The notes: generated by a model from the sequence alone, not told the origin. Counted from the first letter of the stretch, positions 1 through 64,000 are shown. The stretch is DNA of 64,000 nucleotides from a virus (IMGVR_UViG_3300031419_000378:1-64000), one strand, 5' to 3'. Numbers and translations are program-made.

Positions 1-158
1 GGACACAGCAGGGTGGCGTACCGGAGCTGAAAAAGCAGCTCGACCTTAATGAATCGAACCCCAATATCGACGGCACGATTCTGTTCAGAGAGAACTATCT
101 GAATCAGCCGCAGACTCAGCAGGCGGTGAGCTATCTTAAAAGCCGCTGGGGAGGCTGA
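1..158 (+). CDS. yddW: 3' end of host glycoside hydrolase family 10-like lipoprotein YddW/DigH (partial)
   Basis: Frame from nt 3 reads TQQGGVPELKKQLDLNESNPNIDGTILFRENYLNQPQTQQAVSYLKSRWGG*, matching the recalled E. coli YddW C-terminus; stop at 156-158. Confidence 0.7.
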   Translation, partial: TQQGGVPELKKQLDLNESNPNIDGTILFRENYLNQPQTQQAVSYLKSRWGG

Positions 159-376
159 GAAACGCCGCGACAGCATGACCAGTGCGGTTAAGTTTTTCCC
201 TGTGACTTGCTGCTATTCTTGCACTATATAACAGGCTCTTTTCCATATGTTTTCTTTCGATTCCCAGCTATTCCGGGTATTCCCGCGACAGCTGGGAATC
301 GCTAAAAAAAACCAGTAACATTTGGGTATACTATTCCTCAATGTTCCTGTGGTTTCCCTTCACTTCCCCTTTTTTC

Positions 377-397
377 GTGTACATACTGGTGTACATA
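377..397 (+). repeat. Tandem GTGTACATA direct repeats, probable integrase arm-type binding sites (attL side)
   Basis: GTGTACATA at 377-385 and 389-397, just upstream of int. Confidence 0.5.
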
Positions 398-419
398 ATT
401 CCCAATCTCCTAAGAATCT

Positions 420-1658
420 ATGGCGCTCTCAGATGCTGCCCTGCGTTCAATGCTGGGCAAGGAATATGAAAAAGTTCAGGTAAAAACGGATCGTGACGGA
501 CTATCTGCCCGGATATCCTGCAAAGGTCGAATCACGTTTCAATACCGCTATCGCTGGAACGGGCAGGGGGAACGTGTTGATATCGGCACCTATCCCGCCA
601 CCAGTTTAAAAGAGGCTCGCGACGAGGCAGTAAGAATGCGTGGCGAGCTTGAGCAAAACCGCAATCCTCGTTTACTTAAGCGCATGGCACGCCATGAGGC
701 TTATTCTGCGCTGACCGTTGAAGACGTGATCAGGGCATGGCTCGAAAAATATGGCGTCGAAAACAAGAGTGATTATCAGCAGGTATTACGGTCATTTGAA
801 CTACACCTTTTTCCACAAATAGGCATGGTTCCCCATGATAATGCGCCGATAAATATGTGGTTAAATGTACTGGAACCACTGGCACGAAAAGTACCATTTA
901 TTACCGTCCGGTTGTTGAGCAACGCAAAGCAGGCTCATAACTGGGCTGTGCGCCGACAGCTGATCAAAACCACTCCATTAAGCGACCTTCGAATTGCTGA
1001 TTTAGGAGTCACACTGACGCAGTGCGACCGCGTTTTATCCAGTGATGAAATCGTGACCATTTTCCGCGCGATGGAGGCTAGCAGGCTTGCGCCTAAATTT
1101 AAATTGCTGGTTCAGTTGTGCTTGCTGTTTGGTTGTCGTGGCGGTGAACTATCGTACGCAGAAAAAGCACACTTCGATTTTGAAAAAAAACTCTGGTCAA
1201 TTCCGCCAACGCATCATAAAACCGGTAAACGCACGCGTAAGCCGCTGGTGAGACCAATCATTCCGGCGGCAGAGGAAATGCTAAAGGAATTATTCGATCA
1301 CTCTGCGCACAGCCATTATGCGATTGCAAAAAATCGGCGTGACGTTCCCCAGGGCCGCTCCACTCTCGCTGATATTCCACAATTAATTATTAACGCCGCA
1401 CGGCGGCACCTGGGCATCGAAATGGAACACTGGACGTTACATGATCTGCGTCGCACAGCGCGTACGAATTTTTCAGATCTGACTGAGCCGCATATAGCGG
1501 AAATCATGTTAGGGCATAAGCTGCCTGGCGTCTGGCAAGTGTATGACCGTCATAGCTATATCGAGGAACAGCGGCGCGCCTACTCGCTGTGGTGGGCGCG
1601 CGTCACGGCTTGGGCTTATGGCGAGGGTAAAGTGTCGGTGCTGGCGCTTTCCTCGTGA
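420..1658 (+). CDS. int: Phage tyrosine integrase with N-terminal arm-binding domain
   Basis: Arm-binding N-terminus (DRDGLSARISCKGRITFQYRYR..IGTYPATSLKEAR); catalytic motifs GCRGGE, HDLRRT, LGH..VYD. Confidence 0.95.
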   Translation: MALSDAALRSMLGKEYEKVQVKTDRDGLSARISCKGRITFQYRYRWNGQGERVDIGTYPATSLKEARDEAVRMRGELEQNRNPRLLKRMARHEAYSALTVEDVIRAWLEKYGVENKSDYQQVLRSFELHLFPQIGMVPHDNAPINMWLNVLEPLARKVPFITVRLLSNAKQAHNWAVRRQLIKTTPLSDLRIADLGVTLTQCDRVLSSDEIVTIFRAMEASRLAPKFKLLVQLCLLFGCRGGELSYAEKAHFDFEKKLWSIPPTHHKTGKRTRKPLVRPIIPAAEEMLKELFDHSAHSHYAIAKNRRDVPQGRSTLADIPQLIINAARRHLGIEMEHWTLHDLRRTARTNFSDLTEPHIAEIMLGHKLPGVWQVYDRHSYIEEQRRAYSLWWARVTAWAYGEGKVSVLALSS

Positions 1659-1894
1659 TAACGCATGATGTCGCAAGTGCGAAACGTTAAACGGCTACGG
1701 CGAACCGGTACCGGAAACGCGGGATTATGAGGCCGCTTAGTACGGCCGTTTACTGATACCCATTTGCGGATAGTCTGAGGTGCAACACGCAGCAACAGGG
1801 CCGCTTCGTCCAGACTGAGATAGGGCATCTGTAATAATGTTGCTACGTCAATTTTTTGGCTTTGCATTGTCATTGCCGTTTTAATCTCTCTCAT
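1616..1894 (-). CDS. Excisionase/AlpA-like HTH protein
   Basis: YLSLDEAALLLRVAPQTIRKW...FPVPVRRSRLTFRTCDI; convergent with int. Confidence 0.75.
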   Translation of the reverse strand: MREIKTAMTMQSQKIDVATLLQMPYLSLDEAALLLRVAPQTIRKWVSVNGRTKRPHNPAFPVPVRRSRLTFRTCDIMRYHEESASTDTLPSP

Positions 1895-1957
1895 TTTTCC
1901 GCACTAACCTATTCCTAGCCTTAACCTATGCCATTGCATCCTGGCTGGTGGCCACCG

Positions 1958-2176
1958 TTAAAACCAGTCCATAATTTCTTGTTGTACGCGAAGTTCTGCA
2001 TCGCTATATCCCTTCAACGGATCATTATTATCGATCGCGTCCAGCGCAGTATATTTAGCCTGTTCGCGACAAAATGTTTTCCATGCTTTTTTGCTGGGAA
2101 AATGTGTGTGCCATTCATAGTTTTTCGAAACGTTACGCCAAGCTTTATTAGCCAGCTGCATTTGCGATTTAGCCAT
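1958..2176 (-). CDS. Phage hypothetical protein
   Basis: 72-aa ORF abutting neighbours in the left operon. Confidence 0.6.
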   Translation of the reverse strand: MAKSQMQLANKAWRNVSKNYEWHTHFPSKKAWKTFCREQAKYTALDAIDNNDPLKGYSDAELRVQQEIMDWF

Positions 2177-2391
2177 TACTCACCATCCTTGTCGATTTCA
2201 TTAACTGAGATAGGCGTGATGCTATCCAACAACAGGCGGGCGCGTGTGCCTCCTGCGCCCCCACGGCGTCCAGTCTCTTTGTAGTAGTACTCTTTGCCGC
2301 TAACTACCCAAGTTGTAGCGCTCTGGTGTAATCTGACCTGTTTTTGCCCGGTGTTCGTGATCACCGTCCCGGTGTGAGTTTTAACGGCCAT
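2176..2391 (-). CDS. Phage hypothetical protein (probable start MAVKTHTG)
   Basis: ATG at 2391 overlaps the upstream stop; ORF track gives a longer 2176..2481 frame. Confidence 0.55.
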   Translation of the reverse strand: MAVKTHTGTVITNTGQKQVRLHQSATTWVVSGKEYYYKETGRRGGAGGTRARLLLDSITPISVNEIDKDGE

Positions 2392-2644
2392 TTTCACCAT
2401 CCTTACAGTCAAGGGCGCGGCGTAGCACTTCCTGGTATTTTGGGGCGCCGCGCTTATAGCGCCATGCTCTCTCATCAGCACAAATCAGCGACCAGAGGTC
2501 GGGCGCTATAGCAAATTCGATGGCTTCACGCATCCGAACGTTCTGCTGGAGAACGTTGTCATATTCGGACGCGAGAACGTATTTACCCTGAGTTGCTGGC
2601 ATGATTGCGGCAGAGGCAACCGCGTTAAATCGCTTTACTGTCAT
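2381..2644 (-). CDS. Phage hypothetical protein
   Basis: 87-aa ORF translationally coupled to neighbours. Confidence 0.55.
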   Translation of the reverse strand: MTVKRFNAVASAAIMPATQGKYVLASEYDNVLQQNVRMREAIEFAIAPDLWSLICADERAWRYKRGAPKYQEVLRRALDCKDGENGR

Positions 2645-3471
2645 ACATTCTCTTCCTTGATTTCAGATGACACACAATTGATTTTCCTGTGCTCATTTAT
2701 GATTTCAGAAAGCTCTCTCCAAGTGTCTGGTGTGAATTCCCATTCATCCTCACCAGTAAGTGCGTCAGCTAAAATTGCTACTGCACGCCTCGCTTTCCTT
2801 ACATTTAACTCTGGCGAGATAACACTGCGTGTTACTTTTTTCTTTCCAGCAGCAGTGGCCGCTTTCTTATCTTGCTCAAGAATTTCCGCAGCTTTTTCCC
2901 CATGTTCTTTAAAGCGGTCAACTGCAACCTCAACTGAAACTTCGCCGTCCTTAACAAGCTGTTGCACGTTATGGTTTGCAGAACTTAAGGCCAGCAATTT
3001 CTCTACAGTGGGTATTGATTTGTGAACCAATTTAGCGATTTCGGAGGTGTTCAGATTGAAAGCAGCAAGTTCTTTAACGACTGCGGATTGTTCAATTGGG
3101 CTTAGAGAAAGCTGATTGTTTGAAGTCATGATGCGCGCCAGGCGATCAATGTCACTTCCTACAAATGGAACGATAGCAATACGCTCTACCGGTTTACCCG
3201 CAGCGCGGCAGCGTTCATAGCAGCGACGGCGACGGTGGCCTTCTACCACCCATACGCCTCCATCGTCACGCGCCACGGCTTCAATCGCCGGAACGGTTCC
3301 TCCAGCCATGAGAAATGCAAAGAGGTCATCATCAGCAAGGCGAGTGCGCTCGTCGTCCTCGCGTTTATTAAAACCTTCCTTGACGTGGATGTTATCCAGA
3401 CTGATAAACATGCCGCTATCGCTGCGAGAAATTATTTTCTCTTTGATCATTTTTTTGAATGAATTAGCCAT
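2641..3471 (-). CDS. ParB/Srx-like DNA-binding protein
   Basis: VPAIEAV...VVEGHRRRR ParB core followed by HTH (TSEIAKLVHKS). Confidence 0.75.
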   Translation of the reverse strand: MANSFKKMIKEKIISRSDSGMFISLDNIHVKEGFNKREDDERTRLADDDLFAFLMAGGTVPAIEAVARDDGGVWVVEGHRRRRCYERCRAAGKPVERIAIVPFVGSDIDRLARIMTSNNQLSLSPIEQSAVVKELAAFNLNTSEIAKLVHKSIPTVEKLLALSSANHNVQQLVKDGEVSVEVAVDRFKEHGEKAAEILEQDKKAATAAGKKKVTRSVISPELNVRKARRAVAILADALTGEDEWEFTPDTWRELSEIINEHRKINCVSSEIKEENV

Positions 3472-3516
3472 GATTTTTCCTTATGTGAATTTGGCGTTAA
3501 CGCTTTGCAGGAGTAA

Positions 3517-3738
3517 CTAAATTAAAATGGTTTTCTTCCTGCGTTTCTTTATGCGCCTTGCTCTTTCCTTTTTGTTTTTAGCTACAACCCTGATTGGAAC
3601 AGGTCGTTGTGTCTCTTCACCGCAGCGCCTGCGCATACCAGCGCGCATTTCCCATATGATTGTTGATGTGTAATCACATCCATCATCAGGCCGGTATAAA
3701 GTTTCGCAGACGAGTTCATGAAATAAATCGTTGTTCAT
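3517..3738 (-). CDS. Phage hypothetical protein
   Basis: 73-aa ORF with basic C-terminus in operon orientation. Confidence 0.5.
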   Translation of the reverse strand: MNNDLFHELVCETLYRPDDGCDYTSTIIWEMRAGMRRRCGEETQRPVPIRVVAKNKKERARRIKKRRKKTILI

Positions 3739-3771
3739 TACTGCCTCGGCTCCCGGAAATATATAGGGTGG

Positions 3772-4335
3772 TTAACGAACCTGTAATGTTTGTGGCCCAA
3801 TTTCCAGATGAGCACCGGGGATTTTTTTCAGTAGTTCCTGTGGAGGTTCTTTGCCTTCGGCTTTGTAAGCTTCGATCTGAGTATTGAGATCACGCAGCGC
3901 CTTTTTGAGTTCATCAGTTTTTGTTTTAGTCACAACTTCAGTAAATGACTCGACAAATTCATCAGGGATTAGATCAATGTTGTCCACCACCAGACTGTCT
4001 GAGCCTTTACGAGCTGTGAAGGTGTTCAGCGCGGTTTTAAACGTTGTACGGTTAGAGGTGATAAGGCATTCCAGCAGATATTTTTTTAGCGCGAATGTCT
4101 GGCGGTCCCAATGCTTTTTACGCTCGGCAAGCCGCGCCGCTTCCTTTTTGCAGGTTTCAGCTTTGGAATCAAAACTGCGGATCACGTTCATGGTTGCATC
4201 GAACTTGTCTTCCAGCATCCCTTCGATGCCTTCCAAGGTGTCGGCGATCATTTCAGGGGTTAGATCGCCATCTTCTGAGGCCAGAGCTTCCAGTTTGCTA
4301 AGTTCTAATGCGAGGTCGATAGTACGGTTGTTCAT
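3772..4335 (-). CDS. Siphovirus Gp157-family protein
   Basis: DTLEGIEGMLEDKF...KKEAARLAERKK...LKKYL...KTALNTFTARKG pattern; sits beside the recombinase. Confidence 0.8.
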   Translation of the reverse strand: MNNRTIDLALELSKLEALASEDGDLTPEMIADTLEGIEGMLEDKFDATMNVIRSFDSKAETCKKEAARLAERKKHWDRQTFALKKYLLECLITSNRTTFKTALNTFTARKGSDSLVVDNIDLIPDEFVESFTEVVTKTKTDELKKALRDLNTQIEAYKAEGKEPPQELLKKIPGAHLEIGPQTLQVR

Positions 4336-6692
4336 GCTGCGTTCTCCTGCAATTTAGTGAGGCACTCGGCTTTAACTTCTTCGAGGCGGCGTAAACGGCC
4401 TTCCAGATATTTGGCATATTCGGTGTCGGCTTTCTCGCGTGCTGCTTTGAGGTGAATGCCCATAACGCGGGTGAGAGAGGAGGCAATGCCTGATACCTCA
4501 TTAGGCGTTACGGCTGTGCGCATGCTTTCCGTATTTGCTTTGAATTTTTCGTCCAGCTCTTTACGGATGCGAGTGACGTCTTCTGCTTTATCGCTGGCAT
4601 TGCGGATATCGAATTCCAGGGCATTTTCAGCTTTATATTCAGCTTGGTCATATAGGCCCAGCCAGACATCGGCGGAGAAGCCCAGGAGTGAAAGGGCTTT
4701 TTTAATAGCGTCAGTCAGGGATTTTTTCTGCGCCTCTCCATCGCAGGTGATCCCATGTTTAGTTTTGTAGAGGTATTTTGTGGCTCCATACGCTTCAACT
4801 TCCCCGCGTACTTCACCCTCTATTGCGTACCAGAATTTAATTTTTATACTGTGGTTTTGTTCGGTGATGAGCGTGCCGTCACCATCCCTAAGAATTCTGT
4901 TTCCGATAAATTTTTTATCTTCGTAAATTGCTTCGCTCATTGGAGCACCTGGCAACATGCGGTCTTCGACAACCTCATATCCCCAGCCAGTGCCAACAGG
5001 ACCGAAAATCTCAGTAGCGCGCATGATCATGTATTCAGCATTAATGCTGGTACCCTCGAACCCAACACCCGCCAGATCCTTGGTATAACGCGGGTCCGTG
5101 CGCATCACAGTGCGCCAGATTTTCATGTTGTCGCCGATATCAGCTAGGTCTTTTTCTAATGCTGCCCCGATTGACTGAAATGTTTCCGCAGAAGGCGCTG
5201 GGGCGACGTTTTCCGGTTTCTCCACCTCATTTGAGGGTGCAGGGTCAGACACCTGAGGTGCAGGATTCTGCGTCAAAATCAGCCCCTCGATGCTGAACCG
5301 GCCATTACCGAGATCGTTTACTACCGGCTTGTTCTGCTCAGGCTGTGGGGTAGGCTCAGCGGGTGGGGTAGCTGGTGCCGAAGACTTGTTTTTAAGCTGT
5401 AAATATTCGTCTTTGGTTATTTCGGTGTAACCCTGCGCCAGAAGCGGCTCCAGTGCTTTTTGTTTATTGCAGCGCTTAACCTCGCCAGCCTCATTGCGAG
5501 CATAAAACGGGCCGGTGCGCTCGGTTACAGGTGGTACATCCGCCACGCCCGACGCTGCGCCATCCGGTTCATCTGAGTGCGGTTCCACTGTTCCAGTTGT
5601 GCCCGCTGCATCAGCCAGTGTCTGTTTTTCGCTTTCATCGTCCGGTTTGGTTTCATCGTTATCAGTCCCTGGTTTAACGACCTGCTGGCCACACGCAATT
5701 GCTACGATTTCAGGCAGAGGATTTGCGTGATCTGTTTCAGTAAGGGTTTTGTTGATGTGCTGCTGCAATGCGCCAGCAGTGAGGTGAATGTTTTCTGGCG
5801 CAGTTCTGACGCAGTGCATAATCGCAGCGCGGGAATAATCCAGAATACCAGGTGTGGCAATCATGGCTCGATTCCATGCAGCCCAATCCTGCTCCTTCAA
5901 CGTCACCATTTCTTTTGCGCGGCGGTAAACCGCTGCCGGAATCTGGTAAATATCAAATTCGAACGGAAGTAGCGCTGCGGCAATTTCCAGGCCCAGACTG
6001 TCATGGTTATGCGTCAGGTCAGCGGAACGGTCGGTGACAATATTACCGCCAGCTTTTGCACCTGAGGCCGTGCGCAGGGGAGTTACATTGCTTGAGTCCT
6101 TACGCGCTGCCAGACGATCTTTTTGCCAGCGCTCAATGAATGCTTTCATCTGAGGCCAGTTATCACCAGGCTCGAAGTTGTTGCCGAGGTCGCTAATCAG
6201 TTCGAGCACAATTTCAGGGTGCATTGCCGCGATAGATTTAGTGCGACTTAACGCCTCCACCATGTGGACCTCAAATGAGTTAGCCTCATCCTGTGCGAGT
6301 GATATCGCGTCTTTGAGTTGGCTGGAGGTGATTTCAGTGGTACCGAACCGGACCAGTACTGCCATTTTCGTGCCAGAGGGCAGGGCGTCAAAGTTAACGC
6401 TTTTTTCTTCAGGCTCTGCTAATGGTTGGATCTCCTGCGTTTCTTCATTCCAGATATGAGTTTTCATAAACTCAGCATCAAGAACGTTCATTTTCGGGCG
6501 GTCCAGACCTGGGCGATCAGCGCAGCTCAGAGGCTCAGCGTACTCAAAAGCCGTTTCAGGAAATTCACTTTCCAGCATGCTCATGGCCTGCGCTTTTGCC
6601 AGGAACTCAGTGCGCGCCTGAATTGCGGTCACAAATTCCGGTAGTTCGGAATCTGGTGCCTCTGGGTGAATATAAATAATAAAAGTCTGCAT
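4332..6692 (-). CDS. RecE (Exo VIII)-type N-terminal region fused to a Rad52/Sak-like ssDNA-annealing domain
   Basis: N-half resembles the RecE N-terminus (RTASGAKAGG..TDR..LTHNHDSLGLEIAAALL..FDIYQIPAAVYRRAKE); C-terminus has GTSINAEYMIMRATEIFGPVGTGWGYEV..KKSLTDAIKKALSLLGFSADVW. Confidence 0.7.
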   Translation of the reverse strand: MQTFIIYIHPEAPDSELPEFVTAIQARTEFLAKAQAMSMLESEFPETAFEYAEPLSCADRPGLDRPKMNVLDAEFMKTHIWNEETQEIQPLAEPEEKSVNFDALPSGTKMAVLVRFGTTEITSSQLKDAISLAQDEANSFEVHMVEALSRTKSIAAMHPEIVLELISDLGNNFEPGDNWPQMKAFIERWQKDRLAARKDSSNVTPLRTASGAKAGGNIVTDRSADLTHNHDSLGLEIAAALLPFEFDIYQIPAAVYRRAKEMVTLKEQDWAAWNRAMIATPGILDYSRAAIMHCVRTAPENIHLTAGALQQHINKTLTETDHANPLPEIVAIACGQQVVKPGTDNDETKPDDESEKQTLADAAGTTGTVEPHSDEPDGAASGVADVPPVTERTGPFYARNEAGEVKRCNKQKALEPLLAQGYTEITKDEYLQLKNKSSAPATPPAEPTPQPEQNKPVVNDLGNGRFSIEGLILTQNPAPQVSDPAPSNEVEKPENVAPAPSAETFQSIGAALEKDLADIGDNMKIWRTVMRTDPRYTKDLAGVGFEGTSINAEYMIMRATEIFGPVGTGWGYEVVEDRMLPGAPMSEAIYEDKKFIGNRILRDGDGTLITEQNHSIKIKFWYAIEGEVRGEVEAYGATKYLYKTKHGITCDGEAQKKSLTDAIKKALSLLGFSADVWLGLYDQAEYKAENALEFDIRNASDKAEDVTRIRKELDEKFKANTESMRTAVTPNEVSGIASSLTRVMGIHLKAAREKADTEYAKYLEGRLRRLEEVKAECLTKLQENAA

Positions 6693-6743
6693 TTTTTCCG
6701 TCCTTTAATTATTGGCTTTGTAAAACGCATACAGATACGTTTT

Positions 6744-6767
6744 AAAAAGCCCCGCGGCGACGCGGGG
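6744..6767 (-). terminator. Intrinsic terminator
   Basis: CCCCGCG-gcga-CGCGGGG hairpin with a U-run on the minus strand. Confidence 0.65.
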
Positions 6768-6799
6768 AAAGACTACACACAGCAATTCTTCACTTTCAG

Positions 6800-6878
6800 A
6801 TGTGGTGACCGGATTCGAACCGGTGACCTCCCGTACCCTGTGCCAAAGCCAGGCGCTCTTCCGCTGAGCTACACCACA
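6800..6878 (-). tRNA. tRNA-like gene/pseudo-tRNA (anticodon loop CTTTGGC, TTG or TGG register; no encoded CCA)
   Basis: Minus strand folds TGTGGTG/CACCACA acceptor, GCTC/GAGC D-stem, CCTG(G.A)CAGG anticodon stem, 12-nt variable region, ACCGG-TTCGAAT-CCGGT T-arm. Confidence 0.7.
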
Positions 6879-6941
6879 ACCGCCTGGACACTGAATAATG
6901 CGCACTCGGTTGCAGTGCCCCGCGAACGGGGCAGCTGTGAA

Positions 6942-7256
6942 TCAGTGAAGCTGGCGACCAAAAGAGATAACGTGAACTTCAATCTCGACGGTTGGGCGGC
7001 GACGGTCGCAGGGCTGGAAATCACCAGAGTTTTCATGCAGTCGGATAAGGGATTTCACAGCGCATTTAAAACAGCGGGTTTCGGCATGAAGTCCTTTAGC
7101 CGTGAAAGGAGTAAAAATAGTGACGGTTTCATTACCCTGATTTGATTCTTCGGCAATGAGGTAGCCCACAGCCTCGTCATTGCGCGTAAAAAGGAAGATG
7201 GTTTTTAAAGGGATTTTGATTAATGTCTCAAGCGTGATTCCATTGAACTCTTTCAT
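6942..7256 (-). CDS. Phage hypothetical protein
   Basis: 104-aa ORF with upstream AAGGA RBS. Confidence 0.55.
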   Translation of the reverse strand: MKEFNGITLETLIKIPLKTIFLFTRNDEAVGYLIAEESNQGNETVTIFTPFTAKGLHAETRCFKCAVKSLIRLHENSGDFQPCDRRRPTVEIEVHVISFGRQLH

Positions 7257-7330
7257 GATATTTCCTTAAAAAAGATTGAGTGATTCCCTACCGCAGGGCG
7301 GCATGTTTTTTTGCGTTTAATAAAAATTAA

Positions 7331-7465
7331 TTAATGATGTTTTGCCTGTCCGCCAATTGCATAGAAATACAATCGCAATGCCTCTTTCCACATAACAGGA
7401 TCATCAAGAAACTTTGCTATAGCAGCTTTGCTGCGTGCGGCAATTAATGCCTGATGTTTTGTCAT
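7331..7465 (-). CDS. kil: Lambda Kil-like host cell-division (FtsZ) inhibitor, 44 aa, missing from ORF track
   Basis: Manual translation MTKHQALIAARSKAAIAKFLDDPVMWKEALRLYFYAIGGQAKHH aligns with recalled lambda Kil (Q.L.A...K..IA.F..D..M..EA...Y). Confidence 0.75.
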   Translation of the reverse strand: MTKHQALIAARSKAAIAKFLDDPVMWKEALRLYFYAIGGQAKHH

Positions 7466-7572
7466 GCTTCACCCTCGTTGCTACCGGCAGCGTGGATAAG
7501 GCCAACAGCAAGCAAAGTAAGACCCGAACCCATAAAGCAGCCGATTAGACCAAACAGTCCGTATAACCACAT
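7462..7572 (-). CDS. Small membrane peptide, 36 aa, missing from ORF track
   Basis: MWLYGLFGLIGCFMGSGLTLLAVGLIHAAGSNEGEA; GGGAGG RBS; TGA overlaps the kil ATG (ATGA). Confidence 0.65.
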   Translation of the reverse strand: MWLYGLFGLIGCFMGSGLTLLAVGLIHAAGSNEGEA

Positions 7573-7659
7573 ATATGCCTCCCTGAATCAGCTTTCTGTT
7601 TGTGCCGGTTACGGGTCCGGCGACGCCAATGGCGCCCGTATTGCCCTGGTGTAGGCGAA

Positions 7660-7998
7660 TCAAACTGGCGCTTTATTGACACCTGGCGTTACACCTTTGC
7701 CAATGATGGCGGCAACGCGCTTAGTCAGTGCGTCCTGCTCTTTGCGAAAATGAGTAGCCTGTTTATCCATTTCCAGCGCTTCGGCGTGGTCATGAGCGAT
7801 CAGATCAGCAATGCGGACTGCGCAATATTCAAGAAAATCCGTTTTGGTACTGGCACCCCAGGTATAAACACAACCTGTTCCGGCAGCGCGCTCAGCTGCT
7901 GAAACGGCGCTGCGGGCTTTACTGAGGGTGCAGCGTTTGGCAATTGAGATAATTGCGGCCTGGTATGCCTCAATCAATGCAATACGTGTTGTGCTCAT
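7660..7998 (-). CDS. Phage hypothetical protein (first gene of left operon)
   Basis: 112-aa ORF with GGGAGA RBS. Confidence 0.6.
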   Translation of the reverse strand: MSTTRIALIEAYQAAIISIAKRCTLSKARSAVSAAERAAGTGCVYTWGASTKTDFLEYCAVRIADLIAHDHAEALEMDKQATHFRKEQDALTKRVAAIIGKGVTPGVNKAPV

Positions 7999-8089
7999 TG
8001 TCTCTCCCTTAATGTTGCCCTCACGCCGGGCCAGCGGAACGTTTTTTCTGAGAAATCACTGTGCTGTGATGTCTGCTGGTGAGCATTAA

Positions 8090-8140
8090 ATTAGTATAAC
8101 CTAAGGAGTGGATCAACAATAAATTGTAGTAAAACCTAAG
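8090..8140. promoter_or_regulatory. OL-like repressor operators (2 copies)
   Basis: ATTAGTATAACCTAAG (8090-8105) and TGTAGTAAAACCTAAG (8125-8140) match the OR palindrome. Confidence 0.65.
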
Positions 8141-8293
8141 TTTTTAAGGTGCAATTAAGCCAAGTTATTGTTTTTTAAATATTAAAAAAAGATATTTACA
8201 GGCGAGCCCTAACACCAGAAAGGAGCGTTCGCCTTTTAAGGTGTTAGTGAGAGGTTTAAGTTTTGTAGAGAAGGGAGTGAAATTGTATGAAAA

Positions 8294-8710
8294 TTAGTCA
8301 GGCTTTTTTGTTCTCTGTCTTTTTCGTGCCTGCAAAAGCTCATGAAAAAGCTTTTCGTTATTCTCCACCCGTGCGCGTAATTCAATTATTTGAGCCTCTT
8401 GCTCAGATGAAGGAAGAGCATCAAAAAGCTCAAGCAGTTCTTTTTGGATGGGAGTTAGCTCTTGTTGAGGTGGTGTGACAACGGGCGTTTGTGGGACATG
8501 CTCTTCATCACCGAATAGCAGCCATGCCGGAGTGCACTGGAGGGCGCTGCTTAGCGCAAACATGCGCTTTCCGGTAGGTTGCGTCTCATTGCGCTCCCAT
8601 TGAGAGATTGTAACGTGAGCCACCTTAGCCATCTTGCCTAAAGCAGCTTGCGAGAGTTTCAGTTCTTTGCGTCGCTTTAACAGGCGGTCGCCGAAAGTTT
8701 CTTTTTCCAT
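8294..8710 (-). CDS. dicA: DicA-like prophage repressor (Cro/CI HTH, no LexA-type peptidase domain)
   Basis: HVTISQWERNETQPTGKRMFALSSALQCTPAWLLFGDE..LLELFDALPSSEQ..RARVEN.EKLF.ELL.AR closely follows recalled Qin DicA. Confidence 0.8.
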   Translation of the reverse strand: MEKETFGDRLLKRRKELKLSQAALGKMAKVAHVTISQWERNETQPTGKRMFALSSALQCTPAWLLFGDEEHVPQTPVVTPPQQELTPIQKELLELFDALPSSEQEAQIIELRARVENNEKLFHELLQARKRQRTKKPD

Positions 8711-8778
8711 ATTAGGTAATACTAATTTTTTCTTGACTTAGGAATCTTTAATATCAAATAATCTTAGGTAAACCTAAG
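8711..8778. promoter_or_regulatory. OR-like region with three 16-bp operators at 26-bp pitch and divergent promoters
   Basis: ATTAGGTAATACTAAT (8711), CTTAGGAATCTTTAAT (8737), CTTAGGTAAACCTAAG (8763); TTGACT at 8733. Confidence 0.7.
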
Positions 8779-8788
8779 GAGGGACAGG

Positions 8789-9043
8789 GTGCTTAAAACA
8801 GAAGCTCTAAAATTTTTTGGTGGTACTACTCGCCTTGCTGAAGCTGCGGGCGTAAGGCCATCATCAGTATCGCTATGGGGTGAATTAGTTCCCGAAAAGC
8901 GAGCGATGCGTCTTCAGTTGGCATCAAACGGAGTGTTGTTATACGACCCCCAAGTGTATGTGCTGAGGGAACAGGCTAAACGAAACGGAAACGGAAATCT
9001 GATTCATGAAAATCAATCACAGGGAAGTGAAGCAGGAACTTGA
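8789..9043 (+). CDS. dicC: DicC/Cro-like regulator
   Basis: MLKTEALKFFG..RLAEAAGVR....W.ELVPEKRAMRLQLAS.G.L.YDPQVY matches recalled DicC. Confidence 0.8.
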   Translation: MLKTEALKFFGGTTRLAEAAGVRPSSVSLWGELVPEKRAMRLQLASNGVLLYDPQVYVLREQAKRNGNGNLIHENQSQGSEAGT

Positions 9044-9446
9044 GGAGTGGGCCGCTGAGATCGGCTGGAAAAACGTAGCTGCGCAGATCGCTGAACACCA
9101 TGCTGATTTTCGAAAATCAGCACGTACTGTTGCGGGGTTACACAACGTGGAACAAACGATTAAGCGAGCGTTTCGTGGCAAGACCGCTTACTACCAGCGA
9201 AAGGCCAAAGAGTTAATGCCCTGTGTTCTGGCGGCTCTGCCGGTGCAAAGGCGGTATCAACTCGAATCACCGGATGATCCCGTTTTATTAGCAACATTTG
9301 CTGCTAAAGAAAGCGTTGAAGCGGTTAATGCCATTCTTCTTCGCGCCGCCCCAGCCATTGCATTGAAAGAACTAAACGAAGCTATATCCGCGTTTGTTGC
9401 CATCAAAACGGTCATAGAACCGCTTTGTGGTGTTGCAACGCGATGA
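9006..9446 (+). CDS. YdaT/CII-like regulator
   Basis: Position after cro; I.H.EV...L..WAAE.G and Q.IKR.F..AL..LP pattern of the YdaT family. Confidence 0.65.
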   Translation: MKINHREVKQELEEWAAEIGWKNVAAQIAEHHADFRKSARTVAGLHNVEQTIKRAFRGKTAYYQRKAKELMPCVLAALPVQRRYQLESPDDPVLLATFAAKESVEAVNAILLRAAPAIALKELNEAISAFVAIKTVIEPLCGVATR

Positions 9447-9462
9447 TTAAACCGGGGAAGTT

Positions 9463-10335
9463 ATGCGTGATTACGCAACCGTATCACCTCAATTTTGGTT
9501 GGGGAAAACAGGTCGTGAGTTAAGAAATGCGGGAGCGGAGGCGCAGGTGGTGGCGTTTTATTTAATGACGTCACCTCACGCCAATATGTTAGGTCTGTAT
9601 TACCTGCCAGTACTCTATCTTGCACATGAAACAGGATTGGGCTTAGAAGGGGCTTCGAAGGGGCTTAAAAGGGCCATCGAAGCGGGGTTTTGTAGCTATG
9701 ACGAGCAATCCGAGATGGTCTGGGTGCATGAAATGGCAGCGTATCAGGTAGGGCGCTCCCTCAAGCCTGGTGATAACCGTTGTGCCGGAGTGCGCAATGA
9801 GTATGCATCCCTGCCGGAGAACCCCTTTCTGCCTGACTTTTTTGCCCGTTATCAGGATGATTTTCACATTGTTATTAAGCGCGAAAGTGAAAGGGGGTTT
9901 AAAGGGGCTTCTAAGGGGCTTACAAGCCAAGATCAGGATCAGGAACAAGATCAGGAACAAAATAAAAATAAGTCCGATTCAAAAAATGCACCGAATCGAA
10001 CCGACGATGATCCATCGGATGAAATCCAGCTGGCATTCGAAAAAATATTTTGGCCTGCCGGACTCAGGAAGATCGCGAAGGTCAAAGCGCTGCCCGCGTT
10101 TGAAAAAAAGTACCGGGTCTGGAAAAAATTTAACAACGGTCCGCCTGATGCTTTTGCCAGGATGCTGGCTGACGATATTCAGCTGCGACTCAGTACCAAA
10201 GTTTTTGGGTTCGACAAGTTGCTGCCAGCCTCGTATCTCAATGGCGAGCGTTGGAACGACGAACGGCCAGGTAGTGACTCCATGGCTTCAGAGAGCATGG
10301 ATTACGACATCCCGGATGGGTTCCGGGGAGGATGA
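9463..10335 (+). CDS. Phage replication initiator (O-like)
   Basis: MRDYATVSPQFW..YLMTSPHANMLGLYYLP winged-helix N-terminus; internal iterons; C-terminal FEK.FW..G.RK..K..A...ASYLNGERWNDE. Confidence 0.85.
   Translation: MRDYATVSPQFWLGKTGRELRNAGAEAQVVAFYLMTSPHANMLGLYYLPVLYLAHETGLGLEGASKGLKRAIEAGFCSYDEQSEMVWVHEMAAYQVGRSLKPGDNRCAGVRNEYASLPENPFLPDFFARYQDDFHIVIKRESERGFKGASKGLTSQDQDQEQDQEQNKNKSDSKNAPNRTDDDPSDEIQLAFEKIFWPAGLRKIAKVKALPAFEKKYRVWKKFNNGPPDAFARMLADDIQLRLSTKVFGFDKLLPASYLNGERWNDERPGSDSMASESMDYDIPDGFRGG
9647..9960 (+). repeat. Iteron-like AAGGGGCTT repeats in two clusters plus GATCAGGA repeats (probable phage ori)
   Basis: AAGGGGCTT at 9647, 9658, 9902, 9913 (variant at 9891); GATCAGGA(T/A)CA repeats in 9931-9960. 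Confidence 0.6.
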
Positions 10336-10365
10336 ACCGGCGATAACCCGCAGCGTGCTCAGGAA

Positions 10366-10776
10366 GTGCGTTTCGAAATACTCAGGAGAAATTTTATGAA
10401 ATCAGGAGTTCGAATTTTAGGTGCTCAGCTGGCTGAACTCATTGTTGGTCAGACCCTCACCGTACCGGAAATGCACGCTATCGTGGGCAGGAAATATCCC
10501 GGATACGAGGCATCAAGCCTGTGGGTGGCGCTGAAAACCATTAAAGACTCGGTGAACTGTAATCTCGAACTAACCATGAAAAACCGGCACCGTGCGTACC
10601 GTCTCAAAAGTGTTAGCCCAAAATTTTATGGACACTCTCAGCGAATTCAGGGGCGCAATGAGAAAAAAAGCAAACCCTGCCGCAGTTATTTCACCAGCGA
10701 TGAATTTAAGTCTCTCGAACTAGTCGATGAGTTTAATCAGCTGATCAGCAGTGTGAGGACATCAACCACATCGTAA
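10366..10776 (+). CDS. Phage hypothetical protein
   Basis: ORF after the replication gene; probable ATG at 10397 with AGGAG RBS. Confidence 0.55.
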   Translation: MRFEILRRNFMKSGVRILGAQLAELIVGQTLTVPEMHAIVGRKYPGYEASSLWVALKTIKDSVNCNLELTMKNRHRAYRLKSVSPKFYGHSQRIQGRNEKKSKPCRSYFTSDEFKSLELVDEFNQLISSVRTSTTS

Positions 10777-11041
10777 TATTAATATTCCAGTTTGGCATCC
10801 GACATAAAAAATTATTTAAATAAAGTGATTTAATTTGTAAGTTATTTCAGGAGTATAAGTTTGAGTTATGGCGGCGCGTTTAATATTCATTTAAAATTCT
10901 TACCTCAAAAGTACTACGCAAACAGAATGGTCAAATTTTATTCTATTTTAACAATTGTGTTAACGAATTCTTGAGAGTTAAATACTCCGGCGCAACAAGG
11001 ATGTATCTGTATGGGATTTAATTTTTAAGCGAGATTGTTAA

Positions 11042-11239
11042 ATGTTTATTCCTGACGAAAAAATTCCTGGGATTGATCAGTATGAGCGTCCTGTTGTGAT
11101 TTTTAGAAACCGCGAAGGCAATTTCCTGAGTGGATTTGTGCTGGCTGCCGATGAGTTCGTTACCAGTTTCAGTTCGTTTAAAGAGCGTTGTGAGGCAATG
11201 GGGATTTACCTTGTTGATGGGTGCGGTGAGCGTTTATAA
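11042..11239 (+). CDS. Phage hypothetical protein
   Basis: 65-aa ORF after an AT-rich intergenic region. Confidence 0.5.
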   Translation: MFIPDEKIPGIDQYERPVVIFRNREGNFLSGFVLAADEFVTSFSSFKERCEAMGIYLVDGCGERL

Positions 11240-11275
11240 TCTCCACAGGCCTGAACAGCCTACTGAGAAATCGCT

Positions 11276-11893
11276 GTGCCACAGGAATCATTTATGGCAC
11301 GCATACATTTTGTAAAAAACGGTCCTTCATCGCTGGCCCCGGCGACACCGGAAGACGGCGAATTTTTGCAGCGCATCAAAATTGGCGAGTGGATTCATGC
11401 TGAATTCAGGCGCGTTCGCAATTATAAATTTCACAAAAAACTCTTCGCACTACTGCAACTCGGATTCGACTACTGGACGCCAGTAGGGGGGCTGATTAAG
11501 CCGGAAGAGCATCAACTCATTAGCGGGTTTATTAACTACCTTTGCGAAAGTGTCGGGCAGAGTCACAGCTCGCCGCTTTCTGATGCCGCTGAGCAATATC
11601 TGGCAGATACCGGACATACTCGCTCGCATGATATTGCCCTGCTGAAATCGTTCGAGGCATTCCGGGAATGGGTAACGATTCAGGCGGGTTACTACACAGA
11701 ACATGTATATCCTGACGGCAGCAGTAATCGCCGCGCAAAATCTATTTCATTCGCCAGCATGGATGAAATTGAATTTGCCCAGCTATATAAATCCGTGCTC
11801 AACGTTTTATGGAATTATATTTTATTTCGTAAATTCAGTTCCCCTGTCGAAGTCGAAAATATTGCGGCGCAGCTCATGGAGTTTGCCGCATGA
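11276..11893 (+). CDS. DUF1367-family (nin-region) protein
   Basis: RVRNYKFHKKLFALLQLGFDYWTP..KSISFASMDEIEF..LYK.VLNVLW. Confidence 0.8.
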   Translation: MPQESFMARIHFVKNGPSSLAPATPEDGEFLQRIKIGEWIHAEFRRVRNYKFHKKLFALLQLGFDYWTPVGGLIKPEEHQLISGFINYLCESVGQSHSSPLSDAAEQYLADTGHTRSHDIALLKSFEAFREWVTIQAGYYTEHVYPDGSSNRRAKSISFASMDEIEFAQLYKSVLNVLWNYILFRKFSSPVEVENIAAQLMEFAA

Positions 11894-12183
11894 AAAAAAA
11901 TCTACGCAAAGCGGCACGTGGGCGCGAATGCACAATTCGCATTCCAGGCGTATGCAGTTTTAATCCTGAGACCAGCGTGCTGGCCCATTATCGCCTAAGC
12001 GGTTTGTGCGGCACAGGTATCAAACCCAGTGATCTGACCGGTGCAATTGGCTGTGACAACTGCCACGCAGCTGTAGATGGCCGTCTGAAAACTGAATACA
12101 GCTATGAGGAACTGCGTCTGATGCACGCGGAGGGCGTACTGCGCACGCTCGATATCTGGGAACGTGAGGGCTTTATTTCATGA
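11890..12183 (+). CDS. DUF1364/YbcO-family Zn-binding putative nuclease
   Basis: LRKAARGRECTIRIPGVC..NPETSVLAHYR..CGTGIKP.D...CDNCH. Confidence 0.85.
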   Translation: MKKNLRKAARGRECTIRIPGVCSFNPETSVLAHYRLSGLCGTGIKPSDLTGAIGCDNCHAAVDGRLKTEYSYEELRLMHAEGVLRTLDIWEREGFIS

Positions 12184-12854
12184 GGGCGCAGGATTTGGAA
12201 TACGCGCGCACCGAGCTGAGGCGCGCGCTGGTTGATTATTCAGGAAAGACGAAAGGGCAACTGGAGGCATTAAGCGAGAATCCTCCAGCTGAAAAATCCC
12301 GCCTCACTCGTAAACCCATTCACACCGTTGAACTGAATGACGGGAAGGGCGGCAAAAGGAAAGTAAGGGCTGAGAATACTGCTGTGTACGCTTTAGAGAC
12401 GCGCAGCAGGCGCAGGCCACTGCCACCTATAAGTGATGAAGATTTCGCAGCGTCACCGTGGCGCCGCGCCGTTAATCAGCTTTCAGAGCATGAGCAGTCG
12501 TGGCTACGTTATTGCTATGGATATGATCTGGATTTCCGCCACCAGATTACCCTGTGCGAATACGTGTGGCGGGAGTTCCAGCAATGCCTCCCGCCAGGGT
12601 TAATCCGGAAAACGCAGCAGCGGCTTTCTTCGCTCGTTTGGGTGGCAGTGCAGGAGATTGCGTGCTCGCAGTCGAACAGCGCATTTAAGGAGTATGCCGG
12701 TGCGTTGTTGGCCTCACGGCTGGGCGTATCACGATCAACCTGGAGCCGTATTTATGCCACGCATTGGCAGGCACTAAAAACGCTCGTTTGGTCGTTGGAT
12801 GAAAGGGCACTCAATACCGCCCTCGAGAAATACATTGTATCGCTGGAGGGTTAA
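12180..12854 (+). CDS. Q: Late-gene antiterminator Q
   Basis: DLEY.R.EL.RAL...SG.TKGQLEA..SRRRPLPPI.D..F...WRRAV..L...Q.WLRYCYG; position before lysis genes. Confidence 0.8.
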   Translation: MRAQDLEYARTELRRALVDYSGKTKGQLEALSENPPAEKSRLTRKPIHTVELNDGKGGKRKVRAENTAVYALETRSRRRPLPPISDEDFAASPWRRAVNQLSEHEQSWLRYCYGYDLDFRHQITLCEYVWREFQQCLPPGLIRKTQQRLSSLVWVAVQEIACSQSNSAFKEYAGALLASRLGVSRSTWSRIYATHWQALKTLVWSLDERALNTALEKYIVSLEG

Positions 12855-12946
12855 ATCAAAGGGGCTTTATAGCCCCTTCATTTCTATCATAGCGGTTAAG
12901 CTTGCTATGGCAGGTGTTTAGTACCTCGCAAGACCTGTAAATGCAC

Positions 12947-12986
12947 TTGCAAACTGCAACAAAAAGAGCCATATTTAGCTCATATT
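12947..12986 (+). promoter_or_regulatory. pR'-like late promoter with repeated -10-like element
   Basis: TTGCAA (12947)-17 bp-CATATT (12970); second CATATT at 12981, where a sigma-dependent pause element is expected. Confidence 0.5.
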
Positions 12987-13149
12987 TTATATCATGCCGC
13001 TATTGTTTATATAGCCAATGTAATACGCCATTGAACAGATTTTTTGTTTACTTTGATTCATTCTCTAATTGATAGCTAATGGCTTACAGTCAATACCAGC
13101 CTTTTTTAAAAAAGCATGAAGGTAGTACTCATCTTTTCACGGAAGAAGC

Positions 13150-13524
13150 ATGAAATACATTTGTACTTTTTTTATTCTGTTAACTGCGTCATCTCATGCC
13201 GTAGCAACCAATCCGCAGCAGTCAGCTGAAGATTTATGTGAGATGGAATGGCGTATAACGGATAGAGCCGGTTCAACCGATACGGATGTATTTGAAATCG
13301 TATATGGTGAACTTACTGCTTTTAATGCAGCTGGGCATTCATTGTCTGACTATTCGATAGATAAGGCTGACTTTGTGAAAGTATCCACTGAGGGTGCCAA
13401 GAGCTTCAGGAAAATGGTGGGTGAGATGACTACTCCCTATGATGAAGCCAGAAGCTTTTTTAAAGACAGAATGACACCCATTTGCATCAAAAATGTTTTG
13501 AAGACCCTGAACAAGGGCCATTAA
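13150..13524 (+). CDS. Secreted hypothetical protein (moron between Q and lysis genes)
   Basis: Signal peptide MKYICTFFILLTASSHAVA; followed by a terminator. Confidence 0.65.
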   Translation: MKYICTFFILLTASSHAVATNPQQSAEDLCEMEWRITDRAGSTDTDVFEIVYGELTAFNAAGHSLSDYSIDKADFVKVSTEGAKSFRKMVGEMTTPYDEARSFFKDRMTPICIKNVLKTLNKGH

Positions 13525-13547
13525 CATTTAACCGATTTACCAGATTT

Positions 13548-13572
13548 AGGCTCGCTACGGCGGGCCTTTTTT
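13548..13572 (+). terminator. Intrinsic terminator
   Basis: AGGCTCGC-tacg-GCGGGCCT followed by a T-run. Confidence 0.7.
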
Positions 13573-13607
13573 GTATCTAAAGCACTCTAAAAACAGAGGG
13601 AGAAATA

Positions 13608-13997
13608 ATGGCTGAGCCATTGAGCACCAGCGCTACTGTGGGAACGGTAGCTGGCTGGGGCATTGTCACGTCTGCTCTGGTGGGATTCATCACCTCTGTA
13701 GATTACTCAATCGCGTTCGGTGCGTTTGCTGGGTCGATGTGCTTTATCGTCACTGCCAGCGACCTGACGCGCCGCCAGATATTCGGTTATTTCCTGTTTG
13801 GTTACGCGGCTGGCATTTTCGGTGCAGGTTTTTTCGCTGACAAAATTGAGGACTATCTGGATTACCGCGAAAAACCGCTCGATGCTCTGTCAGCCGTAAT
13901 CATTTCCGCTGCTGCTGTGCAAGGCTATTTCTGGCTGAAAAACGGCGGCATTTCAAAACTGCCGTTCGTCAAAAAATGGATGGGGGAACAATCATGA
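13608..13997 (+). CDS. Putative holin
   Basis: Several hydrophobic helices, basic C-terminus, first gene of lysis cassette. Confidence 0.7.
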   Translation: MAEPLSTSATVGTVAGWGIVTSALVGFITSVDYSIAFGAFAGSMCFIVTASDLTRRQIFGYFLFGYAAGIFGAGFFADKIEDYLDYREKPLDALSAVIISAAAVQGYFWLKNGGISKLPFVKKWMGEQS

Positions 13998-14290
13998 TTA
14001 GCCACGATCTCCTGACGGTAATTGATGTCGCCATTTGTGCAGCTATTGCTCTGCGTCTGATGCTGTTCAGTAAAACGGGCAGAACGCATAAACCGGGTAT
14101 CTCGTGGATTGCTGCTGGACTGATTCTGTTTTACGGCAACTTTGGACTGCTCTGGTTATTCGGTCATTACCACGCCAGCGGCTGGCCGGTGGTTTTAGCG
14201 AACGCGCTCATATGTATCGCGGTGTTTGCGGCGCGTGGAAACGTTGCGCGCATTGTTTCTTACCCACTGGAGGGAAGTAGTAAAAAATGA
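13994..14290 (+). CDS. Second holin-family membrane protein
   Basis: Three TM segments (AICAAIALRLMLF; WIAAGLILFYG; LANALICIAVFAARGNVA); ATGA overlap. Confidence 0.7.
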   Translation: MISHDLLTVIDVAICAAIALRLMLFSKTGRTHKPGISWIAAGLILFYGNFGLLWLFGHYHASGWPVVLANALICIAVFAARGNVARIVSYPLEGSSKK

Positions 14291-14709
14291 CAGGTAATAA
14301 AAAACCACGCGGCATCCGTAACAACAATCCTGGAAACATTCGCTGGGGCGATGAGTGGCAGGGGTTGGTACCAAAATCCCAGCGCACTGATAAATCTTTC
14401 TGCCAGTTCATCTCACCAGAATATGGTATCCGCGCTATGATCGTCATCCTGCGCAATTATCAAAATAAATACGGGCTGCGCACGGTCACCGGCATGATCA
14501 AGCGCTGGGCGCCACCTAACGAGAACAATACGCAGGCATACATCAATAGTGTGGCGCAGGCTACAAGTACTGGAGCGAATCAGCCGATTGATCTGACCGA
14601 CAGCCGTAAACTGTTTCAGTTACTGCAGGCCATCATCCAACACGAAAACGGCTCCCAACCTTACGGATTCGATGTTTTCGTTAGCGCTCTCGATCTGGCT
14701 GGCCCGTGA
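14287..14709 (+). CDS. Putative endolysin (GIRNNNPGNI lysozyme-like family)
   Basis: PRGIRNNNPGNIR..F..PEYGIRA..RWAPP.ENNT.AY..AII.HENG; between holins and spanins. Confidence 0.75.
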   Translation: MTGNKKPRGIRNNNPGNIRWGDEWQGLVPKSQRTDKSFCQFISPEYGIRAMIVILRNYQNKYGLRTVTGMIKRWAPPNENNTQAYINSVAQATSTGANQPIDLTDSRKLFQLLQAIIQHENGSQPYGFDVFVSALDLAGP

Positions 14710-14723
14710 TAGGTGCAGAACCA

Positions 14724-15179
14724 ATGAGTAGATACTATCTGCCGATAGTCCTTATAGCTGTCATTCTGGTGCTTGGTTGGGCTGCTAACCACTATTACGA
14801 TAAAGCTGTAGCTTGGAGAACAGTTGCAAAGCATGCGCAGGAAGTGACTAGGCAGCAGGCGGCCACTATCACCGATATGAAGACGCGCCAGCGCAACGTT
14901 GCGGAACTTGATAAGAAATATACAAAGGAGATAGCAGATGCTAAAGCTAGGCTGGATGTTTTTCAGCAGTGCGTTAATTCTGGTAATTGTGGGCTGCGTG
15001 TCAAAGCCACCTGTCCAAAAGGCACCGCCGCCAGCACCACCAGCATGGATGATGCAGCCGCCGCCAGACTTACTGACGCCGCTCAGCGGGATTATTTCAT
15101 CCTGAGGGGGCGAATAATAACTAGCCAAAACATGATTATAGGTCTGCAGCAGTACATCAAAGGGCAATGTCAAAACTGA
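14724..15179 (+). CDS. Rz: Rz-like i-spanin
   Basis: N-terminal TM, coiled coil, LD.KYTKE.ADAK, C...AA.ARL..AAQRDYF.LR..I. Confidence 0.85.
   Translation: MSRYYLPIVLIAVILVLGWAANHYYDKAVAWRTVAKHAQEVTRQQAATITDMKTRQRNVAELDKKYTKEIADAKARLDVFQQCVNSGNCGLRVKATCPKGTAASTTSMDDAAAARLTDAAQRDYFILRGRIITSQNMIIGLQQYIKGQCQN
14938..15105 (+). CDS. Rz1: Rz1-like o-spanin lipoprotein nested in Rz (alternate frame; missing from ORF track)
   Basis: MLKLGWMFFSSALILVIVGC lipobox then Pro-rich PPPAPPAWMMQPPPDLLTPLSGIISS, like lambda Rz1; AAGGAG RBS. Confidence 0.85.
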   Translation: MLKLGWMFFSSALILVIVGCVSKPPVQKAPPPAPPAWMMQPPPDLLTPLSGIISS

Positions 15180-15270
15180 AAACAAAATTTTTTGATCGCT
15201 TGGTAAAAACAATGGTTTTCTTATACTATGAATTTATACAAAAGGGCGGTTAAAACCGAAGTGCGAAGAT

Positions 15271-16413
15271 ATGGCTGATTTAGCTTACATAAATCCTAAC
15301 ATCATTACTTGGGCGCAGAATCGAGCTCGCGTTTCCGATGAGGATTTGTCTCGTGCAACGGGCGCTAAGATTGAGAAAGTTCTAAGTTGGATACATGGAG
15401 TTGACAAGCCTACTTTTTCTCAAGCACAAAAAGTGGCTGGGCGTCTATACATACCCTTCGCGTATCTTTTCTTACCGGAGCCACCACAAGAGGTTATTCC
15501 GTTGCCGGATTTACGCACTATGCGTAACAGAGGTATGCGTGAAAGCATCAGTGTGGATCTTAAGGACACTATTTTTACCGTTCTAAGGCGACAGGAATGG
15601 TATAAAGATTATCTTCAAGATCAGGATGCCTCTCCTCTTGAATTTATAGGCTCTATAGATATGCAACACGATCCTAAAATTGTTGCAACTCAAATTAAAA
15701 ATCATCTTGGATTAAATGCTATTGACCCATCTGGAATGAGTTGGGAAGAGTATCAGAGGACAATAATAAACGCCGCAGAAGCCGCTGGAATCCTTGTAAT
15801 GAGAAGCGGAATAGTTGATAACAACACACATAGACCATTAGATATCAATGAGTTTCGTGGCTTTGCTATTAGTGATCCAGTTGCACCTATCGTCTTCATT
15901 AATTTGAAGGATGCTCCTTCTGCGCGCTTGTTTACTTTGATACACGAGTTGGTACATTTATGGATTGGTCAAAGTGGGATCTCTACTGCCAGTGCCAATG
16001 AGGAATTGCTTGTTGAAAGATTTTGCAACCAAGTTGCCGGAGAATTCCTTGCCCCTGAAACAGATGTATTGAGATTGTGGGATGACCGAAAAGACTTAGA
16101 TGTTAATGTTGCAAACCTTGCTAGGCATTTCCATGTTAGTCGTTATGTTATCATCCGTAGGGCATATGACTTAAAACTAGTTACATATGACAACTATCAA
16201 GATTACTATCGTGCTCTTATGAGACAATTTGATGAGGCCGAAGGTGGGGGAGGAAACTTTTATGCCACAGCACAAAATAAAAATAGCGCTAAATTTAGTA
16301 AAGCGTTACTTGACGAAGCTCTGAGTGGCAGGGTTTTATTGAGAGACGCTGGAAGATTGCTCGGGGTTTCCCCTGCCAAACTTAAGAAATTTGCAACGGA
16401 AATTGGTGCCTAA
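15271..16413 (+). CDS. XRE-HTH + ImmA/IrrE zinc metallopeptidase (COG2856-like)
   Basis: N-terminal HTH (LSRATG..VLSW..G..KPT..QA.K.A); HELVH (HEXXH) and E..CN..A.EFL.P motifs. Confidence 0.85.
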   Translation: MADLAYINPNIITWAQNRARVSDEDLSRATGAKIEKVLSWIHGVDKPTFSQAQKVAGRLYIPFAYLFLPEPPQEVIPLPDLRTMRNRGMRESISVDLKDTIFTVLRRQEWYKDYLQDQDASPLEFIGSIDMQHDPKIVATQIKNHLGLNAIDPSGMSWEEYQRTIINAAEAAGILVMRSGIVDNNTHRPLDINEFRGFAISDPVAPIVFINLKDAPSARLFTLIHELVHLWIGQSGISTASANEELLVERFCNQVAGEFLAPETDVLRLWDDRKDLDVNVANLARHFHVSRYVIIRRAYDLKLVTYDNYQDYYRALMRQFDEAEGGGGNFYATAQNKNSAKFSKALLDEALSGRVLLRDAGRLLGVSPAKLKKFATEIGA

Positions 16414-16913
16414 TGTATCTAATTGATGCGAACGTCTTTATTGAAGCCAAAAATAAATATTATCACATGACATTTTGTCCAGCCTTTTGGGACTGGCTTT
16501 TGCATGGCTGTGAAGGCGGCAGGCTATATAGCATTCAAAATATTTACCAAGAGCTTACAAATGGTAATGATGAACTCAAAACTTGGGCTCAATCCAATCG
16601 TCAGTTCTTTCTTGCGGTAAGTGATGCTCAGACCCAGCAAAATCTGGCCGCAATAGTGGCTTATATTGCTGAACAACAGAGAACGGCAGGTATGAGTGCC
16701 GGAGCTATGGATGAATTTCTTAGAGGCGCAGATACGTGGCTAATAGCTAAAGCTATGACAACTGGAGCTACAATAGTTACGCATGAGAGACTTAACCTGC
16801 AATGCAAACGTAAGTTTCTCATTCCTAACATTTGTAACCACTTTGGTGTGGCTTACACCGATACCTTTAGCCTACTTCTTGAATTGAATGCATCTTTTAT
16901 AATGGCTGCTTGA
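16413..16913 (+). CDS. DUF4411-family PIN-like protein
   Basis: YLIDANVFIEAK..YY....P.FW.WL..ADTWLIAKA......VTHE..IP.IC..FGV; coupled to upstream gene (TAATG). Confidence 0.85.
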   Translation: MYLIDANVFIEAKNKYYHMTFCPAFWDWLLHGCEGGRLYSIQNIYQELTNGNDELKTWAQSNRQFFLAVSDAQTQQNLAAIVAYIAEQQRTAGMSAGAMDEFLRGADTWLIAKAMTTGATIVTHERLNLQCKRKFLIPNICNHFGVAYTDTFSLLLELNASFIMAA

Positions 16914-16975
16914 AAAAGAATTTTCTCACTAATTCAAATAAAACCTCTTGCGGGTGTTTTTCTATTGGAGTAAAT

Positions 16976-17167
16976 ATGCCTCGTACCTGCCGCAACACAT
17001 TTACTGCCAAAGCGAGCGAAAATCACATTGGCATTATAATCCGGTCACAGCCTAAAATCGTTAATGGCATCATTGGTGTTGCTCAGGAGAATGGCGCTTG
17101 GGTATACCTCGCGCCTGGTGACGTGATTAATATTGAATGCGTGTCAGCAGCTTCTGAGAAAGCATAA
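16976..17167 (+). CDS. Phage hypothetical protein
   Basis: 63-aa ORF with GGAG RBS. Confidence 0.5.
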   Translation: MPRTCRNTFTAKASENHIGIIIRSQPKIVNGIIGVAQENGAWVYLAPGDVINIECVSAASEKA

Positions 17168-17325
17168 TGCTCAGGACCAGATACACAACGTCTGCATAAG
17201 CAATAGCCAGATCAATCAACTTAACAATCATAAGACCTCCGTAGTTTATTCAATCTACCGTTAATGGTGGTTGTTCTATTGTGAGGGTTATTCCCTTCCT
17301 AATAGTGATGAATTAAGTATTACTC

Positions 17326-17373
17326 ATGGCAAAACCTGATTGGGAGGCCACCGAGTCGGCTTATGGCGCTTAA
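17326..17373 (+). pseudogene. Relic 5' end of a terminase small subunit gene
   Basis: MAKPDWEATESAYGA* matches the recalled MAKPDWEAIE.AYR N-terminus of enterobacterial phage TerS; intact TerS at 21270 starts MSKPDW. Confidence 0.5.
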
Positions 17374-17632
17374 ATCCATCAGCAGGCTGGGCTATGATTT
17401 TTGAGTCAAGTGCCCGAGATGGCCGAGCGAGAGCTTCGACGGTACAAAGCGTGACATGAGCTACATCAGGCAGTGGTGCATGTGGCCGATACTGCATGAA
17501 CGCGGGTTCGAATCCCACCCTAATAAACAACCGCCTACGGGCGGTTTTTTTATTGAAGCATTGGATGATAGCCATCCTGAGGCTGAAGTTATTGGTGAAA
17601 GTAAACTATGAAGTTCACAAGGGTTTGATCCG

Positions 17633-18015
17633 ATGCAAACACTTTTAACAGCATTTTTGGTGTTGGTGTTGGTGTTGGTGTTGGTGTTGGTGTTGGTGTT
17701 GGTGTTGGTGTTGGTATTGGTTGGCCTGTTGGTGACAGCGTTCGGTCTGGGTCGAAGCATAGGCTAGAAAGTAGCTGAAGCCACAACAGTAGCGGAGGGG
17801 GCGGCTGTTCATGCTGAGGACTTAAAACATTGATGGGATGAAAAATCTGCAGAATATTTACGGCCAGCCTGATGCTGCTGTCTCTTATCGCTTGCATGAA
17901 CGGTGGCAGCGTAAGGGTGACTGATATCGGTTACCAATGGGTTAGGCCAATCTATCTTAGTGACCACGATTTTAACGGCATGAGCGCCACGAAACAGATG
18001 GCGACTCTGGCGTAA
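17633..18015 (+). pseudogene. Degraded second spanin pair (i-spanin/o-spanin relic)
   Basis: TM ORF ending LLVTAFGLGRSIG* (17633-17767); downstream frame SLMLLSLIACMNGGSVRVTDIGYQWVRPIYLSDHD resembles recalled o-spanins (..DT.C.WV.PIYL.DHD). Confidence 0.45.
17657..17722 (+). repeat. Hexanucleotide tandem repeat (TTGGTG)x9 plus two variant units
   Basis: Nine perfect copies 17657-17710, then TTGGTA and TTGGTT. Confidence 0.95.
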
Positions 18016-18110
18016 AAAAAACAGGCAGATGAATTGTCAAAAAGGGCATCTAGAGCAATAAAATTAATGAAAAAAAATTTATCATACCTCCGTAATAATT
18101 TGGAGGGTTT

Positions 18111-18488
18111 ATGCTTTTTGAAATAGCAGCAGTTGTAACCATAGTTGATGGGTTAAAAGGGTATTTATCCAACAACAACAAAGAGAAAGTAGCGGCAGCA
18201 GCCGGGCAACTTAATGAATCAATCACCTTAACTAGACTTTATCTAAGAGATAAAAACGTTGGTAAATTTGAAGGTATCGAGCAAGAAAGAGCAGACGAAA
18301 TAGCATTATCTTGGACTAAGACAGCTTCTTTGATAGGACAATTCAATCCTGATCTCGCGGAGGTTTGCATGAAAAAGGTACTTCTCTGGAGCTATCCTGA
18401 TAATCAGCCGAGACAAGTTATAGTCGAAAAGGGTCTTACTCTCGCTCGTCTACAGCAGGATTTAAAAGTTCTCATGAATATGAAGTAA
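18111..18488 (+). CDS. AT-rich hypothetical moron
   Basis: GGAGG RBS; followed by AACCGCC-tccg-GGCGGTT-T7 terminator. Confidence 0.65.
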   Translation: MLFEIAAVVTIVDGLKGYLSNNNKEKVAAAAGQLNESITLTRLYLRDKNVGKFEGIEQERADEIALSWTKTASLIGQFNPDLAEVCMKKVLLWSYPDNQPRQVIVEKGLTLARLQQDLKVLMNMK

Positions 18489-18522
18489 CCGCCTCCGGGC
18501 GGTTTTTTTATTGGAGCAACGA

Positions 18523-18963
18523 ATGATAGTCTCACCAGATGCCACTGTCATTGGTGGCACCAATATACCTGGCATAATCGTTCCTGGCGCTATCGTTATT
18601 GGCGGGCAGGTCAAACCGCCTGCGGACACGATATTCATCCAGAACGATAGTAACAAAACACCCACGTCGCCGTGGTTCGTAACGCAGATAGATAGCACGC
18701 ATTACACGATGCTGAACGCAACCGCCCCTAAAGGTTGGCAATATCTTGGAGCATTCCTCGTCAGCGGAGAAACTGGCGCTCAAATCGGGCGTGCAGATGG
18801 TGCTGTCTGGACGATATCAAACCCCAGCATGGTGCAGCATATAAGCACATCCGCTGGTGGTCAGGCTGCCGTGAGCATACTCACAGCTGGAACCTGCACG
18901 CTGACGGTGACGTTGCGCGACATGGTTTCTACGCTGGTGATCACCGCAGTCGCCGCACCCTGA
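18523..18963 (+). CDS. Hypothetical protein with Ig-like C-terminus
   Basis: GGAG RBS; beta-rich C-terminus (WTISNPS..AAVSILTAGTCTLTVT) like bacterial Ig group 2. Confidence 0.55.
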   Translation: MIVSPDATVIGGTNIPGIIVPGAIVIGGQVKPPADTIFIQNDSNKTPTSPWFVTQIDSTHYTMLNATAPKGWQYLGAFLVSGETGAQIGRADGAVWTISNPSMVQHISTSAGGQAAVSILTAGTCTLTVTLRDMVSTLVITAVAAP

Positions 18964-18976
18964 ATTAGAGGAAAAA

Positions 18977-19225
18977 ATGTCTACTGAAAATAAAACGGTG
19001 GGAACGTCCTGGACGCTCATTGCGAGCGGTGCCGATTCTATGTTGATCACAGCTGTTGCCGGTTACGGGGATATCTGTGAATCAACCGGCATTCCGCCCG
19101 AATCCCTGTTAGGCCACCCGATTTATGCTGGTGGTGAAAAAAATAACTCATACACAGCGACGGGAGAGATTTACGGGCGGGCAGCGGCGGGATCATCACA
19201 GATGCAACTGGCATTGACGCCATAA
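18977..19225 (+). CDS. Phage hypothetical protein
   Basis: 82 aa, GAGG RBS. Confidence 0.55.
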   Translation: MSTENKTVGTSWTLIASGADSMLITAVAGYGDICESTGIPPESLLGHPIYAGGEKNNSYTATGEIYGRAAAGSSQMQLALTP

Positions 19226-19360
19226 AGAAATATGAAGGTGGGCGACTGCTGGCAGCGGTAACTGCCAGCAGACATCCATACCCACGGTACAGTCATGATG
19301 AGTATGAACCAAGGCCCAGCTCGCTCTGCAGAGCCGGGCCATTTTATTGGATTCTCAGAA

Positions 19361-20164
19361 ATGACCACAACAGAAAATCTTCCGCAGCTCACTATCATTT
19401 ACCTATCGTTGAGCGAAATCATCCCTCATGTACGTAATGCGCGCACTCATTCAGAAGCGCAGGTGCAGCAAATCGCCGCCAGCATTACTGAGTTCGGCTG
19501 GACTAATCCCGTACTGATAGATGAATCAGGGGATCTGATAGCAGGGCATGGTCGTGTGATGGCTGCTGAAAAGCTCGGTATAACCGATGTGCCGGCCATC
19601 ATCCTGCCGGGATTATCAGCAGAGCAAAAACAAGCCTACCGGATAGCTGATAATAAGCTGGCGCTGAATGCAGGCTGGGACACCGAACTGTTAAAGCTGG
19701 AATTTGCTGAGTTAATGGATGCGCAGTTCGACATCAGCCTGACGGGGTTCAGCCTGGAAGAGGTGGACGAATTGCTGGTGGAGGTCGAAACCGAAACCCT
19801 CAATGATGAAGATCCCTACACTGCAAAAATCGACACGCCGGTTTATGAGCCATCCGAAACAGTCCCTGCAGTTTCAGAGCTGTATGACGAAATTAAAACG
19901 CGGGATCTCCGGGAGCGCATTCAAGCGGCAGAACTCCCGCCTGAGGTAGAAAGGTTTCTGCTCAGCGCTGCAGAGCGCCACACCGTTTTTCACTTCAATA
20001 AAATAGCTGATTACTACGCATCTGCGAGTGCTGAGGTTCAGGCGCTGTTTGAGGAATCTGCTCTGGTCATAATCGACTATGAAAAGGCGATTGAACATGG
20101 ATTCGTCCATCTGACAAAAAAGATGGTAGAGATCGTCCACGGTGAGGAGGAAGAGCATGCGTGA
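19361..20164 (+). CDS. ParB/Srx N-terminal domain protein of the phage DNA-modification type
   Basis: L.P..RNARTHSEAQVQQIAASITEFGWTNPVLIDE...LIAGHGRVMAAEKLG..AYRIADNKLALNAGWD; no methyltransferase motifs in the acidic C-terminus. Confidence 0.8.
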   Translation: MTTTENLPQLTIIYLSLSEIIPHVRNARTHSEAQVQQIAASITEFGWTNPVLIDESGDLIAGHGRVMAAEKLGITDVPAIILPGLSAEQKQAYRIADNKLALNAGWDTELLKLEFAELMDAQFDISLTGFSLEEVDELLVEVETETLNDEDPYTAKIDTPVYEPSETVPAVSELYDEIKTRDLRERIQAAELPPEVERFLLSAAERHTVFHFNKIADYYASASAEVQALFEESALVIIDYEKAIEHGFVHLTKKMVEIVHGEEEEHA

Positions 20165-21014
20165 TGATTTCTGCGCATTCATCCTGAGCCATGGGCGCCC
20201 GGATAAAATCTATACGCTGAACCTGTTAAAAAAATCAGGCTACACGGGGAAGTATTTTATCGTCATAGACGATGAGGACACAACCCGGGAGCGTTATCAG
20301 GAATTGTTCGGCGACAAAGTGCTGGTTTTCTCAAAGAGCGATATCGCCAGCCGTTTCGATGAGGCCGACAATTTTGGTGACCGACGTTCAATTTTCTATG
20401 CCCGTAATGCCTGTTTCGATTTGGCAAGAAAAGTGGGCTGCAAATATTTTATCGAGCTGGACGATGATTACACGGCGTTTCAGTTCAGGGTTGGCAAGGA
20501 GCTTGAAAAGGACTATTGCCTGATAACCCGTCTCGACCCGGTACTGGAGGCGATGCTTGAATATTACGAGTCTATCCCGGCTAAAACTATCGCAATGGCT
20601 CAGGGTGGAGATTTCCTCGGAGATTCAAATAACGCCTCATGGCTGAAACGGAAAGCCATGAACAGCCTGATTTGCTCCACTGACAGGGCATTTGAGTTTA
20701 TTGGCCGTATCAATGAGGACGTGAACACCTACACGACACTCGGCCGCCGTGGTGAGCTATTCCTGACTATTGGAGCCGTACAGCTACTGCAGAAACCCAC
20801 ACAGTCGAACAGCGGCGGTATGACAGAGTTGTATCTGGCATCAGGAACATACGTCAAAAGTTTCTACTCTGTGATGTACTCACCATCATGCGTGAAAATC
20901 TCAACAATGGGTTTAGCCCATGAGCGTATTCATCACCGGATCAGTTGGAACAACACCGCAGTAAAAATTCTCAACGAAAAGTATAAAAAACGCCTGCCGA
21001 CCGACAGGGGGTAA
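20157..21014 (+). CDS. GREB1-like/TET-associated GT-A glycosyltransferase (putative DNA base glycosyltransferase)
   Basis: FILSHGRP, YFIVIDDED, ARNACFD.A...G.KYFIELDDDY (DxD), F.GRINEDVNTY; ATG at 20157 overlaps the ParB stop. Confidence 0.7.
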   Translation: MRDDFCAFILSHGRPDKIYTLNLLKKSGYTGKYFIVIDDEDTTRERYQELFGDKVLVFSKSDIASRFDEADNFGDRRSIFYARNACFDLARKVGCKYFIELDDDYTAFQFRVGKELEKDYCLITRLDPVLEAMLEYYESIPAKTIAMAQGGDFLGDSNNASWLKRKAMNSLICSTDRAFEFIGRINEDVNTYTTLGRRGELFLTIGAVQLLQKPTQSNSGGMTELYLASGTYVKSFYSVMYSPSCVKISTMGLAHERIHHRISWNNTAVKILNEKYKKRLPTDRG

Positions 21015-21016
21015 TC

Positions 21017-21268
21017 ATGCTCCCTTTGTCAAAAATTGAATCCCTCGCAGCCTTTCGAATGAACGAACAGCAGATAGCTGACGTCCTGGATATCGATCTG
21101 GTTGACCTCAAACATAACCGCGAATTGATGGGCTCATTCAGGGATGCCATGAGGAAGGGGCGAGCGAAAGGCGAGGTAGAGCTAAGGCGTGCTTTATATG
21201 AGCGTGCGCGCAAAGGCGATGCCAGCGCATATAACGAACTAATGAGATTATCTGTCAGTAAGGACTGA
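21017..21268 (+). CDS. Small HTH protein (TerS-like DNA-binding)
   Basis: EQQIADVLDID HTH, then KGRAKGEVELRRALYERARKGD. Confidence 0.6.
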   Translation: MLPLSKIESLAAFRMNEQQIADVLDIDLVDLKHNRELMGSFRDAMRKGRAKGEVELRRALYERARKGDASAYNELMRLSVSKD

Positions 21269-21269
21269 T

Positions 21270-22370
21270 ATGAGCAAACCCGACTGGAGGGCGCTGCAGT
21301 CTCAGTTTGCTGCTGCTCATGCCAGTACGGGTATATCACCCAAAGCCTGGTGTGAACAGGAGGGATTAAACTACAGCAGCGCTCGCCGCTACATAAAAAA
21401 GCCGGTAAGAAAAACTGCGCAAAAAAACTCTGAGGGAACTGCGCAAAAAACTGCGCAAAAGAAATCTGCGCAAAAATCCTCAAATGCCTCAATCAGCCAG
21501 AAGGCCGAGCCTGCAAGGGCTGCGCAAAAGAAAAGTGCGCACGTTCCGAACGCTTCCTCATTTTGCGCAGATTTAAATGCGCAGGAACAAACATTCGTGA
21601 CCGAGTTTTTAAAGACCCGTGACAAATATGCGGCCTATAAAAAAGCGGGTTACACCGGCGGGGATCGCGCTGCCAGAATGCTCCATCGAAAGCCCAACAT
21701 AACGCGGGCTATCAATCGCGGCCTGGAGCAGCTGCACCAAGATGCAGTGTTGAGCGGGCAGGAGGTATTGCGGCACTGGCATGAAATCGCTATTGCCGAT
21801 CCCGGTGAGATTTCACAGATGCGCCGATGCTGTTGCAGGCATTGCTGGGGTGAGCGATTTCTCTATCAGTGGCGCGATATTGATGAATATGACCGCGCCG
21901 CAGAAAAAGCCATTGCCGATGGTAAGCCGCAGCCTGAATACGGCGGCCTGGGATTTATTGAGAACGATGATCCCAATCCCGATTGTCCACGTTGTGCCGG
22001 TGAAGGGGTGGCAGATGTTTATCTTGCTGATACCCGCGATATAACTGGCCCATCACGCCGCCTGATAGCCGGGGTGAAAAAATCCAAATTCGGCATTGAG
22101 ATAATGATGCGCGATCAGGACGCAGCACTGAAAAATCTGGCGGCATTTCATCAACTGGCTGTCAGTGAGCAGGAGCGTGAGCTGCGCTTACTCAAGGCAG
22201 AACAGACACGTCTGGCGAATGAAAAACTCCAGGCCGAAATTGAGGCTCTGAGAAAACAACTTGCCGCAAAAAATGAGGAGGATGAGGAGCCGTTGCCGGT
22301 AGCGATAAACATTAACGTCGTGGATGCACGCGTGAGGGATGACGATGACGGGGATTTCACCGCAACTTAA
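21270..22370 (+). CDS. terS: Terminase small subunit with Cys-rich insert
   Basis: MSKPDW N-terminus; LNAQEQTFVTEF..AYKKAGY..AARML..P.I; RRCCCRHCWG/PDCPRC.G.G insert. Confidence 0.8.
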   Translation: MSKPDWRALQSQFAAAHASTGISPKAWCEQEGLNYSSARRYIKKPVRKTAQKNSEGTAQKTAQKKSAQKSSNASISQKAEPARAAQKKSAHVPNASSFCADLNAQEQTFVTEFLKTRDKYAAYKKAGYTGGDRAARMLHRKPNITRAINRGLEQLHQDAVLSGQEVLRHWHEIAIADPGEISQMRRCCCRHCWGERFLYQWRDIDEYDRAAEKAIADGKPQPEYGGLGFIENDDPNPDCPRCAGEGVADVYLADTRDITGPSRRLIAGVKKSKFGIEIMMRDQDAALKNLAAFHQLAVSEQERELRLLKAEQTRLANEKLQAEIEALRKQLAAKNEEDEEPLPVAININVVDARVRDDDDGDFTAT

Positions 22371-23652
22371 TATTCCTCAGGCGCGATTCCTCGCAATGCC
22401 ACATAAATTCAAAGCGTATGTCGCCGGATTCGGTTCCGGTAAAACGTGGGTCGGCTGCGGCGGGCTGTGCAAGGGCGCCTGGGAACATCCGAAAATCAAT
22501 CAGGGGTATTTTGCCCCGACCTATCCGCAGATACGCGACATTTTTTATCCCACGATTGAAGAAGTAGCGTTCGATTGGGGATTGAAGACCAAAATCAACG
22601 AGGGCAACAAAGAGGTCCATTTTTATGCTGGACGGCAGTACCGTGGAACCACGCTCTGCCGGTCGATGGAAAAACCGCAGACGATAGTCGGTTTTAAAAT
22701 CGGTAAAGCGTTGATCGATGAGCTGGACGTTCTGCCGACAAAAAAAGCGCAAATGGCCTGGCGAAAAATAATCGCCCGTATGCGTTATAAAGTTCCAGGA
22801 CTGCTCAACGGCATAGACGTGACAACGACCCCAGAGGGGTTCAAGTTCGTTTACCAGCAATTTGTTAAGGCTATGAGGGAAAAGCCATCACTGGCTGGCA
22901 TGTATGGTCTCATTCAGGCGTCCACGTTTGATAATGAGAAAAATCTCCCGGATGACTATATCCCATCCCTGATGGCCAGCTATCCACCTGAGCTGATCAA
23001 AGCCTACCTCAAAGGGCAATTTACCAACCTCGTTAGCGGCACCATTTATCACCAGTTTGATCGCGTTCTGAATAACTGCGAGGAGGAAGAGCAGCCAGGG
23101 GAGCCGATCTACATCGGGATGGATTTCAACGTGGGGAAAATGACGGGGATCGTTCACGTTCTCCGCCTGGGCCTGCCGTGTGCGGTTACTGAGATAACAA
23201 AGGGGATGGATACGCCGGACATGATTCGCATGATCAAAGAGCGTTTCTGGCTGTATGACGGCAATAATTATCGCAAAACGCGCGAAATTTATATCTATCC
23301 CGACGCCTCCGGTGATTCCCGAAAATCAATCAATGCCAGTGCAACGGACATAGCCCAGTTAAAACAGGCTGGGTTTACCGTTGTCGTTAATGCTGCCAAT
23401 CCGCCCGTAAAAGATCGCGTCAACTCAATGAATGCCATGTTCTGCAACGGTAATGGAGTGCGGCGCTACAAGGTGAACGTTAAACGCTGTCCTGTTTACG
23501 CTGAGGCGCTTGAGCAGCAGGTATGGGGCGACAACGGCGAGCCTGATAAATCAGATGACAATGACCACCCGAACGATGCTGGTGGCTATTTCATCATTAA
23601 ACAATTCCCAATAGTTAAACCGACCGGAAAAGTCACAAAATTGCGGATGTAA
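22339..23652 (+). CDS. terL: Terminase large subunit
   Basis: Walker A GFGSGKT, Walker B ALIDELD, TTTPEG, nuclease GMDFNV and DHPND. Confidence 0.92.
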   Translation: MTMTGISPQLNIPQARFLAMPHKFKAYVAGFGSGKTWVGCGGLCKGAWEHPKINQGYFAPTYPQIRDIFYPTIEEVAFDWGLKTKINEGNKEVHFYAGRQYRGTTLCRSMEKPQTIVGFKIGKALIDELDVLPTKKAQMAWRKIIARMRYKVPGLLNGIDVTTTPEGFKFVYQQFVKAMREKPSLAGMYGLIQASTFDNEKNLPDDYIPSLMASYPPELIKAYLKGQFTNLVSGTIYHQFDRVLNNCEEEEQPGEPIYIGMDFNVGKMTGIVHVLRLGLPCAVTEITKGMDTPDMIRMIKERFWLYDGNNYRKTREIYIYPDASGDSRKSINASATDIAQLKQAGFTVVVNAANPPVKDRVNSMNAMFCNGNGVRRYKVNVKRCPVYAEALEQQVWGDNGEPDKSDDNDHPNDAGGYFIIKQFPIVKPTGKVTKLRM

Positions 23653-23655
23653 TTT

Positions 23656-25044
23656 ATGCCTGATATTTCTACCCCGAATCTCGACTATAACGACATGCTG
23701 GACGCGTGGGATCTCAATGACGCGCTGATGGGCGGCACATTTTATATCCGCCAGCTCGGTGAGATTTATATGCCACGCTGGATTAATGAGGAGAAAGAGG
23801 ATTACCTGCGCCGCCTGGCTATTTCGACATTACTCCCAGCCTACGAGGAAACGATCAAGCAGAACTGCGGGCGGGTTTTTGCTGACGTTGTGCAGCTGAG
23901 TGAAAACACACCTGAGCGAATAGTGGAGTACTCAAAAAATATTGATTTGGTTGGGAATCGCCTGGACGTCTGGGCTCAGGAGTTTTTTAGCCTTGGTTTG
24001 CAATATGGCCTCGTTCACGCGCTGGTTGATCATCCTCGTATTGATAAAGCTGTGGTGCGCACACGAGCAGATGAAATTGCTGCAGGCGCACGTCCCTACG
24101 TGACGATACTTAACCCTAAACAGGTTATCGGCTGGAAGTCGAAGCCGTTAAACGGTCGGATGGTGCTGACTGAATTACGTATCCGCGAGGTTGTGGTTAT
24201 TGACGTCGAGAGTTTTGGTCAGAAAAAGATAGAGCAAATTCGCTACATCCTGCCTGGTAAAGTAGAAATCTGGCGCAAAGGTGTTGGGGTAGAGGATAAA
24301 AACGTCTGGCTGCTGCATGAGGCATGGGAGACCAGCAGACAGGATATTCCGCTTGTCACTTTTTACACCAAGAGCACTGGATTTATGCGCGGTAAACCGC
24401 CGCTGCTTGAACTGGCCCACCTGAATATCAAACACTGGCAGAGTCAGAGCGAGCAGGACAACATCCTGCACGTTGCTCGTGTACCGCTTTTGGTGACGTT
24501 CGGGCTTGCTGAGGGTGAAACCTTAAAAATCGGGGCATCAAGTGCAACGAATTTCACAGATCGGGAGCAGCAGGGCGTTGAGTACGTAGAGCATACCGGC
24601 AGCGCCATCGGTGCGGGGCAAACCTCTCTCGACACCCTGGAGGATCAGATGCGCATGGCCGGTGCAAAACTGCTGCGTGCTGAGAATACCTCCACCAAAT
24701 CCGTAGACCAGACGGAGCAGGAAACAATGCAGGAAAACTCGCCACTGTTCACGATGGCGAATTCCCTGGAGGACGCGCTGGATAACATACTGCAGATCAT
24801 GGCCGAGTACATTGGCGAGCGTGATGGCGGTAATGTCGATGTGCGTACCGAGCTGGACGTTGCAGACCAATCATTTAACGCCCCTTCAGCGCTGGCTATT
24901 CAGAGCCTGCGGCAGGGTGGCGACATACGTCCGATTGATGCGGTACGAGCCTATCAGCGCCTTAAAATCATCGACCCTGACGCTACGCCTGAGAACGTGC
25001 TGGATGAGTTGCAAAATCTGCCTGTGGTGCTGAGCGGAGGTTAA
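23656..25044 (+). CDS. Portal protein (DUF4055 type)
   Basis: Position after terL; Y..RL.....PAY..TI....GR.F; PPLL.LA.LNI.H.Q..S. Confidence 0.85.
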   Translation: MPDISTPNLDYNDMLDAWDLNDALMGGTFYIRQLGEIYMPRWINEEKEDYLRRLAISTLLPAYEETIKQNCGRVFADVVQLSENTPERIVEYSKNIDLVGNRLDVWAQEFFSLGLQYGLVHALVDHPRIDKAVVRTRADEIAAGARPYVTILNPKQVIGWKSKPLNGRMVLTELRIREVVVIDVESFGQKKIEQIRYILPGKVEIWRKGVGVEDKNVWLLHEAWETSRQDIPLVTFYTKSTGFMRGKPPLLELAHLNIKHWQSQSEQDNILHVARVPLLVTFGLAEGETLKIGASSATNFTDREQQGVEYVEHTGSAIGAGQTSLDTLEDQMRMAGAKLLRAENTSTKSVDQTEQETMQENSPLFTMANSLEDALDNILQIMAEYIGERDGGNVDVRTELDVADQSFNAPSALAIQSLRQGGDIRPIDAVRAYQRLKIIDPDATPENVLDELQNLPVVLSGG

Positions 25045-25045
25045 T

Positions 25046-26158
25046 GTGGTAACCATCAACGAAACCCTGCGCGATGAGTCGATAGCTCACGCGCTGTGGA
25101 TTAGCCGTTACAGCACTGGCGTGGCGGGGCGTATGTTAAAAACGCTCAATGAGAGTGACGCCGAGCTATCGGCGCGGCTCATTGTTGCCCTGGAAACAAT
25201 GGACCCTATGAGTTTCACAGTACAGCGCCTCGAAACGATGCTGGTGGGCGTGCGTGAGATTAACAGGCACGCCACCGCTGCCTATCTCAACAGCATGACG
25301 ACAGAACTCCGCGATTTTGCAGAGCATGAGGCAGGATTTCAGCTGAGCCTGTTTGATGCCCTGCTGCCTGATGAGGTCAAAACCCACTATCCACTGCAGT
25401 CAGTAACTCCCGAAATGGTTTATGCCGCGGCTATGTCGAGACCATTCCAGGGGAAACTACTCAGGGAATGGGCCTCAGGTCTGGAGGCGGACAGGATGGC
25501 TCGCATATCCAACACCATCAGACAGGGTTTTTTACTCGGAGACACGACAACACAACTGGCGAAAAAAATACGCGGCCACGCGAACCGGGGTTATCAGGAT
25601 GGCGCGCTACAGATGAGCCGCAGCAACGCAGCCAGCATCGCTAAAACTGCGGTCGGCCACGTTGCAGCAACCGCCAGAGAGGAGTTCGCCAGTGTTAACG
25701 ACGACCTGCTGAGCGGTAAACAGTGGCTATCGACGCTGGATAATCACACCACGCCTACGTGCCGCATCCGGGATCGCCTGCGCTATACGCTCGCTAACAA
25801 ACCTATCGGCCACAAAATCCCCTATCTGCAGGGGCCGGGTAAAATCCATTTCTGCTGTCGCTCAACAGAGACTCTGATCCTCAAATCGGCAGCAGAGTTA
25901 GGGCTGGATATTCGTGAGATTTCAGGCACAACACGCGCCAGCATGGATGGTCAGGTTCCGGCTGATACTGATTACAGTGGTTGGTTTACTCGCCAGCCGT
26001 ATGAGCGTCAAAAGCAGATAGTCGGGCAGCAGCGCGCCAGACTGATGAGAGATGGCGGAATGTCGCCGGACCAGTTCTACACCGACAGGGGGGATTGGCT
26101 GACGCTGGCGCAATTACGGGAACGGGATGAACAAGCGTTTATTAGGGCAGGGATCTGA
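25046..26158 (+). CDS. Minor head morphogenesis protein (Mu gpF/SPP1 gp7-like)
   Basis: QWLSTLDNHTT..CRIRD...HFCCRS motif. Confidence 0.8.
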   Translation: MVTINETLRDESIAHALWISRYSTGVAGRMLKTLNESDAELSARLIVALETMDPMSFTVQRLETMLVGVREINRHATAAYLNSMTTELRDFAEHEAGFQLSLFDALLPDEVKTHYPLQSVTPEMVYAAAMSRPFQGKLLREWASGLEADRMARISNTIRQGFLLGDTTTQLAKKIRGHANRGYQDGALQMSRSNAASIAKTAVGHVAATAREEFASVNDDLLSGKQWLSTLDNHTTPTCRIRDRLRYTLANKPIGHKIPYLQGPGKIHFCCRSTETLILKSAAELGLDIREISGTTRASMDGQVPADTDYSGWFTRQPYERQKQIVGQQRARLMRDGGMSPDQFYTDRGDWLTLAQLRERDEQAFIRAGI

Positions 26159-26159
26159 T

Positions 26160-26393
26160 ATGCATAATTCAGTGCTCCGAAACGGAGCTGGCAGCAACTT
26201 TCACTATGTAGGCGATGGGCGCGGTCGGCGATATATTTTTATTAATGGAAATAAAATAAAAAATTGTATATGGGCTGATATTAATCGGGGGATCGCAGTT
26301 TTTTGCCCCAATCCTTTCAGGGCGCATAAAACAAAAAGGGACGAAGTTTATTCGCGAAAACTTCGCGGAAAAATATTTATCGAATTTATTTAA
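26160..26393 (+). CDS. Small AT-rich hypothetical protein
   Basis: ATG directly after the upstream stop; terminator near 26420-26445. Confidence 0.5.
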   Translation: MHNSVLRNGAGSNFHYVGDGRGRRYIFINGNKIKNCIWADINRGIAVFCPNPFRAHKTKRDEVYSRKLRGKIFIEFI

Positions 26394-26506
26394 TTTTTTT
26401 ACTTTTATTTTTTTCTCATGAGCTGCCTATGGGCGGCTTTTTTATTGCCGCAATTCGGATGATGCGTGGCGCAACGGTCGGATGACCAGCTAACCAGGTA
26501 AAAGAC

Positions 26507-27271
26507 ATGAAACTGAAGACAGTTGAAGTAAACGGCAAAAACTACGCAGAAGTAGACGCAAACGGCATGCCGGTTTACGTGCATGATGATGGCAAAGAAA
26601 TCGGGTTCGATGCTGCTCAGGCGGTCAGCAAAATTTCAGCCCTGAACGGCGAGGCAAAAACTCACCGCGAGGCGAAAGAGGCAGCAGAAACCAAGCTGGC
26701 AACCTACGCCAAAATCAGCGATCCGGCTAAGGCGCTTGAAGCACTGGAGCTGGCGACAAAAATCGACCAGAAAAAACTGATTGATGCCGGTGCAGTTGAT
26801 CAAGTCAGAGCGGAGATCACTAAGACCTTTCAGGCCCAGCTTGATGAGGCCACCGCGCAGAGCAAAGCGCTCGAAGGCCAACTGTACGAAGCAAAAATCG
26901 GCGGCAGTTTTGCAGCATCCAAATTCATCACCGACAAACTGGCGATCCCTTCTGATTTTGTGCAGGCCCGTTTCGGGCAGTCATTTAAGTTGGAAGATGG
27001 AAAAGTTGTAGCTTATGACCCAAGCGGCAACAAAATCTATTCGCGCTCAAAACCCGGTGAGCTTGCCAGCTTCGATGAAGCACTGGAACACTTGGTTGAG
27101 CAGTATCCGCAGAAAGATCACATCCTCAAAGCCAGCGGAAACAGTGGTGGTGGCTCACAGCAAACCCAGCATGCAGCAGGCCAGAAAACCATGAAGCGCT
27201 CTGCATTCGACTCGCTGGACCCTTCCGCAAGACAGGCGGCGCTGGCCGATAAAATCACCATCGTTGACTAA
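26507..27271 (+). CDS. Capsid scaffolding protein (DUF6651-like)
   Basis: Coiled-coil; position before capsid; A.FDEALE.LV..YP.KD.ILK.SG..GGG. Confidence 0.75.
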   Translation: MKLKTVEVNGKNYAEVDANGMPVYVHDDGKEIGFDAAQAVSKISALNGEAKTHREAKEAAETKLATYAKISDPAKALEALELATKIDQKKLIDAGAVDQVRAEITKTFQAQLDEATAQSKALEGQLYEAKIGGSFAASKFITDKLAIPSDFVQARFGQSFKLEDGKVVAYDPSGNKIYSRSKPGELASFDEALEHLVEQYPQKDHILKASGNSGGGSQQTQHAAGQKTMKRSAFDSLDPSARQAALADKITIVD

Positions 27272-27360
27272 TTTTGCTGCGCCCCCGGATGGGGGCCAGT
27301 GCCAGAGCTGGATAGCTCAGATAACCCTCGTTTAATTATTTTCACAGGAAATTTTCATTT

Positions 27361-28497
27361 ATGTCTAACACCCTCACCGGGTTAATCCCAACTATCTACA
27401 CCGCTCTGGATATTGTTTCCCGCGAACAGGTTGGATTTATTCCTGCCGTGGCACGAAATCCTAAAGCCGACGCCGCTGCCAAAGGGCAGACGGTATCAGC
27501 GCCGGTTGCACCTGCGGCCACAACTGTAGACATTGAGCCAGGCCCAACGGCGCCAGACGATGGCAATCAGGCTATCGGTAACGTTGATGTCGTCATTACT
27601 AAATCCAAAATGGCCCCTGTTAAATGGAATGGTGAGGAGCAGCTGGCGCTTGGCCCAGCAGGCACCTACAACACTATTCTCGCCGATCAGTTCACCCAGG
27701 CATTTCGCGCCATTGCAAACGAAGTTGATGCTGATCTTGCATCGCTTTATTACGGTTCATCCCGCGCAATCGGCACCATCGGCACAACGCCTTTCGGCAT
27801 CAAAGAGGAACTGACTGATTTTGCTCAGGCTCGTCAGGTGCTGGAGGACAACGGTTCACCAACAACAAACCTTCAAATGGTGCTGGGTTCGTCAGCCATC
27901 GCGAATTTGCGCGGGAAACAATCAGTGTTGTTTAAAACTAACGAAGCTGGCACTGATGAGCTGCTGCGTGAGGGCATTATCGGACGTATTGAGGGCTTTA
28001 ACCTTCATAACTCAGCCGGTATTAAAAAGGTTGGCGCTACTACTGCAGCTGGCTACCTGGTCAATGGCAGCAAAGAAGAAGGCGACGTTTTTATTTCGAT
28101 CGATACGGGCACTGGTGAAATTGCCCAGGGTTCTGTCGTCACCTTCGCTGGTGATAGCCACCGCTATGTGGTGCTTGCCGCTACTGCAACGACTATCACG
28201 TTCAGTGCGCCGGGATTGCGTCAGGATCTGGCAGATAATACCGAAATCACTGTGCAAGGCGGGTTCGTGCCAAACATGGCATTTGATCGCAACGCCTTTA
28301 TTCTTGCCTCGCGCACTCCGGCAATGCCAAAAGGTGGGGACTCAGCAGATGACATTATGACAGCAACTGATCCTGTATCGGGTATTACGTTCCAGGTTGC
28401 GCTGTATCGCCAGTATCGCCAGGTGCGTTACGAGGTTGGTCTGGCGTGGGGTGTGGCGTCAGTCAAACCTGCACATTCAGCGATCATTCTCGGTTAA
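27361..28497 (+). CDS. Major capsid protein (P22 coat-like)
   Basis: NTLTGLIPTIY.ALD.VSRE.VGFIP.V; position after scaffold. Confidence 0.85.
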   Translation: MSNTLTGLIPTIYTALDIVSREQVGFIPAVARNPKADAAAKGQTVSAPVAPAATTVDIEPGPTAPDDGNQAIGNVDVVITKSKMAPVKWNGEEQLALGPAGTYNTILADQFTQAFRAIANEVDADLASLYYGSSRAIGTIGTTPFGIKEELTDFAQARQVLEDNGSPTTNLQMVLGSSAIANLRGKQSVLFKTNEAGTDELLREGIIGRIEGFNLHNSAGIKKVGATTAAGYLVNGSKEEGDVFISIDTGTGEIAQGSVVTFAGDSHRYVVLAATATTITFSAPGLRQDLADNTEITVQGGFVPNMAFDRNAFILASRTPAMPKGGDSADDIMTATDPVSGITFQVALYRQYRQVRYEVGLAWGVASVKPAHSAIILG

Positions 28498-28536
28498 TCC
28501 AGGGGCTTCGGCCCCTTTCTTATTTCTGGAGGGCAT

Positions 28537-29004
28537 ATGGCGAATTTAACGAAAGAGCAACGCGCGGCGCGTCAGGCGGAAGAGCTTCAAAAGCAGCAGG
28601 CGGAGCAACAGCAGTTGGAACAGCAGCGTACCGAGTTAGACCAGCAACGGCAGGAGCTGGAACAGCAGCAACAGCAACTCATTTTGCAGCAGGAGCAACT
28701 GGCGCAGGATCAGCAGCAACTGAATCAGGAGCGTCAGCAGCTCGAACAGGACCGCCAGAAATTTGATGATGAGCGAAATCTGGCGCTCTTGCAGGCTTCA
28801 CTTAATAAACCGGTGGCAGGCGAACAGAGCGATGTGGATGCCAATGGCGTATCAACATTTACGCCGTCTGTTGAAAGCGCCGCCACCGTTACGATGGTGC
28901 GCCAATTTCCGGAATTCCCTGGCGGCCCTACCGAGGCCAGAGTTCACTCCGATAACGTCCATAAATGGATCGAGCATGGCTGGCTGGTGGTCGCCGAGGG
29001 CTAA
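28537..29004 (+). CDS. Head-associated protein with Gln-rich heptad repeats
   Basis: QQQLEQQRTELDQQRQELEQQ.. coiled coil; GGAGG RBS. Confidence 0.6.
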   Translation: MANLTKEQRAARQAEELQKQQAEQQQLEQQRTELDQQRQELEQQQQQLILQQEQLAQDQQQLNQERQQLEQDRQKFDDERNLALLQASLNKPVAGEQSDVDANGVSTFTPSVESAATVTMVRQFPEFPGGPTEARVHSDNVHKWIEHGWLVVAEG

Positions 29005-29006
29005 AT

Positions 29007-29399
29007 ATGCGCACGTTCATCACAATTGCACAGGTGGACGCGTTATTAGGGACAGGGTGGACAGAAGACAGCAAAAAATCGCGCTCTGTGCTGTCTGCCA
29101 ACGCGTGGATGAATGGCCTGAATCTGCATCTAAAAGGTGAAGCCATTCCTGAAAACGTGGTGCTGGCGGGTGCCTACGCTGCGCAGGCTGCTGCCAATGG
29201 CGGGTTATTCCAGCAGAAAACTGACTCCGGCGTACTCACCAGCCGCTCTGTAGAGGTTGATGGGGCTAAAGTCTCGAAATCCTATTCAGCGCTATCCACC
29301 AACAGCACCGCCTTGCTCGATTCAGACTTACAACTGGCGCTGGCGCTACTGCGACCCTATGGGGCCAGTACATCGCAAATACGCGTTAACAGGGGGTAA
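29007..29399 (+). CDS. Head-tail adaptor
   Basis: MRTFITIAQVDALLG..; neck position. Confidence 0.6.
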   Translation: MRTFITIAQVDALLGTGWTEDSKKSRSVLSANAWMNGLNLHLKGEAIPENVVLAGAYAAQAAANGGLFQQKTDSGVLTSRSVEVDGAKVSKSYSALSTNSTALLDSDLQLALALLRPYGASTSQIRVNRG

Positions 29400-29401
29400 C
29401 G

Positions 29402-29785
29402 GTGGGTATTCGTGACGAGTTGCAGGCAGAGATTGCTGCAGCATTTGATGATGATTTGAAAGATGCGGTTTGTGAGTTTTCAGGGGCGAGTTTTTCAGAA
29501 ACCAGCGTTGATCCGGTAACGGAGCAGATTACCGGCGAAAAAATCAGTTATTCAGGTCGTGGCGTGCTGTCCCGATACCGGCTGGACAGTGTTGATGGTG
29601 TCAACATCCTGCGCGGTGACCTGAAGCTTACAGCGCTGACAAACGAAGTGAGCCGCGAACCGGGAGTGGATCACCTTATCACTGCGCCAGACCTGATTAC
29701 TGGCAAATCCCAGCAATACAAAATCATCAGCGCCGATACAGATCCGACGCTGGCGGCCTACCTTTTGCAACTTCGGAGGGCGTGA
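29402..29785 (+). CDS. Head-closure protein
   Basis: GIRDELQAEIAAAFD..DSVDGVNILRGD.KL; position. Confidence 0.6.
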   Translation: MGIRDELQAEIAAAFDDDLKDAVCEFSGASFSETSVDPVTEQITGEKISYSGRGVLSRYRLDSVDGVNILRGDLKLTALTNEVSREPGVDHLITAPDLITGKSQQYKIISADTDPTLAAYLLQLRRA

Positions 29786-30418
29786 GTGGGAAAATCGTGG
29801 GATTTCGATCCCGTTTCGTTTGCGGGACTCGTTGAGGAGGATGTAGGCAAAAAACAGCGCGCAATCGCTATCCAGTTTTTAAACAGCGTTGTACTCAGAT
29901 CACCTGTTGGAAATCCCGAATTATGGGCCATCAACAGTGCGCAGGTTCGTCAGCGTGATCGTGTAAGTGATATTAATCACGCACTCAGAAACAGCGATGA
30001 GCACGGCACAGCAGATAAAAATGGTAACAGGAGGATTAAAAAGGGCCACAAAGTCACGCTCGCAAAAGCGGTGTATAGCGCTAACACAGGGCCATTTGGC
30101 CCGAAGAAGCCGCGCAAGATGCAACGGGGACAGGGAGAGATTTACCGGCCACCTGATTATCGCGCCGGTACATTTCGGGCCTCGCATTTCGTGAGCATAG
30201 ACCAGCCCAGCAATTGGGTTCCTGCAGAACCGGATCCGGGAGGTGCAAAAACTATCGAGGCTGGTGTTGCAACCATATCCACCGCCCCGAATTTCTCAAA
30301 AATTTATATCCAGACAAATCTGCCGTACTCCGTCGCGCTCGAAAACGGGCATTCCAAACAGGCACCAACCGGCGTCTATGCCGTGTCGTTTAACGATATT
30401 GTCCAGGCCTACAAATGA
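29786..30418 (+). CDS. HK97 gp10-like tail-completion protein
   Basis: V..SPVG...G.FRAS..IYIQTNLPYSVALENGHSKQAP.G. Confidence 0.75.
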   Translation: MGKSWDFDPVSFAGLVEEDVGKKQRAIAIQFLNSVVLRSPVGNPELWAINSAQVRQRDRVSDINHALRNSDEHGTADKNGNRRIKKGHKVTLAKAVYSANTGPFGPKKPRKMQRGQGEIYRPPDYRAGTFRASHFVSIDQPSNWVPAEPDPGGAKTIEAGVATISTAPNFSKIYIQTNLPYSVALENGHSKQAPTGVYAVSFNDIVQAYK

Positions 30419-30807
30419 CGTTCACAGAAATCAGAGAGGCCATCACCAGACGGATGACGGCCCAGACGGCTATTCCTGCTGATGCGGTGACATATCCGAA
30501 TGGACCAGTTTTCGATCCGTCAGGGCGGGCTATATGGGCGCGACTGAATGACATATCAGGGCTGTCAGGCGCTAATGAAATCGGTGCGGGGGCGGTAGTC
30601 CATCGCACAGGTGTGATCATCATTCAGTTGTTCGTTCCAGCGGGTTCTCGCTCGCTCCTCATCACTCAGACCGCTGACAAAATCCGGGAGCTATTCGAGT
30701 TTCAGGATGATGGGCGGCTGAGCTACTTCTCAGTTTCAACGGTGCCAGCGGGTGAAACCGATGGCTGGTATCAGCTGAATCTGCAAATCCCTTATCGGGC
30801 TATTTAA
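30415..30807 (+). CDS. Tail terminator protein
   Basis: YPN...DP.G..IWARL..G...IQLF.P.GS; position before the tube gene. Confidence 0.7.
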   Translation: MTFTEIREAITRRMTAQTAIPADAVTYPNGPVFDPSGRAIWARLNDISGLSGANEIGAGAVVHRTGVIIIQLFVPAGSRSLLITQTADKIRELFEFQDDGRLSYFSVSTVPAGETDGWYQLNLQIPYRAI

Positions 30808-30831
30808 CCTATTCAAAATGGAGGTGTCCGC

Positions 30832-31776
30832 ATGTCCAGCGGCGCTAAGGTCGTCTCGGCCTATATTCGGGAAGCCACCGCAGGTGTCACACCTGCGGCA
30901 GGCGTATGGAATCTGCTCAAACGCACATCATGGGGTATTGCTCCCGACCAGAGCACTGACGATAACGACGAGATCGGCGGCTCTCGCATGGCTCAAGGCA
31001 AAAGCATGGGCACCGTTGATGTCGGGGGCGATGTCGAAACTAAATTCCGCTGGGGCCAGCATGATGAATTTCTTGCGTCTTGTTTCGGTGCGGAGTGGGT
31101 TGATGATGTGCTGACGATGGGCAATGACCGTATTGCATTCAGTATGGCCACGTATGCCTCTGACATCGGCGTAGCGTCCATTGCTCGTGGCTGTCAGGTT
31201 GGCACGTTCAAAATGGAAATCCCAAATGATGGCGACATTACTGCAACCATTACCGTTGCCGGTCTGGACTGGGATTCAAATGCCGACAGCAAAAGTTATT
31301 TTTCTGAGCCATCAGATAATGCAGGGGATCTGCGTTACTCCTTTAAAAACGTCTCAGATATCAGTCTGAACGGCGTTGATGGTGGCAGCGGATTCTGTAT
31401 TGATTCATTCGATATCTCATTTGATAACAACCTGCAGACTCAGCGCTGTATCGGTACTGGCTCAGCGTTCGCTGGTGCAAATATACAGACCACATTCACG
31501 CCGTCAGGCTCTATTACTCTGTCATGGTCAAAAGCTGCGTGGGTGGTGTGGAGCAAAAGCCTGACCGGGGCAACAGTGCCATTCAGTTTTGCTATCGCCA
31601 ACGATGAAGGTTCGTACATGTTCGATTTTCCAAAAGTTCAGGTGGCCGGCGACTGGCCGGATGGTGGTAATACGGAAATCATTCAGGTTCAACTGGATAT
31701 CACCGCAGCAGACGTTTCACCGACTATTACCCGTAAAGCCGCAGCAAGCGCGGACGACGACAGCGATCCTGCTTAA
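30832..31776 (+). CDS. Major tail tube protein
   Basis: MSSGAKV..AYIRE.T.G.TP..G.W..L.RT; size and position. Confidence 0.8.
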   Translation: MSSGAKVVSAYIREATAGVTPAAGVWNLLKRTSWGIAPDQSTDDNDEIGGSRMAQGKSMGTVDVGGDVETKFRWGQHDEFLASCFGAEWVDDVLTMGNDRIAFSMATYASDIGVASIARGCQVGTFKMEIPNDGDITATITVAGLDWDSNADSKSYFSEPSDNAGDLRYSFKNVSDISLNGVDGGSGFCIDSFDISFDNNLQTQRCIGTGSAFAGANIQTTFTPSGSITLSWSKAAWVVWSKSLTGATVPFSFAIANDEGSYMFDFPKVQVAGDWPDGGNTEIIQVQLDITAADVSPTITRKAAASADDDSDPA

Positions 31777-31809
31777 CAGGCAGGCTGAGTATTTACAGGA
31801 AGGTTTTTA

Positions 31810-32325
31810 ATGTTATTGATTTCAGAAAAAATTGATTTAAATGGCGAGCGCTGGATCGGTGAAAAAGAAGGGCTGGAGAAGGGGTTGCGGCTTAAAGTCG
31901 GCAGCATACAAAACCCGGAATATCGGTCCCGTAATGCATTAATTCGCCGCCACATGGATAAACTGGACGCCACCTATAACGTTGGCACCAGTGAATTCAT
32001 TCTGTCACAGGTAGGTGATATTGATTCCAGCGATGATCTGCTGATCGAGAACTGCGCCCGATATTTATTGCTCGACTGGCAGGGCGTTGGCGAGATGATA
32101 GGCGGCAAAGCCCAGGCGATTGACTATACCCCTGAAAAGGGGATTTTGCTGCTGCAGGCACAGCCCACCCTATACTGGATTATCCTGTCCGTTGCCGCCC
32201 AGATTGCCGAGGGCAAACAGAAGCAGGTTGAGGATACCGTGGGAAAGTACTCGAAGCCCAAAAATGGCTCCAGGAGTTCGGCGGCGAGAAATCGGAGAAG
32301 GCGCGCTGGCGCCGCGAACAATTAA
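31810..32325 (+). CDS. Tail assembly chaperone (gpG-like)
   Basis: Between tube and TMP; carries the slippery site. Confidence 0.75.
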   Translation: MLLISEKIDLNGERWIGEKEGLEKGLRLKVGSIQNPEYRSRNALIRRHMDKLDATYNVGTSEFILSQVGDIDSSDDLLIENCARYLLLDWQGVGEMIGGKAQAIDYTPEKGILLLQAQPTLYWIILSVAAQIAEGKQKQVEDTVGKYSKPKNGSRSSAARNRRRRAGAANN

Positions 32326-32597
32326 AACTGCCTCCCATACCTGAGCCAGATTTCGACAGTGTCTGCTCTGAAATCCTTTCTGCCTATTCCGTCATATCAC
32401 GCCAGCGCCGATATGCGGGTTCTAACGCCGTTCCTCTTCCCATCAGCTGTGCTGAAATAGCCGGTTTTCTTACCTCACATCGCCTGATGATAGATCGAGA
32501 TGAGTTTGAGGCGTCGATATACGCCCTTGATGATGCGTTTCGAACGAACTGGGCTGAGCAACAGGAGAGGATTAGAAGGAAACAAAAAAATAAATAA
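32241..32597 (+). other. Programmed -1 frameshift site G GGA AAG and gpGT-like extension frame
   Basis: GGGAAAG at 32241-32247 (same heptamer as lambda G/T); -1 frame open to TAA at 32595-32597 (VLEAQKWLQEFGGE..). Confidence 0.8.
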
Positions 32598-32640
32598 AAA
32601 AATGCCTGCTTTTGCGGGCTTTTTTTATCTGGAGTAAAAA

Positions 32641-35600
32641 ATGTCTGAAACCGAGTCCAGGCTTGCGGTCGTTATTGACAGTACGGGCGCTGAGAAAAAT
32701 GCAGTAAACCTCACGACAGCGCTTCAGGGATTGACCGAGTGGGGGCAGAAAGCGGCTTCCAGTGCCAATAAAGTCACAAAAGCTTCTGAAGATGAAAAGA
32801 CTGCTTTAGAAAAATTAAAAACTGCTATCGATCCAGTCGGTGCAGCGATCAACACAGTCGGCCGCAGATTTTCAGAACTAAAAAAATATTTCGATAAAGG
32901 TTTAATCGACAAAGAAGAATTCGATTTTCTTGCCAAAAAATTAAACGAAACCACCGAGGAATTAAGCGGCGTTGCTCAGGCACAGCGCGAGGCTGAAAAA
33001 GCAGGCAGAGCCGCGGCAGCACAGCAGCAGGCGCAGGCACGCGCATTCGACGCGATGCTGGCGAAAATCGATCCTCTGGCAGCTTCACTCAAAAATCTGG
33101 ATCAGCAGCAGCGCGCCCTGGCTGAAGCTGCGACGGGTGGCAGGCTGAACCTTGAGGAGTTCGATGCTTACTCCGCGAAACTGGCTGAAGCACGCCGGGA
33201 ATTAACTGGCGAGGCCCAGGCAGAACGCGATGCTGAAAAAGCGCATAGAGCGCAGGTTGCTGCACTTCAGGCAACACTCGATAAGCTGGATCCGCTGGCG
33301 GCGGCCCTTAAAAACCTCGAAGCCCAGCAGCGCACTCTTTCTAAGGCTTTGTCGTCGGGTAAAATCAACGCCGAGCAGTACGATAACTACAGCAAGAAAT
33401 TGGCAGAAGCACGTCGCGAAGTAACCGGTGAGGCGAAGGCGGAGCGGGAGGCTATCAAAGCCCATGAGGAGCAGCGCGCAGCACTCCAGCGGCTGGTTGC
33501 TCAGCTCGATCCTGTCAGCGAGAGTTTTCGACGTCTGGAGCAGCAGCAACAGCAACTGGATAAGGCAAAATCAACGGGCCTTCTTTCAACAGACTCTTAC
33601 TCTAAATTGTCCGGCACCCTGAGTGAAATGCGTGCTGAGCTGGAAAAATCGCAGACTCAGCTGGCAAGAACGGGCATGTCCGCTAAACAAACCGCCTGGG
33701 CCATGCGCATGATACCGGCCCAGATGACCGACATTGTAGTGGGCCTCTCAACCGGTCAGTCTCCGTTCATGATTCTGATGCAGCAGGGCGGCCAGCTTAA
33801 GGACATGTTTGGCGGTATCGGTCCTGCCATCAAGGGCATGGCAACTTATGTGGCTGGTTTAATCAATCCGGCCACGCTTGCCGCTGGCGCTGTCGGTGTT
33901 CTGGGGCTGGCCTATTATAAAGGGCAGCAGGAGCAGGACCGGTTTAATCAGTCTCTGACGTTAACCAATAATCTGGTCGGAAAAACTGCCAGCGAACTGG
34001 TAGCTATGTCCTCGCGTGTAGCCGCCACCGCAAACTCAACTACCGGCGCAGCGTCGGCAGTGATTAACGAACTGGTCGGCACTGGTAAAGTTGCGGGCGA
34101 CGAACTGGAGCGCGTGGCAACCGCGATAGTTGAGATTACGCGTGAAACGGGTATCTCTACCGACGAGCTGGTGGGGAATTTTAATGAGCTATCAGGTAAG
34201 CCACTTAGTGCACTGGTCAGCCTAAACGATAAATATCATTTCCTGACGCTGGCGACGTATAACCAGGTTAAGGCGCTGCAGGATGAGGGCAACCAGCAGG
34301 AGGCCGCGCGCGTTGCAACTGAGGCGTACGCAAGCGCGATGCAGCAACGCTCTCAGGAGATCCACAACAACCTCGGATCGCTTGAGCGCGCATGGAATTC
34401 CCTGGCAAATGCTGCCGGTAATGCTTGGGATAAAATGCTGGATATTGGCAGAGGCCAGTCACCGGCTGACGCACTGGCTACGCTCAACAAAAACATAGCA
34501 GATGCACAGAAACGTCAGGCAGAGGGCGGAATCTGGAACAGATTTACGGCCAATGCCAATGGCTACAACCTGCCTGAGATGATCAAACAGCGTGATGAGC
34601 TGCAGGCACAAATCACAACGCAGGATGTTCTAACCGGCGCGATCACTAAGCACGACCAGGCGCAGCAAAAACTGGTCAAAACTCAGATCGAGGCAGACAG
34701 AGCCAACGAGCTATTTCTCAGCAATGCCGAGCGCCGTAATAAAGCGATAAAGGAGCAGAAAAAGTTTCTGGATGCGGGAGCAATTAGCGCGCAGCAATAC
34801 GCTAATAATGTCCAGCGCATCAATGAAATGTATAAAGATCCGAAACCGGCTAAAACTCCTAAAACGCCGAAAGCCAAAGCGTACAGAGAGGATGCAGGGG
34901 CGCGTCTGCTGGAATCTATTCATCAGCAAACTGCAGCACTAAATGCGCAGCTCGTTTCGGCTGACAAGCTTTCATCAGCAACTCAGAAACGCATCAAATT
35001 TGAGCAGCAGATTTCAGAGCTGAAGGGGAAGGCCAAACTCACCACGGACCAAAAATCATTACTGGCGCAATCAGACGAAATCATTCAAGCGTATAAAGCT
35101 CAGGAGGCACTGCAGGCCCAGGTAACGACGCTGACGGATTTCCACAAAATGCAGTTGGCCGTTCGTGACCAGGTTCAGAAGACAAACGACCTGCTGACTA
35201 CCCGGCTTGCGCTGCTCGAAAAGGCCAAAGCCACCGGACAACTCAAGCCCGGTGAGTATGACAAAACCAAGGCCGATATTTATAAAAATACGCCTGTGAC
35301 GTTGCCAAAAACTGTCACACAGGTCACCGGGACGCTGGCACCGCAGGGCGGCCAGTTATCAGGATCGTATGGAGGTATGCAGACCCAACTTAATCAGGTG
35401 ATGCAGGCACAACAGCAACTCCAGCTCTGGCTGCAGCAGCAGCAGGCCGCTTACGCTCAGGCTGCGCAGATCACCACCGAAGGCGAGGCCAGAATGACGG
35501 CCATCAGGCAGAAAGCGGCAGAGGCTAATCAGGCGCTGGAAACGCAGAAAACTACGCTGATTAACACGGCCACGCAGAGCATGATGGACAGCAGCCTTTC

Positions 35601-36228
35601 TATCTTGGCGACGGGATTTGGTGAGCAGTCGGGGATCTATAAAGCAGCGTTTGCAGCGAGCAAGGCGTTCGCTATTGCTCAGTCTCTGGTCTCCATCCAG
35701 CAGGGTATTGCGATGGCTGCGGCGAACCCATTCCCGTATAACATCGCGGCAATGGCATCAGTTGCGGCGGCAACAGCCAGCATTGTTTCTGACCTCTCAT
35801 CGGTTGCTGGTGTGGGTTTCAAAAGCGGCGGCTTCACCGGTAGCGGAGGAGTTAACGACATTGCCGGGGTAGTACATGGCAAGGAATACGTTTTTGATGC
35901 TGCCGCAACTAAAAGCATCGGTGTTTCAAATCTTGATAACATCCGCAAAAACGGGCTGGACGCCACTTTGTCACGCGAGGGATATGGAACCGGCGCGACA
36001 AACGTGTCTGGAGATACTGTTTCAACTAAGCAGAATTTTAATTTTACTGGCTCGCCCATTTCCATAAATGGTAACCCGTCTGATACCACGATTGCGCTCG
36101 TCAGGCAGGCACAAATTGAGGGGGCTAAACAGGGTTATGAAATGGTCGCCAAACATCTGGCAAGCGGGCAGGGTAAGGTCTCGAAAGCGCTGGGTAATGG
36201 CTGGAACACAAAACGGAGAATCGGCTAA
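32641..36228 (+). CDS. Tail tape measure protein
   Basis: 1195 aa, Ala/Gln-rich helical; [29 protein letters not shown] motif; repeated DPL units. Confidence 0.92.
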
Positions 36229-36701
36229 TGGCGGATATTTTTTATCCTCATGATTATCTGCCTATGCCGCTGCAGGACGGCTATGGGTTTGAACCAATAG
36301 ATCCGCTGCTGCGTACCACTATGACGTCAGGCAGGGCGCGCCAGCGCCGTCGCTATCTATCAACTCCCACCAATGCCTCAGTAACCTGGCAATTTTTGAA
36401 TCAGGGGGCGGCTCAGTATTTCGAATTGTGGTACCGCTACATCCTGAAAGACGGGGTGAACTGGTTTTACATGAAACTGCAGACCCCAATCGGGCTGGAT
36501 GATTATAAATGCCGGTTCATGGGTATTTATAAAGGGCCGACCCTGGTTCCTCCGCATTACTGGCAGTACACGGCAACGCTGGAATTATGGGACAGGCCCA
36601 CGATTGATAGCTCATGGGGTGAGTTCCCTGATTACATTGTCAACGCCAATATTATTGATCTGGCTCTGAATAGAGAGTGGCCCAAAAATGACGGTACTTA
36701 A
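36228..36701 (+). CDS. Distal tail protein
   Basis: YP..YLP.PL..GYG..P....RT.M.SGRARQRR; follows TMP. Confidence 0.75.
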   Translation: MADIFYPHDYLPMPLQDGYGFEPIDPLLRTTMTSGRARQRRRYLSTPTNASVTWQFLNQGAAQYFELWYRYILKDGVNWFYMKLQTPIGLDDYKCRFMGIYKGPTLVPPHYWQYTATLELWDRPTIDSSWGEFPDYIVNANIIDLALNREWPKNDGT

Positions 36702-37170
36702 CAGGCTTTACGCCTCTGGCGGCAGTGAGGTCATCCTTGAGACGCTGGAAATTAATGTCGCCGGTAAAACGCACTGGCTGGCTGGCGGATGGACTGATTT
36801 CACCGCCACAATCGAGACGGGGGAGGTAAAAACCTTTACTGCCTGCGGCATAGATATCGCCCTGCCTGCAAAAAACGCAGACGGTACTCAGGATCTCAAT
36901 TTTGCTATCTGCAATGTGGATGGGGTTGTTTCATCAGAGGTGAGAGACGCGATCAATAATCTGCAGGATGCATATCTGATTTACCGCTGCTTCATTTCAA
37001 CCGACAGATCAGCACCAGCCAATGTTCCCTATACGCTCAAGATTAAATCTGGTTACTGGACGGCGGTTGAGGTTCAGTTCACAGCCGGTTATATGAACGT
37101 ACTCGATACAGCCTGGCCGCGCTGGCGTTACACGCTCCCGGAATTTCCGGGACTGCGCTACATTTCCTGA
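36688..37170 (+). CDS. DUF1833-family tail tip protein
   Basis: LNRLYASGG.EVI..TL..F.ACGIDIALP.KN.DGTQDL.FAI.N.DG. Confidence 0.8.
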   Translation: MTVLNRLYASGGSEVILETLEINVAGKTHWLAGGWTDFTATIETGEVKTFTACGIDIALPAKNADGTQDLNFAICNVDGVVSSEVRDAINNLQDAYLIYRCFISTDRSAPANVPYTLKIKSGYWTAVEVQFTAGYMNVLDTAWPRWRYTLPEFPGLRYIS

Positions 37171-37191
37171 TTCTTCCAAAAAGGTTTTATT

Positions 37192-37572
37192 TTGTTCAAT
37201 CCTGAAAAATACCTTTCAGCTGTATGGCTGGAGGGCGGGCGCACTTTTCCCGAAATTGACTGTTTCGGGCTAATTAACGAAATACGGCGCGACATGAATT
37301 TACCCGCCTGGCCTGAATTTGCCGGTGTAACAAAAAACGATGACGGCCTAAACCGAGAGGCACTGAAGCTGATGAAAACACTCACGCGCTGTGAGCCTCA
37401 GGTTGGCGCAGGCGTGGCATGTTACACCGGTAGTCTGGTGACGCATGTGGCGATCATCGTCAGTATCGACGGCATGCTATTTGTCGCCGAGTGCAACCCT
37501 AAACTCAATGTAACTTTCATGTCATTAGCCCGATTTAAACGGCGATTTGTTAAGGTTGAATTCTGGCTATGA
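37192..37572 (+). CDS. NlpC/P60-like tail tip protein (gpK-like)
   Basis: DCFGL and HVAI motifs; position. Confidence 0.7.
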   Translation: MFNPEKYLSAVWLEGGRTFPEIDCFGLINEIRRDMNLPAWPEFAGVTKNDDGLNREALKLMKTLTRCEPQVGAGVACYTGSLVTHVAIIVSIDGMLFVAECNPKLNVTFMSLARFKRRFVKVEFWL

Positions 37573-40286
37573 CTATCCGCATTTATCCCTCTCGTTTGCC
37601 TGGTGAGCCTCTGGAAACACATTGCCACGATGCTATGACGCTGCATGAATGGATGACCGCTAACGTCAGCGGCTACAGCATTAATCGCGAACAGCCGGTG
37701 ACAGTCGAAATTAATGGCCGGCGTCTTTTTCCTGAAAAATGGAACATAGATATTCTCAGGCCTTCTGATGATGTCAGAATTTATCCTGTGCCGCGTGGTG
37801 CTGTAGCACTTGCCTGGGTTGCGGTCGCAATGGCAGTCGCATCTGCGGCATATGCAATTTTCTCTGCCAGAGGAATGGATAGCTCTTATCAGTCTGTGGG
37901 TTCTGGCTCTTCACTGGATCTAAATCCCGCTAAGGCGAACAGTCCCGCGCTGGGTGACCCAATCAGAGAGGTTTTTGGCAAGCATCAAATCTACCCGGAT
38001 TACGTTGTGTCACCAGTCGGCCGTTTTGACTCAAATGATCCTGAAAAATATGTCGTAAGCCTTTTCGTTTGCCTTGGAGTAGGAAATTTTTCTTTCTCCG
38101 AGGGTGATCTCAGGGTGGGCTCCACACCGGTCACATCGCTGGGGGATGGATTTAGTTATGCGGTTTTTCCTCCAGGATCAAATGTTGGCGGTGATGAAAG
38201 GACAGAGAATTGGTTTATCTCAACTGAGGTTGGGGGGACTTCGAGCGGCAGCGGCCTTGATATGGGTACTACAGCGCCTGAAACCGATGACATTTTGGCT
38301 GACTCAATTACGGTCGCAGGTGGCTCACTAACGTTCAGTAACCTCGTCACAGACGATGACGGTGGATCGACGTCCAATGACAATAAATTGCCAGAAAGCT
38401 GGATTGTGGGCGCTTCTGTAACGCTCATTGTGCCTGACTCATTCAGTGTCACAACCAGCGGGCTTTACAGCCAGATTACTGGCGCCAGTCTTAGTGAACT
38501 GGCCCCCTATGTCGGCATGCCTGTTTCTCTGGTTTATAACAGCATCACCTATTCTCTGCTGATTGCCAGCTACACGCCAGCATCTGAGGAAACGCAGGCG
38601 TCGGTAACACTGGCTTATGAGGGCAGCAATGGCGCAGCATTCTCAGGCATCCCGGAGGGTATGCAACGAATTTCCCTGAGTCATTCCGGGAGCAATTATC
38701 GACTGCTCACTACTGATGGTGCATCGGTGACAGTGGCACGGTTGATTAATGGAGTTCAGGACGGAACATGGCCCGGATTCAGCGCCCGCACTTCTCTCGA
38801 TTTTCAGGCTACGGGCATCAATGACAATGAGAAATGGCTGGGGCCGTTTCTTGCCTGTCCTGAGAATGAAACCACCAACTGTTTTGAGGTAAATTTTTCT
38901 TTTCCGTCAGGAATTTGCGGATTTAAAGATAACGGAAAGAAAAAGGATCGCACCGTCAAACTGGAACTTCAATATCGAGTCTATGGTTCCGGGGAGGGCT
39001 GGACCTCCAAAAAATATAGCTACAAAAATAAATCTATAAACGGCCTGGGTTACACCGAGAGAATCACAACCAGCAAATCAGGGCTGGTGGAGGTCCGTTG
39101 CCGCCGAACCAACGAGCAGGGCGAGAAAAATTGCCGCGATAGCGCATACTGGCAGGCATTGAGAGCGCGCCTACCGGCGCGCCCAGCAAGCTATAAAGGC
39201 GTCACTACAATGGCTGTTAGTGTCGAAACAGGCGGTAAATTAGCTGCTCAGTCGGATCGTCGCATAAATGCTGTGGTAACACGTCAATACGATAGGGGAA
39301 CAGCCAGAACCGTTTCAGGAGCATTGTTTCACGTATTGGATAGCCTGAGTATGGCTGCCGATGAAACCACCATAAACTCCCTCGAACAAACCTACTGGAC
39401 CCCACGCCATGAATATTTCGATTTCAGTGCAGACTCTGATAGCACTTCTGCGCTTGATATTCTTCAAGCGATAACGAATGCAGGGATGAGCTATTTTCTG
39501 CTGTCTGATGGACTGGCATCGGCAGGGCGTGAAGGAGTGAAAACCTGGACCGGAGCGATAACACCGCAGGAAACTACTGAGGAACTAAAAACCACGTTCA
39601 CTCTGCCATCACAGGATGATTATGATGGTGTTGACGTTACCTACATCAATGGTGATACGTGGTCAGAGGAAACCATACAGTGCCGGTTACCTGACAGGCC
39701 GACGCCATTAAAAATCGAGAACTACAAACTCGACGGCGTACTGGATAAGGATCGGGCATATCGTATCGGCATGCGCCGTTTAATGGGCTATCGGTATGAA
39801 AAACTGACTCACAACGTCTCCACTGAAATGGACGGCCTCTGTTATGAGTACATGGACCGCGTTGTTCTCGCAGACGATATACCGGGTCATGACACTATAA
39901 GTTGTTTGATAGTTGCGGCCACGTCAGATGGTAAAACTCTGTCGCTAACGCTAAGTGAGCCTCCAGACTGGAATTTCACTAATCCCGTGTGCCTTATACG
40001 GCTGCAGGACGGGACTGCAACGGGCCTCATTAAACCAACATTTATTGATGAGTTCAGTCTGAGCGTTCCGCTTACAGCTGCACTGGCATTCGATGAATGG
40101 ATTATGGACGATCCGGCCGTCGAACCGCCCCGGCTGATTTTCTGCAGTTCCCAGCGGGTTGGATATGACGCGCTTCTGAAAGAAATAACCCCCTCGTCTG
40201 ACGGCACCTGCGAAATCACCGCGACGCAATATACCCCACTCAAATATCAGTATGACGACGCCAGCTATCCCGGCGACGTTTCCTAA
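37569..40286 (+). CDS. TipJ-family central tail tip/host-specificity protein
   Basis: 905 aa; N..KA..P.LGDPIRE.FG...IYPDY; YDG.DV.Y..G.TW; terminator 40290-40312. Confidence 0.85.
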   Translation: MTIRIYPSRLPGEPLETHCHDAMTLHEWMTANVSGYSINREQPVTVEINGRRLFPEKWNIDILRPSDDVRIYPVPRGAVALAWVAVAMAVASAAYAIFSARGMDSSYQSVGSGSSLDLNPAKANSPALGDPIREVFGKHQIYPDYVVSPVGRFDSNDPEKYVVSLFVCLGVGNFSFSEGDLRVGSTPVTSLGDGFSYAVFPPGSNVGGDERTENWFISTEVGGTSSGSGLDMGTTAPETDDILADSITVAGGSLTFSNLVTDDDGGSTSNDNKLPESWIVGASVTLIVPDSFSVTTSGLYSQITGASLSELAPYVGMPVSLVYNSITYSLLIASYTPASEETQASVTLAYEGSNGAAFSGIPEGMQRISLSHSGSNYRLLTTDGASVTVARLINGVQDGTWPGFSARTSLDFQATGINDNEKWLGPFLACPENETTNCFEVNFSFPSGICGFKDNGKKKDRTVKLELQYRVYGSGEGWTSKKYSYKNKSINGLGYTERITTSKSGLVEVRCRRTNEQGEKNCRDSAYWQALRARLPARPASYKGVTTMAVSVETGGKLAAQSDRRINAVVTRQYDRGTARTVSGALFHVLDSLSMAADETTINSLEQTYWTPRHEYFDFSADSDSTSALDILQAITNAGMSYFLLSDGLASAGREGVKTWTGAITPQETTEELKTTFTLPSQDDYDGVDVTYINGDTWSEETIQCRLPDRPTPLKIENYKLDGVLDKDRAYRIGMRRLMGYRYEKLTHNVSTEMDGLCYEYMDRVVLADDIPGHDTISCLIVAATSDGKTLSLTLSEPPDWNFTNPVCLIRLQDGTATGLIKPTFIDEFSLSVPLTAALAFDEWIMDDPAVEPPRLIFCSSQRVGYDALLKEITPSSDGTCEITATQYTPLKYQYDDASYPGDVS

Positions 40287-40322
40287 TTAAACCCGCTTAG
40301 GCGGGTTTTTTTTGAGGCAAAA

Positions 40323-42725
40323 ATGACGACCTACAACACACGTAATCCGCTGGGTTCTTCCGCGGCGAAAGACTTATATGACAACGCGCAGAATCTCGAC
40401 CACTTTGTTAATGATTTAGATCGGGTCGAGTGGGCTGATCGGTTTGGTGTGCTGCGTAAAACCTGGTGGGGAATGGAAACCGATTTCCAGAACCAGATGG
40501 AAGACCAGGAGCACCGGTTTGTGGTTCAGCTGCATAATCAGGCCGACCGGTTCAACGTTTTTATTCAGAACTCTGGGTATTCAGTTGTCGGTGACTATGA
40601 GAATGGACCGCTCACGATTAATGAATACAACCAGATCATTCGGTACCAGGGCGAGTTTTATAAACTAACCGCCTCTACAGATATTCCATGGGCGACTACC
40701 GGTAACGATTCAACCTCATGGGAGGCAGACTCAGCGCATCTGGTAGCGATTGGTGATGCTGCATTGCGTCAGGAACTCGCTGCTGAGGATGGGCTGAAAC
40801 AGGTAGGGCAATGTCCCGACATTTACACGCTGCGTTCGATAGAGCCAGAGGTGGATGGACAGCGTATTTTTGTGCGCGAATATGCAATTCGCACTGGAAG
40901 AGGCGGTGGGACATTCATTTATTGGGAGGACGACATTACGTCTGCAGACGATGGTGGATACATCATTGTTACCAATGGCGGTAAGCGCTGGCGGCGCGAT
41001 TGTGACCCGAGTGATTTGCACATTGAGCATTTTGGCGCAATACCGGATGGAAAAACTGATTGTATCGATGCGATCAGAATGATGGACTCATGGAGTCAAT
41101 CTCAGGCCGATAATTGCAGCCTCATTGGTGTCCAGTTCCCTGGCGGCGATTTTGCTGTTTCATCATGGGACACCAGCGGCACATACCGCAGTCTGTTCAG
41201 GCTCGCAGGGGCTGGTGGTCAGTTTTATGGGTACAATAACCCGACAAAACTGATTTTTATTGGTGATGCCGGCTCGATTGCATTTTCAGTACAGTCGCGT
41301 CGCGTAGAAATCGTCAATCTCGAAGTTTATGGCCAGTATGATATTGACGACAAAGCCAGGGGTTTTTTCAAAAATATCTGCCCCGCAGGGCAGTATATTC
41401 GCGTCTCAAATTTTAGAGCATCCTATGTTGGGGGGCGGTTATTTCAGTTAATGGACACGCTGGATGCGAAATTTGACCAGTTTTATACGAGCTACACCTA
41501 TGACAATATCTTCAGAGTTCTGGCTTCGGGAACAACTTCGGGTGGCTGGAACCACTCCACAGCAATTGAACTAACGAATTTTAACATCCAGCATCACCTA
41601 TGTGAGGAAAGCCAGCAGGGGGCATTATTCATACCTAACTGCGGTCAGTCTCTGATATGGAATGGCTGGATAGAACACTGCACGTATCCGGGTAATCTCA
41701 CCATGGGGCAATGGAATATTCATTCGCTTTCGATGGAGACTAACACCAATCCCCTTTATATGTCTCAGAGCCGCTTCATGAATTACCTGTTCAGTAACCC
41801 TACTGGAAAAGGGATTGATGTTGACACGCAAATGACGGTCGCTTACGACACCGGAGAATATACTTCCCGGTCAGTATCCACCTATGAAAAGGGCTTTGGA
41901 GAATGGAACACACACGGATTATATTTAAACTCGCCGGTTCGTTTTGACTTTAATGCCACTCAGAAATATGTATCCAATATAACTTCTTCAGCCATCTGGG
42001 TATACGTGGGACATTTTTTCCTGCCAACGCTGGCTCAAACGATGAATATTAGGGTCAGTGGCAGGACAGGCTACAGCACAGCTTCAGCGCTGGCAGGTAT
42101 AGACGGCAGTGCTGTAATTTCCATTCAGAACAGGGGGTCAACAGCTTCAACCGTTTCCTGGCACTCACCCCGCAACGGGTGCATTCTCGATGTTGTTTAT
42201 ACACAACCCTATGAACGTGACACTCACATTTACGTAAAAATTCCGGCGTATTCTCGTGTAGGTTTCTTTGTAGAAACAAATGGCCTTTTGAGAAAAGACA
42301 CCGGTACGCCTACTTACATACAGTGGGATATGTCAACAGTAGCGGATATTTCCGCACTGAAAACGCAGGATGCTGTATCGACATGCAGTATGGGTACTAC
42401 AAGCGCAGGTCTGATCGCTGATGGCGAAAACAATCTGCTCTATCTCTATTCAGCTGCTGATACGGTCGGAGAGCTTGACGTGCTCAAGCTGGGCGTAAAC
42501 GACAAAATAAAAAGCTTACCTTTAATGTCAGGAGGTGCATGGAAACTTCCTGTCTATTACTTCGAAGATCTTCCTGATGCTGCCAGTAACTGGTGGTCAA
42601 TTTGTATCTGCAGAGCGTTTATCGGCGCGGATAACGTCGTTTATAAAACACAGGTCGTACACAGTGACGGAATCTACTGGCGACCACAGCAAAACCCATC
42701 AACATATATTATAGGGTCTGCATAA
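40323..42725 (+). CDS. Tailspike: phage head/tail-binding N-terminus + AmsF/WceF-like beta-helix
   Basis: MTTYNTRNPLGSSAAKDLYDNA N-terminus; HFGAIPDGKTDC, GVQFP.G, DTLDAKFDQ.Y, WNHSTAIELTNFN, CGQSLI.NGWIEHC recalled from AmsF/WceF. Confidence 0.7.
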   Translation: MTTYNTRNPLGSSAAKDLYDNAQNLDHFVNDLDRVEWADRFGVLRKTWWGMETDFQNQMEDQEHRFVVQLHNQADRFNVFIQNSGYSVVGDYENGPLTINEYNQIIRYQGEFYKLTASTDIPWATTGNDSTSWEADSAHLVAIGDAALRQELAAEDGLKQVGQCPDIYTLRSIEPEVDGQRIFVREYAIRTGRGGGTFIYWEDDITSADDGGYIIVTNGGKRWRRDCDPSDLHIEHFGAIPDGKTDCIDAIRMMDSWSQSQADNCSLIGVQFPGGDFAVSSWDTSGTYRSLFRLAGAGGQFYGYNNPTKLIFIGDAGSIAFSVQSRRVEIVNLEVYGQYDIDDKARGFFKNICPAGQYIRVSNFRASYVGGRLFQLMDTLDAKFDQFYTSYTYDNIFRVLASGTTSGGWNHSTAIELTNFNIQHHLCEESQQGALFIPNCGQSLIWNGWIEHCTYPGNLTMGQWNIHSLSMETNTNPLYMSQSRFMNYLFSNPTGKGIDVDTQMTVAYDTGEYTSRSVSTYEKGFGEWNTHGLYLNSPVRFDFNATQKYVSNITSSAIWVYVGHFFLPTLAQTMNIRVSGRTGYSTASALAGIDGSAVISIQNRGSTASTVSWHSPRNGCILDVVYTQPYERDTHIYVKIPAYSRVGFFVETNGLLRKDTGTPTYIQWDMSTVADISALKTQDAVSTCSMGTTSAGLIADGENNLLYLYSAADTVGELDVLKLGVNDKIKSLPLMSGGAWKLPVYYFEDLPDAASNWWSICICRAFIGADNVVYKTQVVHSDGIYWRPQQNPSTYIIGSA

Positions 42726-43022
42726 ATGAGCATTACCGTAAAACAGGAAATTCAGACAACGACGAATTATGAAAATTTTGGTGTAAGTGTTGAGGGTATA
42801 TTGGCAACTACCGAAATAACATACACCATCGAACGAATTGATAATTTTGACGGGAAATTGGCGACCGGCGTGTTCACTGTCCAAATCGGAGAAACTTACT
42901 CAAGCGAACGATTCCGTTTCATATTTAAGTACAGCGGCGAAGGGAACCCGCTGGACCAAGCCGAAAATGCGCTTAAAGAATGGTTTGATTCGCAGGCGTC
43001 GAGCGCGGCGATAGAGGAGTGA
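42726..43022 (+). CDS. Small tail-associated hypothetical protein
   Basis: 98 aa, immediately after the tailspike stop. Confidence 0.55.
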   Translation: MSITVKQEIQTTTNYENFGVSVEGILATTEITYTIERIDNFDGKLATGVFTVQIGETYSSERFRFIFKYSGEGNPLDQAENALKEWFDSQASSAAIEE

Positions 43023-43037
43023 TATGTGTTGAAAGCG

Positions 43038-43079
43038 ATTGATCAGTTGTACCGATCAATATGAAGAAATTGATCGGTA
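43038..43079. repeat. ATTGATC-N9-GATCAAT palindrome plus inverted ATTGATCGGTA copy
   Basis: ATTGATCAGTTGTACCGATCAAT at 43038-43060; TACCGATCAAT/ATTGATCGGTA 11-bp inverted repeat to 43079. Confidence 0.7.
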
Positions 43080-43143
43080 GAATGTTTTAGTAATGCGGTA
43101 AGTGTAGGGATATATTTGAATGCAGTTAGAGGGAGCTAATTGC

Positions 43144-43254
43144 ATGAAGGCTAAAACAGGGTGGAAGCTAATATTTGCAGGGTGTGTGATAGCGTGGTTA
43201 ATAATAATGGTGCTTGTGGTTAATCTTTGTAGTAAATACTTTGATTGTTTTTGA
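43144..43254 (+). CDS. Small membrane peptide, 36 aa, missing from ORF track
   Basis: MKAKTGWKLIFAGCVIAWLIIMVLVVNLCSKYFDCF; GAGGGAG RBS; terminator ACCCGGC-tttc-GCCGGGT-T6 at about 43269-43292. Confidence 0.5.
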   Translation: MKAKTGWKLIFAGCVIAWLIIMVLVVNLCSKYFDCF

Positions 43255-43399
43255 TCTGCCAACACCAGACCCGGCTTTCGCCGGGTTTTTTTACTTTTAA
43301 ATAAAAATTTATGGAACGCGCCTCGCCTGACTGAGCCTTAGTCCTGTATTTTCTAAACGACGGAATTACAATGACGCCTCTCACATAGTAGGAGGCATT

Positions 43400-43588
43400 A
43401 TGGAACAGGAATTCGAGGCGCAAGCCTATGACGCAGCATGCAGAGCAATTGGAGAGGCTGTCTGGCAACTGGTTACTGGTGGGGAGCCAGTGAGACCGGC
43501 TAACATTGCCAGCAGAATTCTGGCTCTTTCAGAGAGTCGTGATGATCTGGCGGCCAGCATTGCATTGTCGGTGCTTTTAAAGGCCTAA
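43400..43588 (+). CDS. Small hypothetical protein (possibly DUF2767-like)
   Basis: AGGAGG RBS; Y...CR.IG.AV..L...G pattern. Confidence 0.55.
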   Translation: MEQEFEAQAYDAACRAIGEAVWQLVTGGEPVRPANIASRILALSESRDDLAASIALSVLLKA

Positions 43589-43707
43589 AAGGCGACGGCT
43601 CAGGCAATACAAATCCAATCTTCAAAGCAATCAATGTCCGCTTTGTGCCAGAAGCGGGCCTTGCTAAGATCAATTGAGTTAATTAACCAAACACAGATCA
43701 GTCCGTT

Positions 43708-44901
43708 TTATCTCATATTCGCAATATTTATTTCATCATATTCTTGGAGTTCAACCGTCACACGTATTATTGGAAATTTTCTAGGTCTATATTTACCAAT
43801 TACAGTTGTCTTGACAGGAGGATAAAGCTGCAAAATATCACTCACACCATTGAATAGAGGCCGAAATTTTTTTGATGAAACCATCCCTAATAATATTTTT
43901 TCCACTAAATAACTAAACGAAAGATGAGGATTTGTCTGCATGGTATAAAATAACAATTTAACAACAGATTGGCCGTTCAAGCCGAATGATTTCAATAGCG
44001 TAATTAGCTGAGGAGCATGAAGACACATTCTCGATGATATTATACGATTTTGAGTTGTGACACTAGATGGGAAATAGGACGGCTTTCCGAGTTGCTTGCT
44101 GCGGGCAAGAACATGGTGCACTACCCTTTCCCATGCGGAATTGAAATAGCGGGCGTTATCAAAATACTCCCCAACCTGACTGCCAGCGACATTATTATTC
44201 TGATAAAAACCACTGAGCAACGATCCTAGAGTTTTGTCACATGGATCATTCATTAAAGCTTTTCCAACCATCCATCGGCAAGGCCAGATCGGTGATGAGT
44301 TAGCATTTCTCGTCGAGGCAGCAACTCCATACCAAGCAAATCGACAGGGATCAGAATTTGGAGCCTTAGTTAAGTCAACATTACTCTCTTCAACTTTAGT
44401 TGTATTGGATGAATATGATATGTCAAATTTTGACCATTTACTATAAAGCTCAAATTCTTTATAGGTGCTATTTTTTTTCGAAGAATCATATTTCGTGACA
44501 GGAACATGGCACACTTGGCTTTCTTTTTCCGTTATTTTTGCCTGTAAAATAAACGCTTTATTTCTTTCGCTTAATACACTTTGTGATTGCATGTCAATAA
44601 TCTTTTCATCAAAGATAAACATTGCATCGCCAAGTTCAACTTTCTTATCAAATGGTTTTCCACTGCATAATTTTGCGTAAGGTGCCTTGTCAATCCAGCA
44701 CAACTGAGAGTTTACATCAATAAAAAGTCTGGGGTTTTTTTGTTTCTCATGCTTGTAAATTATTTCTGATAGTTCATCCAGAAAACGTGGTGTAAACAAT
44801 GCTCCAAGTTGTGTTAGCTCGCCGCCAGTTACATTCCGGCACATCTTATTTATAAGATCATCAATCTCTTTCGCCATATTCTCACCACTCACTTTAAACA
44901 C
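43708..44901 (-). CDS. Cassette: putative restriction-endonuclease-fold nuclease
   Basis: VELGDAMFI...KAFILQAKI resembles an E..D...QxK nuclease motif; AT-rich. Confidence 0.55.
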   Translation of the reverse strand: MFKVSGENMAKEIDDLINKMCRNVTGGELTQLGALFTPRFLDELSEIIYKHEKQKNPRLFIDVNSQLCWIDKAPYAKLCSGKPFDKKVELGDAMFIFDEKIIDMQSQSVLSERNKAFILQAKITEKESQVCHVPVTKYDSSKKNSTYKEFELYSKWSKFDISYSSNTTKVEESNVDLTKAPNSDPCRFAWYGVAASTRNANSSPIWPCRWMVGKALMNDPCDKTLGSLLSGFYQNNNVAGSQVGEYFDNARYFNSAWERVVHHVLARSKQLGKPSYFPSSVTTQNRIISSRMCLHAPQLITLLKSFGLNGQSVVKLLFYTMQTNPHLSFSYLVEKILLGMVSSKKFRPLFNGVSDILQLYPPVKTTVIGKYRPRKFPIIRVTVELQEYDEINIANMR

Positions 44902-44994
44902 CCCTTAACATTGTAAATTTTAAATAAAAATCAGACCATCATCATATAATAGTTTACAGACTTCTCTCTCTGCTACTACTGGAGGATAAGCTGA

Positions 44995-45357
44995 ATGCTT
45001 CTGGATAAGCTCAAATTACTCGAATGCAGCCTTCACGGTGATTGGCGCAACGATGGGGAGTGGCTTGAGCAGCTTCTCCACCCTGAATTTAAGGAGATTA
45101 CCCGGTCAGGCGTGATGGTTGACCGTTCAGTAACGATCTCGTCACTATTAAACGAGAAAAAGTCATCGCCTATTATAAGCAGCGATTTCTGGCTCACTGA
45201 AATGGGGAGTGGCTGCGCCATTCTTCACTACCGTACGTCTTGTGCTGACGGAAGCCATCCTGCATTGCGCTCCTCATGCTGGTTGTATTCGGAGGAAGGC
45301 CAGTGGACTCTGTTTTTTCATCAGGCCACGCCTGCAGCATGTAGCCTAGGTTTGTGA
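44995..45357 (+). CDS. Cassette: DUF4440/NTF2-like protein
   Basis: LE..LH...R.D...LEQLLHPEF.EI.RSG..ALRSS.W......W.L.FHQAT. Confidence 0.8.
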   Translation: MLLDKLKLLECSLHGDWRNDGEWLEQLLHPEFKEITRSGVMVDRSVTISSLLNEKKSSPIISSDFWLTEMGSGCAILHYRTSCADGSHPALRSSCWLYSEEGQWTLFFHQATPAACSLGL

Positions 45358-45474
45358 TCGAACACTATACTCGCTGGCAGGCTCATTAAACACTGCCAGT
45401 TGTCTGTTATTTGATGTAGTCATCAGTAAATGTCCGCTTTTCGCTCATAGCGGACCTTTAATCTTACATGTACG

Positions 45475-45663
45475 TTATCGATTTCCACAGACATCAACTT
45501 TTTCACCTGTAAGTCTTTCAACCATCTCCAATGCGTCCGGATCGCCATGCCAGGCCATGCAACTTAAACAGTCTCCGCCACAGTCAAAATTCAATGTGTC
45601 TGGTGTCTTACTCATTGGCTGATTACAGGTCTGGCAATTGCTTTCTTTCACTGGAAGTGGCAT
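45475..45663 (-). CDS. Cassette: small Cys-rich protein
   Basis: CQTC..DCGGDCLSCMA; lies between two B sites. Confidence 0.55.
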   Translation of the reverse strand: MPLPVKESNCQTCNQPMSKTPDTLNFDCGGDCLSCMAWHGDPDALEMVERLTGEKVDVCGNR

Positions 45664-45905
45664 CCGTTTTTAGATTTTTATTTCTATGTTACCTAACATA
45701 TCACCCTTAAATCCGTTCCTCACTCATAGCGGACTCTAGCCTGCCGTCAGTCCGCTTTGTGCCAGAAGCGGACGTTAGTAACGTCGGAGCTGCATAAATT
45801 AGAGGGGAGAAGGTTAAACAAAGGGATGAGATCACTTTCACAGTAAAAAAAGTAAATTTATGTTATCCATGACTATCTCATGCTATAAAAATCACCCATG
45901 GATAA

Positions 45906-47156
45906 ATGCACTTCGATACAAGGAACTATTGGATGGACTTTTTCGAAATTGACGAAGATACTGATTTAGACCTCCTTCATTTCAAATTTAAGGATCTGAA
46001 TAACCAGTTAGGGTACGTCGGTGCTAAAGAGGTTGTTTCTTCTTGGGGAAATGACTTTTATGATCGCGATAAAAAAGCTAAAAAAGAATTTCAAACATCG
46101 TTTCACTCTACTTTTTGGGAGCTCTATCTTCACGCAGTACTGAAGGAAATGAACTTCAAAGTTAGCGAAAAGCATAATCGACCAGACTTTATCGTCGAAG
46201 CCCCCAAAGAGATGTACATTGAAGCAGTAGTGTCAGAGATTAAAAAAGATGGTACTCCTGAAAAACTACGAACTCTAGAGGATGTTGAGGCCAACTTACG
46301 GCCGATTAAAACCAAGCGTGAGTTTACAGATATCATCGATGAGGCAATATCACGTCATTCTAACTCCCTAAAATCAAAGCTAGGAAAATACACTGGATAT
46401 ACACGCAAAGATAATACGCCTATTAAAGGATACGTCGATTGTAATTGGGTTTCGCCTAAGGCTCCATATATAATAGCCTTATCCTCCCATGACCAAATTG
46501 CCTATGGCAGAGAATTTATTTATTCCATGTTTGCTTTACTGTATGGGCACTATTACGACCCAGAAAATAAAGTATACACCAAAAAAAATAAAATTAAGAA
46601 ACCCGGCACTGATTCGGATTTAAATCTTGGAATTTTTTTTAACCCAGAATTCAAAGAAGTTTCAGCGGTTTTATTTTGCAACACACTGACATTAGGTAAA
46701 CTCTCTTCGCTACATAAATCAGAAAAAATAAATTTCGATACAGTTCTAAACATTAGATATTTGCAAGATGAACCGCATTTTCGTGTGCATGAAGTAACAC
46801 CAGAAAATCCCGAGCAATTACTTGATGGTCTGTACATATTCCATAACCCACTTGCCAAAAACAAAATAGATTTCGATCTATTTAATAAGTTAGCACAATT
46901 CTCTGTGGACGAATATGGGCCACATCAAATTGGCAATTATCCTCTACTAGTGTCTAGGTTTCACACCAATATGTTGCCTAGTTCAATAATCCCAAGTATA
47001 AAGACTGATGCTTTTTCAAGCTACAACCCAGAGTACTGTATGCGAGAACTCAAAAAAGAGAGCTGTCTTTTAAAGCCCGCTAAAAGCGAAAGGATCAGGC
47101 AAAAGAAAAAAAGGACAAATAAAATCGCGAAGACTTCCCGCAGAAAAAATAGATGA
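45906..47156 (+). CDS. Cassette: PD-(D/E)XK-like protein (family often mis-annotated 'glycosaminoglycan attachment site')
   Basis: F.DRD.K..KEFQTSF.STFWELYL.A..RPDFIV....YIEAV. Confidence 0.65.
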   Translation: MHFDTRNYWMDFFEIDEDTDLDLLHFKFKDLNNQLGYVGAKEVVSSWGNDFYDRDKKAKKEFQTSFHSTFWELYLHAVLKEMNFKVSEKHNRPDFIVEAPKEMYIEAVVSEIKKDGTPEKLRTLEDVEANLRPIKTKREFTDIIDEAISRHSNSLKSKLGKYTGYTRKDNTPIKGYVDCNWVSPKAPYIIALSSHDQIAYGREFIYSMFALLYGHYYDPENKVYTKKNKIKKPGTDSDLNLGIFFNPEFKEVSAVLFCNTLTLGKLSSLHKSEKINFDTVLNIRYLQDEPHFRVHEVTPENPEQLLDGLYIFHNPLAKNKIDFDLFNKLAQFSVDEYGPHQIGNYPLLVSRFHTNMLPSSIIPSIKTDAFSSYNPEYCMRELKKESCLLKPAKSERIRQKKKRTNKIAKTSRRKNR

Positions 47157-47421
47157 GAAACTTTAATTTCATCAACTATTTATCAGCGCTAAATCTTCCC
47201 TCACAGCAAACTTGATGACTACTAACCCTGTCTGCAGCGTGCCAGAAGCGGACAGGGTTGGACTGTATATAGTTCATGCTACCTCTACTTGCGTTACCAG
47301 ATAATTTAGTCACTACAAAGCTAAAAATCTTGGTAAATGATTTAGTCAGTCATTCAATCATCGCACGTTTATTGCATCACTTAGGTTGTATTAGAATAGC
47401 CATATTATTTAGGAGACGATC

Positions 47422-48312
47422 ATGTTTAAGTATGCCGTAAACTCGCTAGCAGATTATGTTTCAACAGTTACAGAAATAGTAAATGAAGTCGATGACATAT
47501 GGTTTAGAGGACATGCTTGCGCTTCATATAGATTAGCACCTTCGGTATTACGTGATACCGTTCCTTTAACTGATGCCAGAGGTAATAGGGTCGAAAATGG
47601 TCAGGTGATACGTTCAGAGGGCGGTCATGTAACAGGTCTTAGTCCCGAAAATATGTTTTATGAATTTAAGTCTCGAGCGGTTCCTTTTTTGAATCGAGAG
47701 CCCTCAAATAATTTTGAGTGGATGTTCTTGATGCAGCACTATGGCGTACCAACGAGGCTGTTAGACTGGACGACAAACGCCTTAGTTGCGTTATTCTTTG
47801 CTATCGAATCAAATCCTACCTCTGACGAAGAGAGGCATTACAACGAATGGCCCTCGCAAAATTTTATGGAAAGCGATGAGTTTTGCTCGGAAGGAGCTGC
47901 TGTTTTTGCCATAAGCCCATCAGAATTGAATTATCTAACAGTCTCAAACAGATCAAAAATTTATATTTGTGAAGAGGCTGATAAATGGAGTCATTACTTC
48001 GATCCAATGAATAAAAAAGATGGTTGTAATTTTCTTCCAATTGCAGTCCAATCAAGTCATATTGATACGAGAATAAGATCACAATCGGGCCACTTTACAT
48101 TACATGGTTCAAATACATGGGAATTAGACTATTATGATGAGCTTCGTAAAATTATACATAAAATATTTATACCATATGAAGTGGTACCCCAAATGCTTAA
48201 AGATTTGCAAGCTCTAGGTATAACGGAGTCATTTATATATCCGGGACTAGAATCGTTGTCGCGAGATATCAAAAGAAGCGAAGTTTTTAAATTCAACGGC
48301 AAAAAGCTTTAG
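47422..48312 (+). CDS. Cassette: FRG domain protein
   Basis: WFRGHA...L.PSV.R; LMQHYGVPTRLLDWT.N.LVALFFA; RIRSQSG.FT. Confidence 0.9.
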   Translation: MFKYAVNSLADYVSTVTEIVNEVDDIWFRGHACASYRLAPSVLRDTVPLTDARGNRVENGQVIRSEGGHVTGLSPENMFYEFKSRAVPFLNREPSNNFEWMFLMQHYGVPTRLLDWTTNALVALFFAIESNPTSDEERHYNEWPSQNFMESDEFCSEGAAVFAISPSELNYLTVSNRSKIYICEEADKWSHYFDPMNKKDGCNFLPIAVQSSHIDTRIRSQSGHFTLHGSNTWELDYYDELRKIIHKIFIPYEVVPQMLKDLQALGITESFIYPGLESLSRDIKRSEVFKFNGKKL

Positions 48313-48708
48313 CATTTCATTACAACCTGCTAGCCGCTGAACATGGAGTCAATGGCGGCTTATCGCTCATAGCGGACATTGGGCTGGATAGCGTCCGCAT
48401 TGTGCCAGAAGCGGACGTAGCTAACAATATTTTGTAAGGAGCAACTGGGGCAGTTCAGCGCGCCACAGTAATTCGCTGCGCAGGAAGTTAAGCTGCTTAT
48501 ATAAGTTTTTCCAAAAATTTAATTTTTAGCATCTGGCGTAAAGAAAACCTACGTATTGCGAAAGAAAATTCTAATTAGGGGCTTAGGTTAGGTAATTGTG
48601 AGATAGGAGGTGGGATTTAGGAATTTGGCTATATAAGGAATCGAATAGAATGGCTCTAAATATTAAGAGCCATCACAATACAAAGCACGCTACATTAAAA
48701 AAATAAAA

Positions 48709-49461
48709 TTAGCCATCATCTTGAATGGAACAAATACAATTTGCTAGCCGTGTCGGCTTTAAAAGTCGATAAGCATATTTTCCTTTTAAACTCTGAATAT
48801 GCCCTAACAATGTGTATCCACTACGTCTTGATAAGTTACTTTTTAAATCGGATTCAACTTTAGTATAGTCTTTCACAAAAGCATTGTTTGGTGACTCAAT
48901 CATTGCTTCTATAATATCAGCCAACCCTTTAAAACCCATTTTTAAATTATCTAGAGCGACCACATTTAACTCTTCAATGGCTAGCGTCAAGTCAGGACTT
49001 ATATCAGTTACACTATCACCTTGAAAAGCGACAACCCATTGCCCATGAGCAATCCTATTCCTGAGTGCACTTGGCGTTTTCACATAGTCAATGATTAATT
49101 TTTTAATATAAGTATCAGCGGAAGATAATTGAACGGAATTGAATGTTGGTGCTGATAAAACTTTAGCCTTAGCTACTTTTAAGCATCTACGCCATTGAGC
49201 TTCCATTCCTTTTAATTTTTTTATACTCTCTATTTCGCTTAATTCAAAACCATAAGGAGTATGAATTAATTTTGAGAATAACGCTTCAGTCCAAGCAGAA
49301 TAAATTAGCGAAAGAGTTTTCGTATGGATTCTTGCCTCAGTATCTCGATCATTTTTTAAGGCAAGATTCAAACTAATCTTAGCGATGCGCCAAGCTCGAT
49401 CTAATTCTTTTATGTTCTTTGTTTGAGATTGGAACACGATAAGTTGTTGGGCTCTATCCAT
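48709..49461 (-). CDS. Cassette: HEPN-domain putative RNase
   Basis: YSAWTEA (E motif) and LRNRIAHG (RxxxxH); downstream hairpin ATGGCTCT/AGAGCCAT near 48650. Confidence 0.75.
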   Translation of the reverse strand: MDRAQQLIVFQSQTKNIKELDRAWRIAKISLNLALKNDRDTEARIHTKTLSLIYSAWTEALFSKLIHTPYGFELSEIESIKKLKGMEAQWRRCLKVAKAKVLSAPTFNSVQLSSADTYIKKLIIDYVKTPSALRNRIAHGQWVVAFQGDSVTDISPDLTLAIEELNVVALDNLKMGFKGLADIIEAMIESPNNAFVKDYTKVESDLKSNLSRRSGYTLLGHIQSLKGKYAYRLLKPTRLANCICSIQDDG

Positions 49462-49521
49462 AACGCGCCTTAGGATGAAGTTTGCGACTCACAAGTATGG
49501 AAAAAACACTTAGAAAATATT

Positions 49522-49612
49522 TTTTCCATACCTGGAATTGAACCAGGAACCTCCTTCAAACCTCAATAGATGCAGATTTAAAGGCGCTCTACCAAATTTG
49601 AGCTATATGGGC
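49522..49612 (-). ncRNA. tRNA-like RNA with a 32-nt extended anticodon arm and broken acceptor end
   Basis: GCCCATA-TA-GCTC-AAATTTGGTA-GAGC-G-[CCTTTAAATC-TGCATCTATTGA-GGTTTGAAGG]-AGGTT-CCTGG-TTCAATT-CCAGG-TATGGAA; TTGACA on the minus strand at 49642-49647. Confidence 0.7.
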
Positions 49613-50035
49613 ATAGTTATAGTTACAAGCATGTTAAGTTTTGTCAAGTTTTTTTTCGGCAAACCAATGTTCAGCTATATAATGGCTGTAATCGACTAAA
49701 GCATGAGTAGGAAATTCAGACTGAAAACTATCATTAATGCTATAAAATAAAGCTAGCTGCGCTGACCTGTTTCCTGTTGTTTAATATGCCACGTTTTAAG
49801 TAAAACTTCATCATACTGCGAATGTCTTCTCTTCGCTCATAGCGGACATTGTGGCGGACATTGAGCCGGATAGCGTCCGCTTTGTGCCAGAAGCAGAAGT
49901 AACGCAGGATCAGTACAAGTTAATCAACGAAATCTTGGCCATAGCTTTTGCGTTATTAATCTAAATAATGGACATTCATGCCGGATGATTTGAAAATCGT
50001 AAGTCTATGATTTACTTATTCGGACATTAAAGTAG

Positions 50036-50467
50036 ATGAGCCAAAAATTAGAATTCATGTTGTTAGCGCTTGAAAAATCACGTCTAGCGCTCCCAGGCTG
50101 TAGACCAAATCCACCCGTTGGGTGCGTGATCGTCCATAACGGGCAGGTGGTTTCCGATGGCTTCACTCAACATCCAGGTCATCATCACGCAGAGATAGAC
50201 GCCATTTCAAAACTAGAGGTTCCAATTGGTGAATGTGAAATCTTTGTCACACTGGAACCATGCTCCTTTCAAGGAAGAACCCCATCCTGTGCATTGACTC
50301 TTGCTGAACTAAAACCACACCATGTCTATGTAGCCATTGAAGACCCGCATTCCAGAAACAATGGAGAAGGGCTGAGAATTTTAAAAAATGCAGGGGTCAG
50401 CTTTACCTTAGGAATTGGAAAAAGAGAAGTGGAGAAGTTCTTATCGCCTTATTTGGTGAAGTCCTGA
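50036..50467 (+). CDS. Cassette: stand-alone RibD-type zinc deaminase domain
   Basis: PNPPVGCVIV, HAE, VTLEPCSFQGRTPSC; no reductase domain. Confidence 0.8.
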   Translation: MSQKLEFMLLALEKSRLALPGCRPNPPVGCVIVHNGQVVSDGFTQHPGHHHAEIDAISKLEVPIGECEIFVTLEPCSFQGRTPSCALTLAELKPHHVYVAIEDPHSRNNGEGLRILKNAGVSFTLGIGKREVEKFLSPYLVKS

Positions 50468-50700
50468 CAGTTTAAATACAACAAAACAGTGCCGGCCATG
50501 AAAATTATGTCCGCTCTTCACTCAAAGCGGACAAAGGGCTGGTTAGCGTCCGCTTAGTGCCAACAGCGGACCTAGATAATCGCCAGTGGTAATTGCTGAT
50601 AATCCTCATCAGTCCAGATAGTAGCCTTAAGGTTGTGCCATCATGTTCATGAACGTTAAAGTTGCTCAAAATGATTATAGGTAAGATTAGGAAGTAACTT

Positions 50701-51168
50701 ATGGCACGTCGAAGTGAATTAAAAGGTATAGCGATTGCTATTAATGGGAGTTTTGTAAGCAGAAACAACGACTTAAATGGATACTGGTCAATAGGCAAGA
50801 TTAAATCATTCGCTCTTGATAACGGCCTTACCTCAGTGACTTTTCCTCTCACCCTTCCTATGACCAACTCCGCATCAAATCTGCAAAACCATACGGTTAA
50901 CCGCTACGCCAAAATGCTCAAGAGCCTATTAAATAAACAAAAATTACCTAGCCTCTGGGTAAGCAACGCGGTCATTACAATCGACTTTGATGCTAAAGCG
51001 GGACATGCAAAATTGTATGAAGACACCACCTCAGGCGACCTTTTCCAATGCACCTGTAAGATAACTGATGATATTGACCGAGATTACTCATCCATAATGT
51101 ATGGGCGTTGCTTGCCGCATTCTGTAGTTCGAGAGTTAAAATCGACTCGAAATTCACCATCATTTTAA
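50701..51168 (+). CDS. Cassette: hypothetical protein
   Basis: 155 aa; stop codon 1 nt before the B site at 51170. Confidence 0.65.
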   Translation: MARRSELKGIAIAINGSFVSRNNDLNGYWSIGKIKSFALDNGLTSVTFPLTLPMTNSASNLQNHTVNRYAKMLKSLLNKQKLPSLWVSNAVITIDFDAKAGHAKLYEDTTSGDLFQCTCKITDDIDRDYSSIMYGRCLPHSVVRELKSTRNSPSF

Positions 51169-51281
51169 CTTCCGCTCCTCGCTCATAGCGGACATCGGTC
51201 TGCACATCTGAGCACTGCCGCCTGTAGCGTCTTATACTCATTTCAGGAGTTGAAAAACGCTGGTCAAAATGGAGCATTGCA

Positions 51282-51659
51282 ATGGCCTTTCAGAACCCCG
51301 CCCAGAACTACACTGAAACGCGCCTGAACTTGGGCGATCTGGTCTATCTTTCACCTTACTCAACCTATCTGATGCGTAGCGAAAGCGACTGTCCCGGTGC
51401 CGGGATTGTCAAAGGATCTGTGCTGGCCATTGATCGCGCGCTGACACCAGCGCACGGTCAGCTTATCGTTGCTGAGTTTGACGGGGAGCTTTCGCTGAGG
51501 CGGCTGCTTCTCAATCCTGTTCCCGCCTTGCAGGCGCTGGACGCGGACGAGACTATAACGCTGCTTGATGTAAGCCAGGCGCTTCCTGTGTGGGGTGTGG
51601 TCGCTTATGCCCTTACCGATATAGCGGGAGTGGGATTCAACGGACCAGCAGGAGAATAA
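51282..51659 (+). CDS. umuD: UmuD'-like (HumD-type) protein lacking the cleavable N-arm and catalytic Ser/Lys
   Basis: Starts MAFQNPAQNY (equivalent to GFPSPAADY); S24 fold but SDCP replaces GDSM and SLRRL replaces TVKKL. Confidence 0.75.
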   Translation: MAFQNPAQNYTETRLNLGDLVYLSPYSTYLMRSESDCPGAGIVKGSVLAIDRALTPAHGQLIVAEFDGELSLRRLLLNPVPALQALDADETITLLDVSQALPVWGVVAYALTDIAGVGFNGPAGE

Positions 51660-51661
51660 TT

Positions 51662-51892
51662 ATGTTTGCGCTGGCCGACGCCAATAATTTTTACGCCTCC
51701 TGCGAAACTGTATTCAGACCCGACCTTCGTGGCAAACCCATTGTCGTTGTGTCCAACAACGACGGCTGCGTTATCGCACGCTCAGCGGAGGCAAAGCGCA
51801 TGGGCATCAAAATGGCCGCTCCGCTGTTTAAAAATGAGCGTTACTTTCGTGAGAACGGCGTTCATGTATTCAGCTCCAACTACGAGCTGTAG
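51662..51892 (+). pseudogene. umuC: 5' fragment of umuC interrupted at SSNYEL|Y
   Basis: MFALADANNFYASCETVFRPDL.GKP.VV.SNNDGC.IARS.EAK..GIKM..FSSNYEL*; unrelated sequence begins at about 51892. Confidence 0.9.
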
Positions 51893-51962
51893 TAAGTTAA
51901 GTGGAATGCAACATTGATTGGGTAAACTTTGAGCAGCAATGCTGTTGTCAGAGGTAAACACA

Positions 51963-52946
51963 ATGATGATTCCACCAAACGAGGATGTGCTGGTACTGGC
52001 GGAGCGCTGGCTGAAACTGCTGTCCGACCTGGGCCGGGCTCAGACCACACTCTCCGCCTACCGCAGTGCCCTCAGCCATTATTTTGCATTCTGCAGCCAG
52101 AACAGCATTGAACCTGAAAAGGCCCGGTTTGAAGACCTGGCCGCCTACATCAGCCCTCAGTTACCCGGCATGCCTTTTCCCGCAGCCAGCGCCACGCTCC
52201 AGCTGCGCCTTTCTGTGATCCGTCTCTGGTATGACTTTCTGCTTTATCAGGATATATGCAGTCTCAATCCGCTACCCCGTGCGGGTTTACCCGGCGTCAT
52301 TTATACCGGGCGGGGGCTGGTCCCGCGTATCACCCGCTTACCCGTAATACCTGATGATGAGCAATGGCTGAAATTTCTTAAACATGTTTCAACTGCCTCC
52401 CTGCGTGACCGGCTGATGCTCGCGCTTGCCTATTTTGGTGCACTCCGCCGTGCAGAGGTGACAGCCCTGGCGCTTGAGGATATCGACCCTGCGCATCGCC
52501 TGATCCGTATCCGCCCGGAAACAACGAAAAGCAGGCGGGAAAGAATTATTTGTTATGGTCCGGACGTGACGCCGGTACTGGCAAATCATTTTCGGCAGCT
52601 GAAGCAGGCTGGCTGGACACAGGGTGCGCTGTTCCGTTCATTTTCTGATCGTAATTATGGCACACCCCTTTCTGTGTGGAACTGGAGTAAAACCGTACGC
52701 AGATGGGCTCTGGATACCGGGCTTCCACAGATTACAACACATACCTTCCGCCATCTTCGTCTGACCCATCTGGCGCGGGCCGGCTGGAAACTGCATGAGC
52801 TGGCGACTTATGCAGGACACAGGGATCTGCGCACCACACAAATTTATATCCATCTGTCAGGTTACGATCTGGCTGGCCGGATAGCCGCAGCCGTGGCTGA
52901 AACCGACAGGAAAGTCGCCGGACTTATTTTTCAGGAGCCTTACTGA
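51963..52946 (+). CDS. Tyrosine recombinase (XerC/D-size, Tn554 TnpA-like)
   Basis: GALRRAEV (R), TTK, HTFRH (HxxR), AGH..TTQIY (H, Y); GAGG RBS before ATG 51963. Confidence 0.9.
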   Translation: MMIPPNEDVLVLAERWLKLLSDLGRAQTTLSAYRSALSHYFAFCSQNSIEPEKARFEDLAAYISPQLPGMPFPAASATLQLRLSVIRLWYDFLLYQDICSLNPLPRAGLPGVIYTGRGLVPRITRLPVIPDDEQWLKFLKHVSTASLRDRLMLALAYFGALRRAEVTALALEDIDPAHRLIRIRPETTKSRRERIICYGPDVTPVLANHFRQLKQAGWTQGALFRSFSDRNYGTPLSVWNWSKTVRRWALDTGLPQITTHTFRHLRLTHLARAGWKLHELATYAGHRDLRTTQIYIHLSGYDLAGRIAAAVAETDRKVAGLIFQEPY

Positions 52947-55069
52947 TGAATGAAAAAACGGCCAGAGTCACTTATGTGCCTTTTAAACGCACAGATTATC
53001 AGCTGAGAGATGCGTTAAGTCCTGAGGAAAGAGACGCAATAAGTACAGGCTACCGGCGGTCAGCTGCGCTCGACCAGCCAGGTTCTCTGCCGTTTTTGCT
53101 GTTGCCTCTGCAGGACATTGCCTCACGCAGCAGTATCAGTGCCAGACTTGTCAGAATTACCATACTTACAGTTCTTGCAGAAACACACCGGGCGGGTCAG
53201 CCCTGCTGGCTGTGGACGCAGGAAAGGTGGTTAACGCTCTGTCAGCAACACAGTTCCGGCAGGCCTTTGCTTGCTGCTTTTGCCTTTCATCTCGGCCCGT
53301 TTCCCTCTCCGTTAAGCCTGCCAGTGCATGGTGCACCTTCGCTGTACGCCAGTGCCATCTATGGCCGGATTTTTGTCAGCCATGAACTTAACCGGCTGAC
53401 AGACGTTCTGATCTCACTGGGATATGTCGGGCAGAATCAGAAACACAATCTGTCGGGTATGCTGGGTGTTCTGATGCTGATGAATAATGATCCGCAACTT
53501 GAAAATTTTACGACAGAACTGCTGTGGCGGGGGCAGAACTGTCACGACCGGGGGATCGCAAGAGTTACAGGAAAAATATCCTATGCACTTGCTGCTATGG
53601 GGATTATAAAAAGCCCCCTGAGAATGCGTAATTATAAAGAGTGGCATGAAAAGCCAACAGAAGGTATCGCGCCTGACTGGGCCCGATGGTGCCGGAAGTG
53701 GCGGGAAACGTCGGTACTCCGCCCCCGCTCCAGAGAAACTCAGTACAGTTTCATTCTCCGCTGCGGCCTGTGGCTTGCCCGGGAAAAGCCGGAAATATGC
53801 GAACCGTCTGACTGGACAATGGAAACCTGCGCCAGCTTTATTGCAATGGTTGGCCGACTGAAAGTGGACGAGCTGTCACTGGACACAAATAAAGGGGGCA
53901 GGCGTTCAAACCGCTCAGGAAAGCCCCTGATGCCGCATTCCCGCAGCCGGTTTGTTTATGCAGTTCGCCGTTTTATGCTTGATTATGAAAGCTGGGGCTG
54001 GGGGAAATTAAAATTCAGTCCGGCCCGTCATTTGTCCTCGCCTGACACACCGCTGTTTCGTCAGGGCGTGAATCCCCGCGTCATTGATGATCCGGTCTGG
54101 CTGAAACTGGTCTGGGCAAGCCTGAATCTGCGTAAAGAAGATCTGCTGAGCGAAATTCATTATCCCCTGTCTATGCTTCAGGCTATGGCGGTTATCTGGA
54201 CACATGCAGGGCTGCGACAGAACGAGCTGATGCGTCTGACAATGAACTGTATTACTCCACAGGCGGATGACATTCTGCAGGAAAACGGTGGTGCTATCCC
54301 GGCGGGCACTTTGTGCTATCTCAGCGTGCCGGCCGGCAAAACCTCTAAAGCTTTTGTTAAGCCGGTCTCGGCTGTAGTGAAAAAATATGTAGATATCTGG
54401 CTCAGTGAGCGTCCTCAGGAGCAGGCAGCACTTACGGATGAACGCACCGGCGAAAAAGTTCGTTTCCTGTTTCAGAATCGGGGTAAACCGGTGGGCAGGG
54501 ACATAATAAATCTCACTGTTATTCCGGTTCTCTGCGCCAGAGCAGGAATGCCTGCGGAAGATTCACGCGGTCCCATTACAAGCCACCGAGGCCGTGCTTC
54601 TGCCGTTACAGCACTGGCCAGTGTTACCGGGGGCATGTCTTTACATGAGCTGATGCAGTGGTCAGGTCACTCATCCGCACAGTCGACAATGCATTATATC
54701 CGCATCCGTCCGACTCAGCTGGCAGCATCGTTCGTAAAAGCAGACAGGGTCGCTCATATGATCAGCGTGCTGATTGACCACGATCCGGAAGCCGCGAGTC
54801 TGACCGGCCCCTCAACGTACTATGATCTGGGTGACTCATACTGCACGAACCCCTTCTGGAGCAGCTGTCAGCACCGGATGGCCTGCATCGGTTGCGATTT
54901 TAACCTGCTCAAACAGAGCGCGCGCGGACTGATACTGGAAAGCAAAGCCTCTGTCAGACGTTACCTTGAGGAAGTTCCGCTCACACCCGATGAGAGAGCC
55001 ATCGTGGAACAGGACGCAGAGAAAATTGAACAGGCTCTTAAAAGGTTGTCCCTCAAACCCGAAGGGTAA
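52946..55069 (+). CDS. Large tyrosine recombinase with C-terminal Cys cluster (Tn554 TnpB-like)
   Basis: AGLRQNEL, GKT, SHRGR, SGH..STMHY; YCTNPFWSSCQHRMACIGC; TGATG coupling to upstream gene. Confidence 0.88.
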   Translation: MNEKTARVTYVPFKRTDYQLRDALSPEERDAISTGYRRSAALDQPGSLPFLLLPLQDIASRSSISARLVRITILTVLAETHRAGQPCWLWTQERWLTLCQQHSSGRPLLAAFAFHLGPFPSPLSLPVHGAPSLYASAIYGRIFVSHELNRLTDVLISLGYVGQNQKHNLSGMLGVLMLMNNDPQLENFTTELLWRGQNCHDRGIARVTGKISYALAAMGIIKSPLRMRNYKEWHEKPTEGIAPDWARWCRKWRETSVLRPRSRETQYSFILRCGLWLAREKPEICEPSDWTMETCASFIAMVGRLKVDELSLDTNKGGRRSNRSGKPLMPHSRSRFVYAVRRFMLDYESWGWGKLKFSPARHLSSPDTPLFRQGVNPRVIDDPVWLKLVWASLNLRKEDLLSEIHYPLSMLQAMAVIWTHAGLRQNELMRLTMNCITPQADDILQENGGAIPAGTLCYLSVPAGKTSKAFVKPVSAVVKKYVDIWLSERPQEQAALTDERTGEKVRFLFQNRGKPVGRDIINLTVIPVLCARAGMPAEDSRGPITSHRGRASAVTALASVTGGMSLHELMQWSGHSSAQSTMHYIRIRPTQLAASFVKADRVAHMISVLIDHDPEAASLTGPSTYYDLGDSYCTNPFWSSCQHRMACIGCDFNLLKQSARGLILESKASVRRYLEEVPLTPDERAIVEQDAEKIEQALKRLSLKPEG

Positions 55070-55073
55070 AACG

Positions 55074-55097
55074 GGCCGCTATGTGCCAGAAGCGGAC
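55074..55097 (+). repeat. Class A palindromic site 4 nt after the recombinase stop
   Basis: GGCCGCTA-TGTGCCAG-AAGCGGAC, same class and orientation as array sites. Confidence 0.88.
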
Positions 55098-55183
55098 GTT
55101 AATGTATTACCTGTTCAGAAGCAGATTAGTCATTTTAAGTCATCAACAGAGTGCCAAGATGATTAAATTAATGTTTGACGCTG

Positions 55184-55213
55184 ACTATATTTCTATTATT
55201 CTGGAAATATAGT
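55184..55213. promoter_or_regulatory. Probable ArsR-family operator
   Basis: ACTATATTTC-N10-GAAATATAGT inverted repeat between TTGACG and the arsR start. Confidence 0.6.
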
Positions 55214-55226
55214 TATTGGAGCCAGC

Positions 55227-55562
55227 ATGGACTTACATACCGCAGCAAACGCACTTCGGGAGCTGGGCCACCCGACCCGTCTCAGCATATACCGGGAGCT
55301 GGTCAGGGCGGGTCATCACGGCCTGCCGGTTGGCGAACTACAGAAGCACCTTGAGATTCCTGCCTCCACGCTCAGCCATCATCTTTCTGCGCTGATGTCT
55401 GCTGGCCTCATAAGTCAGGAACGGCAGAGCCGAACCCTGTTCTGCAGGCCCTGTTATGCGCAGCTTGAGCAGCTGATGGCTTTTCTGACTGAAGAGTGCT
55501 GCGCCGGCGGCAGCGACTGCAGCCTGTCTGCCGCGATGCCCCTTAAAGAGACTCCATTGTGA
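55227..55562 (+). CDS. arsR: ArsR/SmtB-family repressor
   Basis: [32 protein letters not shown]; C-terminal EECC. Confidence 0.85.
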
Positions 55563-56281
55563 ATAACGTGAATGATGCCTTGAACAATATCGATCCGACG
55601 CTCCTGGATGCGCCCCTTACGGAAGAGAAGCTGAAGGCTGCAGAAGTGCCACACCCGCCCCGTATCCTGATGCTCTACGGTTCGTTGCGGGAACGCTCTT
55701 ACAGCCGGCTCACCACGGAAGAAGCTGCCCGGTTGCTGACGGCTATGGGCGCGGAGGTGAAAATATTTAATCCGTCCGGCCTGCCGCTGCCGGATGATGT
55801 ACCTGAAACGCACCCGAAGGTTGCAGAGCTGCGCGAACTGGTACTCTGGTCAGAAGGGATGGTCTGGTGCTCTCCTGAGCGTCACGGTGCCATGACCGGC
55901 ATCATGAAGACGCAAATTGACTGGATACCCCTGACGTCCGGGGCGGTCCGGCCATCGCAGGGGAAAACCCTTGCAGTCATGCAGGTCAGCGGCGGCTCAC
56001 AGTCGTTCAACGCCGTAAACCAGATGCGCATTCTCGGGCGCTGGATGCGAATGATTACCATCCCGAACCAGTCATCTGTGGCAAAAGCCTGGGCCGAGTT
56101 TGATGAGGACGGTCGCATGAAACCTTCACCGTATTACGACCGCATCGTGGACGTCATGGAGGAACTGATGAAGTTCACCCTGCTGACGCGCGGGCGAAGC
56201 AACTACCTGACCGACCGCTACAGTGAAAGAAAAGAGAGTGCCACTCAGCTCTCAGAGCGGGTCAACCAGCGCAGCATATAA
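55559..56281 (+). CDS. arsH: NADPH-dependent FMN reductase ArsH
   Basis: [47 protein letters not shown]. Confidence 0.95.
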
Positions 56282-56308
56282 AAAAGCCGGCAGATGCCGG
56301 CTTTTTTC
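56281..56308. terminator. Bidirectional terminator between arsH and arsC
   Basis: AAAAAGCCGGCA-g-ATGCCGGCTTTTTT. Confidence 0.8.
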
Positions 56309-56339
56309 ACACTCGTTATGTCCGCAGCCTGGTGAATAA

Positions 56340-56768
56340 TCAGTGGCTGACGCGATGACCGTGCTCATCAATGACCACTTCGCCATCCTCTTTGGTAAAG
56401 GCTCCCTGCTGCGGATCTGGCAGAATGTCGAGAACCGCTTCGGACGGACGGCAGAGCTTCGTGCCGAGCGGCGTCACCACCACCGGGCGATTAATAAGGA
56501 TCGGATGAGCCAGCATGGCATCGAGCAGTTCGTTATCGCTGAAGCGGTCTTCTGCCAGGTCGAGCTGCTCGTACGGTTCGGTATTCTTGCGCAGCAGGGC
56601 GCGTACGCTGATGCCCATGTCCGCAATCAGCTTCTTCAGCTCGTCGCGGGACGGCGGTGTTTCCAGATACAGAATAACCTTGGGTTCGGTGCCGCTGTTG
56701 CGGATAAGCGCTAGGGTGTTGCGGGACGTCCCGCACGCCGGGTTGTGATAAATGGTGATGTCAGTCAT
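56340..56768 (-). CDS. arsC: Glutaredoxin-dependent arsenate reductase
   Basis: ITIYHNPACGTSRNTL..HPILINRPVVVTPLGTKLCRPSE. Confidence 0.95.
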   Translation of the reverse strand: MTDITIYHNPACGTSRNTLALIRNSGTEPKVILYLETPPSRDELKKLIADMGISVRALLRKNTEPYEQLDLAEDRFSDNELLDAMLAHPILINRPVVVTPLGTKLCRPSEAVLDILPDPQQGAFTKEDGEVVIDEHGHRVSH

Positions 56769-56817
56769 AAGCGGTACTCCGTAAAGGCGCTGCACAGTCG
56801 CAACACCGGGGTTAAGG

Positions 56818-58101
56818 TTAAACAGACAGGCGCAGAGCCAGCGCGGCCAGCGTCACAAAAAGTACCGGCAGGGTTATCACGATACCCACGCGGAAGTAGT
56901 AGCCCCAGCTGACAGTAATGTTTTTTTGCGCCAGTACGTGCAGCCACAGCAGGGTAGCGAGGCTGCCGATGGGGGTGATTTTCGGGCCGAGGTCGCAGCC
57001 GATGATGTTGGCGTAAATCATCGCCTCCTTCACCACGCCCTGCGCGGTGCTGCCGTCAATCGAAAGCGCGCCAACGAGCACGGTAGGCATGTTGTTCATG
57101 ACAGAAGAGAGCGCCGCCGTCAGGAAACCGGTGCCGAGCGTTGCGCCCCAGACGCCGTGCTCTGCAAACCGGTTCAGGGCGGCAGAAAGGTAATCAGTCA
57201 GGCCGGCGTTACGAAGACCGTACACCACCAGATACATGCCCAGCGAGAAGATAACAATCTGCCAGGGCGCGCCTTTCAGCACCTTGATGGTATCAATCAC
57301 GTGTCCTTTGCGGGCAACCAGCCAGAGAACACACGCCGCCACCGCTGCCACCAGGCTTACTGGCACGCCGAGTGGTTCGAGAGCAAAGAAGCCGACTAGT
57401 AGCAGGATGAGAACAATCCAGCCGGTTCTAAAAGTGCGCGCATCGCGAATGGCCTCACGCGGCGCCTTCAGTTTCGCCAGGTCGTAGGTGGCCGGGATAT
57501 CCCTGCGGAAAAACAGGTGCAGCGTGACCAGCGTGGCGGCAACCGAGGCGATATTTACCGGCACCATTACCGAGGCATACTCGCTGAAACCCAGCTTAAA
57601 GAAGTCCGCCGTGACGATGTTCACCAGGTTCGACACGATGAGCGGCAGGCTGGAGGTGTCGGCGATGAAACCTGCTGCCATCACAAACGCCAGCGTGGCA
57701 CCGGGGCTGAAGCCCAGCGCCAGCAGCATGGCGATAACGATAGGCGTCAGAATAAGCGCCGCCCCGTCATTGGCGAACAGGGCGGCTACCGCCGCACCCA
57801 GCAGAACGATACAGGTGAACAGCAGCCGGCCTTTTCCGCCCCCCCAGCGGGAAACGTGCAGCGCCGCCCACTCAAAAAAGCCGGACTCGTCGAGCAGCAG
57901 GCTGATGATGATGACGGCAATAAAGGTAGCCGTAGCGTTCCAGACAATCTGCCAGACCACCGGAATATCCCCAATCTGTACTACGCCGGTCAGGAGCGCC
58001 AGAGCCGCACCGATGACTGCACTCCAGCCAATACTGAGGCCCTTCGGCTGCCAGATAACCAGTATCAGCGTCAGGACGAAAATCGCACCCGCCAGAAACA
58101 T
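56818..58101 (-). CDS. arsB: Arsenite efflux pump ArsB
   Basis: [53 protein letters not shown]. Confidence 0.96.
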
Positions 58102-58162
58102 ACCTTCTCCTTTTTAAATAAAGTTGCCCGTTGATCCGGGCAGATGATTATCCCGCACAAAA

Positions 58163-58632
58163 CACATTCAAAAAATCGCATATATGATGGCAAAATTTTT
58201 TAAATGCAGACAGGCTTGCCGTTGGTGGTTGCGTTATCGCGTTCAGCCTGCTGGCTGAGCTTAAGGATGTCATCCCGCTGGCACAGATAAGTCTGTTCAA
58301 TCACTGCTGCTGCCCAGGCTGGCATGTGCGGAGACAAACGGTAATGGATCCACTTGCCGTCTCGTCGGTCGACAAGCAGGCCACTTTCTCTCAGTAAAGC
58401 CAGGTGACGGGAAATTTTGGGTTGTGATTCTTTCAGCGTGGATGAAAGCTCGCAGACGCAGAGTTCACCTTTTTCGCGCAGTAACAGCACCAGGCTGAGC
58501 CGGGTTTCGTCAGACAGGTTTTTGAAAAGCTGCAGGGGCATAAATGGTGGCATGACATTCTCCTGAATTACAGAGTCCAGTGTCGTTTCCAGGACTGCGC
58601 ATGTCAATTTTATATTCGATTAAGCATATATG
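58163..58632. promoter_or_regulatory. Two ArsR-type boxes, upstream of arsB (58163-58186) and upstream of arsR (58611-58632)
   Basis: Shared ATTC-N7/8-CATATATG pattern like the recalled E. coli ars operator. Confidence 0.45.
58200..58553 (-). CDS. arsR: Arsenic-responsive repressor ArsR (start uncertain)
   Basis: LFKNLSDETRL..ELCVCEL...L.ESQPKISRHLALLRESGLL.DRR.GKW..YRLSPH.P.WAA. Confidence 0.92.
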   Translation of the reverse strand: MPPFMPLQLFKNLSDETRLSLVLLLREKGELCVCELSSTLKESQPKISRHLALLRESGLLVDRRDGKWIHYRLSPHMPAWAAAVIEQTYLCQRDDILKLSQQAERDNATTNGKPVCI

Positions 58633-58646
58633 TTAAGGCGGTCATC

Positions 58647-59080
58647 ATGGTCTGTGACAGTCATCAGGTGCACGGGCTGTTCACAGTGGCAGATACGGTA
58701 ACAGAAAGCAGTCTCGAGGCGAGCAGTCAGCTGCACAGCCTGGACGTCAGAACGTCCAGGCTGTTCGGGGAAAAGGTACATACGGTGCTGGCCCGCGCCG
58801 ATATCGGCTTTGCCGTGGGCGCAATGCGCACAGATACCGCCATCGAAACTGCCGACGGGGCTCTGACGGAGGATGACTTACGTAAAATTCCGGCCTTTGT
58901 CCGGCTCTCCAGGAGACATACGGCGTGCTGGTCAGGAACATCATTATGGCAGTTGGCATCAAGGCAGCATTTCTGGCCCTGACCATTGCCGGAATGGGGA
59001 CCATGTGGATGGCGGTGTTCGCGGATGTGGGTGCAAGTCTGCTTGTAGTGGTAAACGGCCTGCGCCTGTTGCGTCAGTAG
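58647..59080 (+). pseudogene. Internally deleted, frameshifted ZntA/CadA P1B-ATPase 3' remnant
   Basis: GLFTVADTV.ESS; LARADIGFAVGAMRTDTAIETAD..DDLRKIPAFVRLSR; shifted frame GMGTMWMAVFADVGASLLVVVNGLRLLRQ*. Confidence 0.8.
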
Positions 59081-59319
59081 CCGGATCGGCTGCCCGTCGG
59101 GTGGGTACTGCAGATAATGTCGCTTTTCGCGTACACCAAAACCCTTGCCACCTGAACAGCTTACAGGGCATGTTCAGGCAGCCCTGTCTTTTGTTGCGCA
59201 TTATCTGTTACTACTGCGTTTTTCCCGCAAAAGGTCAGGCAGGGCTGGCGACGACAATTTTTTGCTTTCCGGCGTATGAAGTAGCTGTCCCTTGCTTCGT
59301 ACCGTGGATGACAGAAAAT

Positions 59320-59646
59320 TCATGCTGCCATATTTCTGCACTCCTGAGCACAATGATGGCATGCTTCTGCGCATTTTTTACAGTGTTCGTGCTCATGCTG
59401 GCCGCACTCATCCCCGCATTTCTGGCAGGCTTCAGCGCAGATCCTGCAGATTTCTGTAGCAAACTCACTGTCAAGCGTCATTAATTTTGCCGCCATCCTG
59501 CAGATACTTGCGCACTGCATGTCCTGGCTTATGCATTCACGCATCATATCGAGCTGAGGCTCCTTCAGGCACGATGCGACACAGTAATCACAGGTTGCGG
59601 CACAGATGTAGCAGGCTTCAATGCAGTTGCGATAATGCTCTGACAT
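59320..59646 (-). CDS. Four-helix-bundle Cu(I) storage protein (Csp3/DUF326-like)
   Basis: Repeated CxxxC motifs (CIEACYICAATCDYC..CAEACQKCGDEC..HCKKCAEAC); no signal peptide. Confidence 0.85.
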   Translation of the reverse strand: MSEHYRNCIEACYICAATCDYCVASCLKEPQLDMMRECISQDMQCASICRMAAKLMTLDSEFATEICRICAEACQKCGDECGQHEHEHCKKCAEACHHCAQECRNMAA

Positions 59647-59936
59647 ATTGTCCTCTCTCACTCGGCTTATTTGCGAATAAGTGGTAAGCCTGGAACAAAA
59701 TCATCATTGGCGCAAAGATACCGCTGTACTCAGCACGGCCGGCAGTTTAACGATGCGGAAAGCGAGAAGGCAGTAAAAAAGAGCCCGTCGCAGCAAGACG
59801 GGCCGGCTCACGTAAGCCTTGAAAGAAGATTTACCGGAAAAAGTATTAATGATGAGGGTAAAACACAACCACATCCCGGAGCAGTGACAGAAACGGACAG
59901 AAGATACCGGGCGAACCTTCTGTCCGGTACGACCCG

Positions 59937-60167
59937 TTATTTTTCCTGCTGCATCATCCTGCGGTGCATATCAATGATGCTCTGATGTGCTGCAGAATTT
60001 GCATTATCCATACTCTGGTGCGCCAGGATGGCACGCTCATGTTCATTCATCATGGCAACAGCGTTATTAGTTACCTGACCGTCCGGCTCTGAAACAGGAT
60101 GCGGCTGTGCCCATACTGATGAGGCAGAAAACAGGGCCAGAAGAGAAACAAACATTAATTTTTTCAT
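59937..60167 (-). CDS. Small PcoE/SilE-like periplasmic metal-binding protein
   Basis: Signal peptide then MMNEHERA..AHQ.M..AHQ..IDMHRRMM. Confidence 0.7.
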   Translation of the reverse strand: MKKLMFVSLLALFSASSVWAQPHPVSEPDGQVTNNAVAMMNEHERAILAHQSMDNANSAAHQSIIDMHRRMMQQEK

Positions 60168-60264
60168 GTCGGCAGTCCTTACGATTAAAAGTTAAATAAT
60201 GGCGGGCCGGATGCTCTCCGGCTTCAGTCATTTTTATCGTACAGGAGAAAAATGCTTCCGATCG

Positions 60265-60322
60265 AAAATGACAGAAATGTAATGTAAAAACAGTAAGTTC
60301 CAACATTACACAATTGTAATCA
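60265..60322. promoter_or_regulatory. Two CusR/PcoR-type copper boxes for divergent promoters
   Basis: AAAATGACAGAAATGTAATG (60265-60284) and ATTACA-caat-TGTAAT (60305-60320). Confidence 0.65.
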
Positions 60323-60453
60323 TGTCCGTCTTTCAGCTGTGATAGCTTTCCGGTAACAAAAAATAAACTTCCTGAACGGTAAGCACGGCTTGTGCTTGCG
60401 GAGCGGAGAGATTTTTTCTCCCGGGATACTGTGAATTTTGCCGGAGCTCAGTC

Positions 60454-62274
60454 ATGGAACTTAAAAGTTCACGACGTAATTTTATTAAAGGGATAACCGC
60501 CGCCGGTCTCGTGGGCGGCCTGGGGCTGAGAACGTTTGATGCGCTCTCGGCGGTAAGCCTGATGCAGTCCCGCACGCTGACCGGGACCGACTTTGATCTG
60601 TTTATCGGCGAAACACCACTGAATATCACCGGTAAGACCCGTTATGCAAAAACCATAAATGCGGGTCTTCCGGGGCCGCTGCTGCGCTGGAAAGAAGGCG
60701 ACACTGTCACGCTAAGGGTAAAAAACCGCCTGTCAGAGCCGACCTCTGTTCACTGGCATGGCATTATCCTGCCGGCAAATATGGATGGCGTACCGGGTCT
60801 CAGTTTTCACGGTATCGAACCGGACGACACGTATGTTTACTCCTTTAAAATAAAGCAGAACGGAACTTACTGGTATCACAGCCATTCCGGTCTGCAGGAG
60901 CAGGAAGGAGTATACGGTCCGATTATTATCGATGCCGCTGAACCTGAGCCGTTTCAGTGGGACAGCGAGCAGGTAGTGCTGTTGACCGACTGGTCTGATG
61001 AAAAAGCCTCAGACATTCTCGCAAAACTGAAAAAGCAGTCAGATTATTACAACTTCGCTAAACCCACCGCTACCGACTTTTTCCGTGATGCGCGGGAGAA
61101 AGGCCTCGCGAATACGCTGGCTGACCGGAAAATGTGGGCTGAAATGAAGATGAACCCGACAGATCTGGCCGACGTCAGTGGTTTCACATACACCTACCTG
61201 ATGAACGGACAGGGACCCGGTAAAAACTGGACCGGTCTGTTCCGTAAAGGTGAGAAAGTACGCCTGCGCTTCATTAACGGCTCGGCCATGACTTATTTTG
61301 ACGTTCGTATTCCCGGTCTGAAAATGACGGTCGTGGCTGCAGACGGACAGTATGTCACCCCCGTGTCCGTTGATGAGTTCCGTATCGCCGTTGCCGAAAC
61401 CTACGATGTGATCGTAGAGCCGACTGATGATGCTTACACTATTTTTGCTCAGTCTATGGACCGCAGCGGCTATGCGCGTGGCACGCTTGCCGTCCGGGGG
61501 GGGCTGTCAGCAACGGTTCCGAAACCCGATCCGCGTCCCTGGCTGACCATGGATGATATGGGCATGGGCGGGATGGATCATGGCAGCATGGGCGGGATGG
61601 ATCACAGTCAGATGCAGGGCATGAACGGCGGCGATATGCAGAGTATGGATGGTTCAGATATACCAGCCCCTCCAACAGACAGCATGGCGGGAATGGATCA
61701 CAGCGCCATGAGCGGTATGGATCACGCAAGCATGGCTGGCATGAGTGACATGCAAAAACACCCGGCTTCCGAAACGAATAACCCTCTGGTCGATATGCAG
61801 GCAATGATGCCGTCAGCAAAATTAAATGACCCGGGCATCGGTCTGCGTAATAACGGCAGAAAAGTTCTGACTTATGCTGACCTGAAAAGTACGTTTGAGG
61901 ATCCGGACGGCCGTGAACCCTCCCGTACTATCGAACTGCACCTTACGGGGCATATGGAAAAGTTTGCCTGGTCTTTCAACGGTATCAAATTCTCAGATTC
62001 AGAACCGGTTACGCTCCGCTACGGTGAACGCGTTCGTATCGTACTGGTCAACGACACCATGATGACGCACCCCATTCATCTTCACGGTATGTGGAGTGAT
62101 CTTGAAGACGAGGATGGCAACTTCCAGGTACGTAAACATACCATTGATATGCCTCCGGGAACCCGCCGCAGCTATCGCGTCACGGCTGACGCACTCGGGC
62201 GGTGGGCCTATCACTGCCATCTTCTTTTCCATATGGAAACGGGCATGTTCCGTGAAGTCCGGGTCATTGAATGA
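60454..62274 (+). CDS. pcoA: Multicopper oxidase CopA/PcoA
   Basis: Tat signal SRRNFIK; HWHG, WYHSH, HPIHLHG, HCHLLFH; Met-rich MDH repeats. Confidence 0.96.
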
Positions 62275-62308
62275 GGTACTGCTGATGTCAGTTTCAGGGT
62301 GGAGTGAT

Positions 62309-63217
62309 ATGAAAAAGAATGTGTCGCGTTCTGCGGCAGGATTGCTGGTTTGGTCTGCACTTGCCGGAACGACGTTTACACCCGTCTATGCCGCGCCAGC
62401 GCATAACATGCAGCAGCATGATATGTCAGGGATGGAACATTCTGCTATGGGCGGGATGGAGCCGATGGATGGTATGGAGTCCATGCAACCCGCTGCGTCA
62501 GCAGAAAGCAGAACGCCCATCCCGCCGGTTACCGAGGCTGACCGTAAGGCGGCATTTCCGGATGTCCACGGTCATAAAGTTCATGACAGCAGCGTGAATT
62601 ACTTTCTGCTTGCCGATCAGCTGGAATGGCAGAAAAACAACGATCCTGGCGGATTCAGCTGGGATGTGAGCGGCTGGATTGGGGGTGACATTGACCGGCT
62701 CTGGATGCGCAGCGAAGGCGAAACCAGCGACGGTAAAGCTGAATCCGCAGAAGTGCAGGCACTGTGGGGACATGCCATTACGCCCTGGTGGGACGTGGTT
62801 GCCGGGGCCCGACAGGATTTCCGGCCCGGAAAGCCCCAGACCTGGCTTGCCGCCGGCCTGCAGGGAATGGCCCTTTACAATTTTGAAACCGAGCTGACAG
62901 CGTTTGCCGGCGAGAAGGGGCGAACTGCGCTGAGGCTGGAGGCGGATTACGATGTGCTGCTGACCAACCGTCTGATCCTGCAGCCTTCCTTTGAAGCCAA
63001 TCTTTACGGGAAAGATGATGAAGCGCGTGAAACCGGTAAGGGACTGTCCAGTACGGAACTCTCACTGCGCCTTCGCTACGAGGTGAAACGTGAGTTTGCT
63101 CCATACGTCGGGGTTTCCTGGAGCCAGCTTTACGGTAATACCGCCGATATGGCTGCCCGTGAAGGAGAAAAAGATAACGAAGTGCGTTTCCTTCTCGGGG
63201 CACGCATGTGGTTCTGA
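62309..63217 (+). CDS. pcoB: Copper resistance outer-membrane protein CopB/PcoB
   Basis: [58 protein letters not shown]. Confidence 0.95.
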
Positions 63218-63248
63218 TGCAGTTAATTCAAACAAGACAGGTATTATA

Positions 63249-63629
63249 ATGAAACATTCATCTGCTAAGTATTTCATCGCTGTTGTGGCTTCTGTCACTG
63301 CTTTCGCTGTCCAGGCACATCCTGAACTGGCTTCATCAGTGCCTTCAGACAAGGCACAGGTTGCGGCTCCTTCAAAAGTAGAGCTTCACTTCACCGAAAA
63401 TCTGGTGACCAAATTCTCTGGCGCACGTCTGATAATGACTGCCATGCCGGGCATGTCATCGCACGCGCCAATGCCTGTTGCAGCTAAAGTTGCAGCCGGC
63501 AGCGATCCCAAAACCATGATTATCACGCCGGCAAAGCCGCTGCCCGCCGGGACTTATAAGGTGGAATGGCGTGCGGTGTCATCTGACACACATCCCCGTA
63601 CCGGCAACTACAGTTTTAGCGTGAAGTAA
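63249..63629 (+). CDS. pcoC: Periplasmic copper chaperone CopC/PcoC
   Basis: AHPEL after the signal peptide; MTAMPGM; WRAVSSDTHP. Confidence 0.95.
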   Translation: MKHSSAKYFIAVVASVTAFAVQAHPELASSVPSDKAQVAAPSKVELHFTENLVTKFSGARLIMTAMPGMSSHAPMPVAAKVAAGSDPKTMIITPAKPLPAGTYKVEWRAVSSDTHPRTGNYSFSVK

Positions 63630-63633
63630 TGCT

Positions 63634-64000
63634 ATGAACGATCAGACTTTTATTGTCATCCGGTTTCTTCTTTACCTTGATCTTATGGTTCTTTTTGGCC
63701 TGCCTTTATTTGAGCTTTATGCCCTGAAAGGCGTCTTAAAAAAACCGGTATCTTTGTTCAGCGTCTGGTCGTTCTTTTTCACGCTCATTTCTGCCGGGAT
63801 TGTGTTGTCACTGGCAAACATGCTGCTGGTTGCCCAGTCTATGAGCGGTGTCAGCGACCCCGGTGAGCTGACTCTGCACATTATTGAAATGGTGGTCGGC
63901 GAGACCGCTGTTGGCATGAGCTGGGTTGTCCGGCTCGTTGCCCTGACCATCGCCTTTGTCGGGCTCGGTCTGCGGCTCAGGAATGCCGTACTTTCACGTT
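63634..64000 (+). CDS. pcoD: Inner-membrane CopD/PcoD (5' partial, runs off window)
   Basis: Manual translation MNDQTFIVIRFLLYLDLMVLFGLPLFELY..SMSGVS..ETAVGMSWVVRL. Confidence 0.88.
   Translation, partial: MNDQTFIVIRFLLYLDLMVLFGLPLFELYALKGVLKKPVSLFSVWSFFFTLISAGIVLSLANMLLVAQSMSGVSDPGELTLHIIEMVVGETAVGMSWVVRLVALTIAFVGLGLRLRNAVLSR

Follow-up and report, generated by a model that had tools for sequence, protein, structure and literature searches.

Two types of 24-bp palindromic site bracket the cargo slot of a lambdoid-type prophage, with a small tyrosine recombinase as candidate enzyme for cassette exchange

The cargo slot and its two types of site

The window, a stretch of 64,000 nt (IMGVR_UViG_3300031419_000378:1-64000) taken from a 77-kb viral record, includes at 43636-51193 the cargo slot of a lambdoid-type (siphovirus-type) prophage, which is located between the tailspike module and umuDC and is divided into seven cassettes (Table 1). 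The array is AT-rich, with a GC content of 0.37-0.44 compared to 0.50-0.57 on either flank, and its genes lie on both strands, as described in an earlier note that had been made from the sequence alone. Matches to anti-phage defence models were obtained for two of the seven cassettes (cassettes 3 and 4), and neither gene of cassette 1 matched PADLOC or PHROGs. An Rfam scan of the region 40-58 kb identified no RNA family at the sites, the tRNA-like element of cassette 5 being the sole relevant match. Comparison of the left 450 nt of the record with the remainder revealed no direct repeat of at least 12 nt resembling an att core, which could have marked attL and attR of the prophage.

Table 1. 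Sites, cassettes and neighbouring features in the window
Feature	Coordinates	Strand	Content and basis
A site, left border of slot	43636..43659	+	Related phages L152-L158 lose homology at 43657-43675
Cassette 1	43660..45431		397-aa gene (43708-44901, minus) and 120-aa weakly DUF4440-like gene (44995-45357, plus)
B site	45432..45455	+	Site scan, flank reading
Cassette 2	45456..45710	-	62-aa gene (45475-45663), B site on each side
B-15 nt-A doublet	45711..45773	+	B 45711-45734, left arm worn; A 45750-45773
Cassette 3	45774..47187	+	416-aa gene (45906-47156), match to PADLOC model PD-T7-5, E 1.2e-61
Decayed B, linker, A site	47188..47253	+	Decayed B about 47188-47211; A 47230-47253; scan and sequence reading
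Cassette 4	47254..48353	+	296-aa FRG-domain gene (47422-48312), matches candidate defence models PDC-S15
B-15 nt-A doublet	48354..48416	+	B from 48354, A from 48393; site scan, flank reading
Cassette 5	48417..49823	-	250-aa gene (48709-49461) and tRNA-like element (49523-49612)
B-linker-A doublet	49824..49898	+	B from 49824, A from 49875; 12-nt internal duplication within linker
Cassette 6	49899..50508	+	143-aa cytidine/RibD-type deaminase domain (50036-50467)
B-15 nt-A doublet	50509..50571	+	B from 50509, A from 50548; site scan, flank reading
Cassette 7	50572..51169	+	155-aa gene, family unassigned (50701-51168)
B site, right border of slot	51170..51193	+	L153/L154 homology resumes at 51171-51178 and continues into umuD
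Phage backbone: umuD (51282-51659), umuC 5' part (51662-51891)	51282..51891	+	Annotation of a 98% identical plasmid stretch
Mobile element in umuC, separate from the cassette system	51892..64000, on to about 68467 of the record	+	Ends, umuC target
335-aa tyrosine recombinase	51939-52946	+	Left end of umuC element
707-aa tyrosine recombinase	52946-55069	+	Left end of umuC element
A site between recombinase module and ars cargo of the island	55074..55097	+	Only in copies 97-100% identical

A scan allowing up to 3 mismatches detected 12 matches, all on the plus strand, compared to 0.20 expected from shuffled sequences, none of 100 shuffles reaching 12. Of these, the match at 59037 is weak, and the other eleven are members of the site family. 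Reading of the flanks resolved six A-type and six B-type sites in the array, the left arm being worn in two of the B sites, and identified an additional decayed B site. The array thus comprises 13 sites, 12 plus one degenerate, which upholds the family proposed in the earlier note and corrects its count of 13 clear and one degenerate copies. A seventh A site starts 4 nt past the stop codon of the 707-aa gene, where a copy had already been noticed, and beyond the window the record has two more members of the family, A at 69540 and B-like at 70719.

Each site consists of 24 bp, an asymmetric 8-bp core with inverted 8-bp arms (GTCCGCTT / AAGCGGAC) on its two sides. The palindromes had been taken for a single site type; the arms are indeed identical, but the cores fall into two types, TGTGCCAG in the A sites and TTCGCTCA in the B sites, the latter resembling an inverted A core. 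Along the array the order is A, cargo, B, about 15 nt, then again A, cargo, B, so that most sites are found in B-15 nt-A doublets. All sites are intergenic and uniformly oriented in spite of the cassette genes on both strands, which bears out the co-orientation and the exclusively intergenic position reported earlier.

Homology breakpoints in related phages and on plasmids

Comparison of orthologous loci, as suggested in the earlier note, revealed differences in cargo whose breakpoints coincide with the first A site and the last B site. The backbone is common to eight related phages (tailspike 83-99% identical), and an A site is present at the equivalent place in seven of them; at this site the backbone and the left arm are conserved, and the right arm and the cargo differ. 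In the two related loci that reach umuD (L153 and L154), homology is regained at the last B site, of which the left arm differs together with the cargo and the right arm is conserved together with the umuD backbone.

The same bracket is found in phage P2 (NC_001895), where fun(Z) has an A site (GTCCACTCTGTGCCAAAAGCGGAC) on the side of gene G and a worn B site (ttccgcttctcgctcaaaggaaac) on the side of FI. We take these to be the inverted repeats reported on either side of the Z/fun insert in P2-like coliphages (Nilsson, Karlsson and Haggard-Ljungquist, 2004, Mol Biol Evol 21:1; cited in PMC6379469 and PMC9122126), so that the site family, which the earlier note had not recognised from the literature, is not wholly undescribed. 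Both slots share site family, layout, proximity to tail genes and anti-phage cargo; conserved borders, marked by A on the left and by B on the right, enclose a variable content. The two slots differ in that P2 holds one cassette compared to seven with internal B-linker-A junctions here, and the present siphovirus-type prophage is unrelated to P2. Because homology breaks at the A and B sites with differing cargo between them, and the P2 bracket is alike, these data support the interpretation of the slot as a cassette array. No enzyme assigned to the P2 Z/fun repeats was found in the literature searched, and a literature search for the site sequence, for peptides read through the site and for a natural cassette-exchange system yielded nothing.

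Copies of two cassettes are found on unrelated plasmids and terminate at their own B sites. The FRG cassette has a 96% identical copy in an E. coli plasmid and in many Klebsiella plasmids that terminates inside the B site, and cassette 5 is 94.7% identical to a cassette of a Raoultella plasmid array, with homology stopping at the end of B. In the plasmids both cassettes keep their own B left arm, and the partner sequence changes at the B core or right arm. The left edge of the cassette 5 homology is situated 44 nt beyond the A site, which we counted against a site-exchange model.

The FRG cassette copies in the Klebsiella and E. coli plasmids are fragments trapped between transposons, the only additional feature being a junction of a B site with a remnant of a small tyrosine recombinase gene (sTR, see below).

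A sites were detected in 49 of 151 Enterobacteriaceae genomes, clustered and in a low number of 1-14 copies each, and the reversed-pattern control in none; for enterobacterial genomes in general the counts range over 1-28 copies, likewise in clusters. Alphaproteobacterial genomes carry 41-88 A sites each in co-oriented clusters, and the same site sequence was found from Alpha- to Gammaproteobacteria. Doublets similar to that at 48354..48416 occur in 147 plasmids, at 1-8 places per plasmid; among the 40 records listed, no gene is annotated under the match, except for three with a hypothetical protein. BLAST of the doublet against a phage collection gave no match at E <= 0.01, a query too short to imply absence, and P2 carries sites.

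This abundance on plasmids and in alphaproteobacterial genomes would also be compatible with B-linker-A doublets being selfish REPIN- or MITE-like repeats, inserted between resident genes and not moving cargo, and the doublet indeed resembles an "empty" B-sTR-A unit in the way a MITE resembles its parent element. We consider this quite unlikely, as the copies are clustered and co-oriented instead of dispersed, the cargo between sites is wholly different among otherwise collinear phages, and single cassettes recur with their own B ends. Moreover, the record contains no Y1/RAYT transposase (no PF01797 match) that would go with REP or REPIN elements.

Joints between sites in contigs of public sequencing runs were considered as evidence of excision. 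Their sides were shorter than 30 nt and they derived from doublets of other arrays, which makes them uninformative on excision here. This check used contigs only, and array stretches that they leave uncovered carry no evidential weight.

The umuC element and its recombinase pair

The 335-aa and 707-aa recombinases belong to a separate 16.6-kb mobile element that carries ars and cop genes and has its insertion point in the part of umuC that encodes SNYELY|GDMS. The element terminates in imperfect inverted repeats (GTAAGTTAAGTGGAATG / CATTCCACATAAAC) that show no relation to A and B. Four relatives have the same left end fused to divergent umuC alleles, and ends and target are common to five copies; umuDC is intact in L153, and a metagenome contig shows the empty-site junction with intact umuC. 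In layout, as distinct from sequence homology, the element resembles Tn554 and the strand-biased circularising integrative elements (SEs; PMC10214605), having a coupled pair of tyrosine recombinases at one end, short imperfect terminal inverted repeats and a single preferred target, but differs in that only two core genes were seen. Insertion into umuC has been documented for fragments that carry resistance genes, such as those with tmexCD-toprJ (PMC13491359), and elements like this umuC island, with its two recombinases and its arsenic and copper resistance, have been implicated in the dissemination of resistance clusters on plasmids.

In the earlier note this pair had been proposed to recognise the palindromes and to build and shuffle the array. 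Such a role would be in line with the A site directly behind the 707-aa gene, with a remnant of the same variant in Pantoea sp. AS142 that has the same arrangement with an A site, and with the presence of the pair in the two Pantoea genomes that have the most A sites. However, the pair constitutes the left end of an element whose terminal repeats differ from A and B, and in relatives with 88% and 77% identity the gene is not followed by an A site. Plasmid pAR1aC contains the element with its A site but no array. The scan of enterobacterial genomes for co-occurrence, likewise suggested in the note, detected the pair in 3 of the 151 genomes compared to the 49 with A sites, and the arrays fetched from other genomes lacked the pair, save for one broken remnant. 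The view of the pair as the engine of the array is thus largely refuted, and we assign it next to no probability; the pair next door drives a different element, which targets umuC.

A small tyrosine recombinase and the proposed exchange at A and B sites

Clustering of ORFs around 120 A-site loci brought out only one family of recombinases of 206-224 aa, the other recurrent ORF families being mostly ordinary cargo (LysR, LysE, ABC substrate-binding proteins). This sTR is a conserved tyrosine recombinase of about 200 aa with a PF00589 match, in which the catalytic R, K, HxxR, H and Y are visible in the sequence, and it is 88-95% identical across nine matches in eight genomes. In five genomes a strict A site is found no more than 5 kb away from it. 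At 12 independent other loci the sTR gene is framed invariantly from B core to A core, with flanks that diverge directly outside, and in two arrays (L178 and L179, the latter with an intact gene at 9390-9998) it occupies the B-x-A junction position. Homologues with 52-56% identity are located near such sites in two alphaproteobacterial loci. The search for an sTR gene was negative for the 77-kb record, for the loci of the related phages and for 37 of the 49 genomes with A sites, and a search of PDB sequences with sTR returned a single spurious match. As judged from sequence, sTR is a better candidate for the enzyme than the 335/707-aa pair.

On balance, we lean towards a slot whose seven cassettes were acquired independently and exchanged at heterospecific A and B sites by sTR supplied in trans. 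An sTR provided by the host or by a co-resident element would cut and rejoin within the cores, which implies that the arms travel with the DNA on their own side. A crossover of A with A together with one of B with B would swap a cassette between replicons, similar to recombinase-mediated cassette exchange (RMCE), and a lone event at either site type would gain or lose units. The gap of about 15 nt from B to A in the present array would then correspond to the position that holds the sTR gene in other genomes. Cassette 2, situated between two B sites, is not predicted by a simple A...B rule.

Breakpoints at short identical repeats are equally predicted if the sites are short conserved linkers and cassettes are swapped across identities of 24-65 bp by homologous recombination, either by host RecA or by a phage Red/Erf-type system, with no dedicated enzyme. 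Most arrays have no recombinase gene nearby, and published work on the P2 gpA-gpQ and P4 hotspots does not settle on one route of exchange, homologous recombination being mentioned (PMC9122126). We nevertheless regard this explanation as unlikely, since it leaves unaccounted for the inverted arms with their asymmetric core, the two site types in fixed order and orientation, the occurrence of one sequence from Alpha- to Gammaproteobacteria, and the exact core-to-core framing of a highly conserved recombinase gene.

Exchange by sTR also has to be weighed against the action of a general host recombinase on the sites, such as XerC/XerD in the pdif modules of Acinetobacter. pdif/Xer sites are 28-bp dif-like XerC-spacer-XerD sequences. 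Arrays are common in genomes without sTR, and the dimensions of the sites are near those of dif (arms of 8-11 bp, centre of 6-8 bp). By eye, the arms show no likeness to the E. coli dif/cer consensus, and the sTR gene is nested within the sites; we regard a Xer-type enzyme as very improbable here. The likeness to Acinetobacter lies in modules between oppositely oriented core-type site pairs that move between replicons without an enzyme of their own. The two systems differ in that the A and B sequences are distinct, other genomes have a gene for a dedicated small recombinase within the sites, and the hosts are Enterobacterales, Alphaproteobacteria and phages.

Integron attC sites are imperfect palindromes of 57-141 bp that contain R''/L'' and L'/R' boxes and have GTTRRRY as the point of crossover. 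The sites described here measure 24 bp, and what comes after the A sites departs from GTTRRRY. Within the record, PF00589 was matched only by a phage integrase of 414 aa and by the recombinases of 335 aa and 707 aa, and the integron-integrase models reached 59 and 25 bits compared to cut-offs of 265 and 435, the 59-bit match being restricted to the 335-aa protein. Neither an IntI-type integrase beside the array nor attC was found, which supports the earlier view that this is not an IntI/attC integron; judged by eye from the arms, it is probably not a pdif array either. The array shares with integrons its co-oriented order, mostly single-gene and often promoterless-looking cassettes and defence cargo, and many such arrays, like CALINs, have no recombinase gene. 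It differs in its two kinds of 24-bp double-strand core-type palindromes as opposed to folded attC, in cassette genes on both strands, and in that no platform of attI plus promoter was seen. The proposed exchange also resembles engineered RMCE with heterospecific lox or FRT sites, which likewise combines common arms, incompatible cores and an exchangeable segment, the arms staying on their own side of the crossover; RMCE is a laboratory design, whereas the A/B system would be a natural one.

On how anti-phage and accessory genes are exchanged among phage and island hotspots, the main survey of P2/P4 hotspots stated that the pathway calls for further experiments (PMC9122126). The window represents an unusually full specimen, with seven cassettes and 13 sites, of a family that spans phage P2, Pantoea plasmids and alphaproteobacterial chromosomes. 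The clean breakpoints in related phages and the core-to-core nesting of sTR elsewhere turn the matter into a question that can be addressed at the bench with defined substrates. It is quite possible, and we put this forward tentatively, that A/B sites and the recombinase of about 200 aa constitute a second, integron-independent gene-cassette system, in which natural cassette exchange between heterospecific cores would stock the cargo hotspots of phages unrelated to each other (the Z/fun slot of P2 and that of the present siphovirus family) as well as those of plasmids and chromosomes in Alpha-, Beta- and Gammaproteobacteria.

Site-bounded cassettes in a variable prophage slot

The window covers nucleotides 1 to 64,000 of an IMG/VR record of 77,248 bp. 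Tail and tailspike matches, together with a putative terminase and a putative tape measure, point to a siphovirus-type prophage. Its gene order runs from the tailspike module through the cassette array to umuD and umuC, the latter split by a 16.6-kb insert.

Scanning the window with the pattern GTCCGCTT-N8-AAGCGGAC at up to 3 mismatches returned 12 matches, all on the plus strand, compared to 0.20 expected from shuffles; none of 100 shuffles reached 12. Eleven matches are family members, while the remaining one, at 59037, is weak. All sites are intergenic, which confirms the co-oriented, intergenic palindromes described in the earlier note. Alignment of all right-arm copies with their flanks separated two types with common arms and a differing 8-bp centre, termed A and B. 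Read on the opposite strand (TGAGCGAA), the B core comes closer to the A core than it does in direct orientation, which makes B look like a heterospecific A site in inverted form. Four doublets of B, 15 nt and A occur in the array, whose GC content is 0.37-0.44 versus 0.50-0.57 on both flanks. A role of the sites as terminators is disfavoured by their uniform orientation, given that three of the cassette genes are encoded on the minus strand.

Features of the record and contents of the seven cassettes
Feature	Position	Strand	Basis or content
Integrase	420-1658
tRNA-Gln gene	6799-6878	-	anticodon TTG; amid early prophage genes
Terminase (putative)	21-23.6 kb		position and size
Tape measure (putative), 1195-aa ORF	32641-36228		position and size
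Tail protein	37569-40286		PHROGs tail-family match
Tailspike/EPS depolymerase, 800 aa	40323-42725		PHROGs tail-family match
A sites, GTCCGCTT TGTGCCAG AAGCGGAC	43636, 45750, 47230, 48393, 49875, 50548, 55074	+	alignment of right-arm copies
B sites, GTCCGCTT TTCGCTCA TAGCGGAC	45432, 45711, 48354, 49824, 50509, 51170	+	alignment of right-arm copies
Decayed B site	~47188-47211
Cassette 1			397-aa gene, family unknown; 120-aa gene, weak DUF4440 match below Pfam cut-off
Cassette 2			62-aa gene without family match
Cassette 3			416-aa gene, PD-T7-5 match, E 1e-61
Cassette 4			FRG-domain gene, matches candidate models PDC-S15
Cassette 5			250-aa gene, sole match a PHROG of unknown function; tRNA-like element
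tRNA-like element of cassette 5	49523-49612	-	Rfam tRNA, 34.7 bits
Cassette 6			RibD-type deaminase domain
Cassette 7			155-aa gene without family match
16.6-kb integrative element	51892 to ~68467		two coupled tyrosine recombinases, ars, cop
Second slot, A site	69540		followed by 230-aa 8xMP membrane-protein gene
Second slot, B-like site	70719		worn right arm

Related phage contigs were found by a tailspike search, and eight with 83-99% identity were compared to the record. An A site occupies the position equivalent to 43636 in 7 of the 8, and homology to the record at this left border ends at 43657-43675. For the two loci reaching umuD (L153 and L154) homology restarts at 51171-51178, where the last B site lies, and extends into umuD. 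The cargo between these borders is wholly different, comprising one 1034-aa gene in L153 and two genes in L154; that of a further relative, L156, shows the site series A, A, B.A, B. Aligned at the left border, backbone and A left arm are conserved while A right arm and cargo vary; at the right border, cargo and B left arm vary while B right arm and backbone are conserved. As the arms are thus conserved or variable by side at both borders, the switch point lies inside the 8-bp cores. Tyrosine recombinases exchange strands within the core.

The FRG cassette recurs as a 96% identical copy in an E. coli plasmid and in many Klebsiella plasmids, retaining its own B left arm, and cassette 5 as a 94.7% identical copy in a Raoultella plasmid array beside pifC, where homology stops exactly at the B end. 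Both obey the border rule at their B sites. Two features depart from the simplest A...B rule: cassette 2 stands in a B...B position, and cassette 5 deviates at its left edge. The first 44 nt past the cassette 5 A site (48417-48460) also occur in two related phages, in the cassette that comes first in each (L155, 9161-9228; L156, 6309-6378), but have no match in the Raoultella cassette 5, which suggests a further breakpoint about 44 nt inside this cassette.

The tRNA-like element falls in the part of cassette 5 shared with the Raoultella plasmid at 94.7% identity. Its anticodon region has 26 nt versus 11 in the model, two acceptor pairs are mismatched, and ARAGORN makes no call on it. Beyond the window, a second small slot with a single cassette is located 3' of umuC (record 69540-70742).

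The umuC element and its recombinase pair

The earlier note had proposed the coupled 335- and 707-aa tyrosine recombinases beside the array as its engine. Positions 51248-69493 of the record match the Pantoea agglomerans plasmid pAR1aC at 98% identity across 18.2 kb, and there the annotated order is umuD, a pair of tyrosine recombinases, the ars and then the cop genes, and umuC. The insert interrupts umuC between the codons for SNYELY and GDMS, and its termini are imperfect inverted repeats (GTAAGTTAAGTGGAATG left, CATTCCACATAAAC right) that share nothing with the A and B sites. The same left end abuts divergent umuC alleles in four other plasmids, umuDC is uninterrupted in one related phage, and the empty umuC site is spanned by one metagenome contig. 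Copies of the left end sit in Pantoea and Mixta plasmids with other cargo, namely fluoride and glycolysis genes or sulfur and Dsb genes.

Only near-identical copies of the element have the A site that starts 4 nt after the 707-aa gene, at the boundary to the ars cargo; in relatives of 88% and 77% identity, other sequence takes its place. Moreover, the array is absent from pAR1aC although the element is present, and the 707-aa protein was detected in 3 of 151 Enterobacteriaceae genomes versus 49 with A sites. Because of its own unrelated ends, the restricted occurrence of this A site and the disparate genome counts, we reject the pair as engine of the array and consider it the putative engine of a umuC-targeting element, likened to Tn554/SE elements (PMC10214605). 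Insertion of resistance-carrying fragments into umuC has been documented (PMC13491359). Altogether, the comparison of orthologous loci called for in the earlier note, with breakpoints at the first A and the last B site, supports the cassette-array reading, and we hold with high confidence that the array is a variable, site-bounded cassette slot not driven by this recombinase pair.

Distribution of the sites and a small recombinase as candidate enzyme

The A pattern occurs at more than 120 loci in a species-level genome collection; among the matches listed, most are from Alphaproteobacteria and some from Enterobacterales, and nearly all of these have a second hairpin 15-25 nt upstream. Across Enterobacteriaceae the A site is low-copy and clustered (49/151 genomes, 1-14 copies each), and a reversed-pattern control matched 0 of the 151. 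Arrays were visible in five genomes inspected at looser stringency. In five alphaproteobacterial genomes the number of A sites reaches 41-88 per genome, and these form long clusters of one orientation that resemble extensive chromosomal arrays of this cassette system; the genomes are Pseudolabrys and Xanthobacteraceae-type MAGs (loci L079, L118, L045, L119, L051; genomes G156-G160) with up to ~9 sites per 20 kb. The B-A doublet was found in 147 plasmids, mostly of Pantoea, with a gene annotated under the match in only 3 of the 40 records listed. This distribution does not follow the pattern of REP elements.

In phage P2, fun(Z) is bracketed by an A site that follows gene G and a worn B site that precedes FI, a bracket reportedly described as inverted repeats by Nilsson et al. 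in 2004. The site family is thus not new. Our literature search found no paper describing it as a cassette system that pairs heterospecific sites and has a small recombinase nested in them.

Clustering of the ORFs around 120 A-site loci yielded one recombinase family of 206-224 aa (sTR), found at two alphaproteobacterial loci and at two enterobacterial ones. The catalytic R, K, HxxR, H and Y residues can be recognised in its sequence; members of this very large family have generic names only, and a sequence search revealed no close solved structure. Matches were obtained in 15 of 151 Enterobacteriaceae genomes, nine matches being uninterrupted, and the best nine, spread over eight genomes, share 88-95% identity with the query. 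A sites also occur in 12 of these 15 genomes, five of which have a strict A site within 5 kb of sTR. In 12 independent loci the frame of the gene is invariant, with the B core (TCGCTCAT) at one end and the A core (GTGCCA) at the other; outside it, the outer arms vary as sites do and sequence further out is unrelated. Given this frame, the sTR gene takes the place of the 15-nt linker in the B-linker-A doublet, and two arrays hold sTR in exactly that junction position. In the E. coli plasmid pYS1718-1 (L133, ~13030-13100) the sequence after the FRG cassette consists of the B core and a truncated 5' end of an sTR gene, reading MNTSPWNK up to a stop; similar Klebsiella plasmid copies of the cassette probably carry the same remnant.

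No sTR, Y1 transposase or serine recombinase was detected in the 77,248-bp record, and sTR is absent from the related phage loci and from most array-bearing genomes, so that any action of sTR would be in trans or occasional. With homologous recombination between the repeats, in place of a dedicated enzyme, similar breakpoints would be expected. In view of this alternative, the absence of sTR here and in most arrays, and the misfits of cassettes 2 and 5, we lean only slightly towards a model in which sTR drives exchange in the array. Though not encoded in the record, sTR is a better candidate engine than the 335/707-aa pair.

Follow-up and report, generated by a model that had tools for sequence, protein, structure and literature searches.

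The accessory genes in a 64,000-nucleotide stretch of viral DNA (IMGVR_UViG_3300031419_000378:1-64000, hereafter the window) are arranged as modules bounded by two classes of 24-bp site, A and B. The sites follow a regular grammar, crossovers map to defined positions inside them, and modules have been exchanged at these sites between close relatives. We consider it probable that one site-specific recombination system uses A and B as its core-type sites and transfers modules among plasmids, prophages and genomic islands. More tentatively, giving the full proposal slightly less than even weight, we suggest a widespread Proteobacterial module exchange system, independent of integrons, in which a 200-residue tyrosine recombinase acts on two heterospecific 24-bp sites.

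Both classes have an 8-8-8 layout with identical arms. An A site consists of the arms GTCCGCTT and AAGCGGAC around the spacer TGTGCCAG, and a B site carries the same arms around the spacer YTCGCTCA. This layout, inverted arms around an asymmetric 8-bp spacer that would hold the exchange points, is that of a predicted core site of the lox/FRT type. The window contains seven sites of each class, every one in the + orientation: A sites start at 43636, 45750, 47230, 48393, 49875, 50548 and 55074 (a further one lies beyond the window, at 69540 of the record, also +), and B sites start at 45432, 45711, 48354, 49824, 50509 and 51170, with a degenerate copy at 47188. Together they delimit seven units, six reading A-genes-B and one B-gene-B. 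When reverse-complemented, B agrees with A in 20 of its 24 positions; B thus resembles an inverted A, and the B-15 bp-A composite is an imperfect 63-bp palindrome. In the spacer, three of eight positions consistently set A apart from inverted B. The linker between B and A is 15 bp at 45711, 48354 and 50509, 18 bp at the degenerate B of 47188, and 27 bp at 49824, where a 12-bp tandem duplication places GCGGACATTG twice. The motif GRGCYGGWTAGC is common to three of the window linkers. A preliminary description of this DNA had claimed the two spacer classes, the predominance of A-gene-B units, these junction lengths with their duplication, and a motif common to three linkers, all of which were recovered here; it does not mention the likeness of B to an inverted A.

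The array starts about 900 bp past a prophage tail-fibre gene with a solo A site (43636-43659, +; right arm AAGCGGGC). Module 1 (43660-45431) carries a 397-aa ORF of no family on the - strand and a 120-aa DUF4440-like ORF on the + strand; positions 44978-45458 align at 96.5% identity with a P. dispersa plasmid as far as the B site, which has perfect arms (45432-45455, +). Module 2 (45456-45710, -; a 62-aa ORF) is the B-gene-B unit, and many large Pantoea plasmids carry the block B-gene-B-15-A at about 91% identity. A B-15 bp-A composite (45711-45773, +) leads into module 3 (45774-47187, +), whose 416-aa protein matches the anti-phage family PD-T7-5 (E 1e-61). The degenerate B (spacer TTCCCTCA), its 18-bp linker and an A site with left arm GTCTGCAG (47188-47253, +) precede module 4 (47254-48353, +), which encodes a 296-aa FRG-domain protein, the PADLOC candidate PDC-S15; an E. 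coli plasmid copy is 96% identical, and the match ends within the B site. Beyond the next B-15 bp-A composite (48354-48416, +), module 5 (48417-49823, -) contains a 250-aa ORF and a tRNA-like RNA at 49523-49612; an Rfam search over 43-56 kb returned this match, one sub-threshold sRNA match and nothing further. The B-27 bp-A composite (49824-49898, +) is followed by module 6 (49899-50508, +), encoding a 143-aa cytidine/dCMP deaminase-fold protein, the last B-15 bp-A composite (50509-50571, +) and module 7 (50572-51169, +; a 155-aa ORF). The array ends with the B site at 51170-51193 (+), after which umuD and the 5' part of umuC (51282-51891, +) belong to a backbone connector that runs from this B site to the A site at 69540 of the record. 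The gene modules here are mostly anti-phage genes. The array adjoins a siphovirus-type prophage; no prophage att repeats of 14 bp or more were found from the record's left end to the array, and a search of a phage collection with 36-52 kb as query gave no match.

The sites are widespread. A 20-base A pattern, expected by chance about once in the 596-Gb genome collection, was present there at at least 120 loci, as well as at 109 viral loci and in 39 of 121 Erwiniaceae genomes, where a reversed control gave 0 matches; the repeats are therefore not due to chance. Chromosomes and plasmids of Pantoea, E. coli, Klebsiella, Providencia and other hosts carry sites, and A sites are near-identical in sequence across phyla. 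Short-spaced pairs were ordered B-linker-A in 97 cases and A-linker-B in none, and 97 long B-B steps were counted. Linkers range from 9 to 27 bp; among 92 non-redundant composites, 50 have a linker of 14-16 bp and 25 one of 18 bp. Thus the fixed 15-bp spacing put forward in the preliminary description holds at three junctions of the window, while elsewhere the lengths are bimodal, at about 15 and 18 bp, which half refutes the idea of a conserved spacing. Its claim that right arms are better conserved than left ones gave way to overall near-equality across sites (mean mismatches of 0.63 left and 0.53 right for A, 0.88 and 1.06 for B), and the motif it saw after A sites was reduced to a weak ATTGCTAAC consensus. 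Enterobacterales genomes hold few sites (1-18 per genome), clustered and co-oriented; in the 530-kb plasmid pPag3 about 32 sites, in a single orientation, all lie inside 49-98.5 kb. Where site orientation flips in the P. allii chromosome, neither a dif-like site nor a GC-skew switch was found. In one Pseudolabrys metagenome-assembled genome there are 322 exact-arm copies, with several spacer types and at most three per intergenic gap, a pattern more suggestive of a dispersed repeat family, but the sites are co-oriented on each contig.

The positions of crossover were mapped in P2-like phages, in which A and B bracket a variable slot between the tail-fibre-assembly gene G and the sheath gene FI. 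In 19 P2-like prophage loci, with flanks matching Peduovirus records, A follows G, B precedes FI, and at least 11 different cargos lie between. Positions 1-16 of A (left arm and spacer) and the right arm of B (AAGCAGAC) are constant with the phage, whereas the segment that goes with the cargo starts at A position 17 and ends at B position 12 or, in some cases, 16. This split places the crossovers inside both spacers and makes A...B the unit of exchange. Over the comparisons, exchange points fall between positions 8 and 17 of A and between positions 12 and 17 of B. The same repeats are annotated at the P2 slot in GenBank records AJ512676-AJ512683; in AJ512683.1 the 'left inverted repeat' ends exactly at A and the 'right inverted repeat' begins with B.

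Similar exchanges were found between plasmids. Between the near-identical Pantoea plasmids pPag3 and pPV989-508, it is whole A...B segments that vary, and the common blocks, 97-99% identical, have B at the start and A at the end. From 50521 (position 13 of B) to the next B, module 7 is 100% identical in pCB1C, where its context is different. Additionally, the HTH-namA module of pPag3 has a 98% identical copy in the umuC element of pPag2, extending from A position 1 to B position 24. The P2 slot and the pPag3/pPV989-508 differences support the cassette-exchange reading first suggested for the window, with A and B as distinct, non-equivalent module boundaries. Neither an excised circle nor an empty/filled pair was observed; the public runs consisted of contigs only. 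Joints in those runs, with sides of 20-28 letters, were short-sided repeat matches that correspond to B-linker-A junctions of other arrays, and so they give no evidence of excision.

A small tyrosine recombinase of 200 residues is physically linked to hybrid forms of these sites. Elsewhere its gene is found within arrays, with hybrid B and A sites on either side. At all 11 gammaproteobacterial loci examined, an A spacer and right arm with a foreign left arm are found 17-25 bp past the stop codon; Erwiniaceae and E. coli loci also have a hybrid B upstream (right arm TAAGGGAC), which Providencia and marine loci do not have. Alphaproteobacterial homologues have an analogous downstream half-site, and Xanthobacteraceae homologues of 49-65% identity occur in genomes without GTCCGC-type sites and have differing downstream half-sites. 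The positions aligned to the catalytic Arg, His-x-x-Arg, His and Tyr of XerD are invariant, and profile searches matched Xer and invertase models only, far below cut-off. The gene is present in 888 of 5426 complete E. coli genomes (16%) and on 443 plasmids. It flanks 3 of 120 A-site loci among the matches listed, and 3 of 109, against a chance expectation far below one. The family is absent from the window's 77-kb record, and no member lies near most arrays or near any P2 slot examined. In Erwiniaceae, eight of ten carriers have A sites, the genome-level correlation is weak, and the genome richest in A sites (13) has no such gene. The 200-residue protein is the most likely candidate for the enzyme that would catalyse the A/B reaction.

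The preliminary description had instead looked to the two recombinases next to the array, possibly with one site class for each. These genes, for proteins of 335 and 707 aa (51939-55069, +), are part of an element in umuC that may be Tn554-like; the Tn554 family has two adjacent tyrosine recombinases of TnpA and TnpB size and inserts site-specifically without long inverted ends. An A site only 5 bp past the 707-aa gene (55074-55097, +) marks the start of the ars/cop cargo of this element, and the cargo stops at an IS-disrupted B lying some 30 nt inward of the right terminus (record 68403-68418). The position of this A site, and the bracketing of cargo as A...B both in this record and in pPag2, favour a role for the pair. 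Against it, the element has termini of its own (CATTCCACATAA) and its insertion in umuC recurs in many Pantoea plasmids, with an uninterrupted umuC in one public run (X4). Moreover, two related elements (L006 and L127) have no A site, plasmid H1 has the pair without an array, and pPag3, the P2 phages and an E. coli island have arrays without the pair. With the integron-integrase model TIGR02249 the 335-aa protein alone gave a match, scoring 59 bits where the cut-off is 265. Since pair and arrays occur apart, and a different recombinase is tied physically to the sites, we conclude that the 335- and 707-aa proteins belong to a separate umuC element and are very probably not the A/B enzymes; that each serves one site class is highly improbable.

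We propose the following scheme for the A/B reaction. The identical inverted arms would let the same protein bind both sites, while their differing spacers and opposite polarity would prevent one end of a module from replacing the other. A module would comprise the right arm of A through the left arm and spacer of B, and the connector would keep the left arm and spacer of A and the right arm of B; this connector could be a 15- or 18-bp linker, the recombinase gene, umuDC as in the window, or a whole P2 phage genome. Exchange would proceed by crossovers within the spacers, either as A x A plus B x B through a cointegrate and its resolution, or as excision and insertion between sites of the same class. 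The enzyme would most likely be the 200-residue recombinase, which comprises a catalytic domain only. Because the gene is missing from the record, the window array would be served in trans or would be a passive store, as are integron cassette clusters without an integrase. The conservation of spacers across phyla fits a homology-dependent reaction on double strands; the substrate is thus presumed to be double-stranded, and A and B would not recombine with each other. B spacer positions 9-12 differ between modules, which is hard to square with strict spacer identity and agrees with one exchange point where the spacer meets the right arm.

An alternative is an integron-like single-strand route, in which a cassette circle with one site (B, or a folded B-linker-A hairpin) would join an A platform by exchange of one strand at a single boundary, with replication resolving the product. 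Such a route would let A x B occur with no need for spacer identity. B spacers travel with the cargo in the P2 slot, which puts the junction at 16|17; the backbone halves joined give a complete A and the cargo ends joined a complete B. Runs of B-gene-B, as at 45432-45734 and in the 97 long B-B steps, are expected from repeated insertion at one A, and the 63-71-nt composite folds into a single long hairpin interrupted by an internal loop (at 50505, z -4.5 and -5.9). However, the folding of other composites is weak or gives two distinct hairpins (z -1.6 to -2.5), linkers can be anywhere from 9 to 27 bp long, and in P2 the two sites function kilobases apart, so a composite hairpin is not needed. 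Furthermore, it is sequence and not structure that is conserved: double changes in arm pairs occur at the level of independence (9 observed for 6.1 expected, for example), changes that break a pair on one side are much more frequent, and covariation within sites shows no excess of compensatory changes. The suggestion that the sites act as attC-like single-stranded structures is thereby weakened, at least for a purely structural site, and we regard this route as unlikely.

Two other readings are less probable still. The sites could be intergenic palindromes of the REP/BIME kind, selfish or structural, and mere hot spots of homologous or microhomology recombination; the 322 copies in Pseudolabrys, the lack of a recombinase near most sites and an IS110-family element that targets B sites, as such elements do REPs, point this way. 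But RAYT (PF01797) is absent from the 322-copy genome, which may be incomplete, and from G001, G004 and pPag3, so that three of four enterobacterial genomes or records searched lack it; in one Pantoea genome the gene has an internal stop codon and lies far from the sites. The clustering of few, co-oriented sites in Enterobacterales (a 50-kb stretch in pPag3), the strict B-then-A order, the near-identity of A across phyla, breakpoints within 8-bp spacers and a dedicated recombinase gene with hybrid sites also speak against this reading, to which we give little credence. A FimB-like switch, in which modules lying between A and B, sites of opposite polarity, would be flipped by the small recombinase, would account for the 20/24 likeness of B to inverted A, for weak NCBIfam matches to tyrosine-type DNA invertases and for module genes in both orientations. 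Yet none of 20 shared modules with unambiguous sites was inverted relative to its own sites, and the three consistently different spacer positions separate A from inverted B, making inversion barely credible.

The arrays recall several known systems. Like integrons, they are co-oriented arrays of small accessory-gene units with imperfectly palindromic boundaries, with a tyrosine recombinase gene joined to hybrid sites, many arrays without recombinase, and cargo rich in defence and GNAT-type genes. Unlike integrons, they have two site classes conserved in sequence, whereas attC is conserved in folded structure, with paired R/L boxes and extrahelical bases; the recombinase has 200 residues, gives no match to TIGR02249 and lies within the array rather than at one end, whereas the IntI integrase next to an integron array has an extra domain specific to integrons. 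Integron cassettes are mostly promoterless, co-oriented single ORFs read from Pc, whereas modules here hold one or two genes on either strand, with their own regulators and regulator-enzyme pairs. The pdif modules of Acinetobacter plasmids are similarly bounded by two oppositely oriented sites in many plasmid contexts. In contrast, pdif sites are 28-bp XerC-6 bp-XerD sequences used by host Xer proteins; A and B have an 8-8-8 layout with identical arms and do not resemble dif (11-6-11), no dif-like sequence was found across the array region of P. allii, neighbouring modules are parted by two sites rather than one common site, and a dedicated small recombinase is linked to them. With REP/BIME and REPIN-RAYT sequences the sites share short intergenic palindromes, inverted doublets, a possible long hairpin and IS110-family targeting, and they differ in that no relevant RAYT was found, that in Enterobacterales they are few, clustered and co-oriented, and that exchange breakpoints fall inside them.

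The closest precedent is the P2 Z/fun locus, whose inverted repeats in P2-like coliphages a review credits to Nilsson, Karlsson and Haggard-Ljungquist in 2004 (Mol Biol Evol 21:1). Those repeats have the same sequences as A and B, bracket the insert between G and FI that we found in 19 loci and, like A and B, flank homologous genes in bacterial genomes. That case concerned one slot in one phage family without a known enzyme. The present data add arrays of several modules, joined by B-linker-A junctions, that lie on plasmids, on islands and beside a siphovirus-type prophage; they also map the spacer classes as crossover regions and put forward a candidate recombinase. In our literature search no paper matched the exact site sequence and keyword searches turned up neither the arrays nor the small recombinase; both the arrays and the likely recombinase appear to be undescribed so far.

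Anti-phage hotspots in P2-like phages and E. coli islands have been studied heavily. In two hotspot studies that were searched (PMC9122126, PMC13586616), neither a site nor an enzyme is named for the swapping. Our results now tie swapping at such hotspots to two defined 24-bp sites with crossovers in their spacers and nominate a small, easily testable recombinase. If the proposal is true, one system underlies the classic P2 Z/fun defence hotspot, the defence arrays of E. coli genomic islands (16% of complete genomes carrying the recombinase), the 50-kb array on a large Pantoea plasmid, cargo swapping in a umuC-targeting transposon and very large arrays in some Alphaproteobacteria. If confirmed, it would be a second general gene-cassette system beside integrons and a natural two-site cassette-exchange tool, acting on self-contained modules that include fosA-type resistance and defence genes, and reaching plasmids, phages, islands and transposons in Enterobacterales and Alphaproteobacteria.

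Comparison of P2-like prophages showed where the exchanges fall. At 19 P2-like prophage loci, the slot between the tail-fibre-assembly gene G and the sheath gene FI has the form A...cargo...B, with cargo of 0.8-2.9 kb and at least 11 kinds. On the phage side, the left arm and spacer of A (GTCCGCTC TGTGCCAG) and the right arm of B (AAGCAGAC) are constant. Position 17 of A, the cargo, the left arm of B and positions 9-12 of the B spacer vary together, and with two of the cargos B spacer positions 15-16 vary too. These boundaries place the exchange points inside both spacers and make A...B the exchanged unit. Three further comparisons agree. The blocks shared by the Pantoea plasmids pPag3 and pPV989-508 are 97-99% identical and each run from a B to an A, with two variable segments between them, each reaching from where an A stops to where a B begins. 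Furthermore, module 7 of the window is 100% identical to DNA of the comparison plasmid pCB1C from position 13 of the B site at 50509 up to the B that follows, although the DNA on either side is unrelated, and the HTH-namA module of pPag3 was copied into pPag2 from A position 1 through B position 24. None of 20 shared modules was inverted relative to its sites. The cassette-exchange grammar proposed in the preliminary description is thus supported by both the P2 slots and the plasmid pairs.

In the window the sites were located by direct reading of 44.5-52 kb and by pattern scans, which identified two kinds of 24-bp palindrome with common 8-bp arms. A sites (GTCCGCTT TGTGCCAG AAGCGGAC) start at 43636, 45750, 47230, 48393, 49875, 50548 and 55074, and B sites (GTCCGCTT YTCGCTCA TAGCGGAC) at 45432, 45711, 48354, 49824, 50509 and 51170, with a degenerate B copy at 47188; all were found on the plus strand, and every A and B site has the same orientation. 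The linkers of the B-linker-A composites measure 15 bp (three), 27 bp with an internal 12-bp duplication (one) and 18 bp (one). The two spacer classes, the composites and these linker lengths are as first described. The reverse complement of B is identical to A at 20 of 24 positions; B thus approximates an inverted copy of A, which makes the 63-bp composite an imperfect palindrome.

The array extends from about 900 bp past a tail-fibre gene up to umuD. The left 43 kb (1-43000) is a siphovirus-type prophage by gene content, with an integrase (420-1658), terminase, portal, major head, tape measure and an EPS-depolymerase-like tail fibre (40323-42725). No prophage att repeat of at least 14 bp was found between the left end of the record and the array. 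The modules are AT-rich, and their products include a PD-T7-5 anti-phage protein, an FRG/PDC-S15 protein and a deaminase-fold protein. One module also contains a tRNA-like RNA on the minus strand (49523-49612; Rfam tRNA, 34.7 bits; no call by ARAGORN), upstream of a 250-aa ORF that has no family match.

The sites are widespread. The 20-base A pattern occurs at at least 120 loci in the genome collection and on 109 viral contigs; among the matches listed are Pantoea, Erwinia, Klebsiella, Enterobacter, Citrobacter, Leclercia and Idiomarina, as well as many Xanthobacteraceae and Hyphomicrobiales metagenome-assembled genomes. The pattern was present in 39 of 121 Erwiniaceae genomes, and a reversed control pattern had no match in the same 121. 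On pPag3 (530 kb), all of the approximately 32 sites lie within 49-98.5 kb in a single orientation. Across all fetched loci, there were 97 cases of a B with an A after it within 45 bp and none of the reverse order, so the order within the proposed B-15 bp-A composite held. Its fixed length did not, since linker lengths have a bimodal distribution: of 92 composites, 50 have 14-16 bp (15 bp in 26 of these) and 25 have 18 bp. The linker motif reads ATTGGSCYG. The fetched loci show about equal conservation of the left and right arms, contrary to the earlier statement that right arms are better conserved. A fosA-like (FosA8-type) gene forms an A-gene-B-A module present in two copies in each of two large Pantoea vagans plasmids (L193, 2534-3201 and 14004-14675; pPag3 record, 81946-82614 and 64858-65525).

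A Pseudolabrys metagenome-assembled genome (G003) carries 322 exact-arm GTCCGCT-N10-AGCGGAC sites, for example on its loci L137 and L139, with at least three spacer types (TGTGCCAA, TGGGTCAT, ACCCCCGA). They stand between genes as doublets or triplets (at most three per gap) and are co-oriented within each contig. Either a very large array or an expansion of REP-like repeats could account for them.

Additional features of the P2 slot bear on its history. The nine bases on the outer side of A (AATCTGACA) form a perfect inverted repeat with the nine beyond B (TGTCAGATT; for example L303, 84-115 and 1743-1775), and the two backbone halves, if joined, would form one extended palindromic A site. 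In the P2-like Yersinia phage P37 (L304, 852-984), G adjoins FI with an ordinary terminator between them, and both the A/B sites and the inverted repeats of about 100 bp around A and B are absent. Thus the whole repeat-cargo-repeat unit is an insertion relative to P37, and the P2 "backbone" halves may in turn belong to an earlier insertion.

The sites could be recognized as duplex or as a folded single strand. The composite at 50505 can fold into a single long hairpin (z -4.5 and -5.9); other copies form two small hairpins or fold weakly. Among 441 non-redundant sites, double changes in paired arm positions were about as frequent as expected under independence, and one-sided changes that break a pair were several times more common than double changes. 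Because the sequence of A and B, including both spacers, is conserved across phyla, and because the two sites also work kilobases apart in P2, we favour recognition by protein of duplex core sites that would need shared spacers. As to the position of exchange, there may instead be a single point at the boundary of spacer and right arm, as in integrons, which would account both for the travel of B spacers with the cargo and for the B-gene-B runs.

The preliminary description suggested that each recombinase might use one site class. The genes for the neighbouring pair of tyrosine recombinases, of 335 and 707 aa (51939-55069), split umuC, which breaks at ...NYEL|YGDM... (window 51891/51892 and record 68465) and picks up again at record position 68466, past the terminus CATTCCACATAA. 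A contig from a public sequencing run (X4) carries umuC on uninterrupted at 51891 and represents an empty site. The same pair occurs at the same place with other cargo on many Pantoea plasmids. It is present without an array on plasmid H1, and arrays are present without it on pPag3, in P2-like phages and in an E. coli island. The assignment was therefore wrong: these distributions indicate that the pair is part of a separate element and does not comprise the A/B enzymes. A...B brackets the cargo of the element in this record as it does in pPag2, where the cargo is another one; we read this as module exchange inside the element rather than as a sign that its recombinases act on A or B.

A 1.5-kb IS110-family element (425-aa DEDD transposase) separates the left arm of a B site from its spacer in two unrelated insertions, one on an Enterobacter plasmid (L061, 2272-3764) and one at the right end of the umuC element of the record (68360-68420, equivalent to L142, 4360-4420). 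A copy 99.8% identical is present in P. piersonii. This element appears to target B sites specifically.

A better candidate for the A/B enzyme, on genomic context, is a 200-residue protein encoded inside an array on pVag1, which consists of a tyrosine recombinase catalytic domain only. The residues that align with the XerD catalytic Arg, His-x-x-Arg, His and Tyr are invariant. Upstream of the pVag1 gene is a hybrid B, with canonical left arm and spacer and the right arm TAAGGGAC; downstream is a hybrid A, in which a foreign left arm in a GGGCTG/CAGCCC hairpin is followed by CTGTGCCAG and the canonical right arm. The downstream hybrid was found at 11 of 11 gammaproteobacterial loci examined (Erwiniaceae, an E. 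coli IncY plasmid, a Providencia island and marine contigs), and the upstream hybrid at the Erwiniaceae and E. coli loci but not at the Providencia and marine loci. An E. coli chromosomal island reads A-[reverse transcriptase]-B-18-A-[ORF]-B'-int-A'-[dynamin pair]-B. A pseudogenised copy occupies the same place in pPag3, and the gene is intact in, for example, P. vagans LMG 24199. Downstream of alphaproteobacterial homologues (49-65% identity) lie a hairpin and, beyond it, a half-site whose arm differs; in the Pseudolabrys genome the gene is a fragment only. Database members of the family number more than 7,900, and it is carried by 443 plasmids and by 888 of 5426 complete E. coli genomes. Searches of family models and the literature found no curated family or publication naming it. 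The weaknesses of the candidate are clear: it is absent from this record and from the Erwiniaceae genome richest in A sites, and it lies near only 6 of 229 A-site loci among the matches listed.

Site-specific exchange at these repeats is an idea about twenty years old, for one phage slot. In GenBank entries AJ512676-AJ512683 the P2 Z region is annotated as flanked by "left" and "right inverted repeats", and in AJ512683.1 the left repeat ends, and the right begins, exactly at A and B; a review credits the repeats to Nilsson et al. (2004). Two hotspot studies, of 2022 and 2026 (PMC9122126, PMC13586616), say nothing of palindromes, inverted repeats or site-specific recombination at those loci. 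Integrons and Acinetobacter pdif modules function in a similar way, but the features that define either system are not found here. In the literature we found no description of the multi-module arrays with B-linker-A junctions, of the two spacer classes as crossover regions, of the spread to plasmids, islands, transposon cargo and Alphaproteobacteria, or of the small recombinase. Together, the comparisons support the exchange grammar; the earlier enzyme assignment was wrong, and the small recombinase is a better candidate for the enzyme.
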